DNA of 64,000 nucleotides from positions 5,391 to 69,390 of the forward strand of contig JBDRCT010000033.1 in the NCBI GenBank assembly GCA_043821445.1. Direction: 5' to 3'. Positions 1 through 64,000 of this stretch are shown here, piece after piece. This stretch comes from Candidatus Omnitrophota bacterium (GTDB taxonomy: Bacteria; Omnitrophota; Omnitrophia; Omnitrophales; Aquincolibacteriaceae). The translations under genes and the position numbers were made by a program. Under the pieces are notes generated by a model. That model saw nothing but the letters and a program-made list of their open reading frames with translations. It had not been told where the DNA came from and searched no databases. Numbering within the stretch: the first letter of the stretch is position 1; each line of letters starts with the position of its first letter.

Positions 1-180
1 CATCTCAGGCATAGCAATATCCAACAGAATAAGATCGGGCTGCCACATCTTTGCTTTTTCAAGAGCGCTTATGCCATCCGTTGCGATCTCGACAAGAAAT
101 CCGCGCGATGCGACACGGACCTTCAAGAGCGTCACCACCACAGGCTCATCATCCACAATCAGGATCTTTTTGGGCGCCAT
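1..180 (-). CDS. response regulator receiver-domain protein (N-terminal part only; gene runs off the window start)
   Basis: Minus-strand ATG at 178-180 preceded by AAGGAGG; translation MAPKKILIVDDEPVVVTLLKVRVASRGFLVEIATDGISALEKAKMWQPDLILLDIAMPEM has the CheY-like receiver layout (DD...D...K spacing). Confidence 0.7.
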   Translation of the reverse strand, partial: MAPKKILIVDDEPVVVTLLKVRVASRGFLVEIATDGISALEKAKMWQPDLILLDIAMPEM

Positions 181-183
181 GAT

Positions 184-264
184 CCCTCCTTAATTAAAAA
201 ATAAATCGAAAATTGGGACATTTCAAATCGCCGTTCGGAAAAAGAAAATAAAACTCGGGCGCCA
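184..264 (+). repeat. ~75-bp hairpin element, family CTCCTTAATTAAAAAA...AATTGGGAC...GCCCAAGTC...GACTTGGGCG (copy a, degenerate)
   Basis: Abuts the RBS/start codon of the response-regulator gene; 12-bp direct repeat GGGCGCCATGAT at 172-183 and ~253-264. Confidence 0.55.
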
Positions 265-327
265 TGATTCTTTTCAAATCTTGTTCTAAAGCCCCTCCAG
301 TAGGTTTCGGAATCCTCCTCCATAAAC

Positions 328-1002
328 TTAAAGCCTATTTCCAGCCCTTCGGGGGGCTGCTTTATATGCTGAGGGACACAAATCTTGAATCTCACAATGC
401 CAACAATCCGGCCGCCGGGCAAAACAACGGACACGGCCATGATGAATGATCAGATGCGCATAGAGCGTCCAATCCTTTTCCGGCACTAACTCCATCAAAT
501 CGAATTCGATCCTCACGGGATCCACGTGGCGCGTCGCCCCCAACAAACGATTGATGCGGATCATATGCGTATCCACCGGGATCCCGGGGATCCCGAAAGC
601 GTTCCCCAAAATGACATTGGCCGTCTTCCGGCCCACTCCCGGGATCGTAATGAGATCTTCCATCCGGGCCGGTACTTCTCCGCCAAATTTTTCAAGGATC
701 GCCTTCGCGGCGCCAAGAATATTCCTGGTCTTGTTCCTGTAAAAGCCCGTGCTCCGAACCGCTTTCTCAACCACCCCAGGATCCGCGGCTGCAAAGGCAC
801 ACATGTTTGGATACTTTTTAAAAAGAGCCGGCGTTACCCGATTCACGAGCTTATCAGTGCACTGGGCGGAAAGAACCGCCGCCACCAGAAGCTCCCACGG
901 TGTCCGAAAATAAAGGGCGCACCGGGTATCCGGATAAGACTTACGCAACCGGAGAAATATCGTACGCACGCGCCTTTTTTTGTCCGCAAATGTCTCTTTC
1001 AT
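328..1002 (-). CDS. nth: endonuclease III (DNA glycosylase/AP lyase)
   Basis: ORF 328..1023 trimmed to MKETFADKKRR; HhH-GPD motif (LITIPGVGRKTANVIL) and C-terminal C-x6-C-x2-C-x5-C [4Fe-4S] cluster loop. Confidence 0.9.
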   Translation of the reverse strand: MKETFADKKRRVRTIFLRLRKSYPDTRCALYFRTPWELLVAAVLSAQCTDKLVNRVTPALFKKYPNMCAFAAADPGVVEKAVRSTGFYRNKTRNILGAAKAILEKFGGEVPARMEDLITIPGVGRKTANVILGNAFGIPGIPVDTHMIRINRLLGATRHVDPVRIEFDLMELVPEKDWTLYAHLIIHHGRVRCFARRPDCWHCEIQDLCPSAYKAAPRRAGNRL

Positions 1003-1076
1003 GGATAATAATATACTACACACAAGCTTTAGTGTTGAAATCTATCCTGACTTTTATTTTCTTTTTTAAAATGGTG

Positions 1077-1128
1077 GTCAGGATTGCCCCAATTTCCACG
1101 CGGTAGAAATTGAAGAGGATTGGGACTC
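1077..1128 (-). repeat. GTCCCAAT(N)...GAAATTGGGGC repeat (family B), intergenic copy
   Basis: Reverse complement reads GAGTCCCAATCCTCTTCAATTTCTACCGCGTGGAAATTGGGGCAATCC; divergent promoter region of nth/adh. Confidence 0.5.
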
Positions 1129-1191
1129 AATGTCATCCGCATTGTCCTCTGTTTATATTTCAAGTATACTTCGCAAAGAGGAAGAATTTTT

Positions 1192-2229
1192 ATGGCAAAG
1201 ATGAAAGCTGTTGTTTTCAAAAAGCATGGTACGACGGCAGAACTTGAAGAAGCTTACGTGCCCATCCCGGAACTCGGGAAAAAGGACGTCCTGATCAAGG
1301 TCAGGGCTTGCGCGCTGAACCATTTGGATCTTTGGACGCTTGCGGGCATGCCCGGCATCAAGATCAGCATGCCGCATATTCTCGGTTGCGATATCGCGGG
1401 CGAAATCGTTGAAAAAGGCAAAAAGGCTCATGGGATCCCGCTTCATAAACCCGTGATCGTCGCGCCCGGCATTTCCTGTGGTAAATGCTCTTACTGCAAA
1501 TCGGGCTGGGACAGCCTTTGCGCCCATTATGAGATCGTCGGATTTCAGAACAATGGCGGGTTCGCGGAATATGTCAAGGTCCCTGCACGGAACATCATCC
1601 CTGTCGCCGGTAATCTTGGCCTGGAATCCTGGGCCGCGGTGCCGCTTGTGTTCTTAACGGCGTGGCATATTCTCGTGACACGGGCCGCTCTCCAGAAAAA
1701 AGAGACGGTGCTTGTTCAAGCCGGCGGAAGCGGGATCGGCAGTGCGGCGATTCAGATCGCAAAACTTCTGGGGGCACGGGTGATCACCACAGTGGGAAGC
1801 GAAGAAAAAGTCAAGCGGGCCAAAGCGCTCGGCGCGGATTCTGTTATCAATTATAAACTAAAAGATTTCCGGACCGAGGTCATGCGCCTGACCCAAAGTG
1901 AAGGCGTTGACGTTCTTTTCGAACATGTCGGAGGCCCCACATTCACCCAAAGCGTGTTGTGCCTCAAGAAAAAAGGCCGGATCGTCACCTGCGGAGCCAC
2001 CACCGGCCGCACCGTTAGTTTTGATCTGCGTTATCTTTTCACGCGCCAGCTTTCCGTCATGGGCTCTTACATGGGCGGCATTCCTGAGCTTCAACGCATC
2101 GTCCGACGCATTCAAGACGGTCGCTTGCGGCCTGTGATCGACCGGATATTCCCGTTGCGGGAAGCGCGCCAGGCCTTGAATCGCATGGCCTCCCGGGAGA
2201 ATTTCGGAAAAATTATTTTAAAACCTTAA
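1192..2229 (+). CDS. zinc-type alcohol dehydrogenase / medium-chain dehydrogenase-reductase family oxidoreductase
   Basis: MAKMKAVVFKKHG...; GHE-like Zn ligand region (CALNHLDL, GCDIAGEI), structural-Zn Cys cluster (CGKCSYCKSGWDSLC), Rossmann motif QAGGSGIGSAAIQ; RBS AAGAGGAAG upstream of ATG 1192. Confidence 0.85.
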   Translation: MAKMKAVVFKKHGTTAELEEAYVPIPELGKKDVLIKVRACALNHLDLWTLAGMPGIKISMPHILGCDIAGEIVEKGKKAHGIPLHKPVIVAPGISCGKCSYCKSGWDSLCAHYEIVGFQNNGGFAEYVKVPARNIIPVAGNLGLESWAAVPLVFLTAWHILVTRAALQKKETVLVQAGGSGIGSAAIQIAKLLGARVITTVGSEEKVKRAKALGADSVINYKLKDFRTEVMRLTQSEGVDVLFEHVGGPTFTQSVLCLKKKGRIVTCGATTGRTVSFDLRYLFTRQLSVMGSYMGGIPELQRIVRRIQDGRLRPVIDRIFPLREARQALNRMASRENFGKIILKP

Positions 2230-2309
2230 CAGCCGGATGGAGAATGACGGAGGACGGATGACGGAAACTTGACATCATCCGCCATCCTCGATCCACGACC
2301 CCTGCTCCC

Positions 2310-3203
2310 ATGAAACGCTCTAGACTTTATCTCTCTGGCATTCAATTGATGTCTCAAAGCGCGGTTTGTTTTTCCATCATGGCGCTTTGCGTCAAATATG
2401 CAAGCGTGTCACTTTCTCCGTTCCAGATCGTTTTTTTCCGGAGTTTTTTTGGTATGCTGATGGTGCTCCCCTTTATCTGGCGCAAAAAAGTACCGCTCTG
2501 GGGTAAAGAACGGTTCAAGTTGACGTCCCGCGGCGTCTGCGGCTTTGGTGCTCTGATCCTTCACTTTTACACCATCGCCAAACTTGATCTCGGGCTTGCA
2601 ATCATGCTCAATTACACGGCGCCCATCTTTACAGTACTCTTCTCTGTTTTCTTCTTGAAGGAGCGCCCGAGCCCCTCCCTTTGCTTTCTGATCCTTTTGT
2701 CTTTCGTCGGAGTGATCCTGCTGAATACCCGTTCCGGCACGGCGTGGAGCCCGGCAGTATGGCTAGCGCTACTCTCCTCGATCTTCGCCGCGCTCGCTTA
2801 TCTTTCGATCCGGACGATCCGGCAACGGGAGTCGCCCTACACCGTGATTTTTTATTTCACGCTAATCTCGACTGTGGGTTCGCTTTTTTTTCTGAAAGAA
2901 TGGAAGTGGCCGGACCTCGGGGCCTGGGGATTGATCGCCGGCGTAGTAATTTTTTCTTTCTTCGGGCAGGTCTGGATGACCACCTCTCTGAGACGCGCAC
3001 CCGCCTACCTGGTCACGCCATTCTCTTACCTTCATCCGGTGCTCTCGTTCGCGTATGGATGGTTGCTATGGGGGGATGCCATCACCTGGATCACTGCGGC
3101 TGGCATCTTCCTGATTGTGGGAAGTGGCTCGCTTATTTCCTACTTTGAAACAAAACGCGAAAAAAAACTCCCGGCATCCTTCGCGAGCGAATCCTGCCTC
3201 TAG
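2310..3203 (+). CDS. EamA/DMT-superfamily transporter
   Basis: 297-aa polytopic membrane protein with two EamA-like halves (~10 TM helices), typical DMT hydrophobic repeats. Confidence 0.75.
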   Translation: MKRSRLYLSGIQLMSQSAVCFSIMALCVKYASVSLSPFQIVFFRSFFGMLMVLPFIWRKKVPLWGKERFKLTSRGVCGFGALILHFYTIAKLDLGLAIMLNYTAPIFTVLFSVFFLKERPSPSLCFLILLSFVGVILLNTRSGTAWSPAVWLALLSSIFAALAYLSIRTIRQRESPYTVIFYFTLISTVGSLFFLKEWKWPDLGAWGLIAGVVIFSFFGQVWMTTSLRRAPAYLVTPFSYLHPVLSFAYGWLLWGDAITWITAAGIFLIVGSGSLISYFETKREKKLPASFASESCL

Positions 3204-3302
3204 CACAGCTTCGAGATTGAAATTGTGAGCGGCACAATTTCAATCTGCTTTATGTGCTGTACCGTTCTCACCGAAAAAATTATAAATGAAACGGTATTAA
3301 GC

Positions 3303-4118
3303 TTACATCTTGGCGTCTTCGACATCCGTTATTTTGAATGCAATGAACATATAAACCAAATTGACCAGGATCATGACCCCGAACGGCAGTGGCAGCTTCC
3401 GAAGAGGCGTCATGATCTGAAACCATGTCAGGGTGAAGGACACGGTCGTAGCAAAACACGTGAGAGAAAGAATAGCTCCGTAACGAAGTTTTTGCTTCCT
3501 CATTATGTTGAACAAAAGCCCGACAAGCGAATAAAGGAGGTCCGCGATCATGATGAAAAAGAAGAACAGGGCGATCATCACGGGCGGAACGATCACAAGC
3601 ATCGTGCTTTTGATAACTCTAAAGAGACCTCCCACGACTTCGCCGGTGATCCGGACCTTGGGCGGCAGTTGTTTCTCTGTCTGGATCCCCGCCTTGGTAA
3701 TATCCCGCTCTTCGATCTGCCCCGGTGCCCGTTTCACAAAAACTTTTGTCGATGTCACAAACAAGGGAGCCTTGTCCATATCCGCTTCACTCGCGGATGT
3801 TTTGGTCATATCAAAGGCAACGACTGGGCCGTACCGGGGATGGGACAAAAGGGCGGTCGTCTGACCATTCTCCAGAGAAATTCCCTCGGGCGTCCAGATT
3901 ACGACCGGCATGGTCTCCTGAGCCCAGGAAACAAATTCATTTGCGACGGGCAACATCCTGCCGAGCATCAAAACCGCGGTCAATACGCCGGCGATCACCG
4001 AAAGATAAAAAACATAAAGCACTCCCTTCCAAGCGGATCTCTTTGCGGCATCATGAAAAACGCGCGGATGGAAAAGCGCGGTAACGGGAGCGAGCCAAAA
4101 AGAGAGGATGTTATTCAT
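3303..4118 (-). CDS. hypothetical integral membrane protein
   Basis: 271-aa ORF with N-terminal and C-terminal TM helices flanking a soluble loop; overlaps greA stop by 8 nt (operon). Confidence 0.5.
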   Translation of the reverse strand: MNNILSFWLAPVTALFHPRVFHDAAKRSAWKGVLYVFYLSVIAGVLTAVLMLGRMLPVANEFVSWAQETMPVVIWTPEGISLENGQTTALLSHPRYGPVVAFDMTKTSASEADMDKAPLFVTSTKVFVKRAPGQIEERDITKAGIQTEKQLPPKVRITGEVVGGLFRVIKSTMLVIVPPVMIALFFFFIMIADLLYSLVGLLFNIMRKQKLRYGAILSLTCFATTVSFTLTWFQIMTPLRKLPLPFGVMILVNLVYMFIAFKITDVEDAKM

Positions 4119-4584
4119 AGTGGATCTCCATGATTTTGAGTTTGATCTTCCCTGCCGGAACTTGAATAATGGTTTCTTCGTTTAAAGATTTTCCCAGTAT
4201 GCCGCGGCCGATCGGCGAGCTCACCGAGATCTTCCCTTCGTCAAAATTCGCTTCATCCTGAGAAACAAGCGTGTAATCAAAAATATCGCCGCTGTCGAGA
4301 TTCTTCACTTTGACTTTAGCGCTCAAATAAGCTTTGTCCTGGGCGATATCCCCTTTATCGAGAATGCGCGCATTCGCGAGACGCGCCTCCAACTGACCGA
4401 TCCGGATCTCCAACTGGTGCTTGGCTTCTTTGGCGGTCTCCCAATCGGCATTTTCGCTGAGATCGCCATGCGCGCGGGCCTTTTCAAGCTGGTCGGCAAC
4501 TTCGCGACGCTTCTTAGTCTTAAGAAAATTCAACTCCTCATAAAGCTTGTCATAGCCTTGCTGCGTCAAGATCACTTTATCCGG
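4111..4584 (-). CDS. greA: transcription elongation factor GreA
   Basis: MPDKVILTQQGYDKLYEELNFLK...GDLSENADWETAKE... classic GreA coiled-coil and FKBP-like C-domain; ORF 4111..4641 trimmed to internal Met. Confidence 0.9.
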   Translation of the reverse strand, partial: PDKVILTQQGYDKLYEELNFLKTKKRREVADQLEKARAHGDLSENADWETAKEAKHQLEIRIGQLEARLANARILDKGDIAQDKAYLSAKVKVKNLDSGDIFDYTLVSQDEANFDEGKISVSSPIGRGILGKSLNEETIIQVPAGKIKLKIMEIHYE

Positions 4585-4670
4585 CATATATAAAATCCTT
4601 TGACGATTTGATTTAATCCGCCAAAGAACCCGGCGGATCAAATTCGCACCTGTAACTTACGTGCCGTAAG

Positions 4671-5756
4671 CTACGTGCTCATTTGATAAGAACTATCCAC
4701 TAAGCAGGGGTCAAACCCTGCATCCGCGGCACATCGGATAAGGTCGTCGGGATTTAACCCTTCGGGAGCATGGCTCCCCGCTTCATGCATGACCTTCTCA
4801 TGAAGATTCGTCCCGCCCATATCATCCGTGCCGAACGAAAGTGCGACTTGAACGAACTTCAAATCCGTCGCCGACCCGTGGACCTTGACGTGGGGGATAT
4901 TATCCAGAAGAAGTCTCGAAATAGAAAGTACTTTTAGGTCTAAAAAACCACTCTCCCGTTCCACGCCTCGGAGCACGTTATTCCCGGAATGATAGGCGAG
5001 CGGCACAAATGCGTAAAATCCTTGCGTTTCATCCTGAAGCTCGCGCAGCTTCAAAAGATGCGACACACGCTGCTCGTCGGTCTCGATGTGCCCGTAAAGC
5101 ATCGTAGCGTTGGTTTTGATCCCCGCTTTATGTGCGATCCGGTGAATCTCGATCCATTTTTCTCCCGATATCTTTTGGGGACAAATTTTAGCCCGCACCT
5201 CGGGATCAAAGATCTCGGCTCCCCCTCCCGGCATCCCGTCTAACCCGGCCGCTTTTAAGCGGCACAGGACCTCGGCCCAGGGAAACCCCGACTGATTGGC
5301 CATAAAATCGATCTCGGAAGCGCTGAACGCTTTAATAAAAATCTCTTTCGATATCCGTCGTATACACCGTATCATCTCCAAATAATAGTCGAACTCAAGC
5401 GCAGGATTATGACCACCCACGATATGGACTTCGTTGATCCGCCGCCGATCGACCGCATCCCGGACTTTTTGTTCGATTGCATCAAGTGTCAGCGTGTAGG
5501 CGCCGGGCGCATCCACATCGCGAGAAAAGGCGCAGAATTCGCAACGAGTCGAGCAAACGTTTGTGGGATTAAGGTGAAGGTTCCGGGCATAAAAAGCATG
5601 CCGGCCATGCATCCGTTCGCGGACCTGATGTGCCATCCGGCCGATCGCAAGAATATCCGTGCTCTTAAAAAGCTGCACGCCATCTTCGAAAGAAAGCCTT
5701 TCCTGATTCTGAACCTTCTGAAAGACATCCTTGATGGGATTTGAAGACCGCTCCAT
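4671..5756 (-). CDS. futalosine-pathway radical SAM enzyme (MqnC/MqnE family; menaquinone biosynthesis)
   Basis: CSTRCEFCAF radical-SAM CxxxCxxC motif with the MqnC/MqnE/CofH-type N-terminal region (ERLSFEDGVQLFKSTDILAIGRMAHQVRE). Confidence 0.75.
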   Translation of the reverse strand: MERSSNPIKDVFQKVQNQERLSFEDGVQLFKSTDILAIGRMAHQVRERMHGRHAFYARNLHLNPTNVCSTRCEFCAFSRDVDAPGAYTLTLDAIEQKVRDAVDRRRINEVHIVGGHNPALEFDYYLEMIRCIRRISKEIFIKAFSASEIDFMANQSGFPWAEVLCRLKAAGLDGMPGGGAEIFDPEVRAKICPQKISGEKWIEIHRIAHKAGIKTNATMLYGHIETDEQRVSHLLKLRELQDETQGFYAFVPLAYHSGNNVLRGVERESGFLDLKVLSISRLLLDNIPHVKVHGSATDLKFVQVALSFGTDDMGGTNLHEKVMHEAGSHAPEGLNPDDLIRCAADAGFDPCLVDSSYQMST

Positions 5757-5765
5757 GGGAAATGT

Positions 5766-6854
5766 TTAAGTTTTGCGGTTCGTGCTTTGCGTTCTGCGCT
5801 TTTCAATTTCTTTGAAAAGTTCGTCGACAAGCTTATCCTCATCGACCACGCGTTCCTGCTTGCCCTCCACGTAGATCATGCCTTTTTTCTGGCCGCCCGT
5901 GATCGCAAAATCCGCCTCTTGCGCCTCACCGGGGCCGTTCACCGCGCATCCCATCACGGCAATGGTAAGAGGTCCCGCAAGCTTCATCGCGCGCGCCTCC
6001 ACTTCCTGAGCGAGTTTGGCGGTATCGATCTCGGTGCGCCCACAAGTCGGACAAGAGATCACTCGCACCCCTTGACGAAGGTTTAAAGATTCAAGGATCA
6101 TCTTTGCGACTTTGACTTCTTCGACAGGATCCGCAGTAAGCGACACGCGGATCGTATCCCCGAGCCCTTCCTGGAGAAGCGTCCCGATCCCGATCGCGTT
6201 ATAAACACTGCCACGGATGAGCGTCCCAGCCTCGGTAACGCCAAGATGCAAGGGATAATTGAACTTCTGGCTTGCCAAGCGATACGCCTCGATCAAAGTC
6301 GGCACATCCGTGGTTTTAAGCGAGATCACGGTATCATGGAAATCCATCGCCTCCAGGATTGCCACATGCCGAAGCGCACTTTCGACCAAAGCCTCGGGGG
6401 TAGGCCCGTATTTTTCCATCAGATCTTTCTCAAGCGACCCGGAGTTCACCCCGATGCGGATCGGAATGTGACACCGCTTGGCTTTTTTCACGACTTCGGC
6501 CACGTGGTCTTTGTCGCCGATATTACCGGGATTCAGGCGCAATTTGTCCACACCTTCGTCGATCGCCATCAAAGCAAAACGATAATTAAAATGAATATCC
6601 GCCACAAGCGGGATCTTGATCCTGGACTTGATCTTCCCGAGGGCCTTGACATCCTCTTCGCCAGGACAGGCGACACGCACAATCTCACAGCCAGACTCGA
6701 CCAGACGGTCGATCTGCTCAAGCGTTGCTTGTACGTTACGCGTCGGGACCTTGGTCATGGACTGGATACGGATCGGCTGGCCGTCACCGAGAATAAGATC
6801 GCCAACTTTGACGGCTCTTGTGCTTTTTCTTTGGATCGTACTTGGCTTTTTCAT
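5766..6854 (-). CDS. ispG: 4-hydroxy-3-methylbut-2-en-1-yl diphosphate synthase
   Basis: Full-length GcpE: [33 protein letters not shown] motifs. Confidence 0.9.
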
Positions 6855-8254
6855 TTTTTCTTAGAAACCCGTTCCGTTTCTCCCGCCTTGCCCAACGGGT
6901 GCGGCTCGCCGCTTCGCAGGCGGCCTGTTTCCGTTAAACACTGCGAAAGATTCATAGCGCAAAATCCTTCCCCGCACATCGAACAATATTCCGCATGCCG
7001 CGCTTTCCCTTCCGGAAGGCCTTCATCATGCATTTTCTTCGCATTCTCCGGATCAAGCGACAGGGCATATTGCTTTTCCCAATCGAAATCAAATCGAGCC
7101 TTCGCGAGCATGTCATCTCTCTCCCGAACACCCGGCCGGTGGCGCGCAACATCCGCAGCGTGCGCTGCGATCTTATAAGCAATCACACCCTGCTTCACGT
7201 CATCGAGATTCGGAAGTCTCAGATGTTCGCACGGCGTCACGTAACAAAGCATGGCCGCGCCCGCTTGAGCGGCGATCGCCGCACCGATCGCGGAGGTAAT
7301 ATGGTCATACCCAGGCGCGATATCCGTTACAAGCGGCCCTAACACATAAAAAGGTGCGCCGTGGCAAACTTTGATCTGACGCTCAATGTTCATGGGGATC
7401 TGGTCCATCGGCACGTGGCCCGGACCTTCCACCATCACCTGCACGTCCTGCTCCCAGGCCCGTAAGGTCAAAGCCCCGAGCGCATCCAATTCCGCGAACT
7501 GTGCCGCGTCACTCGCATCGGCGAGACACCCCGGACGCATCCCGTCCCCGAGACTGATCGTCACGTCATATTTTTTACAGATCTCAAGTAACCGGGCGAA
7601 GTGCGTAAAAAGAAAATTCTGTTTTTGATGAGCTTTGCACCAGCGCGCGAGGATCGCCCCGCCACGGCTCACCACGCCCGTCACCCGGCTCTCGATGAGG
7701 GGTAGATGTTCCAATAACACTCCTGCGTGAATCGTCATAAAATCCACGCCCTGCCGGGCTTGATGTTCGATCACTTCGAACATGATCTCCGGCGTCAATG
7801 CCTCCGGTTTGCCATTCGCCCGTTCGAGCGCTTCGTAAATCGGCACGGTTCCCACCGGCACCGTGGTCTCACGGAGGATCGCCTCACGCGTTTCATCCAG
7901 CTGTTTTCCAGTCGAAAGATCCATCACGGTATCTGCTCCGAATTTGACCGCGAGCTTCACCTTCTCCACTTCCGTCTGAATGTCCGAACCCAACGAGGAA
8001 TTCCCGAGATTCGCGTTGATCTTGCAGCGAACACCTATTCCGATCCCCACCGGCCGCAGGTCCCGGTGATTTATATTCGCACAAATCACAAGCCGTCCGG
8101 CCGCCACCTCCTCCCGAATAAGCTCCGATGAGAGCCCTTCCTCGACCGCCACGTGGTTCATTTCTTCCGTCACGATCCCCCGGCGAGCGTAGTGCATCTG
8201 AGAACGGTTTGCATCTTTTTCTCTTTTTATCACCCAGGGATCCCGAAAAGCCAT
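6851..8254 (-). CDS. thiC: phosphomethylpyrimidine synthase
   Basis: 467 aa; ThiC hallmarks ([17 protein letters not shown]-terminal CSMCGxxFC cluster motif); overlaps ispG start by 4 nt. Confidence 0.9.
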
Positions 8255-8280
8255 TTGCCCCTTTCAGATCAGATCAATGC

Positions 8281-9435
8281 TCAATGAAATGCCGTTTCAA
8301 CAACATGGTGGTTCTCGCACCACCACACATCCAATTCCTTGGGAAAATACTTCATCGGCTTTTTTTTAAGCTCGCGAATTGTCACCAGGGCCCGGTAGGG
8401 CCACTTCCCGATACGCCCCTGTATGCGCTGCGCCAAGATCTCAAGCTCCGTCGAAGCGCTAGCACGGACCATTGTGTAAAGTGAGTACGGAAACTCCTTG
8501 AAGACCGGCCGCCGGTCCGCATAAAGCACTTCGCTAAATCCTGCGATCTCGGATCCTACCCGTTCGAGTTTTTCTTCTGGAATCTGCCAAACCACCAAGG
8601 TCCTCGTACCCGAAAGAAAGACCTCGGGTTTTAGAAAGCTTCCGATCCGTTTGAGATATCCTTTTTTCGCTAGCGCCTTTATCCGCTCCAGTGCTTGATC
8701 CTCTGAAATCTCGAGATCCGTAGCAATCTGCCGGTAAGGCGCGTCCGTAAGCGGAAACGGCTCCTGCAATCGCCGGATCATCTCGATCTCTTCCGCTGAA
8801 GGCCAGTCCTTCAGCGCGGCTCCAGTGGGAGCTTGATGCCCCTGTCCGATCCGTACCGTAAAATCTGGAGATCCTACGGCGTGCCGCCTCTCAAAGTGCT
8901 CATCCATGGCCGGAAATGTTTCCGCATCCAAAGAACTCAAAAGATCGGATCCCTTGAACACCTTGCGCACGGGCAGGAATAAGGTCCTCTGAATGCCCGC
9001 AAGTTTTTCAAGACATCTGACATGCAGTTCTAGATCATGACCCGCCGGAACTGTGATAAAAAACCAGAGATTGAACTCATGTTCGCGTTCGCAGCCATAG
9101 ACCACACCCGGATGCCGCCCAAAAACCTCCGCGCAGGATTCGAGTTCTTCAGAGCCGAGCTGCGCCGAAGGCCCATCCTCCGGCGCAGCTTCGCCGGGAG
9201 CTTGACGCTCCGGCCCGGCCCGTACCGCAATCCAGGCGCTTTGATAGTGGAATGCGCGCGGGTTCAGGATGGCCTTAATCCCTGCAAAAATCCCCTCCTG
9301 TTTAAGACGCTGGATACGAACCAGTAGTTCTGCGCTGTCCGTATCGATCTTCGCGGATAAAACATCGAAGGGCCGCAGAGTCAGCGAGAGCCCGTTCTGG
9401 AGATAAGTCAAGAGAAGACGATCTTTTTCATCCAT
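8281..9435 (-). CDS. fused AhbA/AhbB-like siroheme decarboxylase (tandem Lrp/AsnC-type NirD/L/G/H-like domains)
   Basis: Two consecutive NirD-like modules (DEKDRLLLTYLQNGL...; EEIEMIRRLQEPFPLTDAPYRQIA...); ORF 8281..9486 trimmed to MDEKDR. Confidence 0.6.
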   Translation of the reverse strand: MDEKDRLLLTYLQNGLSLTLRPFDVLSAKIDTDSAELLVRIQRLKQEGIFAGIKAILNPRAFHYQSAWIAVRAGPERQAPGEAAPEDGPSAQLGSEELESCAEVFGRHPGVVYGCEREHEFNLWFFITVPAGHDLELHVRCLEKLAGIQRTLFLPVRKVFKGSDLLSSLDAETFPAMDEHFERRHAVGSPDFTVRIGQGHQAPTGAALKDWPSAEEIEMIRRLQEPFPLTDAPYRQIATDLEISEDQALERIKALAKKGYLKRIGSFLKPEVFLSGTRTLVVWQIPEEKLERVGSEIAGFSEVLYADRRPVFKEFPYSLYTMVRASASTELEILAQRIQGRIGKWPYRALVTIRELKKKPMKYFPKELDVWWCENHHVVETAFH

Positions 9436-9567
9436 AGGAGCTATTGTTCGGGACCTCCGGAAGGTTCGCTCAACACCTGGAAGCATGATAACCGAGGGAG
9501 CGTGATTTGTCCATCAACGCAAGTCGCACTCAACGGGAGTAGAAGTCAGAAGATCTCTGAGGAAAAA

Positions 9568-9876
9568 CTAGAGCGCCAGGGCTGCGTATTTGGCGTAAGG
9601 AGCGCTGCCGCGGGCGACATCCACCACCCCGCCCACCACTCCCGTCACGGTCTGAACGGTCCCGCGAACCGCTCCGGTCACGAGCCCGAGAGGAAACATT
9701 ATGCGCCCGGAATCCTGAAACATGGCTTTAGGAATAGCGAACACACTTCCCACGATCTTGCCAACTCCACGCGTGGCGTAGGCAATGTCCTCACCCGTTC
9801 CGGCATAGACAGGAAAAGACGCGAGCAACACGCCAAAAATCAGTAAGAGAGCCGAGAAGGTTTTGAGTTTTTTCAT
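9568..9876 (-). CDS. small secreted protein (signal peptide), unknown function
   Basis: MKKLKTFSALLLIFGVLLASFPVYA signal peptide followed by Gly/Val-rich mature region. Confidence 0.5.
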   Translation of the reverse strand: MKKLKTFSALLLIFGVLLASFPVYAGTGEDIAYATRGVGKIVGSVFAIPKAMFQDSGRIMFPLGLVTGAVRGTVQTVTGVVGGVVDVARGSAPYAKYAALAL

Positions 9877-9949
9877 CGTCGGATACCTTCTTCTACTATC
9901 GGCATTAAAGATTTGAACTTTCGTGGATTTTGGTTATGATAACGCACCT

Positions 9950-10867
9950 ATGAAGAATATCCTCGTGACGGGCGGTTCCGGTTTTATTGGCTCGAACATC
10001 GTTCTTGAACTCCAATCTCGCCTCCCTGAAGCCAACATTACGGTCCTAGAGGACTTCCGCAGCTCCTGTTTTAAGAACCTCCTCGGCTTTAAGGGCGACC
10101 TGCTGGCTTACGACTGTTCGGACAAGGCCTGGATGAACTGGGCCAAGGGCAAAAAGCTTGACATAATTTACCATATGGCCGCCATCACGGACACGACTAT
10201 CCTCGATGAGCAAAAGATGATGTTTGATAATGTTGAAGGCTTTCGTAATGTCCTCGACCTTGCTGTCGAGAAGAAAGCCTCCGTGGTCTACGCCTCCTCC
10301 GCCGCAACCTATGGCTCGATCGACCGGCCCATCAAAGAATCTGACGCGGGTCACCCTAACAATATTTATGGCTACTCCAAATGGACCATGGACCAGCTTG
10401 CTCCCTCCTATTATGGCAAGACCAAAGTGGTCGGACTGCGGTTCTTCAACGTCTTCGGCCCCCGGGAATATTACAAGGGACATGCTGCCAGCATGATCTA
10501 CCAACTCGCGCTCAAAATGATGGAGGGCCACCGTCCCCGCATTTTTAAATGGGGTGAACAAAAGCGTGATCATATCTATGTCAAAGATGTCGTCACCGCC
10601 ACGCTTATGGCGCACAAGGCCAAGGCGTCCACCGTCATGAACCTCGGCACCGGCCAAGCAACTTCCTTCAATGAGATCGTAGACGCGCTCAATGAAGCGC
10701 TCGGAACAAATCACAAGCCCGATTACTTCGACAATCCCTACAGTTTTTACCAGAACTTCACGCAGGCGGACATGGGCCATCATGAAAAAATGACGGGCTT
10801 CCGCTGCCGCTACACCACTCGCGAAGGCATCCTCGATTACGTCCGGAACTACCTCCTTAAAAAATAA
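9950..10867 (+). CDS. NAD-dependent sugar-nucleotide epimerase/dehydratase (HldD/RfaD-like)
   Basis: N-terminal VTGGSGFIGSNIV Rossmann motif, YGYSK catalytic YxxxK; overall similarity to ADP-L-glycero-D-manno-heptose 6-epimerase. Confidence 0.8.
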   Translation: MKNILVTGGSGFIGSNIVLELQSRLPEANITVLEDFRSSCFKNLLGFKGDLLAYDCSDKAWMNWAKGKKLDIIYHMAAITDTTILDEQKMMFDNVEGFRNVLDLAVEKKASVVYASSAATYGSIDRPIKESDAGHPNNIYGYSKWTMDQLAPSYYGKTKVVGLRFFNVFGPREYYKGHAASMIYQLALKMMEGHRPRIFKWGEQKRDHIYVKDVVTATLMAHKAKASTVMNLGTGQATSFNEIVDALNEALGTNHKPDYFDNPYSFYQNFTQADMGHHEKMTGFRCRYTTREGILDYVRNYLLKK

Positions 10868-10975
10868 ACCCCATTACGGAAGGGTAAATCGCGTAAGAAA
10901 AATCCGTTATTTTTTTCCCGTTCCCCCACCCCTTGTTCTACTTGCTAAAATAAAGGAATCCGCTAGACTGAAGCC

Positions 10976-12028
10976 ATGAAACGCGAACAATTCATCTCTT
11001 TTTTCTTCATCGCTATCCTGGGTTTCATTATTTACGAGGTTTTTAACATCTTCGCGCCGTTCTTCACGGCTATTTTCTGGGCGGCGATCCTCGCGTTCGC
11101 GTTTTATCCTCTCTATGAAAAACTGCGCAAATGGTTCCCTAAACGGAACAATTCTATCGCACTCCTTATGACCGTTGCGGTATTCCTCGTGGTCATTCCC
11201 CCTCTCGTCTTTATTATTATCAACATGACCACACAGATCATCGAATTTTCCCAGTGGGCCTATAGTTATGTCCGCGATGGAAAGCTGGAACAACTGGTCG
11301 ACCAGGTCCGGGAGCTTCCCTGGTTTCAAAATATTCAGTCTCATATCTTCGCATCACAAACGCTCAAAGACAGCCTGTCTTCGTGGTCCCTCGGAACCAC
11401 CAAGACGCTCGGAAACCTCGCCGCGACTCAGGCCGGGGCTTTCACCAAAAACATCTTCTTTATCATTTTGAACGTTTTTTTCATGTCCTTTCTGACCTTC
11501 ATCTTTTTCAAACATGGGGAAAAGATCTACAATTTCATTTACGAGATTGCGCCGTTCGAGAAAGAGACCAAAAAGGCTCTTTTTAAACAGATCCATGAAA
11601 CGTTTGTCGCAGTCATCCGGGGACAGCTCCTGACAAGTGTCACACAAGCGGCCGTGGCGGGCATTACTTTTACAGCTTTGGGGGTCCCACTCCCGCTTTT
11701 TTTCACATTCCTGATCTTCCTGACCTCGCTCATCCCAGTCCTCGGCGCGGCAAGCGTGTGGTTCCCGATCGCAGTCTATCTTTTGATCATGCAGCTCTAC
11801 GGCAAGGCGATCGCTCTTTTCGTGGTGGGTTTTCTCGGGATCAGCTTAATTGATAATTTCATGAAACCGGCAATCATCGGAGAGAGAACCAAACTCCCCT
11901 ATTTTCTTCTTTTCTTTGGGATCATGGGGGGTATGAAATTTTACGGCCTGATGGGGATCTTCCTGGCACCAGCAGTACTTTCGATCTTTTTTGCGTTGAT
12001 CAAGATCTACCGCGAAAAATACGTCTGA
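10976..12028 (+). CDS. AI-2E family transporter (PerM/UPF0118)
   Basis: 350-aa polytopic membrane protein with AI-2E family topology and conserved central loop. Confidence 0.8.
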   Translation: MKREQFISFFFIAILGFIIYEVFNIFAPFFTAIFWAAILAFAFYPLYEKLRKWFPKRNNSIALLMTVAVFLVVIPPLVFIIINMTTQIIEFSQWAYSYVRDGKLEQLVDQVRELPWFQNIQSHIFASQTLKDSLSSWSLGTTKTLGNLAATQAGAFTKNIFFIILNVFFMSFLTFIFFKHGEKIYNFIYEIAPFEKETKKALFKQIHETFVAVIRGQLLTSVTQAAVAGITFTALGVPLPLFFTFLIFLTSLIPVLGAASVWFPIAVYLLIMQLYGKAIALFVVGFLGISLIDNFMKPAIIGERTKLPYFLLFFGIMGGMKFYGLMGIFLAPAVLSIFFALIKIYREKYV

Positions 12029-12039
12029 CCTTCCGGAAT

Positions 12040-12078
12040 ATTTTTCCTTCTTAAAGTCCCCCGCCCCGTCCGACGGGC
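12040..12078. terminator. GC-rich hairpin between convergent AI-2E transporter and pilT genes (candidate bidirectional terminator)
   Basis: GCCCCGTCCGACGGGC-type hairpin in the 77-bp convergent intergenic gap; no clean U-tract. Confidence 0.3.
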
Positions 12079-12105
12079 AAGGCAACCCGGGGAATTGACC
12101 CTCTC

Positions 12106-13212
12106 CTAATCTCCGAGGATCTTTGTCCCCTGACCGATCTGGATGCCTTTCATCAGAGATTGAAGATCTTCCGGCGATGGGCTCGCGGCGATCGCGGTCT
12201 CTTGGCTGATCCGCCCGGTTTTCCAAAGTTCCAAAAGCGACTGGTCCATCGTCTGCATCCCTCCTTCACGGGCATTGCGGATCGCCTGCGGGATCTTGTC
12301 GATCTTTTTTTCGAGGATCAACTGCTTGATCGTATAATTTCCCAAAAGCACCTCGACAGCCGGCACGAGTGTTTTCCCGTCTTTGGCCCCTAAAAGTTTC
12401 TGAACCATAATGCATGATATGTTGGCCGCAAAATAACGTAAGATTGCTTCTCTCTCCGGGGGGGGGAAGAACCCCAAAACGCGATCAAAAACCTGACTCG
12501 CGGATTGGGCGTGAACGGTGGAGATCACAAGCCTCCCTACCTCGGCCGCGGAAAGTGCGAAGCTGAAGGATTCCGCGTCCCGCATCTCACCGATCACGAT
12601 GACGTCGGGAGACTGACGCACCACGTATTTCAGGGCCGAACTAAAACTTTTTGCATCTCGCCCGATCTCGCGCTGCTGAATGAGACACTTTTCGTCTTCG
12701 TGTATATATTCAATAGGGTCTTCGATCGTGAGAATATGTTTCTGGACACTTTCGTTCATGGTCCGGATCATGGCCGCCACTGTGGTGGTCTTCCCGGAAG
12801 AGACCGTCCCCCCGATCAAAACAATACCGGATTTTTCGAGTGCGACCCTTTTTAGAATGGGAGGTAGCCCGAGATCTTCAAAACTCGGCATGCCTCTCCA
12901 AAGCAACCGGAACACCAGGGAGATCTCTCCCTGCTGGAAGAAGGCATTGGCCCGAAAACGGCAGTCTTTTTCGCGAAAGGAGAGGCCAAAATCCACACTT
13001 TTATTTTTTTGAAGGATCTCCTTCTGTAGGAGATCCAGAAGCTCACCCACAAGCTCACGGATCTCTGTTGCAGAAGGCGCCTTCAAGGGTAGCACTATCA
13101 CCTGTCCGCCAAGACGCATACGGGGGGGCGTACCGGCCTTTAAAAAAACGTCCTGCCCTCTTTGTTCAATGACCTTTTCAAGGTAGTATTTCAAGAAAGC
13201 ATTCGTGTCCAT
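12106..13212 (-). CDS. pilT: type IV pilus retraction ATPase PilT (twitching motility)
   Basis: GIVLIGGTVSSGKTTT Walker A, TIEDPIEY, PDVIVIGEMRD, Asp/His boxes; ORF trimmed to MDTNAFLKYY; no other pilus genes adjacent (orphan). Confidence 0.85.
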   Translation of the reverse strand: MDTNAFLKYYLEKVIEQRGQDVFLKAGTPPRMRLGGQVIVLPLKAPSATEIRELVGELLDLLQKEILQKNKSVDFGLSFREKDCRFRANAFFQQGEISLVFRLLWRGMPSFEDLGLPPILKRVALEKSGIVLIGGTVSSGKTTTVAAMIRTMNESVQKHILTIEDPIEYIHEDEKCLIQQREIGRDAKSFSSALKYVVRQSPDVIVIGEMRDAESFSFALSAAEVGRLVISTVHAQSASQVFDRVLGFFPPPEREAILRYFAANISCIMVQKLLGAKDGKTLVPAVEVLLGNYTIKQLILEKKIDKIPQAIRNAREGGMQTMDQSLLELWKTGRISQETAIAASPSPEDLQSLMKGIQIGQGTKILGD

Positions 13213-13295
13213 GAGACTCCTTTCATGCTGTGCACCCTTCAAAGCGGCGATTCATTTTAACAGTCTGACAAGGACACCGCAATAGTCCTTTCGCT

Positions 13296-14774
13296 TTGGA
13301 GAGAAAAATAGGTTTCCTTTTTATAGCGAACTTGGCTATCATGAGAACACTTTTGCTTGAAGGGACACATAAACCTTTGAGGGCGCGCAGCATGAGGATC
13401 ACGGAGAAGACCCCGGTCGGAGAGATTTACAAAAAAGCCTACCAGCTTTACCAACTCCGCATTCTCGCTATTCTCTTCCTCATCCCCCTTTATGTTCTGA
13501 CCTGCAAGTGGGGAAATTTCACGGTCGAAAACCTTTGGCCGCTTTATCTTGTGATCACGATCGAACTCTTCGTAAACCGTCCTTATAAGATCTTTTTCCG
13601 CGATTCCCGATCGGGGACCGAAGCCCTGGTCGGTTCGGTCATTATCGACTTCTTGGCAGAAACAACTGCTTTGCATCTTCTGGGGAACGTGGATCTTTTC
13701 ATTTACACTTCCTGTTTCTTCATCTCCATCGTTTACTGCGCGTTGAATCTACCGACCATCCTGACCCTGCAAATGGCCACGCTTGCCTCGGCCCTTTATG
13801 CGGGGCTGATCGTTCTCGGACGTTTTCATGTTATCCCTAATACCGTCTCGTTCGGCCCCGGCTTGAGTCCGGTCCAGGAAACCGCCATTATCTTCCGGCA
13901 CATCGCTTTCTTTTACTTGATCGCGATCTTTACAGGACTCCTTGCTTCGGCTCTTGTGAAAAAGGACGATCGTCTTGAGGAACTTCTTCGGGAACTCCGA
14001 AAAACAAGCGCTAGCGTCAAGTACGCTTACCACATACAAACCGATTATTTCGCCCGTATGAGCCATGAGATCCGGGCACCGTTGAACTCGATCCTAGGCT
14101 TTTCCCAGCTCTTACTCGAAAGCCAAACCGAACCGCTCACGGAAAAACAAAAGGACTTCCTTTCCCGCGTCGAGCGCAGCGCCAGGCATCTTCGCGAACT
14201 GATCAATGACATCCTTGATCTGTCAAAGATCGAATCCAAAAAAGCGCGGCTGGAACTCCGCGAGATCGAGCTCGTCAAGATCATCCATACAGCGCTCGAA
14301 GTTTTTAATGAAGAAGCTCTCACAAAACGTTTGCTCCTTGGATTTACAAAAAAACCGGCCAGTCTCCGAATCACGGCGGACGAACTCAAGATCAGGCAGG
14401 TGCTCTACAATCTCCTCTCGAACTCTCTCAAATTCACCCGTCAGGGCTTTGTCTCTATCGCCTTGGAAAAAGAGACCGATGGCGGAGCAAGAATCACGGT
14501 CGAAGATTCGGGACCGGGAATTGCCTCGAAAGATCAGGCGGCCATCTTCCAACCTTATGAGGTGACAGGGCGCATGCTTAGTGAGGGCGGCCATAAGGGG
14601 ACAGGATTGGGACTCGCCATCAGCAAACAGTTAGTGGAAATGCACGGCGGAAAAATCTGGGTCGAAAGCGAGTCCGGAAAAGGGGCCCGGTTCGTTGTCA
14701 CACTCCCCCCAACGCCTCCAGCACCGAAGCCCGAGGAAAACGCTTTGCCGGCAGACCCCACCGCGACCGCTTAG
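13296..14774 (+). CDS. membrane sensor histidine kinase
   Basis: N-terminal multi-TM region, HisKA H-box MSHEIRAPLNSILGFSQLL, HATPase_c N/G boxes (LYNLLSNSLKF, DSGPGI, GTGLGLAISKQLV); exact start uncertain. Confidence 0.85.
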   Translation: MERKIGFLFIANLAIMRTLLLEGTHKPLRARSMRITEKTPVGEIYKKAYQLYQLRILAILFLIPLYVLTCKWGNFTVENLWPLYLVITIELFVNRPYKIFFRDSRSGTEALVGSVIIDFLAETTALHLLGNVDLFIYTSCFFISIVYCALNLPTILTLQMATLASALYAGLIVLGRFHVIPNTVSFGPGLSPVQETAIIFRHIAFFYLIAIFTGLLASALVKKDDRLEELLRELRKTSASVKYAYHIQTDYFARMSHEIRAPLNSILGFSQLLLESQTEPLTEKQKDFLSRVERSARHLRELINDILDLSKIESKKARLELREIELVKIIHTALEVFNEEALTKRLLLGFTKKPASLRITADELKIRQVLYNLLSNSLKFTRQGFVSIALEKETDGGARITVEDSGPGIASKDQAAIFQPYEVTGRMLSEGGHKGTGLGLAISKQLVEMHGGKIWVESESGKGARFVVTLPPTPPAPKPEENALPADPTATA

Positions 14775-14792
14775 TACCGCTCGCCAGCAGTG

Positions 14793-15158
14793 CTAGACTT
14801 TTTTCATCCCTTCGCAGTAATGTTGACTTCTCTCTGTTTGCCAACTCAAAGGAAAGTCGCGGCACTGCGCGGGTCTCGCAGCATAGACCGTACATCCGTT
14901 GGCCCCCTCAAAAAGGCATGTCTCATTCGGACGCTTTTTAAGTGCGAGATGCTGCCGATCCATGAGAAGGCATTGCGCTTCCGTGAATTGGTAAATGTCC
15001 ATCTCGAGATACGCGGCAAGACGTTCGGCATCTCCCTCTTTAAGATAGACAAAGCCGGGCTGTCTGCAACAGGCGTTGCAACGCTGGCATTGGAAGGCGG
15101 CCATAGGAAAAGGATAGAGGAAGGATAGAGGATGGGGGATGGCATTAAACGGCTCCAT
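14793..15158 (-). CDS. YkgJ-family (UPF0153) Fe-S/Zn cluster protein
   Basis: CQRCNACCRQPG CxxCxxCC motif plus downstream Cys pair; start uncertain (GTG at 15224 or ATG MEPF at 15158). Confidence 0.6.
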   Translation of the reverse strand: MEPFNAIPHPLSFLYPFPMAAFQCQRCNACCRQPGFVYLKEGDAERLAAYLEMDIYQFTEAQCLLMDRQHLALKKRPNETCLFEGANGCTVYAARPAQCRDFPLSWQTERSQHYCEGMKKV

Positions 15159-15192
15159 CTTCCATCCACCGTCCACCGCCCCGTTTTCGGAG

Positions 15193-15534
15193 TTATTTCC
15201 CGAGTTGTTGTTCGACGAAATCACCGACCACGGGTAATTTGTAACGCTCGCCTTTGTAGGCCTTCACCATCAACACGATCCAGAGTACGATGCTGAGGGG
15301 CCAGAGAAGCAGGTTGGCCAGGACTCCCAGAACCGGAATGAACCCGATTACCAAAGTGATGATGAAAAGACCGAGAAACGTCACGAGAGACTGCATCGCG
15401 TGGAAACGTACGAAAGCGTTTTTCTGCTCAAGTAACAGAAAAACAAGCCCCGTGACCCATCCCAGAGCATAGCAGAAAAGCCCTTCGAGATTCTCCGTGA
15501 CACCCAAAACCGTATTTTTATTTTCGTCTGCCAT
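15193..15534 (-). CDS. DUF4870-family small membrane protein
   Basis: MADENKN... with conserved HAMQSL motif and 3 TM helices typical of DUF4870. Confidence 0.65.
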   Translation of the reverse strand: MADENKNTVLGVTENLEGLFCYALGWVTGLVFLLLEQKNAFVRFHAMQSLVTFLGLFIITLVIGFIPVLGVLANLLLWPLSIVLWIVLMVKAYKGERYKLPVVGDFVEQQLGK

Positions 15535-15555
15535 CTGGAACCCCCTTATTTTTTA

Positions 15556-15602
15556 GTCCCAATACCTATCAATCTCAAACTTTTTGAAATTGGGGCAATC
15601 CT
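15556..15602 (+). repeat. family B repeat, intergenic copy directly upstream of DUF4870 gene start
   Basis: GTCCCAATACCTATCAATCTCAAACTTTTTGAAATTGGGGCAATCC. Confidence 0.55.
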
Positions 15603-15833
15603 TGTCAATCATTTAGAAAAAAATACAAGACAAGGATAGAAGCTCATTGCGGAATATTGTACCTCACTTCCAGGAAAAAACGATACCCTTCTTTCTCTGG
15701 CAAGATTAAAATAGGCCCTGTTCCGCCGACAATGCTTCACATCCCGTGTTGTGAAATATGAGACTTGCATATCATGCGCCGGATGTGGAAGGGGTGGCCA
15801 CTTGCCCCCCTCATTCCAAAAAAGGAGACAGTT

Positions 15834-16229
15834 ATGCCTACCGTTTTCACCAAAATCCTCGCGGGAGAGATCCCCGCCCACAAGATCCTTGAAAATGACG
15901 CATATCTCGCATTCCTTGATATTCGTCCCATAAATCCAGGTCACACGCTCGTCATTCCAAAACAAGAGATCGATTACATCTTTGATATTGAAGATGACCT
16001 TTTGAAAGGACTTGTCGTCTTCGCTAAGAAAGTCGCCAAGGCCCTCGGCAAGACCATCCCCTGTAAGAAGGTCGGCGTGATGGTCGCAGGGCTCGAAGTC
16101 CCCCACGCACACATCCATCTGATCCCGATCATGGAAAGCCTTGCCGAACTTAATTTCGCGCGCGCAAAGGCCATGCCGCAGGAAGAACTCGCTGTGATCG
16201 CTGCAAAGATGCGAGCGAACCTAAGGTAG
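15834..16229 (+). CDS. HIT-family (histidine triad) nucleotide hydrolase
   Basis: HVPHAHIHLIP histidine-triad motif; ORF 15765..16229 trimmed to MPTVFTKILAGEIP with AAGGAG RBS. Confidence 0.85.
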   Translation: MPTVFTKILAGEIPAHKILENDAYLAFLDIRPINPGHTLVIPKQEIDYIFDIEDDLLKGLVVFAKKVAKALGKTIPCKKVGVMVAGLEVPHAHIHLIPIMESLAELNFARAKAMPQEELAVIAAKMRANLR

Positions 16230-16231
16230 GT

Positions 16232-16828
16232 TTAGACGGTTTTTAGGAAAGCCAAGAGGAGTTCGTCGTAGGTGTTCGTGACCGGAAATCTCGGAAATTG
16301 GCGAACGATCTTCTCAGGAGGACGAAAAAGTATCCCCTGGTCGGCGGCCCGGAGCATGGCGATGTCGTTATAGGAATCCCCCGCAGCGGCCACCTTGAAT
16401 CCAAGACTTTGGATCCCCCGCACAGCTTCTCTTTTTCCATTCTTTTGGCGTAAGTGGTAATTCGCAATAAAACCCCTTGGGTCTGTCGAAAGCCAATTGC
16501 AAAAAAGGGTTGGGTATCCCAGTTTTTTCATCATCGGTCCGGCAAATTCGTAATAAGTGTCGGAAAGAACGATCACCTGATATCTTTCCTGAAGTTTTCG
16601 CAAGAATTCCTTCGCCCCCGGAAGCGGATTCATGCGCCTGATCACAGCTTGGATAGTGCAAAGCTTGATCTCCTCTTTCTTCAGGATCGCAAGCCGGTAG
16701 CGCATGAGCTTGTCGTAGTCGGGCTCATCGCGCGTGGTGATCTCCAGCGCTTTGATGCCGGTCTTCCTCGCGACGTTGATCCATATCTCCGGGATCAACA
16801 CACCTTCCAGATCAAGACAACAGATCAT
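16232..16828 (-). CDS. HAD-superfamily phosphoserine phosphatase, ThrH-like
   Basis: N-terminal DLEGVL (DxD-type HAD motif I), motif II/III (VLSDT...AAGDSYNDIAML); overall ThrH/PSP-like. Confidence 0.75.
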   Translation of the reverse strand: MICCLDLEGVLIPEIWINVARKTGIKALEITTRDEPDYDKLMRYRLAILKKEEIKLCTIQAVIRRMNPLPGAKEFLRKLQERYQVIVLSDTYYEFAGPMMKKLGYPTLFCNWLSTDPRGFIANYHLRQKNGKREAVRGIQSLGFKVAAAGDSYNDIAMLRAADQGILFRPPEKIVRQFPRFPVTNTYDELLLAFLKTV

Positions 16829-16946
16829 GTTTTACTCCTCCGATCGGTTCGAGGCGGGAATTATATCCGAACGCGGAATCTTTGAGAAACAATCTTTTGC
16901 GGCATCTTACTTCAAGCAATCGATAATCCCCATGCGAGGACGCGCG

Positions 16947-17774
16947 CTAGGCAAAATGATTCACGGGTCCCACGCCATGCCCGAAGCCGGGACCCGTGCG
17001 AATGGCGCGTGTGATGAACTTTTTGGCAAGTGTGATCGCTGAAAAAAGGTCCTTTCCTTTGGCGAGTTCGGCGGTAATGGCGGCAGAGTACGTGCAGCCG
17101 GTCCCATGCGTATGCCGCGTCCTGATCCGGGGAGCTTTGAATCTATGGATATGCCCTTCGCGCCACAAAAGGTCCATGGCTTCCCCTTTCCGCCACAATG
17201 CGCTGGACGGATCCGTCCTCTGGCGGAGAAGATGGCCTCCTTTGATAAGCACTGCTTGGGGACCGAACCCGGCAATGATCCGCGCGGCTTCCTCCATGGA
17301 TTCCGGATCACGGACCTTGATCCCGCTCAAAACTCCGGCTTCACCAAGATTGGGCGTGACCAAAGCGGCGTAAGGCAGCAGTTCTTTGATAAAAATATGA
17401 ACATCGCTTCGCTTGAAAAGCGGCGCACCGTGCTTGCTCACCATGACCGGATCCACCACGAGAGGAAACCGGAATTTCCTGGCTGCCCTCGCGACCTCCC
17501 GGAGAATCTTTTCATCTCCTAATGCTCCCGTCTTGGCCGCTTGGGGCGGGATGTCCGCAAGCACGGCTTCGAGTTGACGGATCACTTGGGCAGGTTTCAT
17601 GACATAAACGGCCTGGACACCGCGTGTGTTTTGAGCCGTGAGAAGCGTGATCACCGCCATTCCGTAGACCTTATGCTGATGGAAGGTCTTGAGATCGGCT
17701 TGAATGCCAGCTCCGCCTGAAGGATCGGAACCGGCGATGGAAAGTGCTCTCGGGATGAGTGGTGCTGCGTTCAT
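16947..17774 (-). CDS. thiD: hydroxymethylpyrimidine/phosphomethylpyrimidine kinase
   Basis: ALSIAGSDPSGGAGIQADLKT... ThiD/PdxK ribokinase-fold motifs; trimmed to MNAAPLIP. Confidence 0.85.
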   Translation of the reverse strand: MNAAPLIPRALSIAGSDPSGGAGIQADLKTFHQHKVYGMAVITLLTAQNTRGVQAVYVMKPAQVIRQLEAVLADIPPQAAKTGALGDEKILREVARAARKFRFPLVVDPVMVSKHGAPLFKRSDVHIFIKELLPYAALVTPNLGEAGVLSGIKVRDPESMEEAARIIAGFGPQAVLIKGGHLLRQRTDPSSALWRKGEAMDLLWREGHIHRFKAPRIRTRHTHGTGCTYSAAITAELAKGKDLFSAITLAKKFITRAIRTGPGFGHGVGPVNHFA

Positions 17775-17842
17775 TTTATTTTTAGAGGATCGTGGTTCGG
17801 CAGGCATCCTCGATGGAAGTCATCAATTCCATGGGGGGCGCT

Positions 17843-18337
17843 CTACTCGAGGACTTGTTTGAAAAATTTGACGAACATTTCGGGGGTAACGCCAGTTGAA
17901 AGTTGTACGGCCCTGCCAGGCTGGGGCGGGTGAAGGAAAAAAGATGGATATCCGCGGACCCTGTATTGAAACGCGATATCATCCTCGCGTCTCCCGGATT
18001 CGGGATTGATATTGACTTTGATCATGTCCTTCATCATATCTTTGACAAGAGGCGACGACAGCACCCCTTTTTCGAACTTGCGGCAATAAGGGCACCACCT
18101 GACGCTCATATAAACGACCATCGGTCTATTGGTCTGCTTGTATTCTTCGACCGCCTGATCGTACCCGGAAGCACCCTGGTACCAACCCTCGGACCACTGA
18201 CCCGTAGCCGGTGCCCCGGCAGGCGTTGAAACGAATGGTGTGTACGATGCCCGTGGATCTTCGGCGTAGCATTCCGAACCCATGAGTAGAAGAGATAACA
18301 AAAAGAGCGAAACGATTTTTCTAGAATTCACATTCAC
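17843..18337 (-). CDS. secreted thioredoxin-fold protein
   Basis: Signal peptide; WCPYC CxxC active-site motif. Confidence 0.55.
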   Translation of the reverse strand: MNVNSRKIVSLFLLSLLLMGSECYAEDPRASYTPFVSTPAGAPATGQWSEGWYQGASGYDQAVEEYKQTNRPMVVYMSVRWCPYCRKFEKGVLSSPLVKDMMKDMIKVNINPESGRREDDIAFQYRVRGYPSFFLHPPQPGRAVQLSTGVTPEMFVKFFKQVLE

Positions 18338-18345
18338 CCCGTTAG

Positions 18346-18452
18346 AGATAGGAAACGTTTTTAAATAAACGCTTCCGTTTATGGCACAAATGCCCGCCTA
18401 AAGTTCATTCCCCTTCTATGGCAAATCGCCCGCAGAAAAATCTCTAACGGGG
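18346..18452 (+). mobile_element. MITE-like element, TIR family CCCCGTTAGAGATAGGA...TCTCTAACGGGG (copy 1, ~107 bp)
   Basis: Left terminus CCCCGTTAGAGATAGGAA, right terminus TCTCTAACGGGG (exact reverse complement); intergenic. Confidence 0.6.
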
Positions 18453-18615
18453 CAAGCCTCCCGAAATATTTTTTATATTCTAACATGGAGTCTCCCGGAA
18501 AATACGTTTCTTTTCAAACTCTAACCCCCTCATGCATTCGAGCGAGATTGCGAAGACATTTAGCCCTTTAAAAAAGCAGCGAAGTAGCGGGGTTTCTGGA
18601 TCCGAGGCAAACCCT

Positions 18616-19065
18616 TTACACCGTCTGAGCCGACTTCATGAGCCGTTCCAGGAACGAAGCCGTAAACGTCATGACCGCGATCGATAGAAGCGCGATACTA
18701 ATAACAACAACGGTCCAGACGATCTTCGATCGGTGCGAAAATTTCTGACTCTGCCATAAAAGAGGAAAAGCGAACGGACCGATCACGAGAAGCATAACAA
18801 TTACATAAGGAATCGCATCTTCTGAAAAAGTCCGCGGTCGACCTGAGGCAGTCTGGAAAGCATCCAAAGCCGCAGGGATCATCACGGCCAAATAGATCCC
18901 CCCCATTAAAAAGCAGGCCACTGCCGTGTGGCTGATGATCAGACTCACCGCGACCCCGACCCCCATACATAAAAAAGTCCATCCTTTGGCTCGTTCCCCG
19001 AGATAGATCTGACCGAGACCTGGAATAACCAATGAATAAAATAAGGCGAGACGGGGATCTTTCAT
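18616..19065 (-). CDS. hypothetical membrane protein (PGxGQxYLG motif)
   Basis: 149 aa, 4 predicted TM helices, VIPGLGQIYLGE motif near N-terminus. Confidence 0.5.
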   Translation of the reverse strand: MKDPRLALFYSLVIPGLGQIYLGERAKGWTFLCMGVGVAVSLIISHTAVACFLMGGIYLAVMIPAALDAFQTASGRPRTFSEDAIPYVIVMLLVIGPFAFPLLWQSQKFSHRSKIVWTVVVISIALLSIAVMTFTASFLERLMKSAQTV

Positions 19066-20117
19066 GCAGGGGCTTGAGTTCCGGTAGGTATTATTTTCTT
19101 TTCAAGGAATTTTCCGCTCCGTTCGATCTGGAATACTTGTACTTCCCCATCTTTTTGGGCCAGGATCGCACGGTAATAGTTCTTCCAGCCGTCGAGCAGA
19201 AAGTTATTCTGTTTGAGCAGGATATCCCCCGGCAAAAATCCTTCCCGTGCTGCCGGAGAACCGGCGCGCACCTCTGTGATCTTAAATCGGAGTGTTTTGG
19301 GATCACGCTCCACACGGAATCCCATATGGGGCGCATCGGAATTCAGAAAAAAAATGCTCACTGGCAATTCCATTTCTCCCTCCTCACGAAGGATCGTGAA
19401 TTTCTTGAGGGATTCGCCCTGAACATTCAAAAAGAACCCGAAGAGATTCCCGGGCGTCACGTCCTGACCCGCGATCTTCAAGAGAACATCCCCATTGCGG
19501 AGCCCCTGTTCGTAAGCAAGCGTTGAGGGATCGGCCCCTGCAATGAAATAATGCGCCGTCTTGTCATCATAATGAAGATCGCAACCCAAGATCACGCTTT
19601 TGATGGCCGGAAACTTCGCCTCCACAAGCCGTTCATGAATATTCTTGCCCAGCAGTCCTTCGAACCTGCCGCGAGACCCGTCCTTCTTCCGGAAGCCCTT
19701 GGATGAAAAACCGGTTTTCCTTTTAAAATAGGCTCGGATCCCCACGACGGTCATAGTCGGATCTTTTTCCACAATGCCGATCTCGAGCGCGCAAAACCCG
19801 CTTGAGGACAGGCTTGGGGCTTTGGCCCACTCTTTATACTCTTTTTTATACAGAGGAAATGTCGCGGATTGGATATAACCACGGGCTTTGTCGGCCGTGG
19901 CGAGCGGAATCTTCTCAGCCTCCAGCGTCGCGAGCGTGGCGTTCCAGACCTCTTCAAAATTCCCGGGCAACGGGAACGAGCGGCCTTCGGACTTCGAGGA
20001 AGAGAGGGAAAATCCGGAAAAAAGAAGGCATAAAAAAAGCAGGCCGCAAAGTTCCCACGGCCTGCTTTTTTTAAAAGAAAGAACGGATCCCAAAGAATTA
20101 ACGCTCGAGCGTCTCAC
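19062..20117 (-). CDS. PDZ-domain lipoprotein
   Basis: Lipoprotein-like signal peptide; C-terminal PDZ domain (GSPAAREGFLPGDILLKQNN); 4-nt overlap with downstream gene. Confidence 0.6.
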   Translation of the reverse strand: MRRSSVNSLGSVLSFKKSRPWELCGLLFLCLLFSGFSLSSSKSEGRSFPLPGNFEEVWNATLATLEAEKIPLATADKARGYIQSATFPLYKKEYKEWAKAPSLSSSGFCALEIGIVEKDPTMTVVGIRAYFKRKTGFSSKGFRKKDGSRGRFEGLLGKNIHERLVEAKFPAIKSVILGCDLHYDDKTAHYFIAGADPSTLAYEQGLRNGDVLLKIAGQDVTPGNLFGFFLNVQGESLKKFTILREEGEMELPVSIFFLNSDAPHMGFRVERDPKTLRFKITEVRAGSPAAREGFLPGDILLKQNNFLLDGWKNYYRAILAQKDGEVQVFQIERSGKFLEKKIIPTGTQAPA

Positions 20118-20475
20118 CCTTCATCGCCACCTCAGGCCCCACCGGAACCTTAAAAAAAGCGTCCGAGGCGCTCCAGATGTGGTTGAACATCAGGATCCCG
20201 ATACCGACCCAGATCACGGGATAACCGACGAGCGTTCCGAGAAGGATCGTGGTCACAATGCCCCCGATCTCGAGAACGATCATGGTACCGGTCTTGATCT
20301 TGCCGCTCTTGGTGTCCATTTCGTTGTTCAGGTATTGCCCCCAACCCGGCAGCACCAACGATGCCGCGCCGCGGGTCAAGCTTTTGTCCGCGTTGCCTTC
20401 TGCGGCATAAGCCACGCCGCTTACGGCCATGAACATGGCCACGGCCACCGTCATACTAATGATCTTCTTGAACAT
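20098..20475 (-). CDS. small secreted/membrane protein with PGWGQYL motif
   Basis: Signal peptide MFKKIISMTVAVAMFMAVSGVAYA; LPGWGQYLNN motif related to the 18616..19065 protein. Confidence 0.45.
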   Translation of the reverse strand: MFKKIISMTVAVAMFMAVSGVAYAAEGNADKSLTRGAASLVLPGWGQYLNNEMDTKSGKIKTGTMIVLEIGGIVTTILLGTLVGYPVIWVGIGILMFNHIWSASDAFFKVPVGPEVAMKGETLER

Positions 20476-20598
20476 AATCGCCTCCCTTTGTTTATTTCTA
20501 TGACGCCCCTAGTTATCGACCATTCCTCGAGAAGTTTAATTACAAGCCTACGCCGCGTCAAGAATCTCTTTAGAACAGAAGCCTGAAGTGCTGAAGGC

Positions 20599-22569
20599 CT
20601 ATTTGCTCGGTATAAGCCCGAATGCAAAACCTTTTTTTACCTTAGCGATAAGCTCGGGGAGAACTTCCTGATAATCGCGGACCATACCGAAATCCGCATG
20701 GCGAAAGATCGCGGCCTGAGGGTCCTGATTGATGGCGATGATCTTACCGGATTCTTTCATCCCCGCGAGGTGCTGGATAGCTCCGGAGATGGCGACGGCG
20801 ACATAGATCTTCGGACGGACGGTCTTTCCGGTCTGCCCGACCTGACGCGCATAGGGAGCATAGCCGTTGTCCACCGCGTGACGGCTCGCGCCCCAATCCG
20901 CGTTAATACCCTGATCTTGCAAGGCCTTCGCGAGTTCCTGGACCAGCTTGAAATTGTCGTGATCGCCGGCCGGCCGGCCCCCGGAAATAATGATATCCGC
21001 CACAAAGAGGTTGTCGCCGCCTCCCGCCTCGCGCTTGACTTCGATCACCTCCACCGCGAAATCACTTTCCCTGAAGGTGGGCATAAATTCGCGAACGGTC
21101 CCTTTCCGGTTTGTGTCTTTTGGCAATATTTTGAAAGTCCCGGCTCGCGCGGTCGCCATCTGCGGACACCAGAACCCGATGATGGTCGCAAGCTTACTTT
21201 CGCCGTAAGTCGGACGGATGGATTCAAGGCATGGATACATGATCGCTTTTCGAATGCGGTGCACATATTCCCCGACATTTAGGCTTGTGCAATCCGCCGT
21301 CACGCCGGCCCTCACGCGGCTCGCGAGCCTCGGTGCGAGTTCGCGGCCCGAAGTCGTTGCTCCAAAAAGCGCGATCTCAGGCCGTTGATGCTCCATCCAC
21401 TGCGCGAGAACAGCCGCCACCGGAAGGATCCTGTACTCTTTGAGGCGCGGATCATCCACGATCACGACCTCGTCGGCGCCTTGCGCGATGATCTCGGAAG
21501 CCACGTTCTTGATGTTATGCCCGGTCACGACCGCAGTCACCTGGGTCTGGAGTTGGTCCGCCAGCTTCCTTGCAGGATTCAGGATCTCAAGGGAAGAGCG
21601 TGCCGGTGTTTGTCCGTGCATTTCGATCCAGGTCAGAATGCCCCGTGCGCCGTTGCGGAAATCCACTCTTGGAAAGTCTACATCCGCTGTGGCCTTTTCC
21701 CCATCCGCACCTTTTTCATCTCCGGACCCCGCATGTTCTCCGTGGCCTCCGCTGATCGTGTCCTTGATCTTTTCGATCTCGGAGACAAAAGCCTCCACAA
21801 GATCTTTGGGCTCACGACCGGAGATCATGTTGACCGGCGGCCTGTCTTTTTGAATATCCACGACCTTCGACACGAGCGTCGGTGACCCATTGAGACCTAC
21901 CACGCTGGCGTCAGCCCCGGTTTGATCAAGCGTCCAAACCTCCGTCTGGGTGTTCTTCGCACGGATCGCTCCTTTGAGAGAGGGCCGGCGCGCCGGGGTC
22001 GCGGTCGGAGCAATAGAAATAAGACACGGGATGGGAACTTTGAGGACTTGATACCCCCCTTCGATGATGCGGCGGACCTTCAGATGGTCTCCCTTGAATT
22101 CTACCTTTTCTACAAAGGTCGCTTGAGAGATCCCAAGATTTTCCGCGGTCTGAGAAGGCACATGCGCCGTATCCCCGTCTGTTGTCTGGCGCCCGGAGAA
22201 AATGATGAAGGGATCCTTACTCTCTTTGGAGAATCCGAGCTTTTTGAGAAGCGAAGCGATCGCATGGCCGGTGGCGAACGTGTCCGACCCTCCAAGCTTC
22301 CTATCCGAGAGCAGTACCGCGCGGTCATACCCCATGGCCAAGGCCTTTTTAAGCGATTGTTCAAAACTCATGGGCCCCATCGAAACCACGATCAATTCCG
22401 CGTCCGGAACACACTTTTTGATCTGAAGCCCTTGCTCCAGGCCGAACGTACAGTCGGCATTGATCGAGGATTTCGCCTTGGTGCGGTCCATAAGCCCGTC
22501 GGCGCCCATCCGCATCTCGGTCGGGAGCGGCACTTGCTTCATGATGGTGATGATCTTTAAGCCCATATC
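20599..22569 (-). CDS. electron transfer flavoprotein, fused beta (N-terminal) and alpha (C-terminal) subunits
   Basis: Single 657-aa ORF: residues ~1-260 are EtfB-like (MGLKIITIMKQVP...VSMGP), a Gly/Asp-rich linker, then an EtfA-like domain with FAD-binding C-terminus (IYVAVAISGAIQHLAGM...IIAINQDPQAAIF). Confidence 0.8.
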   Translation of the reverse strand, partial: DMGLKIITIMKQVPLPTEMRMGADGLMDRTKAKSSINADCTFGLEQGLQIKKCVPDAELIVVSMGPMSFEQSLKKALAMGYDRAVLLSDRKLGGSDTFATGHAIASLLKKLGFSKESKDPFIIFSGRQTTDGDTAHVPSQTAENLGISQATFVEKVEFKGDHLKVRRIIEGGYQVLKVPIPCLISIAPTATPARRPSLKGAIRAKNTQTEVWTLDQTGADASVVGLNGSPTLVSKVVDIQKDRPPVNMISGREPKDLVEAFVSEIEKIKDTISGGHGEHAGSGDEKGADGEKATADVDFPRVDFRNGARGILTWIEMHGQTPARSSLEILNPARKLADQLQTQVTAVVTGHNIKNVASEIIAQGADEVVIVDDPRLKEYRILPVAAVLAQWMEHQRPEIALFGATTSGRELAPRLASRVRAGVTADCTSLNVGEYVHRIRKAIMYPCLESIRPTYGESKLATIIGFWCPQMATARAGTFKILPKDTNRKGTVREFMPTFRESDFAVEVIEVKREAGGGDNLFVADIIISGGRPAGDHDNFKLVQELAKALQDQGINADWGASRHAVDNGYAPYARQVGQTGKTVRPKIYVAVAISGAIQHLAGMKESGKIIAINQDPQAAIFRHADFGMVRDYQEVLPELIAKVKKGFAFGLIPSK

Positions 22570-24250
22570 ACAAGTTCTCGTATTCCGGTCCGTCGCCGCC
22601 ATACGGCACGGCCCATTCGATGTTCCCGAAGGGATCTTTGATGTCACAGGTCTTGCAATGCACGCAATTGGCCGGATGAAGATGAAGGTCTTTTTTCCCG
22701 GTCTTTGAATTTGTTACGATCTCATAAACCTCGGCCGGACAGAAATACTGGCACGGCCCGCCGTATTTCGGGATACAGACGTCCCGGCAAAGATTGAAGT
22801 CCAGTACCCGGAGATGGCACGGTTGCTCTTCGTCGTGCTTGGAACCGGAGAAAAAAACGTCGGTCACTTTGTCGAACGTCAGCTGTTTGTCAAAAATGAG
22901 TTCCTTCGCGAAATTCTTGCAAAATGGTTTTTTGACGTCCGAGAGTTTCCTGTAACAAGCCGCGTCCTCGTGTGTCTTCATCTTTCCCGAAGGCGTGATG
23001 CCGCGTCCGCCGGTCAATATCTGCATCGCGAAATGGAACGCCCCGAGGATCATCCCGTGCCCGAACCCGGCCCGGAAATTACGCGTGCGGGACAGGGTTT
23101 TGAATCCGGCGCTTTCCTTGAACAACTTCTCGTAAAGACCGAGTTTCTTCGCCGAGAAATCATTTTCCTTTAAGGCGCTGAACGCGGACTTCGCGGCAAG
23201 CATCCCGGACTCGATCGCGAGATGAACACCCTTCAGGCTCGGCATGCTGAGAAATCCCGCGGAGTCCCCGACGATCATGACCCCGTCATGGCAAAGCTTA
23301 GGCAAAGAATAAAGGCCCCCTTCCGGGATCGTCTTGGCACCGTAGCACAGAAGCTTCCCCTTTTCGAAGATCTTGGCGATGAAAGGATGTTTTTTATAGA
23401 CCTGGAGCGCCGCGTGGGAATCGAACGTGGGGTCCGTATAATCCAGCCCCGCCGCGATCCCGACCACGGCCTGGCGTCCGTTCAGGCCGTAAATGAAACC
23501 GCCGCCGAAGTGATTGAAAGAGAAAGGAAACCCGAGCGTGTGCATGATACGCCCGGCCTCAAAAGTCCCTTCCGGAAGGTCCCAAAGCTCCTTGACGCCC
23601 GTGGAATAAACCTGAGGATTGGAGTTTTCTTCCAAATTCAGTTTGCGGCAGAGCGCCTTGGTCAGACTGCCGCGGGGCCCTTCGGCCAGGATGGTAACCT
23701 TGGCGCGGATCTCGTTACCCGCCTGGAAATTATCCATCGGGTGTCCGTGCTTATCCACGCCGGTATCGATCGTCCTCGCCCCGATGACGCGGCCGTTCTC
23801 ATAGAGCATTTCGGAGACGCTGAACCCCGGATAAACTTGCACGCCCTTTTTCTCCGCGATCTCAGCCAGCCACCGCGTCATTTTCCCGAGAGAGACCACG
23901 AAATTCCCGTGATTTCCCATGAAAGGAGGCGTGAAAGGAGCTTTTAAAGCGAGTTTCGGGGTCAAAAAATAAACGCCTTCTTTTTTGACGGGAGATTCGA
24001 ATGGAAAATCCTTGGGGTCGACTCCGGGGAGGAGTTCCTTCAGCGTAGACGGATCGACCACAGCACCGGAAAGCGTGTGGCTCCCGATCAAACTTCCCTT
24101 TTCAAGGACCAGAATGTTCCAGGGAAGCTTGGCGTCCTCTCCTTTGGGAGCAGAGGCGGCCGCGAGGTCCGCAAGATGGATGGCAGTCGCGAGACCCGCA
24201 ACACCGCCGCCCACGATCAGAATGTCTGTTTCAACCACTTCGAACTTCGA
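22568..24250 (-). CDS. electron-transfer-flavoprotein:quinone oxidoreductase (FixC-like flavoprotein with C-terminal 4Fe-4S ferredoxin domain)
   Basis: N-terminal FAD motif ILIVGGGVAGLATAIHL; C-terminal CVHCKTCDIKDP ferredoxin motif; stop overlaps start of the EtfBA fusion gene. Confidence 0.85.
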   Translation of the reverse strand, partial: SKFEVVETDILIVGGGVAGLATAIHLADLAAASAPKGEDAKLPWNILVLEKGSLIGSHTLSGAVVDPSTLKELLPGVDPKDFPFESPVKKEGVYFLTPKLALKAPFTPPFMGNHGNFVVSLGKMTRWLAEIAEKKGVQVYPGFSVSEMLYENGRVIGARTIDTGVDKHGHPMDNFQAGNEIRAKVTILAEGPRGSLTKALCRKLNLEENSNPQVYSTGVKELWDLPEGTFEAGRIMHTLGFPFSFNHFGGGFIYGLNGRQAVVGIAAGLDYTDPTFDSHAALQVYKKHPFIAKIFEKGKLLCYGAKTIPEGGLYSLPKLCHDGVMIVGDSAGFLSMPSLKGVHLAIESGMLAAKSAFSALKENDFSAKKLGLYEKLFKESAGFKTLSRTRNFRAGFGHGMILGAFHFAMQILTGGRGITPSGKMKTHEDAACYRKLSDVKKPFCKNFAKELIFDKQLTFDKVTDVFFSGSKHDEEQPCHLRVLDFNLCRDVCIPKYGGPCQYFCPAEVYEIVTNSKTGKKDLHLHPANCVHCKTCDIKDPFGNIEWAVPYGGDGPEYENL

Positions 24251-24382
24251 CATAGGAATATGAGATCTCTCGAGAGGAAATTCTAAAAATTGAGGCGGTA
24301 TTTTAACATAAATTTGTCGGCGAAAAAGAGAAAAGTTGTTTTTTGCTCTAGAGAACAGCCACTGGAAGAAAATCAACCCCTG

Positions 24383-24488
24383 CCCCGTTAGAAAAAAACG
24401 GGATGTTGCTTTTGGTTATTTTACGCGTCTCTTCTCGCCACGCTTCTTCCTGTGTTCTGCAACAACCGGTGTCAGTTTTCTAACGGGG
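24383..24488 (+). mobile_element. MITE-like element of the same TIR family (copy 2, ~106 bp)
   Basis: CCCCGTTAGAAAAAAACGGG ... TTTTCTAACGGGG; right terminus provides the last three codons and the TAG stop of etfA. Confidence 0.55.
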
Positions 24489-25517
24489 TGAAGCGAGGAG
24501 CTCGTTCACCTTGGCCATAACGGCGAAGGCATCGGCCACGTAGAGCACATCGGCCTTCCCTTGGGCCCAGCCGCAATTGGCGTCCATATTGACCGCGCGG
24601 CGTTCGTTGATAAAGCGCCAGCCGACCACGTGCGGTTCTTCTCCGTGACAGCAGGTGGAAAGGCCCTTCGGATGACGCGGCGTGGCGCCGGTCTGTCCGA
24701 CCTGGTTGAGATGGCTCATGAAGGAAAGCACCGCTTCCCCTTCCGACCCCTGGTCCACGAGCGATTTGCTGCTCCCGAGCGAGGCCTTGGCGTGTTTCAA
24801 GAAATCAAGAATATGTTTTTCGGCTTCCTTGGCATGGATCTGGCCATCCACCTGTTTTTTGGTCCATCCGGCACCCGCTACGAGCAGCACCGCGGCCTCC
24901 GGGCGAATGGTCTGCGCGTCTGCGGAAGGCGCTTCAACACCCGTCACTTTTGTGCGCTTTTCCTGGTCCGTCACAGCAACGGCAACCGCTTCCATTTTCG
25001 CCGCGCCTTTGGCCCCCTGCCACACCTCGAACACGCCGGAATCCACGGCGAGGATCCACGGCCGCGCCGCGCGAGTCAGTGTCGCCAACATGCGCTGACG
25101 ATAGTACCAGCGCTGGACCTGCAAAACGCCGCCGGTGAACTGTAGGCCGCTCACATGCGTATCGATCGTGGCCTTTAAACGGAATGCCGCGCCGGGCAAT
25201 GCCCTGGAAAAACGGGACGTTGCAGGGGCAACGATGATCGTCGCTCCCGAAGCGGTTCCGATGGCTTCCGCGGCTTTCACATCCGTTGCGTAACGCGAGG
25301 TCCCGAAATCAGCACCGCTCACGCCGAGCATTTTTGCTGCGCCGCATGCCGCGATCGAATCCGCGGCGGCCTGGACATTCTCCCCGACAAGACCGACGGT
25401 AAGCGTGGAACCCGCGAGGCCTTTCTGGACCTCAAGCGCCGCGTTTAAGGTTTCAAGCGCGACCTTCGGAAGAAGGCCGTTTGCATCCGTATGAGCTAAA
25501 AAGAGTATTTTTTCCAT
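24480..25517 (-). CDS. etfA: electron transfer flavoprotein alpha subunit
   Basis: 345 aa, EtfA N-domain and FAD-binding C-domain; last codons (SPR-stop) are encoded by the terminal inverted repeat of a MITE copy. Confidence 0.85.
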   Translation of the reverse strand: MEKILFLAHTDANGLLPKVALETLNAALEVQKGLAGSTLTVGLVGENVQAAADSIAACGAAKMLGVSGADFGTSRYATDVKAAEAIGTASGATIIVAPATSRFSRALPGAAFRLKATIDTHVSGLQFTGGVLQVQRWYYRQRMLATLTRAARPWILAVDSGVFEVWQGAKGAAKMEAVAVAVTDQEKRTKVTGVEAPSADAQTIRPEAAVLLVAGAGWTKKQVDGQIHAKEAEKHILDFLKHAKASLGSSKSLVDQGSEGEAVLSFMSHLNQVGQTGATPRHPKGLSTCCHGEEPHVVGWRFINERRAVNMDANCGWAQGKADVLYVADAFAVMAKVNELLASPR

Positions 25518-25786
25518 TATAGCCGTCCCCCCGTTAGAGATAGGAAGCGCTTCAATCGATTCTTCAAAAAACGTTTCCCCATCCCTGTTTTTAAATATCG
25601 TTCCCTTACTACAGCATCATTGATATCTATACAAGCTTCGTAATAAATTACCTCGAAAGGACCGCGCCCTTTAGTTGAAGCAACCCTGCCCTGCGAATGC
25701 TCCTTGAAGCGCTTCCGTAAATCTTTGCAAAATCCGGTGTAGAATTTTTTATCCCTCTGACTTTGCAAAACATACGTATAAAACAT
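25517..25786 (-). CDS. small stand-alone GIY-YIG nuclease-family protein (YhbQ/UPF0213-like)
   Basis: MFYTYVLQSQRDKKFYTGFCKDLRKRFKEHSQG...GPFEVIYYE...ERYLK matches the GIY-YIG catalytic core; lies between etfB and etfA, inside a 281-bp element with CCCCGTTAGAGA/TCTCTAACGGGG termini; its TAA stop overlaps the etfA ATG. Confidence 0.75.
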   Translation of the reverse strand: MFYTYVLQSQRDKKFYTGFCKDLRKRFKEHSQGRVASTKGRGPFEVIYYEACIDINDAVVRERYLKTGMGKRFLKNRLKRFLSLTGGRL

Positions 25787-25809
25787 TCCTCAACCAATCT
25801 CTAACGGGG
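25529..25809 (+). mobile_element. 281-bp member of the same TIR family carrying the GIY-YIG ORF (candidate autonomous or cargo-bearing copy)
   Basis: CCCCGTTAGAGATAGGAAGCGCTTC at the left, TCTCTAACGGGG at the right; fills the etfB-etfA intergenic space exactly; internal 89-aa GIY-YIG gene with SD supplied by the terminus. Confidence 0.6.
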
Positions 25810-26619
25810 TTAACCTCTTATCCAGGTTACGATCTCTTGGGCGATCTCTTCGACCGGCGTATCTTTGACGATGCGTGTCTGGCGCTGCTGCTTCGGCAGC
25901 TCCACGCTTGCGAATTTGATGGCGTCGGTCTTGAGCGCCGCGGGGGTCGCCTTCTGAAGGGCCGGCATAATGGTACGCATGTTCGTCATCCCGACCTGAG
26001 GATTGTTCGGCGGTTCCGGAAGATTTCCGGTCGCCCATCCGATCACGGCCGGGGCCCCGGCGCATGTGGAAACCAGGTATTGCCCGCCCTCGATACGCTC
26101 GAGGACCCTGAACGAGCCGTCCGGCTGGACCTTGAGTTCGTCGGCTGCAAGAAATACGTCATGGATCCCGAGCTGTTCGGCGATCATCTGCATCGTGGTC
26201 CCCGCGTCACGCGAAGCGGAGGAACAGCCGCCGAAGACGAGAAGCTTCGTTTTATCAAGTCCCGGGATCTTCTCGATCGCCCCGGCCAGGGCCGCCGCGA
26301 CTTCCCTTGAATCCATAAAACCGCTCGCGGAACCGTCAAGGCACACAAGCTCGAAGGGGACCTTCTGGGCGATGATCATCATGAGCTGTTGGAGCTTGGC
26401 TTTGGGCCCGAGGCTTAGGAGCGTCACCTTGCTTCCCGGGTTCTGCTTCGCGAGATTTGAGGCCTCAAAAAGGGAGTGCCCCGCCCACGGGTCCAGCACC
26501 GAAGGCAGCATCATTTCATTCTTAAGAGCGGGTCCGGTCGCCCCCTGGATCGGCTCCAGCGTCTGGAGCGGGTCCGGCACCAGACTCCCGCAGACTACGA
26601 TGTTAAAAGCTGTCGTCAT
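25810..26619 (-). CDS. etfB: electron transfer flavoprotein beta subunit
   Basis: 269 aa, EtfB fold (MTTAFNIVVCGSLVPD...LLSLGP...). Confidence 0.85.
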   Translation of the reverse strand: MTTAFNIVVCGSLVPDPLQTLEPIQGATGPALKNEMMLPSVLDPWAGHSLFEASNLAKQNPGSKVTLLSLGPKAKLQQLMMIIAQKVPFELVCLDGSASGFMDSREVAAALAGAIEKIPGLDKTKLLVFGGCSSASRDAGTTMQMIAEQLGIHDVFLAADELKVQPDGSFRVLERIEGGQYLVSTCAGAPAVIGWATGNLPEPPNNPQVGMTNMRTIMPALQKATPAALKTDAIKFASVELPKQQRQTRIVKDTPVEEIAQEIVTWIRG

Positions 26620-26627
26620 AATTCCCC

Positions 26628-26697
26628 TCCTTAAAAAATCAATTGAAAATTAGGACTGCCCAAGTCGCCGTTCATTAAAAGAAAACCAAGACTTGGG
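26628..26697 (+). repeat. hairpin element of the same family (copy b)
   Basis: TTAAAAAATCAATTGAAAATTAGGACTGCCCAAGTCGCCGTTCATTAAAAGAAAACCAAGACTTGGGCG; flanked by 14-bp direct repeat CGTCATA(A/G)TTCCCC containing the etfB start codon. Confidence 0.6.
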
Positions 26698-26708
26698 CGT
26701 CATAGTTC

Positions 26709-26838
26709 CCCCGTTAGAGATAGGATGCGCTTCTACTTTAAGAGCGCATCCGCTTGTTAATGAAATATAACCTTTTAATCCTTTACCCTCCGATAGAAAT
26801 CTCTTTCAAAAATATCGTCAAACCGATCTCTAACGGGG
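26709..26838 (+). mobile_element. MITE-like element of the same TIR family (copy 4, ~130 bp)
   Basis: CCCCGTTAGAGATAGGATGCGCT... (9-bp perfect hairpin GGATGCGCT/AGCGCATCC) ... GATCTCTAACGGGG. Confidence 0.6.
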
Positions 26839-26929
26839 TAAACCTTCCCTATTGAATGATTTCTGGGGAAACCGCGTCTTTATTGGGTCACTGGGCGGAC
26901 ATTATAATGAGGGAACTACTTTTCGGCTA

Positions 26930-27012
26930 GTCCCAATTCCATTCAATCGAAGCGAAGCTGAGATTGGGGCAATCCTGGCTACCATTTTTCAAAAGAAAAC
27001 AAAAGTCAGGGC
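26930..27012 (+). repeat. family B repeat with downstream hairpin module
   Basis: GTCCCAATTCCATTCAATCGAAGCGAAGCTGAGATTGGGGCAATCCTGGCTACCATTTTTCAAAAGAAAACAAAAGTCAGGGCAG. Confidence 0.5.
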
Positions 27013-27108
27013 AGTATCTTTTTGTTCAAGTACGCTAAAGACCCGGTCTTAAAAGGCTCTCAAAGACCGGGTCTTGGAATGGGTGTGCGGGGACTCACCC
27101 GTCTCTGC

Positions 27109-27222
27109 CTAAAATTTTCTTTCCCTCCTTTTTTCTTCCTTGATCTTTCTCTTCTCCATCAGCGTATGTTTGGCAGCCTTCTTCTGCGAACCTCTTTCTT
27201 TTCCCTTGTCTTGCGTTCCCAT
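27109..27222 (-). CDS. candidate 37-aa highly basic small protein
   Basis: Not in ORF track (<60 aa): ATG at ~27220-27222 (minus) preceded by AAGGAGA at -8; MGTQDKGKERGSQKKAAKHTLMEKRKIKEEKRRERKF. Confidence 0.3.
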   Translation of the reverse strand: MGTQDKGKERGSQKKAAKHTLMEKRKIKEEKRRERKF

Positions 27223-27282
27223 AAATTTTCTCCTTGATCATTGGGCCATTAGAATTGAAAAGAAAACGTCGGCATATACATT

Positions 27283-27696
27283 CTATTCTTCCGCGGGCCG
27301 GGCGCGGAGTTTTTTAAGCGCGCCGTGTTTCTGCTTAGCGTCGAGCATTTTGTCTTTAGCCCGCTTGGAACGTTTCCGTTTCTGCCGCCGGACCTTGGCG
27401 GTCCGTCGGGCCTCCTCACTCTCCCGCCCCAGGACCCGCTCTTCCAGTTTTTCCGTCAACATCCGGCGTGCCCGGTACCGGTTCATGGCTTGCGTGCGTT
27501 CTTGCTGGCATTTGACGATCAGTCCGGTGGGCTTGTGTTTCAGAAGAACGCACGTGGAGACTTTGTTGACGTTCTGACCCCCCGGTCCCCCGGAGCGCAC
27601 GAACGATTCCTCAAGATCTTGCTCGCGGATCCCGAGCCGCTCCATTTTCCCCGCAAGCCCCTGTTGCTTCTTTTCAGATACCGGATAAATATTCAT
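27283..27696 (-). CDS. arfB: alternative ribosome-rescue factor ArfB (peptidyl-tRNA hydrolase, GGQ family)
   Basis: 137 aa, [14 protein letters not shown] motif and basic C-terminal tail, as in ArfB/YaeJ. Confidence 0.8.
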
Positions 27697-27883
27697 AGGA
27701 TCTTTGGGAGTTAAGTGATGTGACTCCGGAATTGAACGGGCTTACCTCTCCCCGCGGACGGCATCCGGTTTACTGTAGTGGGTCCCCCGAATTTAAAAGG
27801 GAGCTGTCCGAAATGACCAGCCCCCTTCATCAATGAAGCTAACAAACATTCCTTGAGCTTTATCGCTTTCCGTTTCTTATTTA

Positions 27884-28249
27884 TTACGTTTTAACTGGCT
27901 TCAGCTCCGCATAATAATGTTCATTTTCAAATCGATAAGCCGCCCCAGTAATTAAATCGATAATACTGCCAAAGAGCCAAAACCACGGGGATAGCTCATT
28001 TGCAACCAACATTGTCTTATCTTCATACCCTTCTTTCTTGAACGTAATGTATTCGTCCCTTTTTCTTTTTAATATCGCTGCCGTCGGCGTTTCGCCCAAA
28101 CCGACTCCTCCAGCACTAAAGATTTTGGCTCCAGTAGGGGCAGAATCAAAAGAAATTTGCTCCTTTCCTCCATTAGCTATAGTCATACAACCCGAAAAGC
28201 TAATTAGCACTATTGGAATCAAAAATACAGCTAACGCTCTCTTCATCAT
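27884..28249 (-). CDS. lipoprotein, unknown function (low-GC island)
   Basis: MMKRALAVFLIPIVLISFSGC lipobox; region ~40% GC versus ~57% for the window. Confidence 0.5.
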   Translation of the reverse strand: MMKRALAVFLIPIVLISFSGCMTIANGGKEQISFDSAPTGAKIFSAGGVGLGETPTAAILKRKRDEYITFKKEGYEDKTMLVANELSPWFWLFGSIIDLITGAAYRFENEHYYAELKPVKT

Positions 28250-28441
28250 ACGCCCCCCCTTGCTTTGTGATTTTTACAGTTAGATTGCATTTTACTCCCG
28301 CCTCCTAGTCCTGCCTATTCAAAAAAGTCGAATGGTACCCCGCCAGAGGCGGACAGGCGGGTTCACCACAGTGCTGCTTCGCTGCAAAAAGAGCGGCTAC
28401 TTTGGGATCACGTTATGCGCCTGTCCCCTTTTCGGTGACTG

Positions 28442-29452
28442 TCACCCGCCTAGAAGCAGATACCCTTCTGGAAGCTTTGCGGCACCTTCTATAATTATTT
28501 CTTCTTCACATGTAAAGGTTTGGGCTCCTTTGCTATAGTCTTTCCATCGTTTATCATAAATTTTGCGATCAATAAGAGATATGTCATCTGTGCGCTCTTT
28601 TGCTACAGTCTTGAGATGAAAACTTCTTCCGAGCAAAATTCCGCCACAATCTGTTAGTATATATCGGTTATGCAACTCATCGCCGCCTTCTCTCTTCCGC
28701 CATCTAATAAATGTAACTTTTAAGCCTTTGGGAATACATCGTGGCAGAAGCTTTTCACAACAATCCTTAAAATACTTAGGATCTTTGCTATTACAGGATT
28801 CGAAGTTAACATGCATTTCAACAACTATGTCTTTGAGACTTCCCTCTTCACGATATTTGCAAAGCTCTTCCAAAAAATGTTTTAAAAAAATTGTAATTTT
28901 AGAATCTTCTGGCGAAAAATGAGGATCAATAAATTTAACGAATTGACAGATTCGAAGCATTGGCGAAACTGCTTGAGCCATTGCTACCGGCTCCATATTG
29001 ATAGTTTCGCCCAGGGACATTTCCCATTTCGCAGATCCTTCATGCTTTAAATCCTTTGGATTAATAATGGCCTTTTCAAGATCCGTAGCAACTTCTGCAA
29101 CGATTGCTTGAAATGGTATGGATTCATGAGCCGATAAAGCATTTTCGAGCCAACTATCTCCTTCTCTCCAATTATGATAAACGCGCTGTACCATAACCTC
29201 ACAAACACTTTGTATAAATTCCGTTAAAGCATGTAACTCCTGCTGCCTCTTTGCTTCCTCTTGCGGATTTTGAGGGGGTGAAATTGAGACTTCTTTTTGG
29301 TAGGCTCCTTCAACTTTTTTTTTCCAGTCCTTAGGAAAACGAGACAAAATGCGCGGCTTCCCAATGCCGAATTCCCCCTTGAAATCTTTCGCAGAATTTC
29401 GGTGGTAACACTTGGCTGCTACGTTTGGATCGAGAGCGTATTCGAAAATCAT
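28442..29452 (-). CDS. uncharacterised 336-aa partner protein of the island ATPase (candidate effector)
   Basis: ATG 3 nt downstream of the ATPase stop (translational coupling); no domain confidently recognisable by eye; C-terminal ELHNRYILTDCGGILLGRSF loosely resembles an HxK/R(x)4D(x)6G HKD/PLD-type motif. Confidence 0.6.
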   Translation of the reverse strand: MIFEYALDPNVAAKCYHRNSAKDFKGEFGIGKPRILSRFPKDWKKKVEGAYQKEVSISPPQNPQEEAKRQQELHALTEFIQSVCEVMVQRVYHNWREGDSWLENALSAHESIPFQAIVAEVATDLEKAIINPKDLKHEGSAKWEMSLGETINMEPVAMAQAVSPMLRICQFVKFIDPHFSPEDSKITIFLKHFLEELCKYREEGSLKDIVVEMHVNFESCNSKDPKYFKDCCEKLLPRCIPKGLKVTFIRWRKREGGDELHNRYILTDCGGILLGRSFHLKTVAKERTDDISLIDRKIYDKRWKDYSKGAQTFTCEEEIIIEGAAKLPEGYLLLGG

Positions 29453-29455
29453 TGA

Positions 29456-31102
29456 TTAAAAGAGCTCCTTTGATCGTTCTGCAAAAAAACCTTCCGGCCA
29501 AGGCCTTAAAAATTCACCTTCCGCGTTAATCGGAATATGAATTATTTCGGATCCTTGCTTTCCTCTCTGAGCATATAAAACAGCCAGCTGTTCTGGTTTT
29601 AATGCAAACTCACCCTTAGATAACTCGCCATGCGTTGTCTCTCGGATGCGACGCAATAAACGGAGAATTAAATGTTCACTGTGCGTTTCGATTATAAAAT
29701 GATTGTTGCGTGGCTCTTTAATACTGCTGATGAGCAAATCTCCAAGATCGGCTTGTAGACGTGGGTGTATATGAACCTCGGGCTGCTCAATAGTTATAAC
29801 TTGTCTATCCGCTGCCAGACTTTGCACGATGAACGGAAGAATTTGGCTGATGCCAAATCCGACATCTTGAAGACAGACATCAACGCTCGGTTTTCTCAGG
29901 CTATCAACTAAACGAACTTCGAAAAGATCTTTAGCTCGTTTTGTTAGCGGAGAAACTTTTAGTTTATACCCAATTTCTAGCTGTTTCAGCCATTGATTGG
30001 TTTGTTTCAAAAGTTTTGGGTTCCTAAGCAAAAGATCGGGTAAGTGATCTCCTTTATATCCAACATTTTTTGGATTTGTACCCGTAAATATATACCACCG
30101 TTCCGGAGGCATCCTATAGGGCCCCAAGGGAAACACTTCCTGTAAATTATTTTGCAGTCCTCTTCCAATAATCGTGGCCATTCGTTCTAAGTCCAAATAA
30201 AATACCATATCAGTTTCATCCATCGTTCTGATGACATCTTGTTCGGGCAGCTCTTCGTTTGAAGAAAGTGGAATGCCAAATGGGATAAATCCGCTTAACC
30301 CTAGAATGGTTTTCACCTCTCGTTTTATTATTCTGTCTACAAATGCTTTATAATCAAAATTCCCGGAATAAAACTCAACGGCCGCATTGATCTCTTTTAT
30401 CCGTTTTTCGTAAATCTCGGAGCCCTCTTGCTCATCAACAATTCTTGAATCTTTCCTGCGCTGTTGAACTTTTAACGATCTTTGCAGCTCGGTAACGATT
30501 GTTTGAGCATTTGTTTTTGCATTTTTAAAAAAAGAATCCCATATTAAAGGATTGTCTGTAATCCAAGAACATTGGACGCCGCTAATATCCCTTTTTAATG
30601 TTTGCCGCTTTGATCGAGGAAAGAAGAGAAGTCCTCCCATTTCGTGTTGCTGTTCTGCTGTAAAGGTAATTGGAATAAGTTTTGCGAAATGCACGTCCTC
30701 ATTTTGGCAATACATATAAAGATCGATTTCTTTTAATTGCACTTCACTTTGTACTGAGCGTCGTTGAAATGACACCTTTATTCCACAGAGAGAAGATGGC
30801 CATTTTTTAACGTAACGCGTAGGCGGCATACTAAACCTTAAAAAGAATTTTAATTCTCTTTCTAAATCGTGATCAAATATCAACTCTTGAAAGCTTCCTA
30901 AATCAACCAGCCCATTTTCAGCTCGAGGCAATAATGTTGCATTGTCACGGTCTTCCACTGTTTGCTTCAATAAACTTATAGCCTGCAACACGGAGCTTTT
31001 GCCTGCACTATTCTGTCCAAAAATTAATGTTATGGGTGCAAATGGTATTCGAGTTCTTTCACCGAAAGCTTTGAAATTTTCAAGCTCCAATAATTCCAAC
31101 AT
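29456..31102 (-). CDS. ABC/SMC-type AAA ATPase (AAA_15/AAA_21-like; OLD/AbiL/PARIS/Septu-class defence ATPase architecture)
   Basis: N-terminal MLELLELENFKAFGERTRIPFAPITLIFGQNSAGKSSVLQA Walker A; C-terminal VITIEQPEVHIHP Walker B and IIETHSEHL H-loop; long central insertion; trimmed from ORF 29456..31189. Confidence 0.8.
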   Translation of the reverse strand: MLELLELENFKAFGERTRIPFAPITLIFGQNSAGKSSVLQAISLLKQTVEDRDNATLLPRAENGLVDLGSFQELIFDHDLERELKFFLRFSMPPTRYVKKWPSSLCGIKVSFQRRSVQSEVQLKEIDLYMYCQNEDVHFAKLIPITFTAEQQHEMGGLLFFPRSKRQTLKRDISGVQCSWITDNPLIWDSFFKNAKTNAQTIVTELQRSLKVQQRRKDSRIVDEQEGSEIYEKRIKEINAAVEFYSGNFDYKAFVDRIIKREVKTILGLSGFIPFGIPLSSNEELPEQDVIRTMDETDMVFYLDLERMATIIGRGLQNNLQEVFPLGPYRMPPERWYIFTGTNPKNVGYKGDHLPDLLLRNPKLLKQTNQWLKQLEIGYKLKVSPLTKRAKDLFEVRLVDSLRKPSVDVCLQDVGFGISQILPFIVQSLAADRQVITIEQPEVHIHPRLQADLGDLLISSIKEPRNNHFIIETHSEHLILRLLRRIRETTHGELSKGEFALKPEQLAVLYAQRGKQGSEIIHIPINAEGEFLRPWPEGFFAERSKELF

Positions 31103-31166
31103 AGGACACCTCTTTGTTTTGTAATAGGTACAGAAGGACTGGTGACAGTCACCTTTTGGGGGACAG

Positions 31167-31460
31167 TCATTCGCTAACGCGAACGGCATGTCCTTTTTCG
31201 ATGAGTTCGTTATTCAGATACAGATTGCTGCCGTTCTTTTGTTCTACGAAAACGTCACCCAGATATCGGTCGTACTTGTCGGACTTGACGGTTTTGATGG
31301 TTAGATAATCTACCCCTTTGAGGGTGGTTTCAACGAATTCCTTCGCTTCTATGCCGTCGCGGGTTTGGATCTCGGGGCAGTCGATACCGCGAACGGAAAT
31401 CGGAGGCGTTACTGCCAGTGCCAGGCTATTCCCCCACCCTAACTTTAGACTGCAGACCAT
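31167..31460 (-). pseudogene. 5'-truncated staphylococcal-nuclease (SNase)-like gene fragment
   Basis: Encodes only the C-terminal ~70 aa of an SNase domain (RGIDCPEI...KEAKEFVE...KSDKYDRYLGDVF...YLNNELIEKGHAVRV), paralogous (~75-80% nt identity) to the 3' end of gene 34331..35554; N-terminal VxDGDTI strands missing. Confidence 0.55.
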
Positions 31461-31641
31461 AGACCATCACCAAACCCCATTGGTTTGGTGCACCTTACGT
31501 GCCTGCCCTCCGATTTATCCGCCAAAGCGGTGTGGCGGACGCTTCAGTGGCGGGTCCCCGAGGCAATGGAATAGCACCGTGGTGTACCTGGTACCTTTCT
31601 ATTAGAAGTGCTTTTCCTGCCTTTGGATACGTTTAGCATAT

Positions 31642-31682
31642 CTTAGTATCCGTTAGTATCCGGTTGCATCCGGTTGTATCGA
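31642..31682. repeat. tandem ~10-bp repeats (TAGTATCCGGTTG-like x3.5) in the non-coding region at the island/purL boundary
   Basis: TAGTATCCGT TAGTATCCGGT TGCATCCGGT TGTATCG. Confidence 0.45.
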
Positions 31683-31878
31683 AATTAGCATAATTCTAGC
31701 ATAGTAGGAGGATCGGAAGAACTCTGGCCCATTCTGGGACTGGATGACTCCCCGAACTGGCCGGAAACATCATCTTCAAACTTTGGGTCAGAGTCCGTTA
31801 TAACCCCATCGCCTTATTTACATTTTGTATCAAGAAAAAGTGGTCTATTAAAACTTATCTCGTCTGTTTATCTTTTAC

Positions 31879-34209
31879 TCAACCCCAATGTTTGTTGATG
31901 TAATCCTGAATTTCATAGTAGAGGGCCTTCAAGTTTTTGCTGTTTTCTTTGGGCAAAGGAGCCGAAAGGCCCGTCTTCATCGGAATCGAACCGCGCCATA
32001 CATCACTTAAAGTCTGAATGGCAAGATCAATCACGTCCTTATCTTTATTCTTTACTACCAAATGATCACCCTCGACCGTTCCAAGCTTTAAACACGGCAC
32101 GGAATGTTTGGCTGCGATTTTTTCAAACTCGGCGAGATCCTCTGGGTTCACCGTTACCAGAATGCGCGACGGGGCTTCGCCAAATAAAATTTCATCGAGC
32201 CGGTTGCCTTTTTGAAAAAGTGCTTCTACTTGAATTCTGGCTCCGCGCATTTCCTTTTTGTTGCTGATACAGGATTCCGCCACACAGACGGCAAGGCCGC
32301 CTTCTGACGGATCGTGCGCGCTTTTTACCAATCCAGCCTGAATCGTTTCAAGACACGCCGTTTGAACCTTTTTCTCAAACTCGATATCGATCTCGGGATT
32401 ACCCCTCTTTTGTTTGTGGATCCGGTAAAGATACTCACTGCCCGCCAGGCTGCCTGAGGGGTTCCCCAACAATACGATCACGTCACTTTCCTTTTTGAAA
32501 TCCTGCGTGACATATTTCGTGGCGTCCTCGATCAAACCGACCATACCGACCATCGGCGTCGGATCCACCACCCCCTTGGGATTTTCATTGTAAAAACTCA
32601 CATTACCACTGATCACAGGCGTCTCTAAAGCGCGGCAGGCCGCCGAGAGTCCTTCGATGCACTTCTTGAACTGCCAGTAATTTTCGGGTTTCATGGGATT
32701 TCCGAAATTAAGGCCGTCAGTGATCGCCAGCGGCTGACCTCCGGAACAAATAACATTTCGTGCCGCTTCGGCTACAGCGAGCATGGCTCCCCGGTAGGGG
32801 TTCAAATAACAATAGCGGCCGTTGCAATCTACGCTGATAGCAAGCGCTTTGCGGGTTCCTTTGACCGAAATAACTGCGGCATCCGATCCCGCACCCACGA
32901 GGACGGCTTCCTTATCCCGGAACGTAAAACTCTGATAAGCAGCTTCTTTGCTGGCGATCGTGGGGGAATCAAGAAGCGCAAGCAATACGGTATTGCAATC
33001 TTCGGGCCCCGGGATTTTCTCAAGTGCCAAGCTCTGAGCTTCTTTTAAATAAGCGGGCTCCTGGTCTGGGCGATCGTAAAGCGGCGCGTTTTCCGTAAGT
33101 GCCTTGGCCGGCACTTCAGCCACGACCTTCCCTTTTTCTTTTATGCGGACCATGCCGTCCGGCGTTACGGATCCGATCTTCGCGACAGGAACGTCCCATT
33201 TCTTCAGAACTTCGATCGCCTCGTTTTCTTTTCCTTCTTTCAGGATCGCAAGCATCCGCTCCTGCGATTCGGAGAGAAGAATTTCATAGGGCGTCATCTT
33301 TGATTCGCGCTGCGGGACCAATGCAACGTCGAACTCGATCCCTGTGTTTCCTCGCGAAGCTGTTTCGCAAGTTGAACAAATAAGTCCTGCGGCACCCATG
33401 TCCTGCATCCCGACCACAAGTCCTTTTTCGATCAACTCAAGGCAGGCCTCTCTTAAGCGTTTGCCGAGTTCGGGATTGCCGATCGCCACCGCGCCCGAAG
33501 AAGATGAAGATTCTTCCGTGATTTCCTGGGAAGCAAAACTCGCGCCTCCCACTCCGTCGCGGCCCGTATCCCCGCCGATATAGTAAACCGCTTTCCCGGC
33601 GCCGACCGTCGTTCCGTGTATGATATTTTTTTGCTCCACAATCCCGATGACGAAGGCGTTCACCAAGGGGTTCCCCTCGTAACTTTCGTCAAAATAGGTT
33701 TCCCCGCCTACGGCATTGACTTCCGCCTTGTTGGCGTAATGCGCAAGTCCTCGGATGACTTCTTTAAACAGGTGTTTTACCTTTTCATTTTCGAGACTGC
33801 CAAAGCGGAGAGCGCCTAAAACCGCAATCGGCTTCGCGCCCATAGTAAAAATATCCCGCAGGCATCCGCCGATCCCGGTAGCCGAAGCCTCGAAGGGTTC
33901 GACTGCGGAAGGATGATTATGGGACTCGATCTTGAACGCAACGCCCATCCCGTCCCCGATATCCACAATGCCCGTATTTTCTTCGCCGGCACCGACCAGC
34001 ACCTGCTTCCCCTTGGTGGGGAAAAGTCTGAAAAGTTTTTTGGAATTTTTATAGCTGCAATGCTCCGACCACATGGCGGAAAAAAGTCCGAGCTCCGTAA
34101 AATTAGGGTCGCGTCCGAGTAGTTTTTGGATCATGATATATTCTTCTTTCGTGAGACCCAGCTTCTCCGCTAAACTTGCATCTGCCTTAACTTCGGTATT
34201 TGTTGTCAT
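31879..34209 (-). CDS. purL: phosphoribosylformylglycinamidine synthase subunit II
   Basis: FGAM synthase II AIR-synthase-related tandem domains (MWSEHCSYKNSK, GIVDIGDGMGVAFKIESHNHPS). Confidence 0.9.
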   Translation of the reverse strand: MTTNTEVKADASLAEKLGLTKEEYIMIQKLLGRDPNFTELGLFSAMWSEHCSYKNSKKLFRLFPTKGKQVLVGAGEENTGIVDIGDGMGVAFKIESHNHPSAVEPFEASATGIGGCLRDIFTMGAKPIAVLGALRFGSLENEKVKHLFKEVIRGLAHYANKAEVNAVGGETYFDESYEGNPLVNAFVIGIVEQKNIIHGTTVGAGKAVYYIGGDTGRDGVGGASFASQEITEESSSSSGAVAIGNPELGKRLREACLELIEKGLVVGMQDMGAAGLICSTCETASRGNTGIEFDVALVPQRESKMTPYEILLSESQERMLAILKEGKENEAIEVLKKWDVPVAKIGSVTPDGMVRIKEKGKVVAEVPAKALTENAPLYDRPDQEPAYLKEAQSLALEKIPGPEDCNTVLLALLDSPTIASKEAAYQSFTFRDKEAVLVGAGSDAAVISVKGTRKALAISVDCNGRYCYLNPYRGAMLAVAEAARNVICSGGQPLAITDGLNFGNPMKPENYWQFKKCIEGLSAACRALETPVISGNVSFYNENPKGVVDPTPMVGMVGLIEDATKYVTQDFKKESDVIVLLGNPSGSLAGSEYLYRIHKQKRGNPEIDIEFEKKVQTACLETIQAGLVKSAHDPSEGGLAVCVAESCISNKKEMRGARIQVEALFQKGNRLDEILFGEAPSRILVTVNPEDLAEFEKIAAKHSVPCLKLGTVEGDHLVVKNKDKDVIDLAIQTLSDVWRGSIPMKTGLSAPLPKENSKNLKALYYEIQDYINKHWG

Positions 34210-34330
34210 GGTTCGTTCTCCTTTGCACAAAAGTAGGCGTCCTACGCATGGACACCCTAGTTTTTAATTATTCCCTCACCCTGACGGCACTTGTACCTTT
34301 GTACAAGTACGGCAGAGTCACTCTTTAGTG

Positions 34331-35554
34331 TCAATCGTGTACCCTGACCGCCAACCCTTTTTCTAAAAGTTCGTTATTAAGGTAGACCTCTTGCCCTTTA
34401 GCGTCAATAAGGAAGACATCCGCGAGGTAGCGGTCGTATTTATCTGATTTGACGGTCCTTATCAGAACCGGAGTAGCAGAGAGGCCGGAGGCAAGAGGCA
34501 GAGATCTTTCTTGTTTCTTTGTCTCTGTGCTTCTCAGCTTCTGTTCTACGAACTCTTTGGCTTCTTTACCTTCTTTGCTTTCGATCTCAGGGCAGTCAAT
34601 GCCGCGAAGGCGCAGGGTCTGAACACTACGCACGCCAAAGCCAAGATCGATAACGGCTTCGATCGTGTCGCCGTCGAGAACGCGGGACACCCAGGCGTGG
34701 TAAGTATAGAGGTCCTCAGAGGTCCGATGCGAGAGTCTGATCAGGTCCGAAGGCGACGAGCCCGCTTCCGGGAACGCTGGCTTCACTTCGATGATGGCCT
34801 CTTCCTTGAAACGGAGGTCTTTGGACGTTCTGTAATAATTGGAGAACCCGAGGTCAATGACCACCTTCCCGGTCTCAGGGCCCGCGGTGGCCTTGACCAT
34901 CTTGTAAGTCCCGGGCTTCCCGGGCTTGGCCGTGAGCGGGGTCTCTTCTTCCGGTGCTTGCGTTTCATTCCTTGCAGCTTTGCGCTTTTTCACTTCTTCA
35001 CGAAGCTTTCTGACCGGCCATTTTTCTTTGGAAGCAAGCGCTTCGACTTCTTCTCTTTCCTGGGTGTCATTGAGAGCAAGAAGTGATTCATAATGACCCC
35101 ACGTCAATTCATCGGACGTCCGATAAATCGGGTAGGTACGGGCAAATTGAAGCATGTACCGGAGCTCGGTTTCGCTGGTCCCCAGGTCCCCGGCCAATCG
35201 GACGAGGGTCCGGTCCGCATAATCCGCACGCTCTTTATGTTGAAGGACATGTTCGTCGATGAGTTTGCCGGTTTCCCAAGCCTCCCGGACCTTCTCCTGC
35301 TCCACAGCTTTTTCGACCCGGGCCTGGCTCTCCGAGCGCACCCCGCGGATCGCGGCCACCAGCTGATCGTAAGTCCCAACCTTTGACCCTTCATTCCAGA
35401 CCGGGTCTGGAATGGGTATCGCGTCCTCGGCCTGCAAAGACGGAGCCACAAGGATCATCATGAGGAAAACAGCGAGGGCACCAATCCCCAGTCCCACAGG
35501 GACTGCTGGGGAACGCTGTAGATTGGTACTGCGATCTGGGATCGTCTTTTTCAT
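34331..35554 (-). CDS. membrane-anchored/secreted nuclease: DUF1016_N (YhcG N-terminal)-like domain fused to a C-terminal SNase (thermonuclease) domain
   Basis: TM/signal segment; KLIDEHVLQHKERADYADRTLVRLAGDLG...LRYMLQFARTYP resembles the YhcG/DUF1016 N-domain; C-terminus VLDGDTIEAV...RGIDCPEI...DRYLADVF is an SNase fold; start trimmed to MKKTIPD. Confidence 0.65.
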   Translation of the reverse strand: MKKTIPDRSTNLQRSPAVPVGLGIGALAVFLMMILVAPSLQAEDAIPIPDPVWNEGSKVGTYDQLVAAIRGVRSESQARVEKAVEQEKVREAWETGKLIDEHVLQHKERADYADRTLVRLAGDLGTSETELRYMLQFARTYPIYRTSDELTWGHYESLLALNDTQEREEVEALASKEKWPVRKLREEVKKRKAARNETQAPEEETPLTAKPGKPGTYKMVKATAGPETGKVVIDLGFSNYYRTSKDLRFKEEAIIEVKPAFPEAGSSPSDLIRLSHRTSEDLYTYHAWVSRVLDGDTIEAVIDLGFGVRSVQTLRLRGIDCPEIESKEGKEAKEFVEQKLRSTETKKQERSLPLASGLSATPVLIRTVKSDKYDRYLADVFLIDAKGQEVYLNNELLEKGLAVRVHD

Positions 35555-35582
35555 CGCGAAGGACCCTTCCTTTTTTTCAAGC

Positions 35583-35610
35583 GCAACGCTCAACGGGCAA
35601 CGCACAACGC
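35583..35610. repeat. second CAACGC heptad array
   Basis: GCAACGC TCAACGG GCAACGC ACAACGC, upstream of the DUF1016-SNase gene. Confidence 0.45.
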
Positions 35611-35669
35611 CGGCCGACAAGAAGGTAAAAACTAAAAACCCAGATTCAGAGCCAGGCTTTGAATTTCCT

Positions 35670-36050
35670 TTAAGCCCCGACCAGGGGGATCTCTTTTTCG
35701 ATCTTGAAAATGACAAGATAACGGTCCTTGCCGTCCGATTCTTTTTCTTCATTGCAGAGACAGCTGCGGCGCATCGTCTTGATGCGCTCGGAATTTTTTT
35801 CGTCGGAGATCTTCTTCAAAAAGAGCCTCTTCCCCTGGTACATCCCCTGGGTTTCGATAAAAAGATAAGCTGCCTGAGGATTGGACTGAAGATTGTGGTG
35901 CGTCAGGCGGTCCGCCATGATGAAAGCAAGCGTCCCGTCCTCAAGCATGTGGGGCCGCGCGTAAAGCGCCGCGTCCACCTTGCCGGAGCTGTCCGCCGTT
36001 GCAAGCACGCCGGTGCCTTTTGTTTTTTCGAAATATTCACGAAGGTCCAT
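35670..36050 (-). CDS. pyridoxamine 5'-phosphate oxidase-family FMN-binding protein
   Basis: MDLREYFEKTKGTGVLATADSSGKVDAALYARPHMLEDGTLAFIM split-barrel PNPOx-like pattern; upstream ORF extension is translation through REP-like palindromes. Confidence 0.6.
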   Translation of the reverse strand: MDLREYFEKTKGTGVLATADSSGKVDAALYARPHMLEDGTLAFIMADRLTHHNLQSNPQAAYLFIETQGMYQGKRLFLKKISDEKNSERIKTMRRSCLCNEEKESDGKDRYLVIFKIEKEIPLVGA

Positions 36051-36096
36051 GGGTGCCTCCTGAGAAATGGGTTGAGAATTAAAGCCATGCGCGAAT

Positions 36097-36165
36097 ATTT
36101 CCCTCTCCCTTGGGAGAGGGTCAGGGTGAGGGTTGCTCCCCCTCATCCCATCCTTCTCCCTGAGG
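36097..36165. repeat. cluster of three GC-rich REP-like palindromes
   Basis: CCCTCTCCCTTGGGAGAGGG, GGGTGAGGG...CCCTCATCCC, CCTTCTCCCTGAGGGAGAAGG; generate spurious PLPxGEG-type ORFs on both strands. Confidence 0.5.
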
Positions 36166-36175
36166 GAGAAGGAGA

Positions 36176-38029
36176 TTAATTGATATTGGAATGTAACCCG
36201 CCGGAACCGGCGCGGAAATCGACGTTCGTAAGATCGCATCCCTCTTCGCGCGCGTAGGCGCAATTCCAGAGGCAGGCCGCACAGTGGATGCATTTCTCGC
36301 GGTCAAAGAGGGGCACCCCGCCGTCGGAACCCGCGGTGATGGCCTGGCCGGAGCACATTTCGATGCAGATCTTGGTGCGGCATTTCTGGCACTTGCCGGC
36401 ATCCATGAAAATGATGTGGTCCGCATACCCGTCCGCGGCCTGGACTTTCCCGCCCAAAAGCAGCGCATCCTGGTGGGAGACCAAAAGCTTGCCGTCGTAT
36501 GGGATCTTGGGCCACCCGGCAGCGTCCATCAAAGCGTCATGCATCGAAGTATTCGTCTCGTTCGCTTCCTTGCAGGCTTTTTCGATCACTTCCGGAGTGA
36601 CCTTGCCTTTGTAATATTTTTCGAGCGAAGGGACCCGCGCGTAAACAGGTTTGAGTGTCGCGGGAATATTAAGGAGCCCGTTCGTGAACCCCGCCATTCC
36701 CATTCCCATCATCCCGAGCACAAAATTATGGCTGAAACCGTCGCGTGCTTTCTCGGCGATCTTGTTATCTTTCTCGACCCAGCTCGAGCGGCGGGCCTTT
36801 AAATACGTTGCTTCAAGATTTTCCTTGGTGAAAGGTTTCTTCTCTTTCAAAAGCCGGACCATGCCTTCTGCAAGCTGAACGCCTGTCGTCCAGGCCTCAT
36901 CGACCCCGGAGCCTTTGAGCATATTCGTACTGCCGGAACCTTCGCCGATACGGGCGAATCCGTCGCCCACGATGAAAGGCTCGCCGCGCTTGCCGGCTTC
37001 CTGAAGGCTCTTTCCGCCCCAGGACTTCAACGTCGCGCCCTCGAGATGTTTCCAGAGCTTGGGGTGCTGCATCCAATGCTGAAGATAACGGTAGGCCGAG
37101 CGCATCGGGTTATCGAGCCAGGACGGGACAAAAATACCGAGGGACGCCATCCGGTTGGGATAGACATAAAGAAAACCGAAGATCTCCGGCTCCGGAAAGC
37201 CGAACGTGTGAATGACGGTGCCCGGTTCGAGTTGGGTATTCTCAGGAAGTTCCACCACGGCCTTCATCCCGAGCGCCCACTCGCGCTGATGATTTCCTTC
37301 CGGGAGTCCGAGCTTCGTATCCAGGTTCTGCCCCACGGGCCCGTAAGGCCCGTCCCCGATCACGGTGAATCCCGCGTGAATATCCATACCGGGCATAAAA
37401 GACCCGGTGGGTTTCCCGGATTTCTCAACACCCTGGTCCGCGAGCCTGACCCCGGCCACACGATTGCTGTCAAAAAGCGGTTCCTTCACAGGCATCCCGG
37501 GCCACACCTGGACAAGCCCCGAGCCCATGAGATTCGACCCGAGCCACTGCGTGAACTGGCCCATGGAAAGCACCCACCCGCCGTGTTTGGCCATAAAAGG
37601 CGGGATAAAAGGGAGCCGGAACGCGTGATCTTTATACCAGGGAAGGATGAAACCGAAGGTGCGGAAAAACCAGTCGACGAGTTTTAAGACCCAGGAACGA
37701 CGGCTCGCGCCCACGGGATCGAGAAGATAATAGACCTCTTCATGCTTCACGGGATGCGCCATCGGGATCTGGGCAAGTTCCTCGGCCGTGAACGCGGCCT
37801 TGATCCCCTTCGCCTCGGTCACGATCCCTGAAACGCCGAACCCGATATCATCGGAGCGTTCATAACAGATCACCTGAAGCGGCATGCCGGGCATGGCCTT
37901 GCTTTGGAAATGTTCGGCCGCGGGGTCTTCCGCCATGGCCTTCGCGAGTGTGTGAAGAAATCCCGCGCTCGCCGGCCCGAACCCTACGCAAACAACATCC
38001 ACATCCATCTTCTGACGTTCAACGGTCAT
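36176..38029 (-). CDS. electron-transfer-flavoprotein:quinone oxidoreductase (ETF-QO) with 4Fe-4S domain
   Basis: 617 aa; N-terminal FAD motif VVCVGFGPASAGFL; UQ-binding region; C-terminal CQKC...CIHCAAC ferredoxin cysteines. Confidence 0.85.
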   Translation of the reverse strand: MTVERQKMDVDVVCVGFGPASAGFLHTLAKAMAEDPAAEHFQSKAMPGMPLQVICYERSDDIGFGVSGIVTEAKGIKAAFTAEELAQIPMAHPVKHEEVYYLLDPVGASRRSWVLKLVDWFFRTFGFILPWYKDHAFRLPFIPPFMAKHGGWVLSMGQFTQWLGSNLMGSGLVQVWPGMPVKEPLFDSNRVAGVRLADQGVEKSGKPTGSFMPGMDIHAGFTVIGDGPYGPVGQNLDTKLGLPEGNHQREWALGMKAVVELPENTQLEPGTVIHTFGFPEPEIFGFLYVYPNRMASLGIFVPSWLDNPMRSAYRYLQHWMQHPKLWKHLEGATLKSWGGKSLQEAGKRGEPFIVGDGFARIGEGSGSTNMLKGSGVDEAWTTGVQLAEGMVRLLKEKKPFTKENLEATYLKARRSSWVEKDNKIAEKARDGFSHNFVLGMMGMGMAGFTNGLLNIPATLKPVYARVPSLEKYYKGKVTPEVIEKACKEANETNTSMHDALMDAAGWPKIPYDGKLLVSHQDALLLGGKVQAADGYADHIIFMDAGKCQKCRTKICIEMCSGQAITAGSDGGVPLFDREKCIHCAACLWNCAYAREEGCDLTNVDFRAGSGGLHSNIN

Positions 38030-38048
38030 AGGAAAACCTCATTGGTAG

Positions 38049-38110
38049 CTCAACGCACAACGCGCAACGCTATGTTTTTGCGTTGACCGTTGAGCGTTGT
38101 ACGTTGCGCT
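38049..38110. repeat. heptad (CAACGC-N) tandem array folded as an inverted-repeat hairpin between acyl-CoA dehydrogenase and ETF-QO genes
   Basis: CTCAACGC ACAACGC GCAACGC tatgttttt GCGTTGA CCGTTGA GCGTTGT ACGTTGC. Confidence 0.5.
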
Positions 38111-38112
38111 TG

Positions 38113-40221
38113 TTAAAGCGGATAATCGAGCGCTTCCGGGATCATGATCTGCGCCACGGCTTCCGCGGCACGGTCTTTGGAAAAACGCAGCCCTGAGAAA
38201 CATGCGTCGGTCTTCGCGCGCAACTCCGCGAAAGCCTTAAGTTCCGGGCTCGCCGCGGAGCAACAACCGCTCGAAGCCTGATAGCCGTAAACAAGCTCGG
38301 CGCAGATCTTTCCGACTTCGCCTGCGGCCCGCGCGGACTGAACGCCGCTCAAGTCCGAATAAAAATTCACCACGCCGGCAAGGCCTTCCGCGAGCGTGGG
38401 ATTCTCAGGCCCCTTCTTCTCGAGCTCGAGCGTATCGAGGATGAGCTGGCGCGCGCCCAGGAGCCACGCAAGCGCATCGGTCATCGGGAACATGACGCCC
38501 TGGCGCTGACCGCCGTAAAGCGTTTTCCCGTTCACATCTTTGTGGGACTGGAGATACTCGAGGGACCAGAGCCAAAGTTCCATCGCCCCGGCGAGGGCGC
38601 AGGCGCCCATTTCCGGTTTGCGTTTTGCGATCTCGCGAAGGTCCTTGATCCAGTTCTTGAACTGAGCGAGGAAAATATCATTTTCCATCGTACGGCTCAT
38701 CTGGAGGCGCTGCACACATTCAGGCCCTTCGTACGTCGCCTCGAGCTGGGCATCCGACCATTTCTGCGTGAGGAATCCCGGGCAATCTTCCGTGATCCCG
38801 TAACCGCCCATCAAACTCACGGCCTCGCGCAACATGGTCGCGCCGTAGCCCGTATTCCAGAGCTTCCCGGCCGGGCAATACACATCCGCAAGCGACTCCT
38901 TGATGAGATACTGGACCAGGAGATCGCCTTCGAGTTCCGCCACGCGTTTTGCGTCACGTTTCGCTTCGGGCTGAGCCATGAGCGCGATATATTCGAGCGC
39001 TTTCTTGCGCGGCTCCGCGAACGCCTTCATCTGCGCGCGAGCGCCCTTGATCCCCTGCTCGGCGAAGATCTTGTCCTTTTCGTGTTCCATCACATCGAAG
39101 GCGTCGAAAAGCCGGGCCCCTTCGAATCCGAGGGACGCGCCCGCTTCCCCGGTCGCCCAAACATCGACGAGACGGTGGCAGGGGTCCTCTTTCTGCTGGA
39201 TCCCAAGATCATAGCGGGGCGTTCCGGCAGAAACCGAGCCTCCGCCGCGGAAACGCGTGCGCTGGTAACGGATCACGGGCTCGATCGCGGAAAGAAGCTT
39301 CGCGGTGGTCATGATCCCCACCGTGACGCGCGTCCTGCGGAAAACCGCTTCGATCACTTCGCTGTTGTTGAAATTCGGGATGATCACTCCGTCTTTAACG
39401 GTGTATCCGCCGATGATGCGGCTGGCCGGGACCTTCAAATTAAAGATCGGATCGTGGGTGCTGGAAAGCTGGTGCACAAGTTTCAGGGTCGGGGCGCCCC
39501 GGTCATAAAGTCCGGGATCATTTTCCTCGAGGATCACCATGCAGCTGGATTTGATGCGGGGGTCATCGCTGTCCACAGACGCGGTGACAAAATTCGCGTA
39601 GCCCATGTTCGTAATAAAACGGCCGCGTTTTTCGACTTGAAGGACCGGCTCCTGGCCTTCTTTCCACTCCGCGACACGGATACGTCCCGAAAGCATCCCG
39701 GCGTCCACACCGACATAAGGGAGCGGTTCGGTGAGCGCGAAAGAACCCCGGATGATCTTTCTTTTCTCTCCGGCTTTCGGAGGGACACAGCCGCCCATGT
39801 ATTTCTGGATCTGCTCGGGAGTACCTTTTTCATGGATGGGTTCAAGTGCGAGATTATTCGCAAGACTCGCCGTCGCGGCGCCCGCGTCCACCCAGCAAAG
39901 TTCGAACGCGATCATGGCAAGCACGAGGTTCTTGGGCCCCTCAATATAGCCCCCCTGTTCGGGTTCCATGAAAGCAGCCGTAATGCCGGCTTCGTCAAAA
40001 GACTTGAGCATGGCGGCCTTCTCGGGCGTCCACTCATGGGTGTGGCGCTGTTTGTCCGCCACCATACGGGCCACCACCCCGCGCGCTACGGCACGGGTCG
40101 ACTGGACCACCATCTGGAGGTCATAACGGTCCGTGAATCGCCACATGATCTGGCGGACATCGTCCCCCGGGAGCGTGCTCATCAAGGCTCTTTTCTCAGC
40201 ATTGGCAGTACTCATGGACAT
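38113..40221 (-). CDS. large acyl-CoA dehydrogenase-family protein
   Basis: 702 aa with ACAD N-, middle (beta-barrel) and C-terminal helical domains; adjacent to ETF-QO. Confidence 0.75.
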   Translation of the reverse strand: MSMSTANAEKRALMSTLPGDDVRQIMWRFTDRYDLQMVVQSTRAVARGVVARMVADKQRHTHEWTPEKAAMLKSFDEAGITAAFMEPEQGGYIEGPKNLVLAMIAFELCWVDAGAATASLANNLALEPIHEKGTPEQIQKYMGGCVPPKAGEKRKIIRGSFALTEPLPYVGVDAGMLSGRIRVAEWKEGQEPVLQVEKRGRFITNMGYANFVTASVDSDDPRIKSSCMVILEENDPGLYDRGAPTLKLVHQLSSTHDPIFNLKVPASRIIGGYTVKDGVIIPNFNNSEVIEAVFRRTRVTVGIMTTAKLLSAIEPVIRYQRTRFRGGGSVSAGTPRYDLGIQQKEDPCHRLVDVWATGEAGASLGFEGARLFDAFDVMEHEKDKIFAEQGIKGARAQMKAFAEPRKKALEYIALMAQPEAKRDAKRVAELEGDLLVQYLIKESLADVYCPAGKLWNTGYGATMLREAVSLMGGYGITEDCPGFLTQKWSDAQLEATYEGPECVQRLQMSRTMENDIFLAQFKNWIKDLREIAKRKPEMGACALAGAMELWLWSLEYLQSHKDVNGKTLYGGQRQGVMFPMTDALAWLLGARQLILDTLELEKKGPENPTLAEGLAGVVNFYSDLSGVQSARAAGEVGKICAELVYGYQASSGCCSAASPELKAFAELRAKTDACFSGLRFSKDRAAEAVAQIMIPEALDYPL

Positions 40222-40395
40222 TGATTCCTTTCGATTGATATTGTTCTATGAGATCAAACCCCGAAGAAGGGATTATAGGACCTGCTCCGCAGGAACAAAG
40301 TTACGTTATCTTATTCAGAGAAGACCTGTGAGGCAAGGGGAAAAACGGAGGGAATAGGGCTGAGTTTGGCCCCGGAAAACCGTGCGTAGCGGCTC

Positions 40396-41082
40396 TCAAT
40401 TTCTTGGATTCCCGATACCCGCCCCGTCACAAATGATGGCGCGCCGCCTCAATTCGAAGAAGCATTTCACGCAACAAAGCACATCGGACGCCGCATTGTG
40501 CTGATCTTCAAAATCCACATCGAACAGCTTGACATGAAGCTCGGATAATTTCGGCCACTTGTTGCCGCCCAAACTTTTCATTTCTTTTCCAGGATGGTAG
40601 TTTGGACGGCCCCAATCTCCGCTTTGCTTCGATTGATTGGTATTGGGACCGTACGACCTCGGGATCTTGCAAAACTTCGTCGAGCTTTTCATGGTGCATA
40701 TTTTTTTGATCGTCCGTAGCCCATCCGGCATTCCCCGGCGCAAAAGCTCCACCCGGACCATTTTTTCATCGAAATCCAGATTATGCGCCACAAGACACGC
40801 GACACCCGGGATCGCTCCGGAGAACTCCCTCAAAACCTCCGCGGCCGGGCGCCCTTCTTTCAATGCCCTTTCGGTGCTGATGCCGTGGATCGCCGTCGCG
40901 CTTTCGGGGATCACGAAACCTTCCGGTTGGATCATGTGATCGTGAAGCTCAAGCTGTGTCCCGTCTTCGTCAAAAAGCGCCCAGGCGATCTGAACGATGT
41001 GCGGCCAGTTCCCGAGATCGGAAACGGGGGCCTTCCAGCTTTTCGGCAATCCGGTCGTTTCCGTATCAAAAAAAAGATACAT
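40396..41082 (-). CDS. DnaQ-like 3'-5' exonuclease (DEDDh family) carrying an in-frame repeat insertion
   Basis: MYLFFDTETTG Exo I motif, HNLDFD Exo II, NAASDV Exo III; ~30-aa segment (GPNTNQSKQSGDWGRPNYHPGK) is encoded by a copy of the GTCCCAATACC...ATTGGGGC repeat. Confidence 0.7.
   Translation of the reverse strand: MYLFFDTETTGLPKSWKAPVSDLGNWPHIVQIAWALFDEDGTQLELHDHMIQPEGFVIPESATAIHGISTERALKEGRPAAEVLREFSGAIPGVACLVAHNLDFDEKMVRVELLRRGMPDGLRTIKKICTMKSSTKFCKIPRSYGPNTNQSKQSGDWGRPNYHPGKEMKSLGGNKWPKLSELHVKLFDVDFEDQHNAASDVLCCVKCFFELRRRAIICDGAGIGNPRN
40600..40649 (-). repeat. family B repeat inserted in-frame inside the exonuclease CDS
   Basis: Minus-strand GGTCCCAATACCAATCAATCGAAGCAAAGCGGAGATTGGGGCCGTCC translated as GPNTNQSKQSGDWGRP. 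Confidence 0.55.
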
Positions 41083-41193
41083 TTTTACACCTTTATTGAG
41101 ACGCGTTTTCCGGCATGACAATATTTGTAAGTAATCGCCTTCCAGGAGGGAAAACCGGAAAAGATATTTGCGTTTAAGAGATCTTTCATGACG

Positions 41194-41805
41194 TTACTTC
41201 CCGGCCACGAATTCGAGCACCACATCTGCTTGCTTAGCCGCGGCAACACTGACCCGTGGCGATAAAGCTGGTGCTTTTTCGATGTCCGACGCAAGGTCCC
41301 CGATCAGAATGAGGTTCGGTTTGAGCTTTCGGACCTTCAGATCATCACTGGAGCCCCATCCCCCCAGTCCGGAAGCGGAGACGATCAATTTTCCGGTCGG
41401 GAGTATTCCGGACACGAGCATGCTCTTGGCTTCGGCCCGGTCGAGACACTCCACCACGACGTCGCAGTTCCGGAATATTTCCGGGATATTGGCGGGTTCT
41501 AGCTTCACGGACAGCATTTGAAGTTCGAGCCCGGGATTGATGCGGAGGAGATTGGTCCGTAATGCTTCGACTTTTTCCATCCCGACCTGATCCGCGAAAT
41601 AGAATTGCCGGTCCAAATTGGAAGGATCGATGCGATCGAAATCCACGATCGTAAAATGCCTGAAACCGACCCGGACGAGGCAGGCCGCGCAATTGGAGCC
41701 CAGGCCGCCCGCGCCCGCAATGCCGATCTTCGCTTTTTCGATCTTCGCGAGCTTCGCTTCACCGAGCTTTTCAATAAGGTCCTGCCGGAACGCGTCCATC
41801 ATCAA
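41194..41805 (-). CDS. thiF: ThiF/MoeB-family adenylyltransferase (ThiS activation)
   Basis: IGIAGAGGLGSN Rossmann/ATP motif, E1-like fold; last gene of the thiS-G-H-F string. Confidence 0.75.
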   Translation of the reverse strand: MMMDAFRQDLIEKLGEAKLAKIEKAKIGIAGAGGLGSNCAACLVRVGFRHFTIVDFDRIDPSNLDRQFYFADQVGMEKVEALRTNLLRINPGLELQMLSVKLEPANIPEIFRNCDVVVECLDRAEAKSMLVSGILPTGKLIVSASGLGGWGSSDDLKVRKLKPNLILIGDLASDIEKAPALSPRVSVAAAKQADVVLEFVAGK

Positions 41806-42998
41806 ATTTGCATCCAGTCTTTCAACACCGGCTGGTACCCTTTGGCGACGAGCATCGCTTTGAACTCTTCGACGCTCCGCGGGTCCGAGATCTCAAACTG
41901 GGAAGCATCCTCCCCTTCCGCCCCGACTTTTATTTTCTTTTGATCAACGGTAGTCGGGACGGCCCCAATTTCAACCCCGTTAAAATTGATAGGTATTGGG
42001 ACCGGAGATCCGAGCGTGTGGCCGCCGACGCGTGTCGTCGAGCCCGCCGACATGCGCGTGACCCCGAGAGGCAAAAGATGCTCGCGCAGCGAAGCGCTTT
42101 CCCGCGTGGAAAGCGTGATCCCGATCCGCGGCAGGAAAAGCCTCAAGGCCACGATGATCTGCGTCATGTTCCTGTCGCTTACCTCCGTCATTTCTTTGAA
42201 ATCCCCGGCATGCGGCCTCAGACGCGGAAGCGAAACTCCGATCTCGACCTCTCCGTAGCGGTCCTGCAAATACCGGGCGTGAAGGCCCACCCAGAAAACT
42301 TCTTTCCGCCAATCATTCAATCCCAGAAGCGCCCCGACGTTCACGCTTCTCATTCCATTCTTCGCGGCGCGCTCCGGCGCGTCAAGCCGGAAGCGGAAAT
42401 CTTTTTTAGGCCCCGCCTTATGCACCTGCTCATAAACCTCCGCATCATAGGTCTCCTGATATAAGGTCAATCCATCGACACCTGAACGTACGAGGTCCGC
42501 GTATTCCTCTTCCGTGAGTGCGTAGATCTCGACGGCAAGAGAGCTGAAATATTTTTTGAGTACTTTGAGGCATTTTTTGATATAGGACAGCGGACTTTTT
42601 TCCCTCGAATCTCCCGTCAGGATAAGAAGATGCTCGATCCCTGTCGAAGCGATGAACGCGGCCTCTTTTTCCACTTCTCCCAAAGTCAGTGTTCTCCGAG
42701 GTATTTTGTTCAGGGTATTGAACCCGCAATAAGCGCACTCATTCTCGCAATAATTCGAAAGATACATCGGCGTGTAAAGCTGGAGGGTCCTGCCAAAGTG
42801 CATCAGGGTCAAGGCATGCGCCCTTTGCGCCATGGGCTCTAACAATCTTTCCGCAGCCGGAGAAAGAAGCGCCAAAAGACGCGCGGGATCTTGCGCGTCG
42901 GAATGGATCGAACGCTCAACGTCTTGGAGTGAAATCTCACGGAAGATCTTCTCGGAAGGAAGGTCCTTATATTTCAGAAGGGTATCGTAGTAGCTCAT
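41802..42998 (-). CDS. thiH: 2-iminoacetate synthase (tyrosine lyase, radical SAM) with in-frame repeat insertion near C-terminus
   Basis: CENECAYCGF radical SAM motif, ThiH-specific C-terminus (...QFEISDPRSVEEF...PVLKDW); ~25-aa insertion VPIPINFNGVEIGAVPTTVDQ encoded by repeat copy at ~41952-42003. Confidence 0.8.
   Translation of the reverse strand: MSYYDTLLKYKDLPSEKIFREISLQDVERSIHSDAQDPARLLALLSPAAERLLEPMAQRAHALTLMHFGRTLQLYTPMYLSNYCENECAYCGFNTLNKIPRRTLTLGEVEKEAAFIASTGIEHLLILTGDSREKSPLSYIKKCLKVLKKYFSSLAVEIYALTEEEYADLVRSGVDGLTLYQETYDAEVYEQVHKAGPKKDFRFRLDAPERAAKNGMRSVNVGALLGLNDWRKEVFWVGLHARYLQDRYGEVEIGVSLPRLRPHAGDFKEMTEVSDRNMTQIIVALRLFLPRIGITLSTRESASLREHLLPLGVTRMSAGSTTRVGGHTLGSPVPIPINFNGVEIGAVPTTVDQKKIKVGAEGEDASQFEISDPRSVEEFKAMLVAKGYQPVLKDWMQI
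41952..42003 (-). repeat. family B repeat inserted in-frame inside thiH
   Basis: Minus-strand GTCCCAATACCTATCAATTTTAACGGGGTTGAAATTGGGGCCGTCCCGAC translated as VPIPINFNGVEIGAVPT (different frame from the exonuclease copy). Confidence 0.55.
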
Positions 42999-43111
42999 GG
43001 CCGTCTCGTTGTGAGGTAAAAGAGAATTCTGAACTTTTTCGTTCTACTCCATGATGCATTAAGAATTTTCGGGGATCCGTAAACGCGCTCCGAAGGTCGA
43101 GCGGGCAAGGT

Positions 43112-43260
43112 GGCACTCAAAAGACCCGTCGTCACCGGCGGATCGATCCTTCCAGCGAGAATCGACCGCCTTCGAGTCTCGCTCCCGGGATCCGCCTACA
43201 AAACAAGGCGGAACCAAGCTCCCAGGAGCTCGAACGCTGCCTCTTGGTCTTTTGAGTGCC
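43112..43260. repeat. ~150-bp element closed by a perfect 15-bp inverted repeat, between thiG and thiH
   Basis: GGCACTCAAAAGACC (43112-43126) ... GGTCTTTTGAGTGCC (43246-43260); internal sub-hairpins GCGAGA...TCTCGC and CCGCC...GGCGG. Confidence 0.5.
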
Positions 43261-43354
43261 GAGCGAGACCAGAGGCGCGAATGAGTTTTTCCTCGCTGGG
43301 GAAAAACGAATGGCGGTAAAGGAGCCCCGGAAAATTCTCTTTTCCATTACTCGT

Positions 43355-44137
43355 TCATTTTGTTTCATGCAAAAAACCGGTCAAGGGCGAGGAGGCGCTG
43401 GCACCGCTTCCGGCAGAAGCAAGTCCTGCAAGATGGGCGGCACGACCCGCGCTTACAGCCTCCTTGAAAGCTCGGGCCATAGTTACGGGGTCCCGCGCGA
43501 TCGCGATCGCCGTATTCACAAGCACTGCCGCGCAACCCATTTCCATACATTCGCAGGCGTCCGAAGGACTGCCCAAGCCCGCGTCCACGATCACGGGCGC
43601 CTTGATCTCACGCACCAGGATCTCCACAAGCTCCCGGGTCTTCACGCCTCGGTTACTGCCGATAGGCGACCCGAGAGGCATGACCGCCGCCGCGCCCGCA
43701 TCCACCATGCGTTTGGCCATGGAAAGGTCCGGGCTCATGTAAGGAAGCACGATGAATCCTTCTTTGGCGAGGATCTCCACCGCTTTGAGCGTTTCAAGAT
43801 TATCCGGCAAAAGATATTTATGATCCTGAACCACTTCGATCTTGATCCAGTTCCCCTGCCCGCCCGCTTTTGCGAGTCTCGCGATCCGCACAGCCTCATC
43901 CGCGTTTCTTGCGCCGGAAGTGTTGGCCATGAGCATGCAGGCCTTTGGAATATATTCCAAAATATTGTCCGCCTGAGAACCGAGATCGACGCGCCGGAGC
44001 GCAACGGTCACGATGTCGGGTTGGGCGGCCTCCAGAGCTTTTTGCATGAGGGAATAGCTCGAGAATTTTCCGGTTCCGATCAAAAGACGGCTCTTAATCG
44101 AACGGCCGCCGAGCGCAAGCAGGTCTTCCATGGTCAT
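43355..44137 (-). CDS. thiG: thiazole synthase
   Basis: 260 aa; ThiG TIM-barrel motifs ([27 protein letters not shown]). Confidence 0.9.
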
Positions 44138-44334
44138 CCGCCTCCGACAAAACTGACGATCTCGACCCTATCCTGATCCTTGAGCGCGATCTTGGGCCAG
44201 TCCTCTTTGGAGATGATGCTGAAGTTGTGCTCGACCACGATCTTGTCGGGACACAATCCCTTGGCCGCGACAAGCGCGTCGAGACTCAAGGACTTATCGA
44301 TCGATTCTTGTTTGCCGTTCAGGGTGAGGATCAT
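44134..44334 (-). CDS. thiS: sulfur-carrier protein ThiS
   Basis: 66 aa ending in GG; overlaps thiG start by 4 nt. Confidence 0.8.
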
Positions 44335-44431
44335 GTACTCTTTTCCTTATTCGTGGGAACCATGTGCGTTATCTTAAACGAATTTTGTCTCTATTGAAAG
44401 GCCGCGGATACCCCCTGTGATTGTCGATATT

Positions 44432-45361
44432 TTAGATCTTTAATTTCGAGAAGTTAACACGCACGTCCTCCGCGGAGGCATGGAGCGCTTTCCGTTCACC
44501 GTCGCTTAACGGAATCTCGACGATCTTCTTCACGCCTTTGCGCCCGAGTTCCACCGGCACGCCGCAATAAACATCGCTCAATCCGTACTGCCCTTTGAGA
44601 TAAACACAGGACGGGATCACTTCTCCGGTATCCTGAAGGATCGCACGGACCATTTTCACGACAGAAGAAGATGGTGCATAATAAGCGCTGCCGGTCTTAA
44701 GGAGTTTTACGATCTCTGCCCCGCCGTCACGGGTCCTCTGGTTGATCTCCTCAATCGTTGCGGCGTCCAAAAGTGTGGTGACCGGCTTTCCGTTGACCTG
44801 GGTCAGCTCCGGCACCGGGACCATTTGATCGCCGTGCCCGCCGAGCACCGTCGCCCTGACATCGGAAGGTTTGCAGCCAAGTTTTTCCGCGATGAAATAA
44901 GCGTACCTTGACGAATCCAGTTCGCCGGCCATCCCGATCACGCGTTCGAAAGGAAATCCCGACTTTTTCTGAGCGAGCCAGGTCATCACATCAAGCGGGT
45001 TCGTGACCATCACCAGGACCGCATTCGGAGAATACCGGGCACACTCCGTCACGATCCCTCCGACGATCTCGGCATTCTTGAAAAGCAGGTCGTCCCGGCT
45101 CATGCCGGGCTTGCGGGCAAGTCCCGCTGTGATCACGACGACGTCTGAACCAGCCGTGTCTTGATAACTGTTCGTGCCGGTGATCTTGGAGAGAAATCCT
45201 TCGACCGGCGCGGATTCCATCATATCCAGGGCCTTGCCCTGCGGGAGTCCTTCCACAATATCGATAAGAACAACGTCCGCGAGATTTTTCTCGACGATGC
45301 GTTGCGCGGCTGTCGCGCCGACAAAACCTGCTCCGACAACGGTCACTTTGAAATTCGTCAT
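44432..45361 (-). CDS. mdh: malate dehydrogenase (LDH-like MDH family)
   Basis: VTVVGAGFVGAT NAD motif, substrate-binding Arg and catalytic His region (VLGGHGDQMV). Confidence 0.85.
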   Translation of the reverse strand: MTNFKVTVVGAGFVGATAAQRIVEKNLADVVLIDIVEGLPQGKALDMMESAPVEGFLSKITGTNSYQDTAGSDVVVITAGLARKPGMSRDDLLFKNAEIVGGIVTECARYSPNAVLVMVTNPLDVMTWLAQKKSGFPFERVIGMAGELDSSRYAYFIAEKLGCKPSDVRATVLGGHGDQMVPVPELTQVNGKPVTTLLDAATIEEINQRTRDGGAEIVKLLKTGSAYYAPSSSVVKMVRAILQDTGEVIPSCVYLKGQYGLSDVYCGVPVELGRKGVKKIVEIPLSDGERKALHASAEDVRVNFSKLKI

Positions 45362-45464
45362 AATACCATCCTCCGTTAAAAGCGCTCTTAAGGAACCAGG
45401 AACATGTTTTCGCGTTCACGGATCGCTCCGTGAAGACCTTTTTTATATCAAAAAAGAACAGGGA

Positions 45465-45704
45465 TTAGTAGTTAAAAAGGTCCCGGTGTGCGAATTTTTG
45501 TTCGGGGAGCGCGTTGTGCAAGGCGCTCAGGATCTTGGCCTTGGCCCGGACCGTAAGGCGCCTCCCCTTGCGTGCCTTTTGCACCACCTTGTGAGACAGC
45601 TGCTCGGTCGAGGCCGCAACAAGCGCGTGGTTTGAAAGCCCATGCTTGGCCATAAGGGCATCCAGGGGCTGCGCACCGAGGTCGTTCGTTCCCTTGATCG
45701 TCAT
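45465..45704 (-). CDS. small conserved hypothetical protein
   Basis: 79-aa ORF directly downstream of rho (4-nt overlap). Confidence 0.45.
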   Translation of the reverse strand: MTIKGTNDLGAQPLDALMAKHGLSNHALVAASTEQLSHKVVQKARKGRRLTVRAKAKILSALHNALPEQKFAHRDLFNY

Positions 45705-46720
45705 TGTAACTTGCTCACGGCAGTGAGAAGGTCTTTTGTCACAGGATATTTCTTGAACTGTTCGATCAACGCGCTGATTGCTTCGATGGGCTTAAGCCCG
45801 GCCAAGGCGCGGCGTATCCGGCGCGACGGTTCCAGTTCCTGTGGCGTAAAAAGAAGTTCTTCCTTACGCGTTCCGCTTTTGGATATGTCCACCGCCGGAT
45901 AAATACGCTGGTTCGAGATCTCACGCGATAGAAAGATCTCCATATTTCCCGTTCCTTTGAATTCTTCAAAAATGAGCTGGTCCATGCGGCTCCCGGTATC
46001 CACAAGGATCGTCGCGAGGATCGTAAGCGACCCTCCGTGTTCGATCTTGCGGGCCGATCCGAAGATCCGCCGCGGCACTTCCATGGAACGCGCATCCACG
46101 CCCCCGGAAAGTGTCCGGCCGCTGGAACGTTGTTCCGCATTATGCACGCGCGCCAAACGGGTCAAAGAATCGACTAGGACCATCACGTTCGCGCCGGCCG
46201 CAACCTCGCGATACACTTGTTGCATGAGCTCCCGGGCGGTCTGGATATGATGGTCATAAGTTTGGTCGGATGAAGACCACCGGACTTCGGCCGTCACGCT
46301 GCGACGGAAGTCCGTGACCTCCTCGGGCCTTTCATCGATCAAAAGACAATAAAGCTTCATCTCCGGCCGGCTTTTTGCCACGGCCTGACAAAGATGCTTG
46401 AGAAACGTTGTTTTTCCGGAACCCGGAGGCGCCACGATCAGTCCACGCTGACCCATCCCGATCGGTGTGATAAGATCCATGACGCGCATCGTAAGTTCCT
46501 GAGAGCCGTCTTCAAGCCGGATCCGTGGCGAGGGATCGACGGCCGTACTGGCAAAAAACTTCTGCTCATCTTCAGCCACCACGCGCTGAGGTTCCCCATG
46601 CGGCGGTCGGTGAGCATGACGATGGGAATGGGAACCCCGGTTGGGGCGACGCTCGCCGCGGTGTCTTTGATCGGTATTGGGACCACGCCCTGAACGCTCC
46701 CGGTGTTCAAAGTTTCTCAT
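45701..46720 (-). CDS. rho: transcription termination factor Rho, atypical (no N-terminal OB-fold RNA-binding domain; Arg-rich N-tail)
   Basis: Q-loop, Walker A GSGKTT, R-loop and C-terminal Rho motifs all present from LTMRVMDLITPIGMGQRGLIVAPPGSGKTT onward, but only ~75 residues precede them and they are Arg/His-rich low complexity; start overlaps ABC-F stop by 14 nt. Confidence 0.8.
   Translation of the reverse strand: MRNFEHRERSGRGPNTDQRHRGERRPNRGSHSHRHAHRPPHGEPQRVVAEDEQKFFASTAVDPSPRIRLEDGSQELTMRVMDLITPIGMGQRGLIVAPPGSGKTTFLKHLCQAVAKSRPEMKLYCLLIDERPEEVTDFRRSVTAEVRWSSSDQTYDHHIQTARELMQQVYREVAAGANVMVLVDSLTRLARVHNAEQRSSGRTLSGGVDARSMEVPRRIFGSARKIEHGGSLTILATILVDTGSRMDQLIFEEFKGTGNMEIFLSREISNQRIYPAVDISKSGTRKEELLFTPQELEPSRRIRRALAGLKPIEAISALIEQFKKYPVTKDLLTAVSKLQ
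46634..46684 (-). repeat. partial family B repeat forming part of the rho 5' coding region
   Basis: GGTCCCAATACCGATCAA... encodes GPNTDQ within the Arg-rich N-tail of Rho. Confidence 0.45.
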
Positions 46721-48524
46721 GCTTGAAATTTCCCCATTTTTTTTCTAAAGAATTCCACTCCGCCTCGGCAGCTTCGATCTGGATCTGCAGTTCTTTTAAG
46801 CGCACATTGCGCTCCTTAGAAAAATGAAGCGGGTTCTTCGCCATCTCCTCCAAGACCTTGTTCCGCTCCTCTGTGAAATGCCGCGCACGTCCTTCGGCTT
46901 TTTCCATGCTCTTGCGGAGCTTCGTAAGCTCGACCTTGTGCTCATTCTTCTTAGGCTGCTGAATTTCGACAGGGGGCTTGGAAGCCTTATGGGGGAGAGA
47001 CGCAGACGCGTTGTTTTCATCGCTGTCTTCTTCCTCGCCCCGGGCCACCTGCTCCAGGTGATAAACATAATCCTCATAGCTTCCGGGGTAGTGCAGGATA
47101 CGGCCTTTCTTCACTTCGAGAATGCTTGTCGCCAGAAGATTGACAAAAGTCCGGTCATGGCTGATGAAAAGCACGGTGCCGGAAAAGGCTTTAAGCGCCC
47201 GACCCAAGGCCTCCACCGTTTCGAAATCCAAGTGGTTCGTCGGCTCATCGAGAAGCAGGACATGGCTCTTGGAAAGAAGCAGTCCGGCCAGAACGAGACG
47301 CGCGCGTTCACCGCCGCTTAGAACCTTCACTTTTTTTGAAACGTCATCTCCTTTAAAAAGAAAGCACCCGGCCATGTTCAGCACATCCTGATTGCTGACC
47401 CCTGCCGCGCTTTCGCGCGAAAGATAAGTGTAAATATCATCCTCCGGGTCAAGCACCGCAAAGACATGCTGCGCGTAATAGGCCACTTTGAGCCCGGTTC
47501 CCCAACGAAAACTGCCCCCTTTGGGCGCGAGATCCCCCGCGAGCGTCATGAGAAAGGTCGTCTTCCCCTCACCGTTATTGCCGAGCACCGCGACATGCTT
47601 TCCCCGGTCGATCTCGACTTGGATCTTTCGCGCGATATCTTTTTCCGGATAGCCGATGACAAGATCTTCACAGCTGACCGCCACTCCCGCTTTCGGCTCC
47701 ACAGGCGGGATATGGATCTTAACCGTGCTCATGGGGTGTGCGATCTCGATCGTTTTAAGTTTTGCGAGTTGTTTCATTTTCGACTGTGCACGCGTCGCCG
47801 TGGAAGCCTTCGCCTTGAACCGGTCAATGAAGATCTGGAGTTGTTCCCGTTTCTTGTCGAGACCGCGGTTATAGGCCTGTTTCTGGGCGAGTTGCTCCTC
47901 CTTGAATTCGAAATACTCTTCAATGTCCCCGGGATAAAGGGCAAGCCCTCCGTTCTCGACCTCAAGCGTGTGATCACAGGTCCGCTTCAAGAATTCCCGA
48001 TCGTGGGAGACGACCAGATACCCGCCTTTGAAATCGAGCAGAAAATTTTCTAAAAGGATCAACGTGCTCAAATCTAAATAGTTGCTAGGTTCGTCAAGAA
48101 TCAGGAAATTGGGGTCGCCCAAAAGCATTGCCGCAAGCTTCACGCGCGTCTGAAAACCTCCCGGAAGATTCCGTACGGATTCTTCAAGGATCTCATTTTC
48201 AAGCTGGAACCGCGCGGCGATCTGCCCGCACTCCCAATGCTCGCTCCGCGTGGTGCGCATCAGGAAGTCCACCACCCGCTCCCCGGGCTTGAACGTATCA
48301 TGCTGTTCGAGATAGGAGAGGCGCAACGCAGCGTTGCGCGTGACGGTACCGCTTTCAGCCGATTCGTGTCCGGTGATGATACGGCAAAGCGTGGATTTCC
48401 CGGCCCCGTTGCGGCCGATCACACCGATCTTTTGATCATCTCCGAATGACGCGGTGGCGTTATCGAGGATCGTTACAGCGCCATAGGCCTTGTGCAATTC
48501 ATTGACTTGTAATAAGACGGTCAT
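46707..48524 (-). CDS. ABC-F family ATPase (two ABC domains, no TMD; Uup/YheS/EttA-like)
   Basis: Two Walker A (GRNGAGKST, GNNGEGKTT), two LSGGE signatures, C-terminal coiled-coil. Confidence 0.85.
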   Translation of the reverse strand: MTVLLQVNELHKAYGAVTILDNATASFGDDQKIGVIGRNGAGKSTLCRIITGHESAESGTVTRNAALRLSYLEQHDTFKPGERVVDFLMRTTRSEHWECGQIAARFQLENEILEESVRNLPGGFQTRVKLAAMLLGDPNFLILDEPSNYLDLSTLILLENFLLDFKGGYLVVSHDREFLKRTCDHTLEVENGGLALYPGDIEEYFEFKEEQLAQKQAYNRGLDKKREQLQIFIDRFKAKASTATRAQSKMKQLAKLKTIEIAHPMSTVKIHIPPVEPKAGVAVSCEDLVIGYPEKDIARKIQVEIDRGKHVAVLGNNGEGKTTFLMTLAGDLAPKGGSFRWGTGLKVAYYAQHVFAVLDPEDDIYTYLSRESAAGVSNQDVLNMAGCFLFKGDDVSKKVKVLSGGERARLVLAGLLLSKSHVLLLDEPTNHLDFETVEALGRALKAFSGTVLFISHDRTFVNLLATSILEVKKGRILHYPGSYEDYVYHLEQVARGEEEDSDENNASASLPHKASKPPVEIQQPKKNEHKVELTKLRKSMEKAEGRARHFTEERNKVLEEMAKNPLHFSKERNVRLKELQIQIEAAEAEWNSLEKKWGNFKHEKL

Positions 48525-48542
48525 TGTCTAAGATTCTTTTCC

Positions 48543-48679
48543 ATTAGGGTTGATGATAACCGCCCAATTTCCGCCCAAGTCTTTGTTTTCTTTTAATCAA
48601 TGGCGACTTGGGCGGCACTGATTACCTTCATTTTGAAACAGAATCAAGTGCCGCTACGTAGAAATTGATAGGTGTTGGG
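48543..48679 (-). mobile_element. 137-bp composite repeat element inserted at the pyk/ABC-F junction with a 26-bp flanking direct duplication
   Basis: Contains GCCGCCCAAGTCGCCATTGATTAAAAGAAAACAAAGACTTGGGCGG hairpin (reverse orientation) plus TCCCAACACCTATCAATTT module; flanked by ACGGTCATTGTCTAAGATTCTTTTCC (48517-48542) and ACAGTCATTGTCTAAGATTTTTTTCG (48680-48705). Confidence 0.6.
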
Positions 48680-48683
48680 ACAG

Positions 48684-49703
48684 TCATTGTCTAAGATTTT
48701 TTTCGGTAAATTTAATGATCTGGCTCATCATTTCAACGCATTGAACGGGATAAAGGCCAGCGGCAGATTCGGCGGAAAGCATCACGTAGTCCGTTCCATC
48801 GAGAATTGCGTTCGCCACATCACTGACTTCGGCGCGGGTCGGGATGGGATGTTCCGTCATGCTCTCAAGCATCTGGGTCGCCGTGATCACGAATTTCTTC
48901 GCCTTATTGCATTTCTTAATGATCTTCTTCTGAATCGAGGGCACTTCATAAATCGGAACAGAGATCCCCATATCCCCGCGTGCGACCATGATCCCTTCGC
49001 AAACGCTTATGATTTCATCGATATTTCGGATCCCTTCCCGGTTCTCAATCTTGGCGATCACGTCGCATTCGTGGGAGTGGCTTTTCAGATGAGACCGGAG
49101 ATCTAAAATATCCCTTTTATTCCGTACGAAAGATTGTGCGATATAATCCACTTTATGCTCGATGCAAAAATGAATGTCCTCCCTGTCCTTCCGGGTCAGC
49201 CCCGTGACATCCAATTGCACGCCAGGCATATTGATTCCTTTGCGTTCTTTGATCGCACCTCCAACGATCACGCGAGTCTTGAGATTTTTTTGATCACGAG
49301 CCTCGACTTTGAGGGCAATAAGACCGTCGTCAATGTAGATAAGCTGGCCTGGTTTGATAGGTCGCAAAGAACCCACCCAATCAAAGGGAATATGGGAATT
49401 TTCTCCGACCGTGTTTTCCGTCGTGAGCCAGAGAATCTGCCGCTTCTTGACCTCGACCGGCTTCTGCCCCTTCAGCTCACCAATCCTCATTCGATAACCT
49501 TCGAGATCTCCCAGGATTTGGATGCGGCGGCGATATTTTTTGTTCAGCGCTCTGATGAGACAGATCTTCTCCCGGTGCTCCGCAAGCGTTCCGTGGGAAA
49601 AATTAAGCCGTACCACATCCATTCCCGCACGCATCATCTGCCGCAGGACATTGGCCCGGCTTGAAGCGGGACCCAGCGTGCAAATGATCTTTGTGCTCGT
49701 CAT
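48684..49703 (-). CDS. pyk: pyruvate kinase (short form lacking C-terminal regulatory domain)
   Basis: [14 protein letters not shown]..., [16 protein letters not shown]+/Mg site motifs; 339 aa. Confidence 0.8.
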
Positions 49704-49727
49704 GGAGATGCTCCTTGGGTAGAAAAC

Positions 49728-50870
49728 TCAGACGCGGGAAGCAATGATCTTTGCCACGGCATCAGGCGTAATGTCGCCGTGTTCACCAAAAACAGAGTCT
49801 CTCTCTTTGAAGCGTTCACGCACTTTGCGAGCGGCCTCCTTGGCGGAGATCTTGTAGTCGCCAAGACGCGTCGGCATCTTCATGGAATGAAAAAACGTTT
49901 CGGTTTTCAGGATGGCCTCTTTCGCGGTCTTAACATTCCAAATGCGTTGCCCATACTGTTCCAGTTTTTTCTTTTTTGCGGTCAATTTATATTGCCAGAC
50001 CCCCGGAAGAACAATCGCCAGGGTTTCCGCGTGATCAAGCCCGTAAAAAGCGGTCAACTCGTGGGCGATCATGTGTGTCGACCAATCCTGCGGCACGCCG
50101 CAACCGATCAAAGTATTCAACGCAAGCGCCGCGCTCCACATGAATGTCGCGCGGGCCTCATAGTCCTTGGGCTTGTTCAAGGCCAAAGGCGCCACTTCGA
50201 TCAAGGTTTGAAGAAGCGATTCCGCCATCCGGTCCTGGAGCGGAGCATGCGCCGGATATGTCATGTACTGCTCCATCACGTGCACGAACGCGTCCACGAT
50301 CCCATTGCGCACTTGCTTGACGGGTAATGAAAATGTCGTTTCGGGATCCAAGACAGAGAACCGGGGAAACACGTGAGGCGAAAAAAAATAAAGCTTTTCC
50401 CGGGTCGCCCCCCGGGAGATCACAGAATTTCCGTTCACTTCGGAGCCCGTCGCGGGAAGCGTCAACACGGTGCCGATCGGGAGCGCTGTTTTGACATTGG
50501 CGCCGTCTTCCAGAAGAATAGTCCATGGATCTGCTCCGCTGAAGCACGCTGCGGCCGCGATGAATTTCGCGGCGTCCAGGACCGAGCCACCCCCCACCGC
50601 CATGATAAAACCGATCTTTTCCTTTTTAACAACCTCGACGGCTTTAAGGCAGGTTTCATAGAGCGGGTTGGGTTCGACACCGCCGAATTCGGTCACGCGA
50701 TGGCCTTTGAGCGCGGCCTTGACCTGCGTGTAGACGCCGTTCTTTTTGATCGATCCACCGCCATAAAGAAAAAGCACGCCGAGATCTTTGGGAACACGTC
50801 CCGTGATCTCGCGGATCATGCCTTTGCCAAAAAGGACCTCGGTGGGATTTTTGTAAATAAAATTTTGCAT
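49728..50870 (-). CDS. iron-containing (group III) alcohol dehydrogenase, YqhD/butanol-DH-like
   Basis: GGGSVLDAAK NAD(P) motif, His-rich Fe site (HxxxH...H). Confidence 0.85.
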   Translation of the reverse strand: MQNFIYKNPTEVLFGKGMIREITGRVPKDLGVLFLYGGGSIKKNGVYTQVKAALKGHRVTEFGGVEPNPLYETCLKAVEVVKKEKIGFIMAVGGGSVLDAAKFIAAAACFSGADPWTILLEDGANVKTALPIGTVLTLPATGSEVNGNSVISRGATREKLYFFSPHVFPRFSVLDPETTFSLPVKQVRNGIVDAFVHVMEQYMTYPAHAPLQDRMAESLLQTLIEVAPLALNKPKDYEARATFMWSAALALNTLIGCGVPQDWSTHMIAHELTAFYGLDHAETLAIVLPGVWQYKLTAKKKKLEQYGQRIWNVKTAKEAILKTETFFHSMKMPTRLGDYKISAKEAARKVRERFKERDSVFGEHGDITPDAVAKIIASRV

Positions 50871-50956
50871 GAATAGCTCCTATCAAAGTGGACGCAAAGC
50901 CACAAACCATTGCCGGAGGGCTAGCTCAGGATGAGGCACCGCGACAACCCGCCTGT

Positions 50957-52396
50957 TTAATATTTATAATGCTCGGGTTTGTAGGGACCATCGAGAGGAA
51001 CGTCAAGATACTCGGATTGTTTTTTCGTAAGCCTTGTGAGCCGGGCGCCCAGTTTTTCCAAATGGAGCCGGGCCACTTCCTCATCAAGCTTCTTCTCAAG
51101 GCGATAAACGCCGGGCTTTTTAGGGTTCATCACCAGATCGATCTGCGCGAGCGTCTGATTCGTGAAGGAGTTCGACATCACAAAGCTCGGATGGCCCGTG
51201 GCACAGCCAAGGTTCACGAGACGGCCTTCCGCAAGAAGAATGATCGAATGCCCGTCCGGGAAAACATATTTATCGACCTGCGGTTTGATGTTGATCTTTT
51301 TGATGCCCGGCCACTTTTGAAGCTGAGCGACCTGGATCTCATGATCAAAATGTCCGATGTTGCAGACGATAGATTCGTCCTTCATCTTGGACATGTGTTC
51401 GGCGGTGATGACGTCGATATTGCCCGTCGTGGTCACATAGATATCCCCGATATCAAGCACATCCTCCAGTCGCGCGACTTGAAAACCGGCCATTGTCGCC
51501 TGGAGCGCACAGATCGGATCGATCTCGGTCACGATGACGCGAGCTCCGAAACCGTGCATGGCCTGGGCGCTGCCTTTGCCCACGTCCCCGTAGCCTAACA
51601 CCACGGCAACCTTGCCCGCGATCATTACATCGGTCGCTCGTTTGATGCCATCCGCCAGGGATTCGCGGCACCCGTAGAGATTATCAAATTTGGATTTGGT
51701 CACAGAATCGTTCACGTTGATTGCCGGGACCAGAAGTTTCCCCTGTTCCTGCATTTTGTACAGGCGACGAACGCCCGTCGTCGTTTCCTCGGAAACGCCT
51801 TCCCATTCCTTGACCACTCTGTGCCATTTCCTGGGATCGTCCTTCATGACCTTTTTCAGAAGTTTGAAAAGTTCGATCTCGTCCTGAGTGCCGACCTTCT
51901 TGTCGAGGATCTTCGGATCTTTCTCCGCGTCATAACCCAAATGGATCATGAGCGTCGCATCGCCCCCGTCGTCCACGATAAGATTCGGGCCCTTGCCGCC
52001 CGAAAAGTTGAGCGCCTGGAGCGTACACCACCAATATTCTTCCAGAGTCTCTCCTTTCCAAGCGAACACCGGAATGCCCTTCACGGCCAAAGCGGCCGCG
52101 GCATGGTCCTGTGTGGAAAAAATATTACAGGAGCACCAACGAACATCGGCCCCAAGCTCGATCAAAGTCTCGATCAGTACTGCGGTCTGGATCGTCATGT
52201 GGAGACTGCCCATGATCCGCTTGCCCTGAAGAGGTTTCTTGGGCCCGTACTTCTTGCGGGTCGCCATCAGCCCCGGCATTTCTTTCTCGGCCATATCGAG
52301 TTCCTTACGGCCCCAGTCGGCAAGCGAAAGGTCCGCGACCTTGAAATCGTTCTTCACTTTGAAAGCATGGACTTTCTTTTTGCCTTTTTTTGTCAT
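50957..52396 (-). CDS. ahcY: adenosylhomocysteinase
   Basis: SAHH motifs ([16 protein letters not shown]-like N-terminus, [13 protein letters not shown] motif); trimmed to MTKKGKK. Confidence 0.9.
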
Positions 52397-52412
52397 GGTC
52401 TTTTCTTCTAAG

Positions 52413-53597
52413 TTAAGCTGCACAGACGACTTTTCTGCAACCACAGTTGTCTTTGAGCTTCAGCGCTTTTCGAAGTTGATCGACCGCATCCGTTTTTTCC
52501 CATGTAAAACCGGCTTCCGAACGGCCAAAATGCCCGTACGCGGCGGTCTTATTGTAGATAGGACGGCGAAGATCCAAGGTCGCGATGATGCCTTTAGGCG
52601 TAAAATCAAAAACTTTCCGGACCGCTTCCACGATCTCTTCGTTGTCGAACTTGCTGGTCCCGAATGTTTCCACGCGGATCGAAACGGGTTCTGCCACGCC
52701 GATCGCGTAGGAAACCTGGATCTCACAACGCTTGGCGATGCCGGCGGCAACGATATTTTTTGCGACATAACGGGCAAAATACGCGGCCGAGCGGTCCACT
52801 TTGGAAGGATCCTTACCGCTGAACGCGCCGCCCCCGTGACGGCCCATGCCGCCATAGGTGTCCACGATGATCTTGCGACCCGTAAGACCTGTGTCTCCAT
52901 GTGGTCCGCCTACCTCGAAACGTCCGGTCGGATTGATGAATATCTTGGTGTTCTTGTCCATCAAGTTGGCCGGGATGACCTTCTTGATGACTTTTTCGGT
53001 CAGGTCCTTGGTGATCGTCGGAAGCGTCACATCCCCATCATGCTGAGAACTAAGCACCACGGCATCCACGCGCACCGGCACATCGCCATCGTATTCCACC
53101 GTAACTTGGCTCTTCGAATCCGGCCGAAGATACTTGATCTTGCCGCTTTTACGAACGGCGGTCAAATAACGGACGAGTTTTTGAGCGAGCATGATCGGAA
53201 GCGGCATAAGTTCTTTTGTCTCATTTGACGCAAACCCGAACATCATGCCTTGGTCCCCGGCGCCGCCCGTATCCACGCCCATCGCGATATCGGGCGACTG
53301 GGTATGGAGCGCAATATCCACCCGGCAGGTCTTATAATCGAAACCGATCTTGGGATCCACATAACCGATCTTCCGGATGATGTTTCGCGCAACTTTTTCG
53401 GCATCGACCTTGGTTTTGCTCGTGATCTCGCCGGCAATGGTCAAGCGGTCAGTCGTGGCCAGACATTCGCAGGCCACGCGCGACGTAGGATCTCCCGCAA
53501 GGTAGGCGTCCAGGATCCCGTCCGAAACCTGGTCGCAAACCTTGTCCGGATGTCCCTCGGAAACAGATTCAGATGTGAAGAAATAATGCCCTTTTTT
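52413..53597 (-). CDS. metK: S-adenosylmethionine synthetase
   Basis: [28 protein letters not shown]-terminus, [19 protein letters not shown] signature; the 510-aa track ORF is a spurious 5' extension through the upstream gene. Confidence 0.9.
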
Positions 53598-53607
53598 CAT
53601 AGTGGTG

Positions 53608-54366
53608 TTACTCCTTTGGATTTGTTGGGGTATTAACAATGGCGTTGGCTTTCCGATAAGAGTCGAGGTCACCGATATCCAACCATTTTCCCTTAAGAGA
53701 AGAAGCAAAGAGGCCTGACGTTTCAGCCAGCCAACGCATATAATGGCCGGGTTGGTCGGTATTATGGCCGCTTGTGATATACCTGTCAAGCAGGCTCCAA
53801 GTCTCCCGGGGAAGCCAATAGATACCGCTCGAGGCCAGCGTGGTGGCGGGTTGGGGCGGTTTTTCCTGAAATTCCAGGATCTTTCCCTCCTGATCGATCC
53901 TGACAAGACCGTAGCGCTTGGCCAGCTCTTTATCCCCAACATCATAGGCCGCGATCACTCCGTGTGGCCGTTTTTTTATTCCAAAATCAACGAACGATGC
54001 CAGGTCAAAATCGAAGAAATTATCTCCTGCGATCACTAAAAGATCGCAAGGACTGACTTTCTTGATCCTGATCACATAAGCCAGGTCCCCGATGGCCCCA
54101 AGGCGGGTCTCATTACTCATCGTGTGGTCGTTCACGACCTCAAGCGGCCAGGGATATTTCATTTTCGCCGCCCAAGCTTCAAAATGCCCGGCGAATTTTT
54201 GATTGCTCACGAGATAAACGGCCTGAACACCTTGAACTTTTTGGACGCGCTCCAGGATCCATTCCAGAATAGGTTTATCCCCCACTAAAAGCAGAGGCTT
54301 CGGCATATTCTCGGTCAGCGGGTAAAGACGCGTCGCATATCCCGCGCAAAGAACGATGACCTTCAT
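53608..54366 (-). CDS. sugar-phosphate nucleotidyltransferase (NTP_transferase family)
   Basis: [27 protein letters not shown]-x-G-T-R motif. Confidence 0.75.
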
Positions 54367-54373
54367 AAGTTCA

Positions 54374-54488
54374 CCCCATTAAAGGCAGGAAGCGCCTGCG
54401 GCACTTCCGTATGCTTCGAAAATCTCATCCGCGTATCTCTCCTTGTTTTCTGCAAACCCAAGAATTCTACCGTTGATTTCTAACGGGG
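54374..54488 (+). mobile_element. degenerate member of the same TIR family (copy 5)
   Basis: Degenerate left end CCCCATTAAAGGCAGGAAGCGCC; right end TTTCTAACGGGG overlapping the stop and C-terminal codons of the PGI/PMI-family gene. Confidence 0.45.
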
Positions 54489-55459
54489 CAGGCCTTTTTG
54501 ATCCGGTCGATTACCTCGACCGACATGGGATCAACCTTGTAGAGCTTTGCCAACTCGCAACTCGTCCAGTCCCCCAGCATGATCATAGAAAAAATCCGGG
54601 CAAGGACCCCCTCGCCTCGGGCCTTGACCTCCACAACCTCGGCACCATGTTCCAGGATCGCCTCCATCGCAACCTTCTTTTTCTTGCGAAGCCACTCCGG
54701 CTCGTTCCGATCCGTCAGAAAAATAGCCGCCGAACGCTTGATCTTGAATTTCGGAAAAATCCAACCTTCGACCTCATGGTGGAACATCTCAGGCAGCGCT
54801 TCGCAAGAAGCAAGCGTCTTTGCGTTCTCAGCGAATTGAGTGCGCCACCGGAGCGCCACGGATTGCATCAACCCTCCACCGTAGATCGCGATATTCTTGT
54901 CGACAAGTTGCTTCGCGAGTTTGCGTGCCTCCATCTCTGGAAAGTGACGGCTCCCGCGAAGCACTTCCCCGATCTCCTTGTCGGAGACTGAGAACCACCG
55001 GCAACGCATAAAAAGAAAAAGAAGCGAAAAAGCCGTGTATCCGATCGTAAAACGCGGCGGGTACCCCTGGGGCAAACGGAAAAACGGGATCTTTCTCTTG
55101 AGAGCCTCCTCCGCGAGCCGTCCCCCGGACGCCACGATAAGAAAATGCGCTTTGCGCGCGACCGCTTGTTCAAAGATCGATTCGACTTCATCCGTATTGC
55201 CGGAGTAGCTTGAAAGGATCACGACAGTTTTAGAATCGACCCATTCGGGAAGCCGCGAGGTCCGGTTCACCGTCCAATGGATGCGCGAACGGCTTTGGGC
55301 AATGGTCCCAAGAATATCTCCACTGATGGCAGAACCGCCCATCCCGCAATAAAGGACCTCCTCAGGCCTTCGGATGAACGAGGACGGAAGGCTGATGCCT
55401 CCGGCGATCACGCGGGCCTTCATGACCTGATTGGCCAAATCCTTCAGATAAACTTCCAT
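54467..55459 (-). CDS. bifunctional phosphoglucose/phosphomannose isomerase-family protein (SIS domains)
   Basis: Tandem SIS domains (CGMGGSAISGD, SYSGNTDE); C-terminal PVRNQR-stop encoded by a repeat terminus (CCCCGTTAGAAATC). Confidence 0.7.
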   Translation of the reverse strand: MEVYLKDLANQVMKARVIAGGISLPSSFIRRPEEVLYCGMGGSAISGDILGTIAQSRSRIHWTVNRTSRLPEWVDSKTVVILSSYSGNTDEVESIFEQAVARKAHFLIVASGGRLAEEALKRKIPFFRLPQGYPPRFTIGYTAFSLLFLFMRCRWFSVSDKEIGEVLRGSRHFPEMEARKLAKQLVDKNIAIYGGGLMQSVALRWRTQFAENAKTLASCEALPEMFHHEVEGWIFPKFKIKRSAAIFLTDRNEPEWLRKKKKVAMEAILEHGAEVVEVKARGEGVLARIFSMIMLGDWTSCELAKLYKVDPMSVEVIDRIKKACPVRNQR

Positions 55460-57222
55460 TATTCGTCGGCAAGCTCCGCGCAAACATTTTTGAGCTTCTC
55501 TTTTAGAAAAGCATAGGACTCTTTACCGGTATGGAACGCGAGGGCCTTTTGGGCGATCTCTTTGGCGTCGGAATAGCGGATCGAACGGATCGCCTTCTTG
55601 ATCTTGGGCAGCATGACAGGACTGGCGCTGATCTCGTCAATCCCAAGCCCCACCAGGAGGATGGCGATCGCCGGATCCGAGGACATTTCTCCGCAGCTTC
55701 CCACCCAAATATTGTGGCCGTGCCCGTTCCGAATCGTCAGGTCGATTAGACGAATGATCGCCGGATGGGTCGGCTCATAAAGATGCGCGATCTTTTCGTT
55801 CATGCGATCGATCGCAAGTACATACTGGATCAAATCGTTCGTCCCGAGGGAAAAGAAATCCACTTCCTTGGCCAATACGTCGCTGGCCAATGCCGCCGAA
55901 GGGATCTCGATCATGGCCCCGACAGGAATGTTCTTGTTGAAAGGAATGCCTTCGTTTTCGAGTTCGGCTTTCGCTTCATTTAATATTTTAAGTGCAGCAC
56001 GGATTTCGTAAACGCCCGTGATCATCGGATACATGATCTTCAAATTTCCTGGGGCACTTGCCCGGAGGATCGCCCGAAGCTGGGTTTTAAAGATATCTGT
56101 GCGCGTCAGACAGAAGCGAATAGCGCGCCAACCCAGATAAGGATTCATCTCGTGGGGGATCTCGAGCGTGGAAGCGAATTTATCGCCTCCAAGATCGAGG
56201 GTGCGAATGATCACCGAATGCGGGTGCATCGCTTGCGCGATATTGCGGTAGGCCTCGTATTGTTCCTGTTCGGTCGGAAGCGTCGCCCGGTTCATGTAAA
56301 AATATTCCGTGCGGAAAAGCCCGACCCCTTCGCCGCCATGAGAAATGACAGACGATGCCTCGTGATGAAATTCGATATTGGCGGCCAGCGCGATGCGTTT
56401 TCCGTCCAGCGTTTCGGCCGGAAGGTCGCGCAACTTATCCAACTCCCCCGTGAGCTGAATAAAACGGTTCCCTTGGGAGTTGAATTTGTCGATGGTCGCT
56501 GGATCGGGATTGATAATCACGACTCCATGCAGCCCATCCACGATGATCGTATCGTCATCCTGAAGTTCATTGACGATCTCTTCAAGTCCCACGACGGCCG
56601 GGATCTCAAGCGAACGCCCGAGGATCGCCGTATGCGATGTCGCCCCGCCGATCTCGGTCATGAACGCCATAACTTTGCTCCGATCAAGTGAAGCCGTATC
56701 CGACGGCGAAAGATCGTGGGAAGCGATGATCACTTTTCCTTGGAATTCCTCTAGGCGTTTTTTTTCTTCGCCACAAAGATTCGCGAGAAGACGTTTGCCC
56801 ACATCGCGGATATCTGAGATGCGCTCTTTGAGGTATTCGTCATTGATCTGGGAAAAGGCCTGAAAGTAGCGCTGGATTACAGCCGCGAAGGCGTATTCCG
56901 CTCCAACCTTTTCGCCCTTGATGACTTCGATCACATCTTCAATCAGGGTCCGGTCTTCGAGAATCAAAAGATGCGCCGTAAAGATATCCGAACTCTCCCG
57001 ACCGATCTGTCCCGAAAGTCTCCGGCGAATGCCGAGAATCTCGGTACGGGTGCGCGTAAGAGCTTCTTCGAACCGGGCGATCTCGTTGGAGATCTGCTCG
57101 GGACCCACGGAACGTTTGGGAAGATTGAAAGAGCCTCCGCTATGCAGGATAAACACCTTCCCGATCGCGATGCCGGGAGATACCCCGATCCCTTGATACT
57201 CTTTCATTATTTTATTCTCCAA
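55459..57222 (-). CDS. ptsI: phosphoenolpyruvate-protein phosphotransferase (PTS Enzyme I)
   Basis: 587 aa; phospho-His region (GGATSHTAILGRSLEIPAVVG), PEP-utilising C-terminal TIM barrel. Confidence 0.9.
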   Translation of the reverse strand: MENKIMKEYQGIGVSPGIAIGKVFILHSGGSFNLPKRSVGPEQISNEIARFEEALTRTRTEILGIRRRLSGQIGRESSDIFTAHLLILEDRTLIEDVIEVIKGEKVGAEYAFAAVIQRYFQAFSQINDEYLKERISDIRDVGKRLLANLCGEEKKRLEEFQGKVIIASHDLSPSDTASLDRSKVMAFMTEIGGATSHTAILGRSLEIPAVVGLEEIVNELQDDDTIIVDGLHGVVIINPDPATIDKFNSQGNRFIQLTGELDKLRDLPAETLDGKRIALAANIEFHHEASSVISHGGEGVGLFRTEYFYMNRATLPTEQEQYEAYRNIAQAMHPHSVIIRTLDLGGDKFASTLEIPHEMNPYLGWRAIRFCLTRTDIFKTQLRAILRASAPGNLKIMYPMITGVYEIRAALKILNEAKAELENEGIPFNKNIPVGAMIEIPSAALASDVLAKEVDFFSLGTNDLIQYVLAIDRMNEKIAHLYEPTHPAIIRLIDLTIRNGHGHNIWVGSCGEMSSDPAIAILLVGLGIDEISASPVMLPKIKKAIRSIRYSDAKEIAQKALAFHTGKESYAFLKEKLKNVCAELADE

Positions 57223-57457
57223 AATTAGATCCTATGAGTTTGGCCAACGTCTCCATGGCCTCCGCGGCGTCCTTGCCGGTCACGCGCACCGTGATCGACG
57301 ATCCCATTTCGGCCGCAAGGGTCATAATGCCCATGATCGATTTACCATCGGTCTGGATATCTTCTTTTTGAACCTCGACCGACGCCTCAAACCGGTTGGC
57401 CGTCTGGACAAAAACGGCGGCGGGCCGGGCGTGAAGGCCCAGTTTGTTGCTGATCAC
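57212..57457 (-). CDS. ptsH: phosphocarrier protein HPr
   Basis: LGLHARPAAVFVQ His-15 region, Ser-46 region (KSIMGIMTLAA); apparent GTG start, preceded by an A10 homopolymer and a repeat element. Confidence 0.8.
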   Translation of the reverse strand: MISNKLGLHARPAAVFVQTANRFEASVEVQKEDIQTDGKSIMGIMTLAAEMGSSITVRVTGKDAAEAMETLAKLIGSNFGE

Positions 57458-57518
57458 AAAAACTCGCTCAATCGATTCTTGTTTGATTTTTTTTTTGTCG
57501 CTTCGGCATGATCTTCCT

Positions 57519-57589
57519 TAATTAAAAAAATGAATTGGAAATCATGGCTGCCCAAGTCACCCTTATTAAAAAAAACAAAGACTTGGGCG
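57519..57589 (+). repeat. hairpin element of the same family (copy c)
   Basis: AATTAAAAAAATGAATTGGAAATCATGGCTGCCCAAGTCACCCTTATTAAAAAAAACAAAGACTTGGGCG; flanked by CATGAT(C/T)TTCCTT 13-bp direct repeat; between yvcK-like and ptsH. Confidence 0.6.
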
Positions 57590-57618
57590 TCATGATTTTC
57601 CTTGATCAAAATGGGCAA

Positions 57619-58878
57619 TCATTCTTCCGTTCGCTCGGTATATTCCCGGTAATGCTCTAAAACAAGCTTCATCAAAAGCTCGGCATCATGGCGAACCTGC
57701 TCGCCCGCCTGAAGCACATCCCCTTGGATGATCTGATAGCCTTTTTCCCGGATCTTTTCGACATCCAGTTTCACCGGCGCCGCGCCCTGTTGGGCATAAC
57801 GCCGGAGCATCGCCTCTGGAATGGTCGCCGTGTTCACAAAACAAGCATCGATGATCCTCGGATCCGTATGGTCCAAGATCACGTTCAGATGATCCCACGC
57901 ACTCATCCCTGTTGTCTCACCGGGTTGCGTCATCGCGTTCATGATATAGACCTTGTACGCATCGGACCGAAGCACCGCATCACAAATATCCTTGATCAAA
58001 AGATTCGGCAAAATACTGGTATAAAGACTTCCCGGACCCATAAGAATGAGGTCCGCAATCTCGATCGCGTCCAAGGCTTCTTGGCACGCCCTGCAATCGT
58101 CCGGCCGGAGACGGATGCTACGAAGCGGTCTTTTCAGATCCGTGATGTTCGTCTCGCCTTCTACCGACGTCCCGTCCATGAATTCGCCCACAAGTGTCAC
58201 TTTTTCAAGCGTCGACGGAAGCACCCGTCCTCGGATGGCCAGAACCTTGCTGGATTCTGCGATCGCTTTTTCAAAATCGCCCGTCACTTTCGAAAGTGCG
58301 GTAATAAAAAGATTCCCAAAACTGTGTCCCTTCAGTCCTTCCCCAAGCTCGAAACGGTACTGGAACAAATCACGGATGAGCGGCCCTGCGTCGGCGAGCG
58401 CCACTAGACAATTGCGGATATCGCCCGGCGGCAGCATGTCCATTTCATCGCGCAAACGGCCGGAACTCCCGCCTGTGTCCGTTACCGTCACGATCGCAGT
58501 GATATTGCTCGTAAATGCTTTGACGCCCGAAAGTATGGTGCTCAAGCCGGTTCCGCCGCCGATCGCCACAACACGCGGTCCATGTAACAGGGACTCCACC
58601 CGGCGCTTCTGGTAAACAATATCCACAAGCGAATCGTGCCCGTTCAAGGGCATCAGCGCACGCACGAAGATCCGGACCATATTTTTGATCGAGGTATAGA
58701 TAAGAAAAATCCCGAGGATTAAAAGCGCCGTCGCGAACGAGGCCAGCAACACGCTCGTTTTGGCCATGGTCTGCACGGTCAAAAGAGCCACTAACACGAT
58801 AAATCCAAGCCCCAACGCACAAAGAACGATCCATCGTTTGATCCCGATACCAGGATAGAACCACTTAAAGAATTTCAT
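57619..58878 (-). CDS. YvcK/CofD-like (UPF0052) gluconeogenesis-factor-family protein with N-terminal transmembrane extension
   Basis: VVAIGGGTGLSTIL...GGSSGRLR... YvcK core preceded by ~80 aa containing 2-3 TM helices. Confidence 0.75.
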   Translation of the reverse strand: MKFFKWFYPGIGIKRWIVLCALGLGFIVLVALLTVQTMAKTSVLLASFATALLILGIFLIYTSIKNMVRIFVRALMPLNGHDSLVDIVYQKRRVESLLHGPRVVAIGGGTGLSTILSGVKAFTSNITAIVTVTDTGGSSGRLRDEMDMLPPGDIRNCLVALADAGPLIRDLFQYRFELGEGLKGHSFGNLFITALSKVTGDFEKAIAESSKVLAIRGRVLPSTLEKVTLVGEFMDGTSVEGETNITDLKRPLRSIRLRPDDCRACQEALDAIEIADLILMGPGSLYTSILPNLLIKDICDAVLRSDAYKVYIMNAMTQPGETTGMSAWDHLNVILDHTDPRIIDACFVNTATIPEAMLRRYAQQGAAPVKLDVEKIREKGYQIIQGDVLQAGEQVRHDAELLMKLVLEHYREYTERTEE

Positions 58879-58905
58879 AGAGAGTTGCTAGAGAGCCGGT
58901 CCTGA

Positions 58906-59370
58906 TCAGACCTTGCGGCTCTCTTCTTTTGCGATCAAATCAAAAATGTCCTTCGGGGTTTTGCACTTTCTGATAAGTTCGCAAAAATAAGTGTCCCGGA
59001 GAAGTCTCGAGATTTGCGCCAATGCTTTGAGATGCGGCCCGGCGGTGTCCTTAGGTGCGACAAGCAGGAATAGGATATAGACCGGTTCACCGTCCAAGGC
59101 TTCAAAGTTCACGCCTTTGCGGCTTACGCCGAGCACGGCCACGAGTCCGTCCACTTTATCGGTCTTTCCGTGCGGGATCGCGATCCCCTGCCCGATACCC
59201 GTAGAACCCAGGTTCTCGCGCTCAATCAGAGCGCGAAGGATGTTTTTTTTATCCCCCACGTCCTTGACCTCGGCCAAAAGGTCGACCATTTCTTTGAGAA
59301 TACCTTCTTTGTCGGTCGCTTCCAAATCGACTTTGATACCCTTGATGTTGAGAAAATCGGTGATCTTCAT
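58906..59370 (-). CDS. ptsN: PTS EIIA-Ntr (PtsN) family protein
   Basis: 154 aa, GIGQGIAIPHG phosphorylatable-His motif. Confidence 0.75.
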   Translation of the reverse strand: MKITDFLNIKGIKVDLEATDKEGILKEMVDLLAEVKDVGDKKNILRALIERENLGSTGIGQGIAIPHGKTDKVDGLVAVLGVSRKGVNFEALDGEPVYILFLLVAPKDTAGPHLKALAQISRLLRDTYFCELIRKCKTPKDIFDLIAKEESRKV

Positions 59371-59405
59371 GGATGTATTCCTCCTAATTGAAAAAGGTTG
59401 TGGGA

Positions 59406-59963
59406 CTAGACTCCCGGCTCGATCAGCCCGTGATCCCCGTCCTTGCGCTTATGGATCACATTCACACTATTGGTATTTTGATTTAAAAAAACAAGGAAGG
59501 TCTCAGGAGAGATCTCGAGCTGGAGACTGGCCTCTTCAGCAGACATCGGCTTGAGCGCGAACTCCGAGGAACGAACGATCTTCGGATGATCTTCGGGCAA
59601 AACGCTTTCCGTTTCAATCATGCCGAGTGCCCGGGCGATCTTCGCCGAAGCTTTGGCGTTTTTTGTGTGATGCCCCTTGGATTTCGAGCGGAATTTTTTT
59701 AACTGTTTCTCAACGCGCTCATAGGCCTCGTCGATCGCCGCGAAGATATTGTCTTTAGCCTCGCCCATCCCGAAAGCATGGAAGTCCTTGGCCGCAAGAG
59801 TGATCTCCGCCTTAAAGATGTATTTCTCTTTTTTGAGGAATATATGTGCTTCTATGATCCGCGGAGCGTACTTTTCGAATCTGGGAAGTCTTTCCTCCAA
59901 GTGCTCCTTCATCCCCGCGGTGATCTTAAGATTCTGTCCCGAAAAACGAATATCCACTATCAT
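59406..59963 (-). CDS. hpf: ribosome hibernation-promoting factor (long form)
   Basis: S30AE/RaiA N-domain plus C-terminal dimerisation domain. Confidence 0.8.
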   Translation of the reverse strand: MIVDIRFSGQNLKITAGMKEHLEERLPRFEKYAPRIIEAHIFLKKEKYIFKAEITLAAKDFHAFGMGEAKDNIFAAIDEAYERVEKQLKKFRSKSKGHHTKNAKASAKIARALGMIETESVLPEDHPKIVRSSEFALKPMSAEEASLQLEISPETFLVFLNQNTNSVNVIHKRKDGDHGLIEPGV

Positions 59964-60012
59964 TTCCTCCTTGAGGGTCTTTAATGAATCGATGCAAAGC
60001 GCGGATGTCGGA

Positions 60013-60738
60013 TCAAGCTAAGGTGAACCTCTCCCCAAGATAGATCTCCCTAGCCTTGGAATCGGAGGCAAGAAACTCCGAGGTCCCGGAGACCTCGACC
60101 TTGCCCTCAAAAAGAAGGTAAGAACGGTCGGTGATGGAAAGCGTTTCGCGAACGCTATGATCCGTCAACAAAATACTAAGGCCTTGGGCCTTGAGCCGCT
60201 GAAGGATCTTCTGCACCTCAAAGACCGCAATGGGATCCACGCCGCTAAAAGGTTCGTCTAAAAGAATAAGAGACGGATTTGTCACGAGAGCGCGCGTGAT
60301 CTCAAGCCGCCGCCGTTCGCCTCCGGAAAGCGTGTAGGCCTTGTTCTTCGCAAGATAGGCGATATCGAGGTCGTTTAAGAGCCGCTTGAGGCGACGGTCG
60401 CGCTCTTCCTGGGGGATCTCCAAAGTTTCCAAAATGGCCATGATGTTTTCTTCTACGGTCAATTTGCGAAAAACGGAGGGCTCCTGGGAAAGATAACCGA
60501 TCCCAAGCCGTGCCCGCTCAAACATCGGAAGATTCGTGATCTCTTCACCCCGGAAAAAGATCTGTCCGGATTCCGGACGGATGACCCCGACCACCATGTA
60601 GAATGACGTAGTCTTTCCGGCGCCATTGGGACCCAAAAGCCCTACGATCTCGCCACGCGACATCTGGATATTCACACTGTTCACGACCGTGCGACCTTTG
60701 TAACTTTTTGTCAGCCGTTTCGTCTCAAGCAAATTCAT
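60013..60738 (-). CDS. lptB: LPS export ABC transporter ATP-binding protein
   Basis: GPNGAGKTT Walker A, LSGGERRR signature, LLDEP Walker B, H-loop. Confidence 0.9.
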   Translation of the reverse strand: MNLLETKRLTKSYKGRTVVNSVNIQMSRGEIVGLLGPNGAGKTTSFYMVVGVIRPESGQIFFRGEEITNLPMFERARLGIGYLSQEPSVFRKLTVEENIMAILETLEIPQEERDRRLKRLLNDLDIAYLAKNKAYTLSGGERRRLEITRALVTNPSLILLDEPFSGVDPIAVFEVQKILQRLKAQGLSILLTDHSVRETLSITDRSYLLFEGKVEVSGTSEFLASDSKAREIYLGERFTLA

Positions 60739-60740
60739 GA

Positions 60741-61625
60741 TCAGACAACTCCCTTCCCAAGGCCTTCGGGAGCATCCCCGCCAAAATAAAGGGCTTCTGT
60801 ATCCCCGCCCAAAATAATCCGCCCTTCGTCTGCCAGATAGATCACGCTATCCGAGTAGGTCTTGTTCCCGTCGGGGTTTTCGATCACTACATCGCCTGCG
60901 GATACAATCTTTGAAACATGACGACTCACACGGTTGTAATAAACGTCCATCGTATCGGCCGTAAGCTTCCCACGGGAATCCTGTGCCACGACATTGTCTT
61001 TGAAATGCGCTATATTTTTTTCGTAATCGACCACAAGAGGCCCGTCGCAAGTAATGGTCGTCGGCCCGGTTTCTTTATCCTCGGTGTTTTGTACCACCAC
61101 TGTTACGTTTTTTTGAAATTTCACTTTTTTCAGGTTTGTTTCTGCCCGGGCGCCGGTGCCTTCCACATTAATATTGTCCTTCTTAACTTGTGTCGGGAGA
61201 TCGGTTTCCACAATGTGTTCAGAAGGGCTCATGTCCAGAGCCTCGGTCACAAGGCGCGTTCCGTCATCGGTCGTGGCCACCACATTTTTTTCAAGATGGA
61301 TCTTGTTCTTTTTCTTGTCGTAATTGCCGCGATCCGCCGTAACGGTCACGGGAACCTCTTCGGCGTACGCCTTGGCCATCACATTCATCAGCTGTACCGT
61401 GTTAGAAAGGATGTCCGCGGAATCGCCTTCGATCTCGATCTCGCGCTGCCCTTCGATCGTATACTTGGTGAATGAAAAAGAGAGGACTTTCTGCGGTTTC
61501 TGCTCGGAGGGTTGCACGGTCCCTTGTTCGGCCCTTTGCTTGCGGGTGATCACCACCTGCATCTGCACGAAAAACACATAGAACACCACCAGCACGGCAA
61601 AGATAAAAATAAGACGTTTAATCAT
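60741..61625 (-). CDS. LptC/LptA (OstA-like) family LPS-transport protein
   Basis: N-terminal TM anchor followed by beta-jellyroll-like repeats; located between lpxL-family gene and lptB. Confidence 0.6.
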   Translation of the reverse strand: MIKRLIFIFAVLVVFYVFFVQMQVVITRKQRAEQGTVQPSEQKPQKVLSFSFTKYTIEGQREIEIEGDSADILSNTVQLMNVMAKAYAEEVPVTVTADRGNYDKKKNKIHLEKNVVATTDDGTRLVTEALDMSPSEHIVETDLPTQVKKDNINVEGTGARAETNLKKVKFQKNVTVVVQNTEDKETGPTTITCDGPLVVDYEKNIAHFKDNVVAQDSRGKLTADTMDVYYNRVSRHVSKIVSAGDVVIENPDGNKTYSDSVIYLADEGRIILGGDTEALYFGGDAPEGLGKGVV

Positions 61626-62566
61626 GCGTGTTTCACTGTCTCCTTAAGTTCCGCTGCGGCAACCTCGTCGGGTTTCGTTTTCCAGCGGTCATGCATCCAT
61701 CCCCATTGCTCCGGGTAACGGCGAATCATTTCTTCAAAATCTTTCATCCAGGCTTCCGTGTATTTCCTGATCGAGGCCGTCCGATCATAGTCTTTGATCT
61801 TCGGCCGTATCAGATTACCCAAAAAGAGCTTGTAGCGATTTCCGGGCATCCGGATCATAAAAGCCGGTAGGATCGGTGTTCCTGAAGCTATGGCAAATTT
61901 CACCGGCGCCACGGACGTATAAGCCGGTCTCCCAAAAAAATCCACGAAAATGCCCCGGACATTATCTCGATCTTGATCCGGTAAAAGCCCGACGATCTCA
62001 CCCGTCTTCAAACAAGTGTGAATTTGCCTAACGGCCTCATCTTGATAGATAGTCCGAACGCCCACGGCGCTCCGCAAACTTACGATCCACCGGTTGTACG
62101 GTTCATAATAGATCCGTCGGCCGACCACGGCGCCCCGGAAACCCTGCAGGCCAAAAATCCCGGCCAAAAGTTCCCAGTTGCCCATGTGCGCCGTCATTAT
62201 AATGAGCCCTCTCCCTTCTTGCAAAATATCTTTGCAAAAAGAATAGGCATCACCTGCTTCCACGAACGAGGCCGCCTGGTCACGTGAAAGTGTGGCAAAA
62301 CGCAGGAAATCTACGGCCGTCTGGAGCATATGCCCCATCACCCGCCGGCCGATCGTTTCCAATGCCGCAGGACTTTCCGTATTGCCGTAAGCAAACTTCA
62401 GATTTTCAAGGATTTTGGTCCTTTGGCGTGAAACGATCCAGTATCCTAAATACCCGACCCCGTTCGCGAGCGCCAACGCCCAGCTTCGCGGCAGGACCAG
62501 CAGAAGCCCCGCTCCGAACCTTGTTAAAAGATAGAGCGGATAGCGATAAAATCTGCGCTTGGCCAT
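61622..62566 (-). CDS. lipid A biosynthesis (Kdo2-lipid IVA) acyltransferase, LpxL/HtrB family
   Basis: HMGNWE acyltransferase HX4D-type motif; true start MAKRRFYRY (~62566); track ORF start at 62623 is read-through of a repeat element. Confidence 0.75.
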   Translation of the reverse strand: MAKRRFYRYPLYLLTRFGAGLLLVLPRSWALALANGVGYLGYWIVSRQRTKILENLKFAYGNTESPAALETIGRRVMGHMLQTAVDFLRFATLSRDQAASFVEAGDAYSFCKDILQEGRGLIIMTAHMGNWELLAGIFGLQGFRGAVVGRRIYYEPYNRWIVSLRSAVGVRTIYQDEAVRQIHTCLKTGEIVGLLPDQDRDNVRGIFVDFFGRPAYTSVAPVKFAIASGTPILPAFMIRMPGNRYKLFLGNLIRPKIKDYDRTASIRKYTEAWMKDFEEMIRRYPEQWGWMHDRWKTKPDEVAAAELKETVKHA

Positions 62567-62567
62567 A

Positions 62568-62680
62568 GTCCCAATACCTATCAATTTTAACGAAGTTGAA
62601 ATTGGGGCTGCCCTGATTACCATTTAGGAAAAGAAAATAAAAATCAGGGCTGTCCCAACTACTCTTTATATAAAAAAATC
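62568..62680 (+). repeat. family B repeat plus hairpin module, abutting the lpxL-family start codon
   Basis: GTCCCAATACCTATCAATTTTAACGAAGTTGAAATTGGGGCTGCCCTGATTACCATTTAGGAAAAGAAAATAAAAATCAGGGCTGTCCCAAC; three GTCCCAA/TTGGGAC-type units. Confidence 0.55.
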
Positions 62681-62699
62681 TAAAGTTGGGATAGGCGGA

Positions 62700-63671
62700 T
62701 CAAACCCGTCCTGCCCTCATAAGGTCCTGAACATCCAAAAGGCCTACGACACGCCGGGCTTTGTCCACCACTGGCAATTCATCAATGCGAAGGGATTCCA
62801 TGATATGGAACGCTTCTTCTGCAAGTTTTTCCCTCTGAATATAGCGAGGTTTGAGCGTGGCCAATTGGACCACAGGCCGGTTCAGAATCTTTTCGCCCTG
62901 GGATCTCAGGTGACGCCGGAGATCTCCGTCCGTAAAGACACCCATCAATTTTCCGCGCCCATCGACGATCGTACAACTTCCAGCCCTTGAGGCCGTAATC
63001 TTAAGAAGTGCCTGACGCACCGTAGTCTTCACCCCTACGAGTGGATTGGCCTTTCCGGTGCGCATGATCTCCCCAACCTTCAGCAGCCGTCTTCCAAGAC
63101 TTCCCGCCGGATGCAATTCTGCGAAATCTTCGGAACAAAAATCTTTTTTCTTAAGAAGCGAAAGCGCGAGCGCGTCCCCCATCGCAAGCGAAGCGGTCGT
63201 TGAAGCGGAAGGCGCCAAGTTCAAAGGGCAGGCTTCGCGCCGCACGCCGAGATCAAGCACCATGTCCGCATTTTTCCCAAGAGTGGAGCCCGGAACACTT
63301 GTCAATGCGACAAGTTTCACTCCTTTTTTCTTCATCAAAGGGAGAAGCCTCACGATCTCTTCACTTTCCCCGCTTTGCGAGATCGCGATTACAAGATCCT
63401 TGGAAGTCACCATCCCAAAATCACCGTGTACCGCTTCGGCAGGATGAAGAAAAAAAGCGGGCGTTCCCGTTGAGGCCATGGTCGCGGCGATTTTACGGGC
63501 GATAAAACCGGGTTTTCCCATTCCGGTAAGTATCACGCGTCCTTTGCAATCCGCCATCCATTGAACTACCGTCTCAAAATTCTTGCCGATCCCGGAACGA
63601 AGCCGCGAGATGGCGCGGGCTTCGATCCTGAGAACCTCTTTGGCAAGTCTTACCACATTCGATGTTTTCAT
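62700..63671 (-). CDS. kdsD: arabinose-5-phosphate isomerase (SIS + tandem CBS)
   Basis: SIS domain (GMGKPGFIARKIAATMASTGTPA) and two C-terminal CBS motifs. Confidence 0.85.
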   Translation of the reverse strand: MKTSNVVRLAKEVLRIEARAISRLRSGIGKNFETVVQWMADCKGRVILTGMGKPGFIARKIAATMASTGTPAFFLHPAEAVHGDFGMVTSKDLVIAISQSGESEEIVRLLPLMKKKGVKLVALTSVPGSTLGKNADMVLDLGVRREACPLNLAPSASTTASLAMGDALALSLLKKKDFCSEDFAELHPAGSLGRRLLKVGEIMRTGKANPLVGVKTTVRQALLKITASRAGSCTIVDGRGKLMGVFTDGDLRRHLRSQGEKILNRPVVQLATLKPRYIQREKLAEEAFHIMESLRIDELPVVDKARRVVGLLDVQDLMRAGRV

Positions 63672-63675
63672 AATC

Positions 63676-64000
63676 TTAGTTTTCCTTGTCGACGCATGCT
63701 TTGAGTGCGATCAGTTTTTGGAGCAAGGGGCCCAATTGAGAGAGAGCGAGGGCATTCGGCCCGTCCGAAAGCGCCTTGTCCGGAGTCTCATGGATCTCCA
63801 TGAAAATAGCATCCGCCCCGGCCACGACCGCGCAGCGCGCGAGCGTGGGAATGAATTCCGACATACCGCCAGAAGCCGTGCCCTTCCCGCCCGGGATCTG
63901 TACCGAATGGGTGGCATCATAGACCACGGGATACCCGAATCCACGCATGATGGGTATCGCGCGAAAATCGTTCACGAGGTTGTTATATCCGAAACTCGTG
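63676..64000 (-). CDS. kdsA: 2-dehydro-3-deoxyphosphooctonate aldolase (3' part; gene starts beyond window end)
   Basis: C-terminal KdsA sequence (...[14 protein letters not shown]...[17 protein letters not shown]...). Confidence 0.85.

Follow-up and report, generated by a model that had tools for sequence, protein, structure and literature searches.

A composite palindromic repeat between pyk and an ABC-F gene of a Candidatus Omnitrophota bacterium, and the probable origin of its flanking direct repeat in the repeat family itself

The DNA inserted between the pyruvate kinase gene (pyk) and an ABC-F ATPase gene in the window analysed here (the whole stretch of 64,000 nt) is a member of a dispersed, very abundant palindromic repeat family of Candidatus Omnitrophota, whose units of 84-90 nt are made of two modules, A and B. 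Seven full and several partial copies are present in the window, and the family was found in more than 120 metagenome stretches. The long direct repeat flanking the insert is probably, at about 60% in our estimation, the tail of the B module lying on both sides of an A module in a mosaic copy, and not the footprint of a transposase. We could not find a published description of this A/B family, and the searchable literature yielded no report of Omnitrophota with palindromic, MITE-type or interspersed repeat elements. Rfam gave no match at the gathering threshold over the whole window, and only chance-level matches (E of at least 3.8) when positions 48400-48800 were searched with E up to 10.

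A sequence-only reading had described a 26-bp direct repeat at this junction, with the ABC-F ATG in one copy and the pyk C-terminus and TGA in the other. The repeat is real: the two 26-mers are identical at 23/26 positions, and with one extra base the plus-strand sequence GACGGTCATTGTCTAAGATTCTTTTCC (48516-48542) is seen again at 48679-48705 with 3 mismatches (24/27). This 27-nt sequence has no further match in the window, and none was expected from 100 dinucleotide shuffles. The anatomy was also borne out. The pyk gene (48684-49703, minus strand) encodes a pyruvate kinase of 339 aa with the barrel domain only (Pfam PK barrel, 1.8e-118; NCBIfam pyruvate kinase), a length common to most relatives, and its end, ...ACC GAA AAA AAT CTT AGA CAA TGA, falls within the copy at 48679-48705. 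The ABC-F gene (46707-48524, minus strand) encodes 605 aa with two Pfam ABC_tran domains and an ABC_tran_Xtn domain; NCBIfam classes it as a generic ABC-F, its 379.9 bits falling just short of the ribo_prot_ABC_F cutoff of 380. Its start, ATG ACC GTC, falls within the copy at 48516-48542, with the ATG at 48522-48524. On the gene strand, copy 1 (pyk side, 48679-48705, minus strand, CGAAAAAAATCTTAGACAATGACTGTC) joins the native pyk codons E-K-N to a B-module tail that provides L-R-Q, the TGA stop and an ATG. Copy 2 (ABC-F side, 48516-48542, minus strand, GGAAAAGAATCTTAGACAATGACCGTC) covers the 3' half of the loop and the 3' arm of a B module, and with them the start codon of ABC-F. The repeated module tail thus provides one gene with its stop and the other with its ATG. 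The copy-1 ATG overlaps the pyk TGA (ATGA) and opens a 19-codon upstream reading frame (uORF; 48628-48687, minus strand) whose translation ends within a nested hairpin.

The 136-137 nt separating the repeats (48543-48678/9) had been proposed to combine two repeat modules, and this composite nature was confirmed. The insert consists of a family A module, with two B-type hairpins, one inverted and one direct, in its loop, and then a B module; the order on the gene strand (minus throughout) is B tail, A 5' half, inverted B, B, A 3' half, B. Both halves of the A module are there, the 5' half (GTCCCAACACCTATCAATTTCTACGTAGC) at 48653-48681 and the 3' half (GGAAATTGGGC) at 48562-48572, parted by the nested hairpins, and an nhmmer search with the family profile gave a match at 48568-48681 (E=2.5e-8). 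The direct nested hairpin (48573-48613), an 11-bp perfect inverted repeat formed by GCCCAAGTC, a 23-nt loop and GACTTGGGC, matches at 87% the solo B module at 26648-26699. The inverted one (48614-48652; GGCACTTGATT ... AATCAGTGCC) is seen as an inverted repeat and in the predicted fold. Read on the reverse complement, it is similar to the GCACTGA-type B modules of L090 and L091. Units nested in A loops also occur in L120 and L193. The terminal B module begins with a degenerate 5' arm (GGTTATCATC) and the start of the loop (AACCCTAATG) at 48542-48561. The loop running into copy 2, AACCCTAATGGAAAAGAATCTTA, is 23 nt long, has GAAAAGAA at offset 10 (9-10 in the family), and is in register with a consensus built from 57 unrelated loops. 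The B stem predicted at this locus is weakened (9 bp, including 2 G:U), with the ABC-F AUG in the 3' arm of the predicted hairpin; the orthologous 5' arms of L008, L003 and L002 pair with this start-codon arm. The ends follow the family junction rule [YNG]TCCCAA...[YNG], with CTG before TCCCAAC on the left and CCG closing the right copy.

In the family as a whole, the A module is a 41-nt hairpin (GTCCCAAY..TCAAT..GARATTGGGGC), and the B module has a stem of about 9 bp that varies in sequence between copies and a conserved 23-nt loop, ACCaTTtaGGAAAAGAAATtAAA. The arrangements seen are A-B, A-A-B, (A-B)n, B-A-B and nested, and the modules are also found alone and inverted. Intergenic copies in the window lie at 1038-1127 (minus strand, nhmmer E=2.2e-22), 15555-15643 (plus, E=4.2e-17), 26929-27019 (plus, E=1.3e-24, with a solo B module nearby at 26642-26697) and 62567-62652 (plus, E=3e-23, followed by a partial match at 62647-62695). 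Family statistics were obtained from 140 distinct copies, 135 of them for the junction test and 131 for the stem test. Among the latter there are 86 distinct 5' arms, 96% Watson-Crick paired, and the mismatches (G:T 19 vs A:C 15) show no strand bias, which points to maintenance of the palindrome at the DNA level and leaves nothing indicating selection on RNA. G:U wobble confined to the gene strand, as RNA-level selection would give, had been suggested by six window copies and was rejected on the 131. Terminal inverted repeats are absent: the inverted repeats are internal to each module, and the two ends of the unit, GTCCCAAT... and ...stem-YNG, do not form an inverted pair. No transposase, recombinase or parent insertion sequence was found among the ten window ORFs tested, low-GC island included.

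The junction statistics bear directly on the suggestion that the 26-bp repeat is a target-site duplication made by an unusual mechanism. The usual junction is [YNG]TCCCAAT...[YNG], with a repeat of usually 3-4 nt including the G (range 0-41 nt); repeats of at least 2 nt plus G occur in 86/135 copies, against 27.6 expected by permutation. Junction repeats of at least 18 nt are found in 8/140 copies, and all those inspected are either tandem arrays (L097, L174, L002) or A modules flanked on both sides by a B tail (31 nt in L178, 27 nt in L134, 22 nt in L091 and 18 nt in L145), a complete upstream B being confirmed in L091 only. The duplication reading is further weakened by the origin of the two copies: copy 2 fits the B-loop consensus in register, and GAAAAAAAT of copy 1 is made of native pyk codons, present in the pyk genes of the element-free relatives L082 and L001. 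The copies do not appear both to come from one duplicated target, since the loop consensus is matched by 9-10 nt at the left of copy 2, and the part repeated by descent can be 17 nt at most. Stretching the duplication to 38-41 nt was also considered and rejected, both added stretches being taken as chance; the extra match on the ABC-F coding side is part of the conserved A-module end, and that on the pyk side, ATCATYAA, is nearer to the family 5'-arm consensus than to pyk.

We then compared the junction in relatives, all of the genomes being metagenome-assembled (MAGs). The closest relative, L081 (GCA_041643255.1, contig JBGGGX010004601.1), is 92% identical over the concatenated pyk and ABC-F proteins and 90% over pyk alone. 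Its pyk gene (1765-2784) overlaps its ABC-F gene (2781-4589), and the junction, ...accgaaaaacatcttaggcaATGActgtcttattacag, is exactly what remains of the window sequence once the insert and one copy of the repeat are taken out. The empty site that had been anticipated in relatives, in which stop and start overlap as ATGA, therefore exists, with the same LRQ tail of pyk, and the provisional conclusion that no relative has such an overlap was overturned. That this overlap is the ancestral coupling was not upheld. The other relatives keeping pyk beside ABC-F (13 loci, two of which are the same pyk protein on two contigs) have their own pyk stop and a 20-266-nt spacer at every junction read, and among the pyk proteins of relatives compared, the LRQ tail is restricted to the window and P0122/L081, so that the ATGA overlap is a recent, derived state. 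A repeat-flanked element of the same kind lies at the ABC-F start at orthologous loci of L003, L008, L004 and L002, the last with two tandem 87-nt units, and remnants are found in L084 and L012. Unit numbers at ABC-F are thus 0 in L081 and L001, 1 in the window, L003, L008 and L004, and 2 in L002, with L082 also lacking the element; tandem gain and loss would account for such 0-, 1- and 2-unit alleles in sister species. In a neighbour-joining tree (no support values), the window and L081 are nested within the element-carrying clade. Gain/loss parsimony on this tree is about even, with one gain and four losses vs about five gains.

These orthologous loci leave very little room for an assembly artefact, in which duplicated or chimeric reads would have created the repeat. 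The source is a MAG and the element a high-copy repeat, a classic cause of misjoins; however, the two copies differ at 3/27 positions, neither ORF is broken or shortened, and the same architecture is found at this junction in four other species assembled independently in other projects. It is the copy differences and the agreement of these assemblies that make the artefact so improbable.

A fresh insertion with a true long duplication is a possible, though clearly less probable, origin. An A-B unit with the nested hairpins already aboard would have entered an L081-like ATGA overlap after ATGACYGTC. Some 17-26 nt of target would have been copied, by breaks staggered far apart or by microhomology-primed template switching, and the stop of pyk and the start of ABC-F would thereby have been rebuilt at opposite ends of the element. 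The exact empty site of L081 is predicted by such an insertion with a 26-nt duplication, which counts against the mosaic reading, and the repeats adjoin the ends of the element. Copies at other start codons also rebuild the ATG. Repeats containing ATGAC flank elements at three independent loci, namely ABC-F, SAHase (L003) and the Rho-stop/next-gene site (L002), with empty alleles in the window or relatives, and GTGGCTG/ATGGCTG in L098 makes a fourth start-codon case. At the Rho/next-gene site of L002, for which the window has the empty allele, an exact 9-nt repeat, ACAATGACG, flanks the element and cannot be a resident B tail, there being none; this too speaks against the mosaic reading. Being longer than the usual 3-4 nt, it indicates that some copies acquire, or target, longer junction homology. 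Against fresh insertion, the repeat length in the family is not fixed, being mostly 3-4 nt and up to 41 nt, and pyk was not the source of at least 9-10 of the 26 nt, those of the right copy that fit the B-loop consensus. In L008, the right copy AACAATGACC, which pairs with GGTCATTGTT, is unlike the native-type left copy GACCATGACC, and was hence carried by the element. Finally, codon 2 of ABC-F in L081 is ACT, as in the window left copy and unlike the ACC of the window ABC-F gene, which is the state in most relatives; fresh insertion would require two substitutions at this codon, excision only one.

In the mosaic reading, which we prefer, a single-copy empty site in L081 is equally expected from deletion between the repeats. 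As copy 2 is in register with the B-loop consensus and GAAAAAAAT of copy 1 is native, the fusion of pyk to a B loop probably predates the separation of the window and L081. A deletion would have joined the native codons GAAAAAAAT to a similar run of the B loop, GAAAAGAAT, as judged by sequence comparison, and the fused left tail would now supply Leu-Arg-Gln, the TGA and the ATG of the short uORF. On the right, the ABC-F ATG would be part of the 3' arm of the B tail. Units would be added and removed by recombination of one repeated tail with another, and the direction of change may then be from a filled site to the empty one of L081. Both genes stay intact because one module's tail sits on either side of the element, and the mosaic could persist because both reading frames remain whole; it would be selfish or neutral DNA rather than a device.

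A more speculative proposal, which we consider rather doubtful, is that the family, or an "ATG-stem" subfamily with arms GTCATKGTC / GACMATGAC, spreads by a homology- or hairpin-templated mechanism at ACMATGAC starts and ATGA overlaps. The target segment X would then be left three times, direct-inverted-direct (X - A - X' - loop - X). Insertion would be self-repairing for translation, the old ATG opening a uORF through the element that stops one codon before the rebuilt, hairpin-held ATG, and the family would be a selfish element adapted to gene starts, with a junction homology unlike that of cut-and-paste transposition. Integron attC sites have the order core, cargo, inverse core, loop, core, with a hairpin conserved in shape and not in sequence. 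The X - A - X' - loop - X topology resembles theirs by analogy only: no integrase, attI or conserved GTTRRRY core is present, and the left-hand X amounts to just 3-4 nt in most Omnitrophota copies. A concrete mechanistic question is posed by the B stems that differ from copy to copy, by the conserved loop and by the start-codon segment present three times at several loci.

The position of the ABC-F AUG also raised the idea of a functional leader, in which ribosomes translating the uORF would unwind the B hairpin that sequesters the AUG, ABC-F being expressed by termination-reinitiation, either as a relay or as an attenuator like those of resistance-type ABC-F genes. The frame opened by the copy-1 ATG is indeed open through the element. 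Its stop (TAG or TAA) comes one codon ahead of the rebuilt ATG in L002, L008 and the SAHase site of L003, and at ABC-F in L003 it overlaps that ATG as ATGA; the predicted B hairpin (15 bp in L008, 9 bp in the window) has the AUG in its 3' arm, and the element is kept at the ABC-F site in five species. As in the erm and resistance-type ABC-F leader-peptide attenuators, a short uORF precedes ABC-F and a hairpin contains the main AUG. However, the uORF and structure are not specific to ABC-F, the element being found also at unrelated genes (SAHase, Rho/next gene) and inside ORFs (ThiH), and it is missing from the close relatives L081, L001 and L082. In the window, the 5' arm is degenerate and the uORF, truncated by the nested hairpins, ends about 100 nt short of the ABC-F ATG. 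The ABC-F protein itself is generic, of no named resistance type. A functional leader is thus unlikely, and a dedicated ABC-F attenuator was set aside as main explanation on account of this lack of specificity and the truncated uORF.

The family also enters coding sequences. One copy (41916-42003, minus strand) lies in frame inside ThiH and adds 28 residues (VPIPINFNGVEIGAVPTTVDQKKIKVGA). Among the ThiH homologues listed, 5 clusters have proteins of 398-399 aa, and almost all of the remaining 115 measure about 370 aa; the alignment shows the gap of 28 aa, also against a homologue with 91% identity outside the insert. The empty site was found at the DNA level in L205, and the junction reads CCC|GAA when empty and CCG|G...GCG|GAA when filled. 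A second copy (40561-40650, minus strand) is in frame, in another frame of the element, inside an ORF for a DnaQ-like DEDD exonuclease, and Rho carries an in-frame copy in L081 and L082 that four others lack; the inserts in ThiH and Rho measure 28-29 aa. In-frame, stop-free insertions missing from close homologues thus occur in the family (ThiH, Rho), the pyk/ABC-F copy being intergenic, at a junction. Rickettsia palindromic elements (RPEs) are small, high-copy palindromes that lie in frame within housekeeping genes of unrelated kinds and are translated as additional peptide (PMC10969869). The copies in ThiH, Rho and the exonuclease resemble them in behaviour, and the Omnitrophota family differs in its phylum, its unit length (84-90 nt vs about 100-150), its two separable modules, also found alone, inverted, nested or in tandem, and its copies positioned precisely on start codons or stop/start overlaps, with the ATG rebuilt. 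RPE-like behaviour is therefore documented outside Rickettsiales, in an uncultivated small-genome phylum, with palindromic repeats borne in frame by essential genes (ThiH, Rho).

Other bacterial repeats share some of these features. The BIMEs of E. coli, which are mosaics of REP sequences, are modular, with units combined in variable number and orientation. Like them and pneumococcal BOX, the Omnitrophota family is modular and nested, with variable unit number and orientation; unlike these essentially extragenic elements, it tolerates coding positions, and its B stem varies by copy while the loop is conserved. BOX, RUP and SPRITE elements are also clustered and inserted into one another (PMC10969869). 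With classical MITEs (Correia/NEMIS, ERIC, RUP) the family has in common short, non-coding, hairpin-forming, high-copy units and a brief repeat at the junction, here YNG of 3-4 nt in roughly two thirds of the copies, but it lacks unit-spanning terminal inverted repeats and its flanking repeats are not fixed in length. The pyk/ABC-F junction shows that such repeats can occupy a stop/start overlap or a start codon while sparing both genes. Annotation of MAGs is affected in its start codons, uORFs, apparent N-terminal extensions and insertions in conserved proteins, and there is a bearing on the use of such junctions as strain markers. As to translation starts in this genome, GGAAAAGAA was considered as its general ribosome-binding leader and rejected, most window genes having GGAGG-type Shine-Dalgarno sequences.

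The pyk gene (48684-49703, minus strand; 339 aa, barrel domain only) and the gene for an ABC-F ATPase (46707-48524, minus strand; 605 aa) are joined by a feature for which the best description is a B-A-B mosaic belonging to a new family of RPE/BOX-like repeats (RPE, Rickettsia palindromic element); it is now part of both the pyk 3' end and the ABC-F translation start. The sequence-only reading had reported here a 26-bp duplication with the pyk stop in one copy and the ABC-F ATG in the other, and this description is correct: the 27-mers at 48516-48542 and 48679-48705 are identical but for three mismatches, with no further occurrence in the window and 0 expected by chance. On the gene strand, the pyk-side (left-hand) copy, CGAAAAAAATCTTAGACAATGACTGTC, covers the end of pyk, with codons for E K N L R Q and then TGA, and the ABC-F-side (right-hand) copy, GGAAAAGAATCTTAGACAATGACCGTC, contains the ABC-F ATG. 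The 136-137 nt separating them display strong self-complementarity. In gene-strand order, the locus consists of a B tail (48705-48679), an A 5' half (48681-48653), an inverted B (48652-48614), a B (48613-48573), an A 3' half (48572-48562) and a last B (48561-48516).

Modules A and B are the two hairpin parts of a repeat of about 85-90 nt, present in the window as seven full and several partial copies; hairpins and repeats were detected by simple heuristics. Scanning metagenomes with a pattern for the first hairpin returned at least 120 stretches, and 140 distinct copies were analysed, the sample being restricted to copies whose A module is close to consensus. Module A forms a hairpin of 41 nt (GTCCCAAY..TCAAT..GARATTGGGGC), and module B comprises a stem (median 9 bp) and a loop (median 23 nt) that is conserved across copies (ACCaTTtaGGAAAAGAAATtAAA). 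The B stem is copy-specific: among 131 copies there are 86 distinct 5' arms, yet 96% of the pairs are Watson-Crick. Mismatches of the G:T and A:C types occur equally often, so the palindrome is maintained as a DNA feature and there is no indication of selection on one RNA strand. A and B combine into A-B, A-A-B, tandem (A-B)n and B-A-B arrangements, or are nested in the loop of another A. A-B tandem arrays with an 84-nt period and A-A-B forms were found on metagenome contigs (L097, 1532-1783; L174, L099, L185, L189), showing that the family is capable of minisatellite-like local expansion. With no A module next to them, solo or partial B-type modules lie at 210-259, 26642-26697, 57532-57593 and 62647-62695 of the window, two of the four ending with GACTTGGGCGTCAT. 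The repeat had no match in Rfam, and nothing relevant was found in the literature on palindromic, MITE-type, repetitive or interspersed-repeat elements in Omnitrophota/Omnitrophica. The host is a Candidatus Omnitrophota MAG, in agreement with the annotation of the best pyk relatives and of the exact ThiH protein; all genomes compared are MAGs.

The order pyk then ABC-F was found in 14 fetched loci of relatives. L001, L006, L007, L050, L082 and L083 carry no element and have pyk's own stop followed by a 20-39-nt spacer. In L003, L008 and L004 the ABC-F start region is present twice, and the same element occupies the same site, immediately past the ATGACNG of the upstream copy, while the second copy rebuilds the start. 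L002 harbours two tandem 87-nt units and a degenerate third, and L084 and L012 retain remnants. The closest relative, L081 (GCA_041643255.1; pyk 90% identical, pyk and ABC-F jointly 92%), has an ATGA overlap between the two genes, and its sequence is that of the window minus the insert and minus one repeat copy, exactly the empty site that the sequence-only reading had predicted. Among the pyk tails listed, LRQ* is common to the window and L081 only; the others belong mostly to 339-aa proteins ending in TEK[HN]xxx*, with more variation in distant ones. The 339-aa length itself is conserved among the retrieved relatives (L001-L080) labelled Omnitrophota, Planctomycetota and Verrucomicrobiota, and the window protein has no match to the C-terminal PK domain. 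A neighbour-joining tree, built without support values, places the window and L081 as sisters nested among L001, L002, L082, L084 and L003; L008 branches outside this group.

The sequence-only reading had attributed the 26 bp to an unusually long target-site duplication (TSD) in an ancestral stop/start overlap. This mechanism, with its long TSD and ancestral overlap, is only partly supported, and a TSD is disfavoured on five grounds. First, the usual family junction, [YNG]TCCCAAT...B-stem[YNG], is short: 86 of 135 copies have a junction repeat of at least 2 nt plus G (27.6 expected by permutation), and only 8 of 140 have one of at least 18 nt. Those inspected are tandem arrays or have a B tail flanking A on both sides, a complete upstream B being verified in L091 only. 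Second, the right-hand copy belongs to the element, because its GAAAAGAA (offset 10, 23-nt loop) aligns in register with the consensus loop built from unrelated B copies. Third, the matching GAAAAAAAT of the left-hand copy corresponds to native pyk codons (E-K-N) and is found in relatives without the element. No more than CTTAGACAATGACYGTC (17 nt) is a repeat by common descent, and the frame of pyk must have become joined to a B loop at the GAAAARAAT similarity. This joining predates the split between the window and L081, since the junction is common to both. Fourth, in L008 the left copy has a native-type GACCATGACC and the right copy, AACAATGACC, pairs with its own complementary arm GGTCATTGTT; here too the right copy is carried by the element. 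Fifth, alleles with 0, 1 and 2 units at one locus are the expected product of unequal recombination or slippage between the repeated tails. L081 can be read as an excision by recombination between repeats, or as the state preceding the regain of a unit, and parsimony is about even between the two. A small point for excision is that ABC-F codon 2 of L081 is ACT, as in the window's left copy and not as in its ABC-F gene (ACC, the state in most relatives).

Elements were also found on other gene starts; outside the pyk/ABC-F locus, all gene calls are crude ORF picks. In L002 (~4955-5060), the element splits the ATGA overlap between the Rho stop and the next gene, with an exact 9-nt ACAATGACG on both flanks; the window carries the empty allele (45692-45712, overlap at ~45701-45704). 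In L003 (~1215-1330), it lies on the SAHase start. The window has the corresponding empty allele (52382-52408, start at ~52396), and SAHase probably begins at this ATG near 52396 and not at the ORF-finder GTG at 52444. L098 has GTGGCTG/ATGGCTG flanks and a Shine-Dalgarno sequence in the loop. Junction homology thus exceeds 3-4 nt at some clean sites. The B arms of start-type copies are GTCATKGTC/GACMATGAC, which places the ATG within the stem. In L002, L008 and the L003 SAHase site, the frame of the old ATG crosses the element and stops one codon short of the rebuilt ATG. These features are suggestive of homology-guided insertion or of a uORF relay, both of them minority readings. In the window, the uORF from the left-hand ATG ends early and the B 5' arm has decayed. 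The ABC-F AUG is still paired in the hairpin predicted for the window (9 bp, including two G:U).

Other copies lie inside genes. The repeat at 41916-42003 encodes an in-frame 28-aa insertion in ThiH (2-iminoacetate synthase; 41802-42998, minus strand), shared by five protein clusters of 398-399 aa; nearly all other listed homologues are of ~370 aa. The ThiH alignment (A1) shows the 28-aa gap, and one of the homologues with the gap is 91% identical in the rest of the protein. The copy at 40561-40650, in a DnaQ-like DEDD exonuclease ORF (40396-41121, minus strand), is apparently in frame and reads another frame of the element (GPNTNQSKQSGDWGRPNYHPGKEMKSLGGN), the peptide frame also read in the element inserted into Rho in L081 and L082. 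The short-form Rho gene of the window (45701-46720, minus strand) retains a 17-nt remnant (GGTCCCAATACCGATCA, 46668-46684) past codon 12, where L081 (~4622-4710) and L082 (~5894-5980) have the full element in frame; no element was found at this site in L084, L001, L003 and L002.

In its modular, nested and tandem organisation, the A/B family resembles E. coli BIMEs. In behaviour, its closest parallel is with Rickettsia palindromic elements, given its in-frame copies in ThiH, Rho and apparently the exonuclease. Its organisation also resembles that of pneumococcal BOX elements (PMC10969869). The family does not fit the definition of a classical MITE: it is devoid of unit-spanning terminal inverted repeats, the length of its flanking duplication is not fixed, and ten window ORFs searched for transposases or recombinases yielded no parent IS.

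Elsewhere in the window, a low-GC island (28400-31200; GC 0.42 versus ~0.52-0.55) contains an ORF without Pfam match (28442-29452), an AAA_15/AAA_21 and DUF3696 ATPase (29456-31189) and a staphylococcal-nuclease-like fragment (31167-31460). The island lies between the two arms of a 26-nt inverted repeat (28421-28446 and 31141-31166) and may be a mobile defence-type cassette. A second repeat, unrelated to the A/B family, consists of three pairs of inverted CCCCGTTAGAGATAGGAA / TCTCTAACGGGG motifs (18328-18459, 25520-25816 and 26700-26845). Two of these pairs precede a gene start by ~10 nt (thioredoxin-like, 17843-18337; ETF subunit, 24480-25517), and the repeat could be an operator or leader motif.
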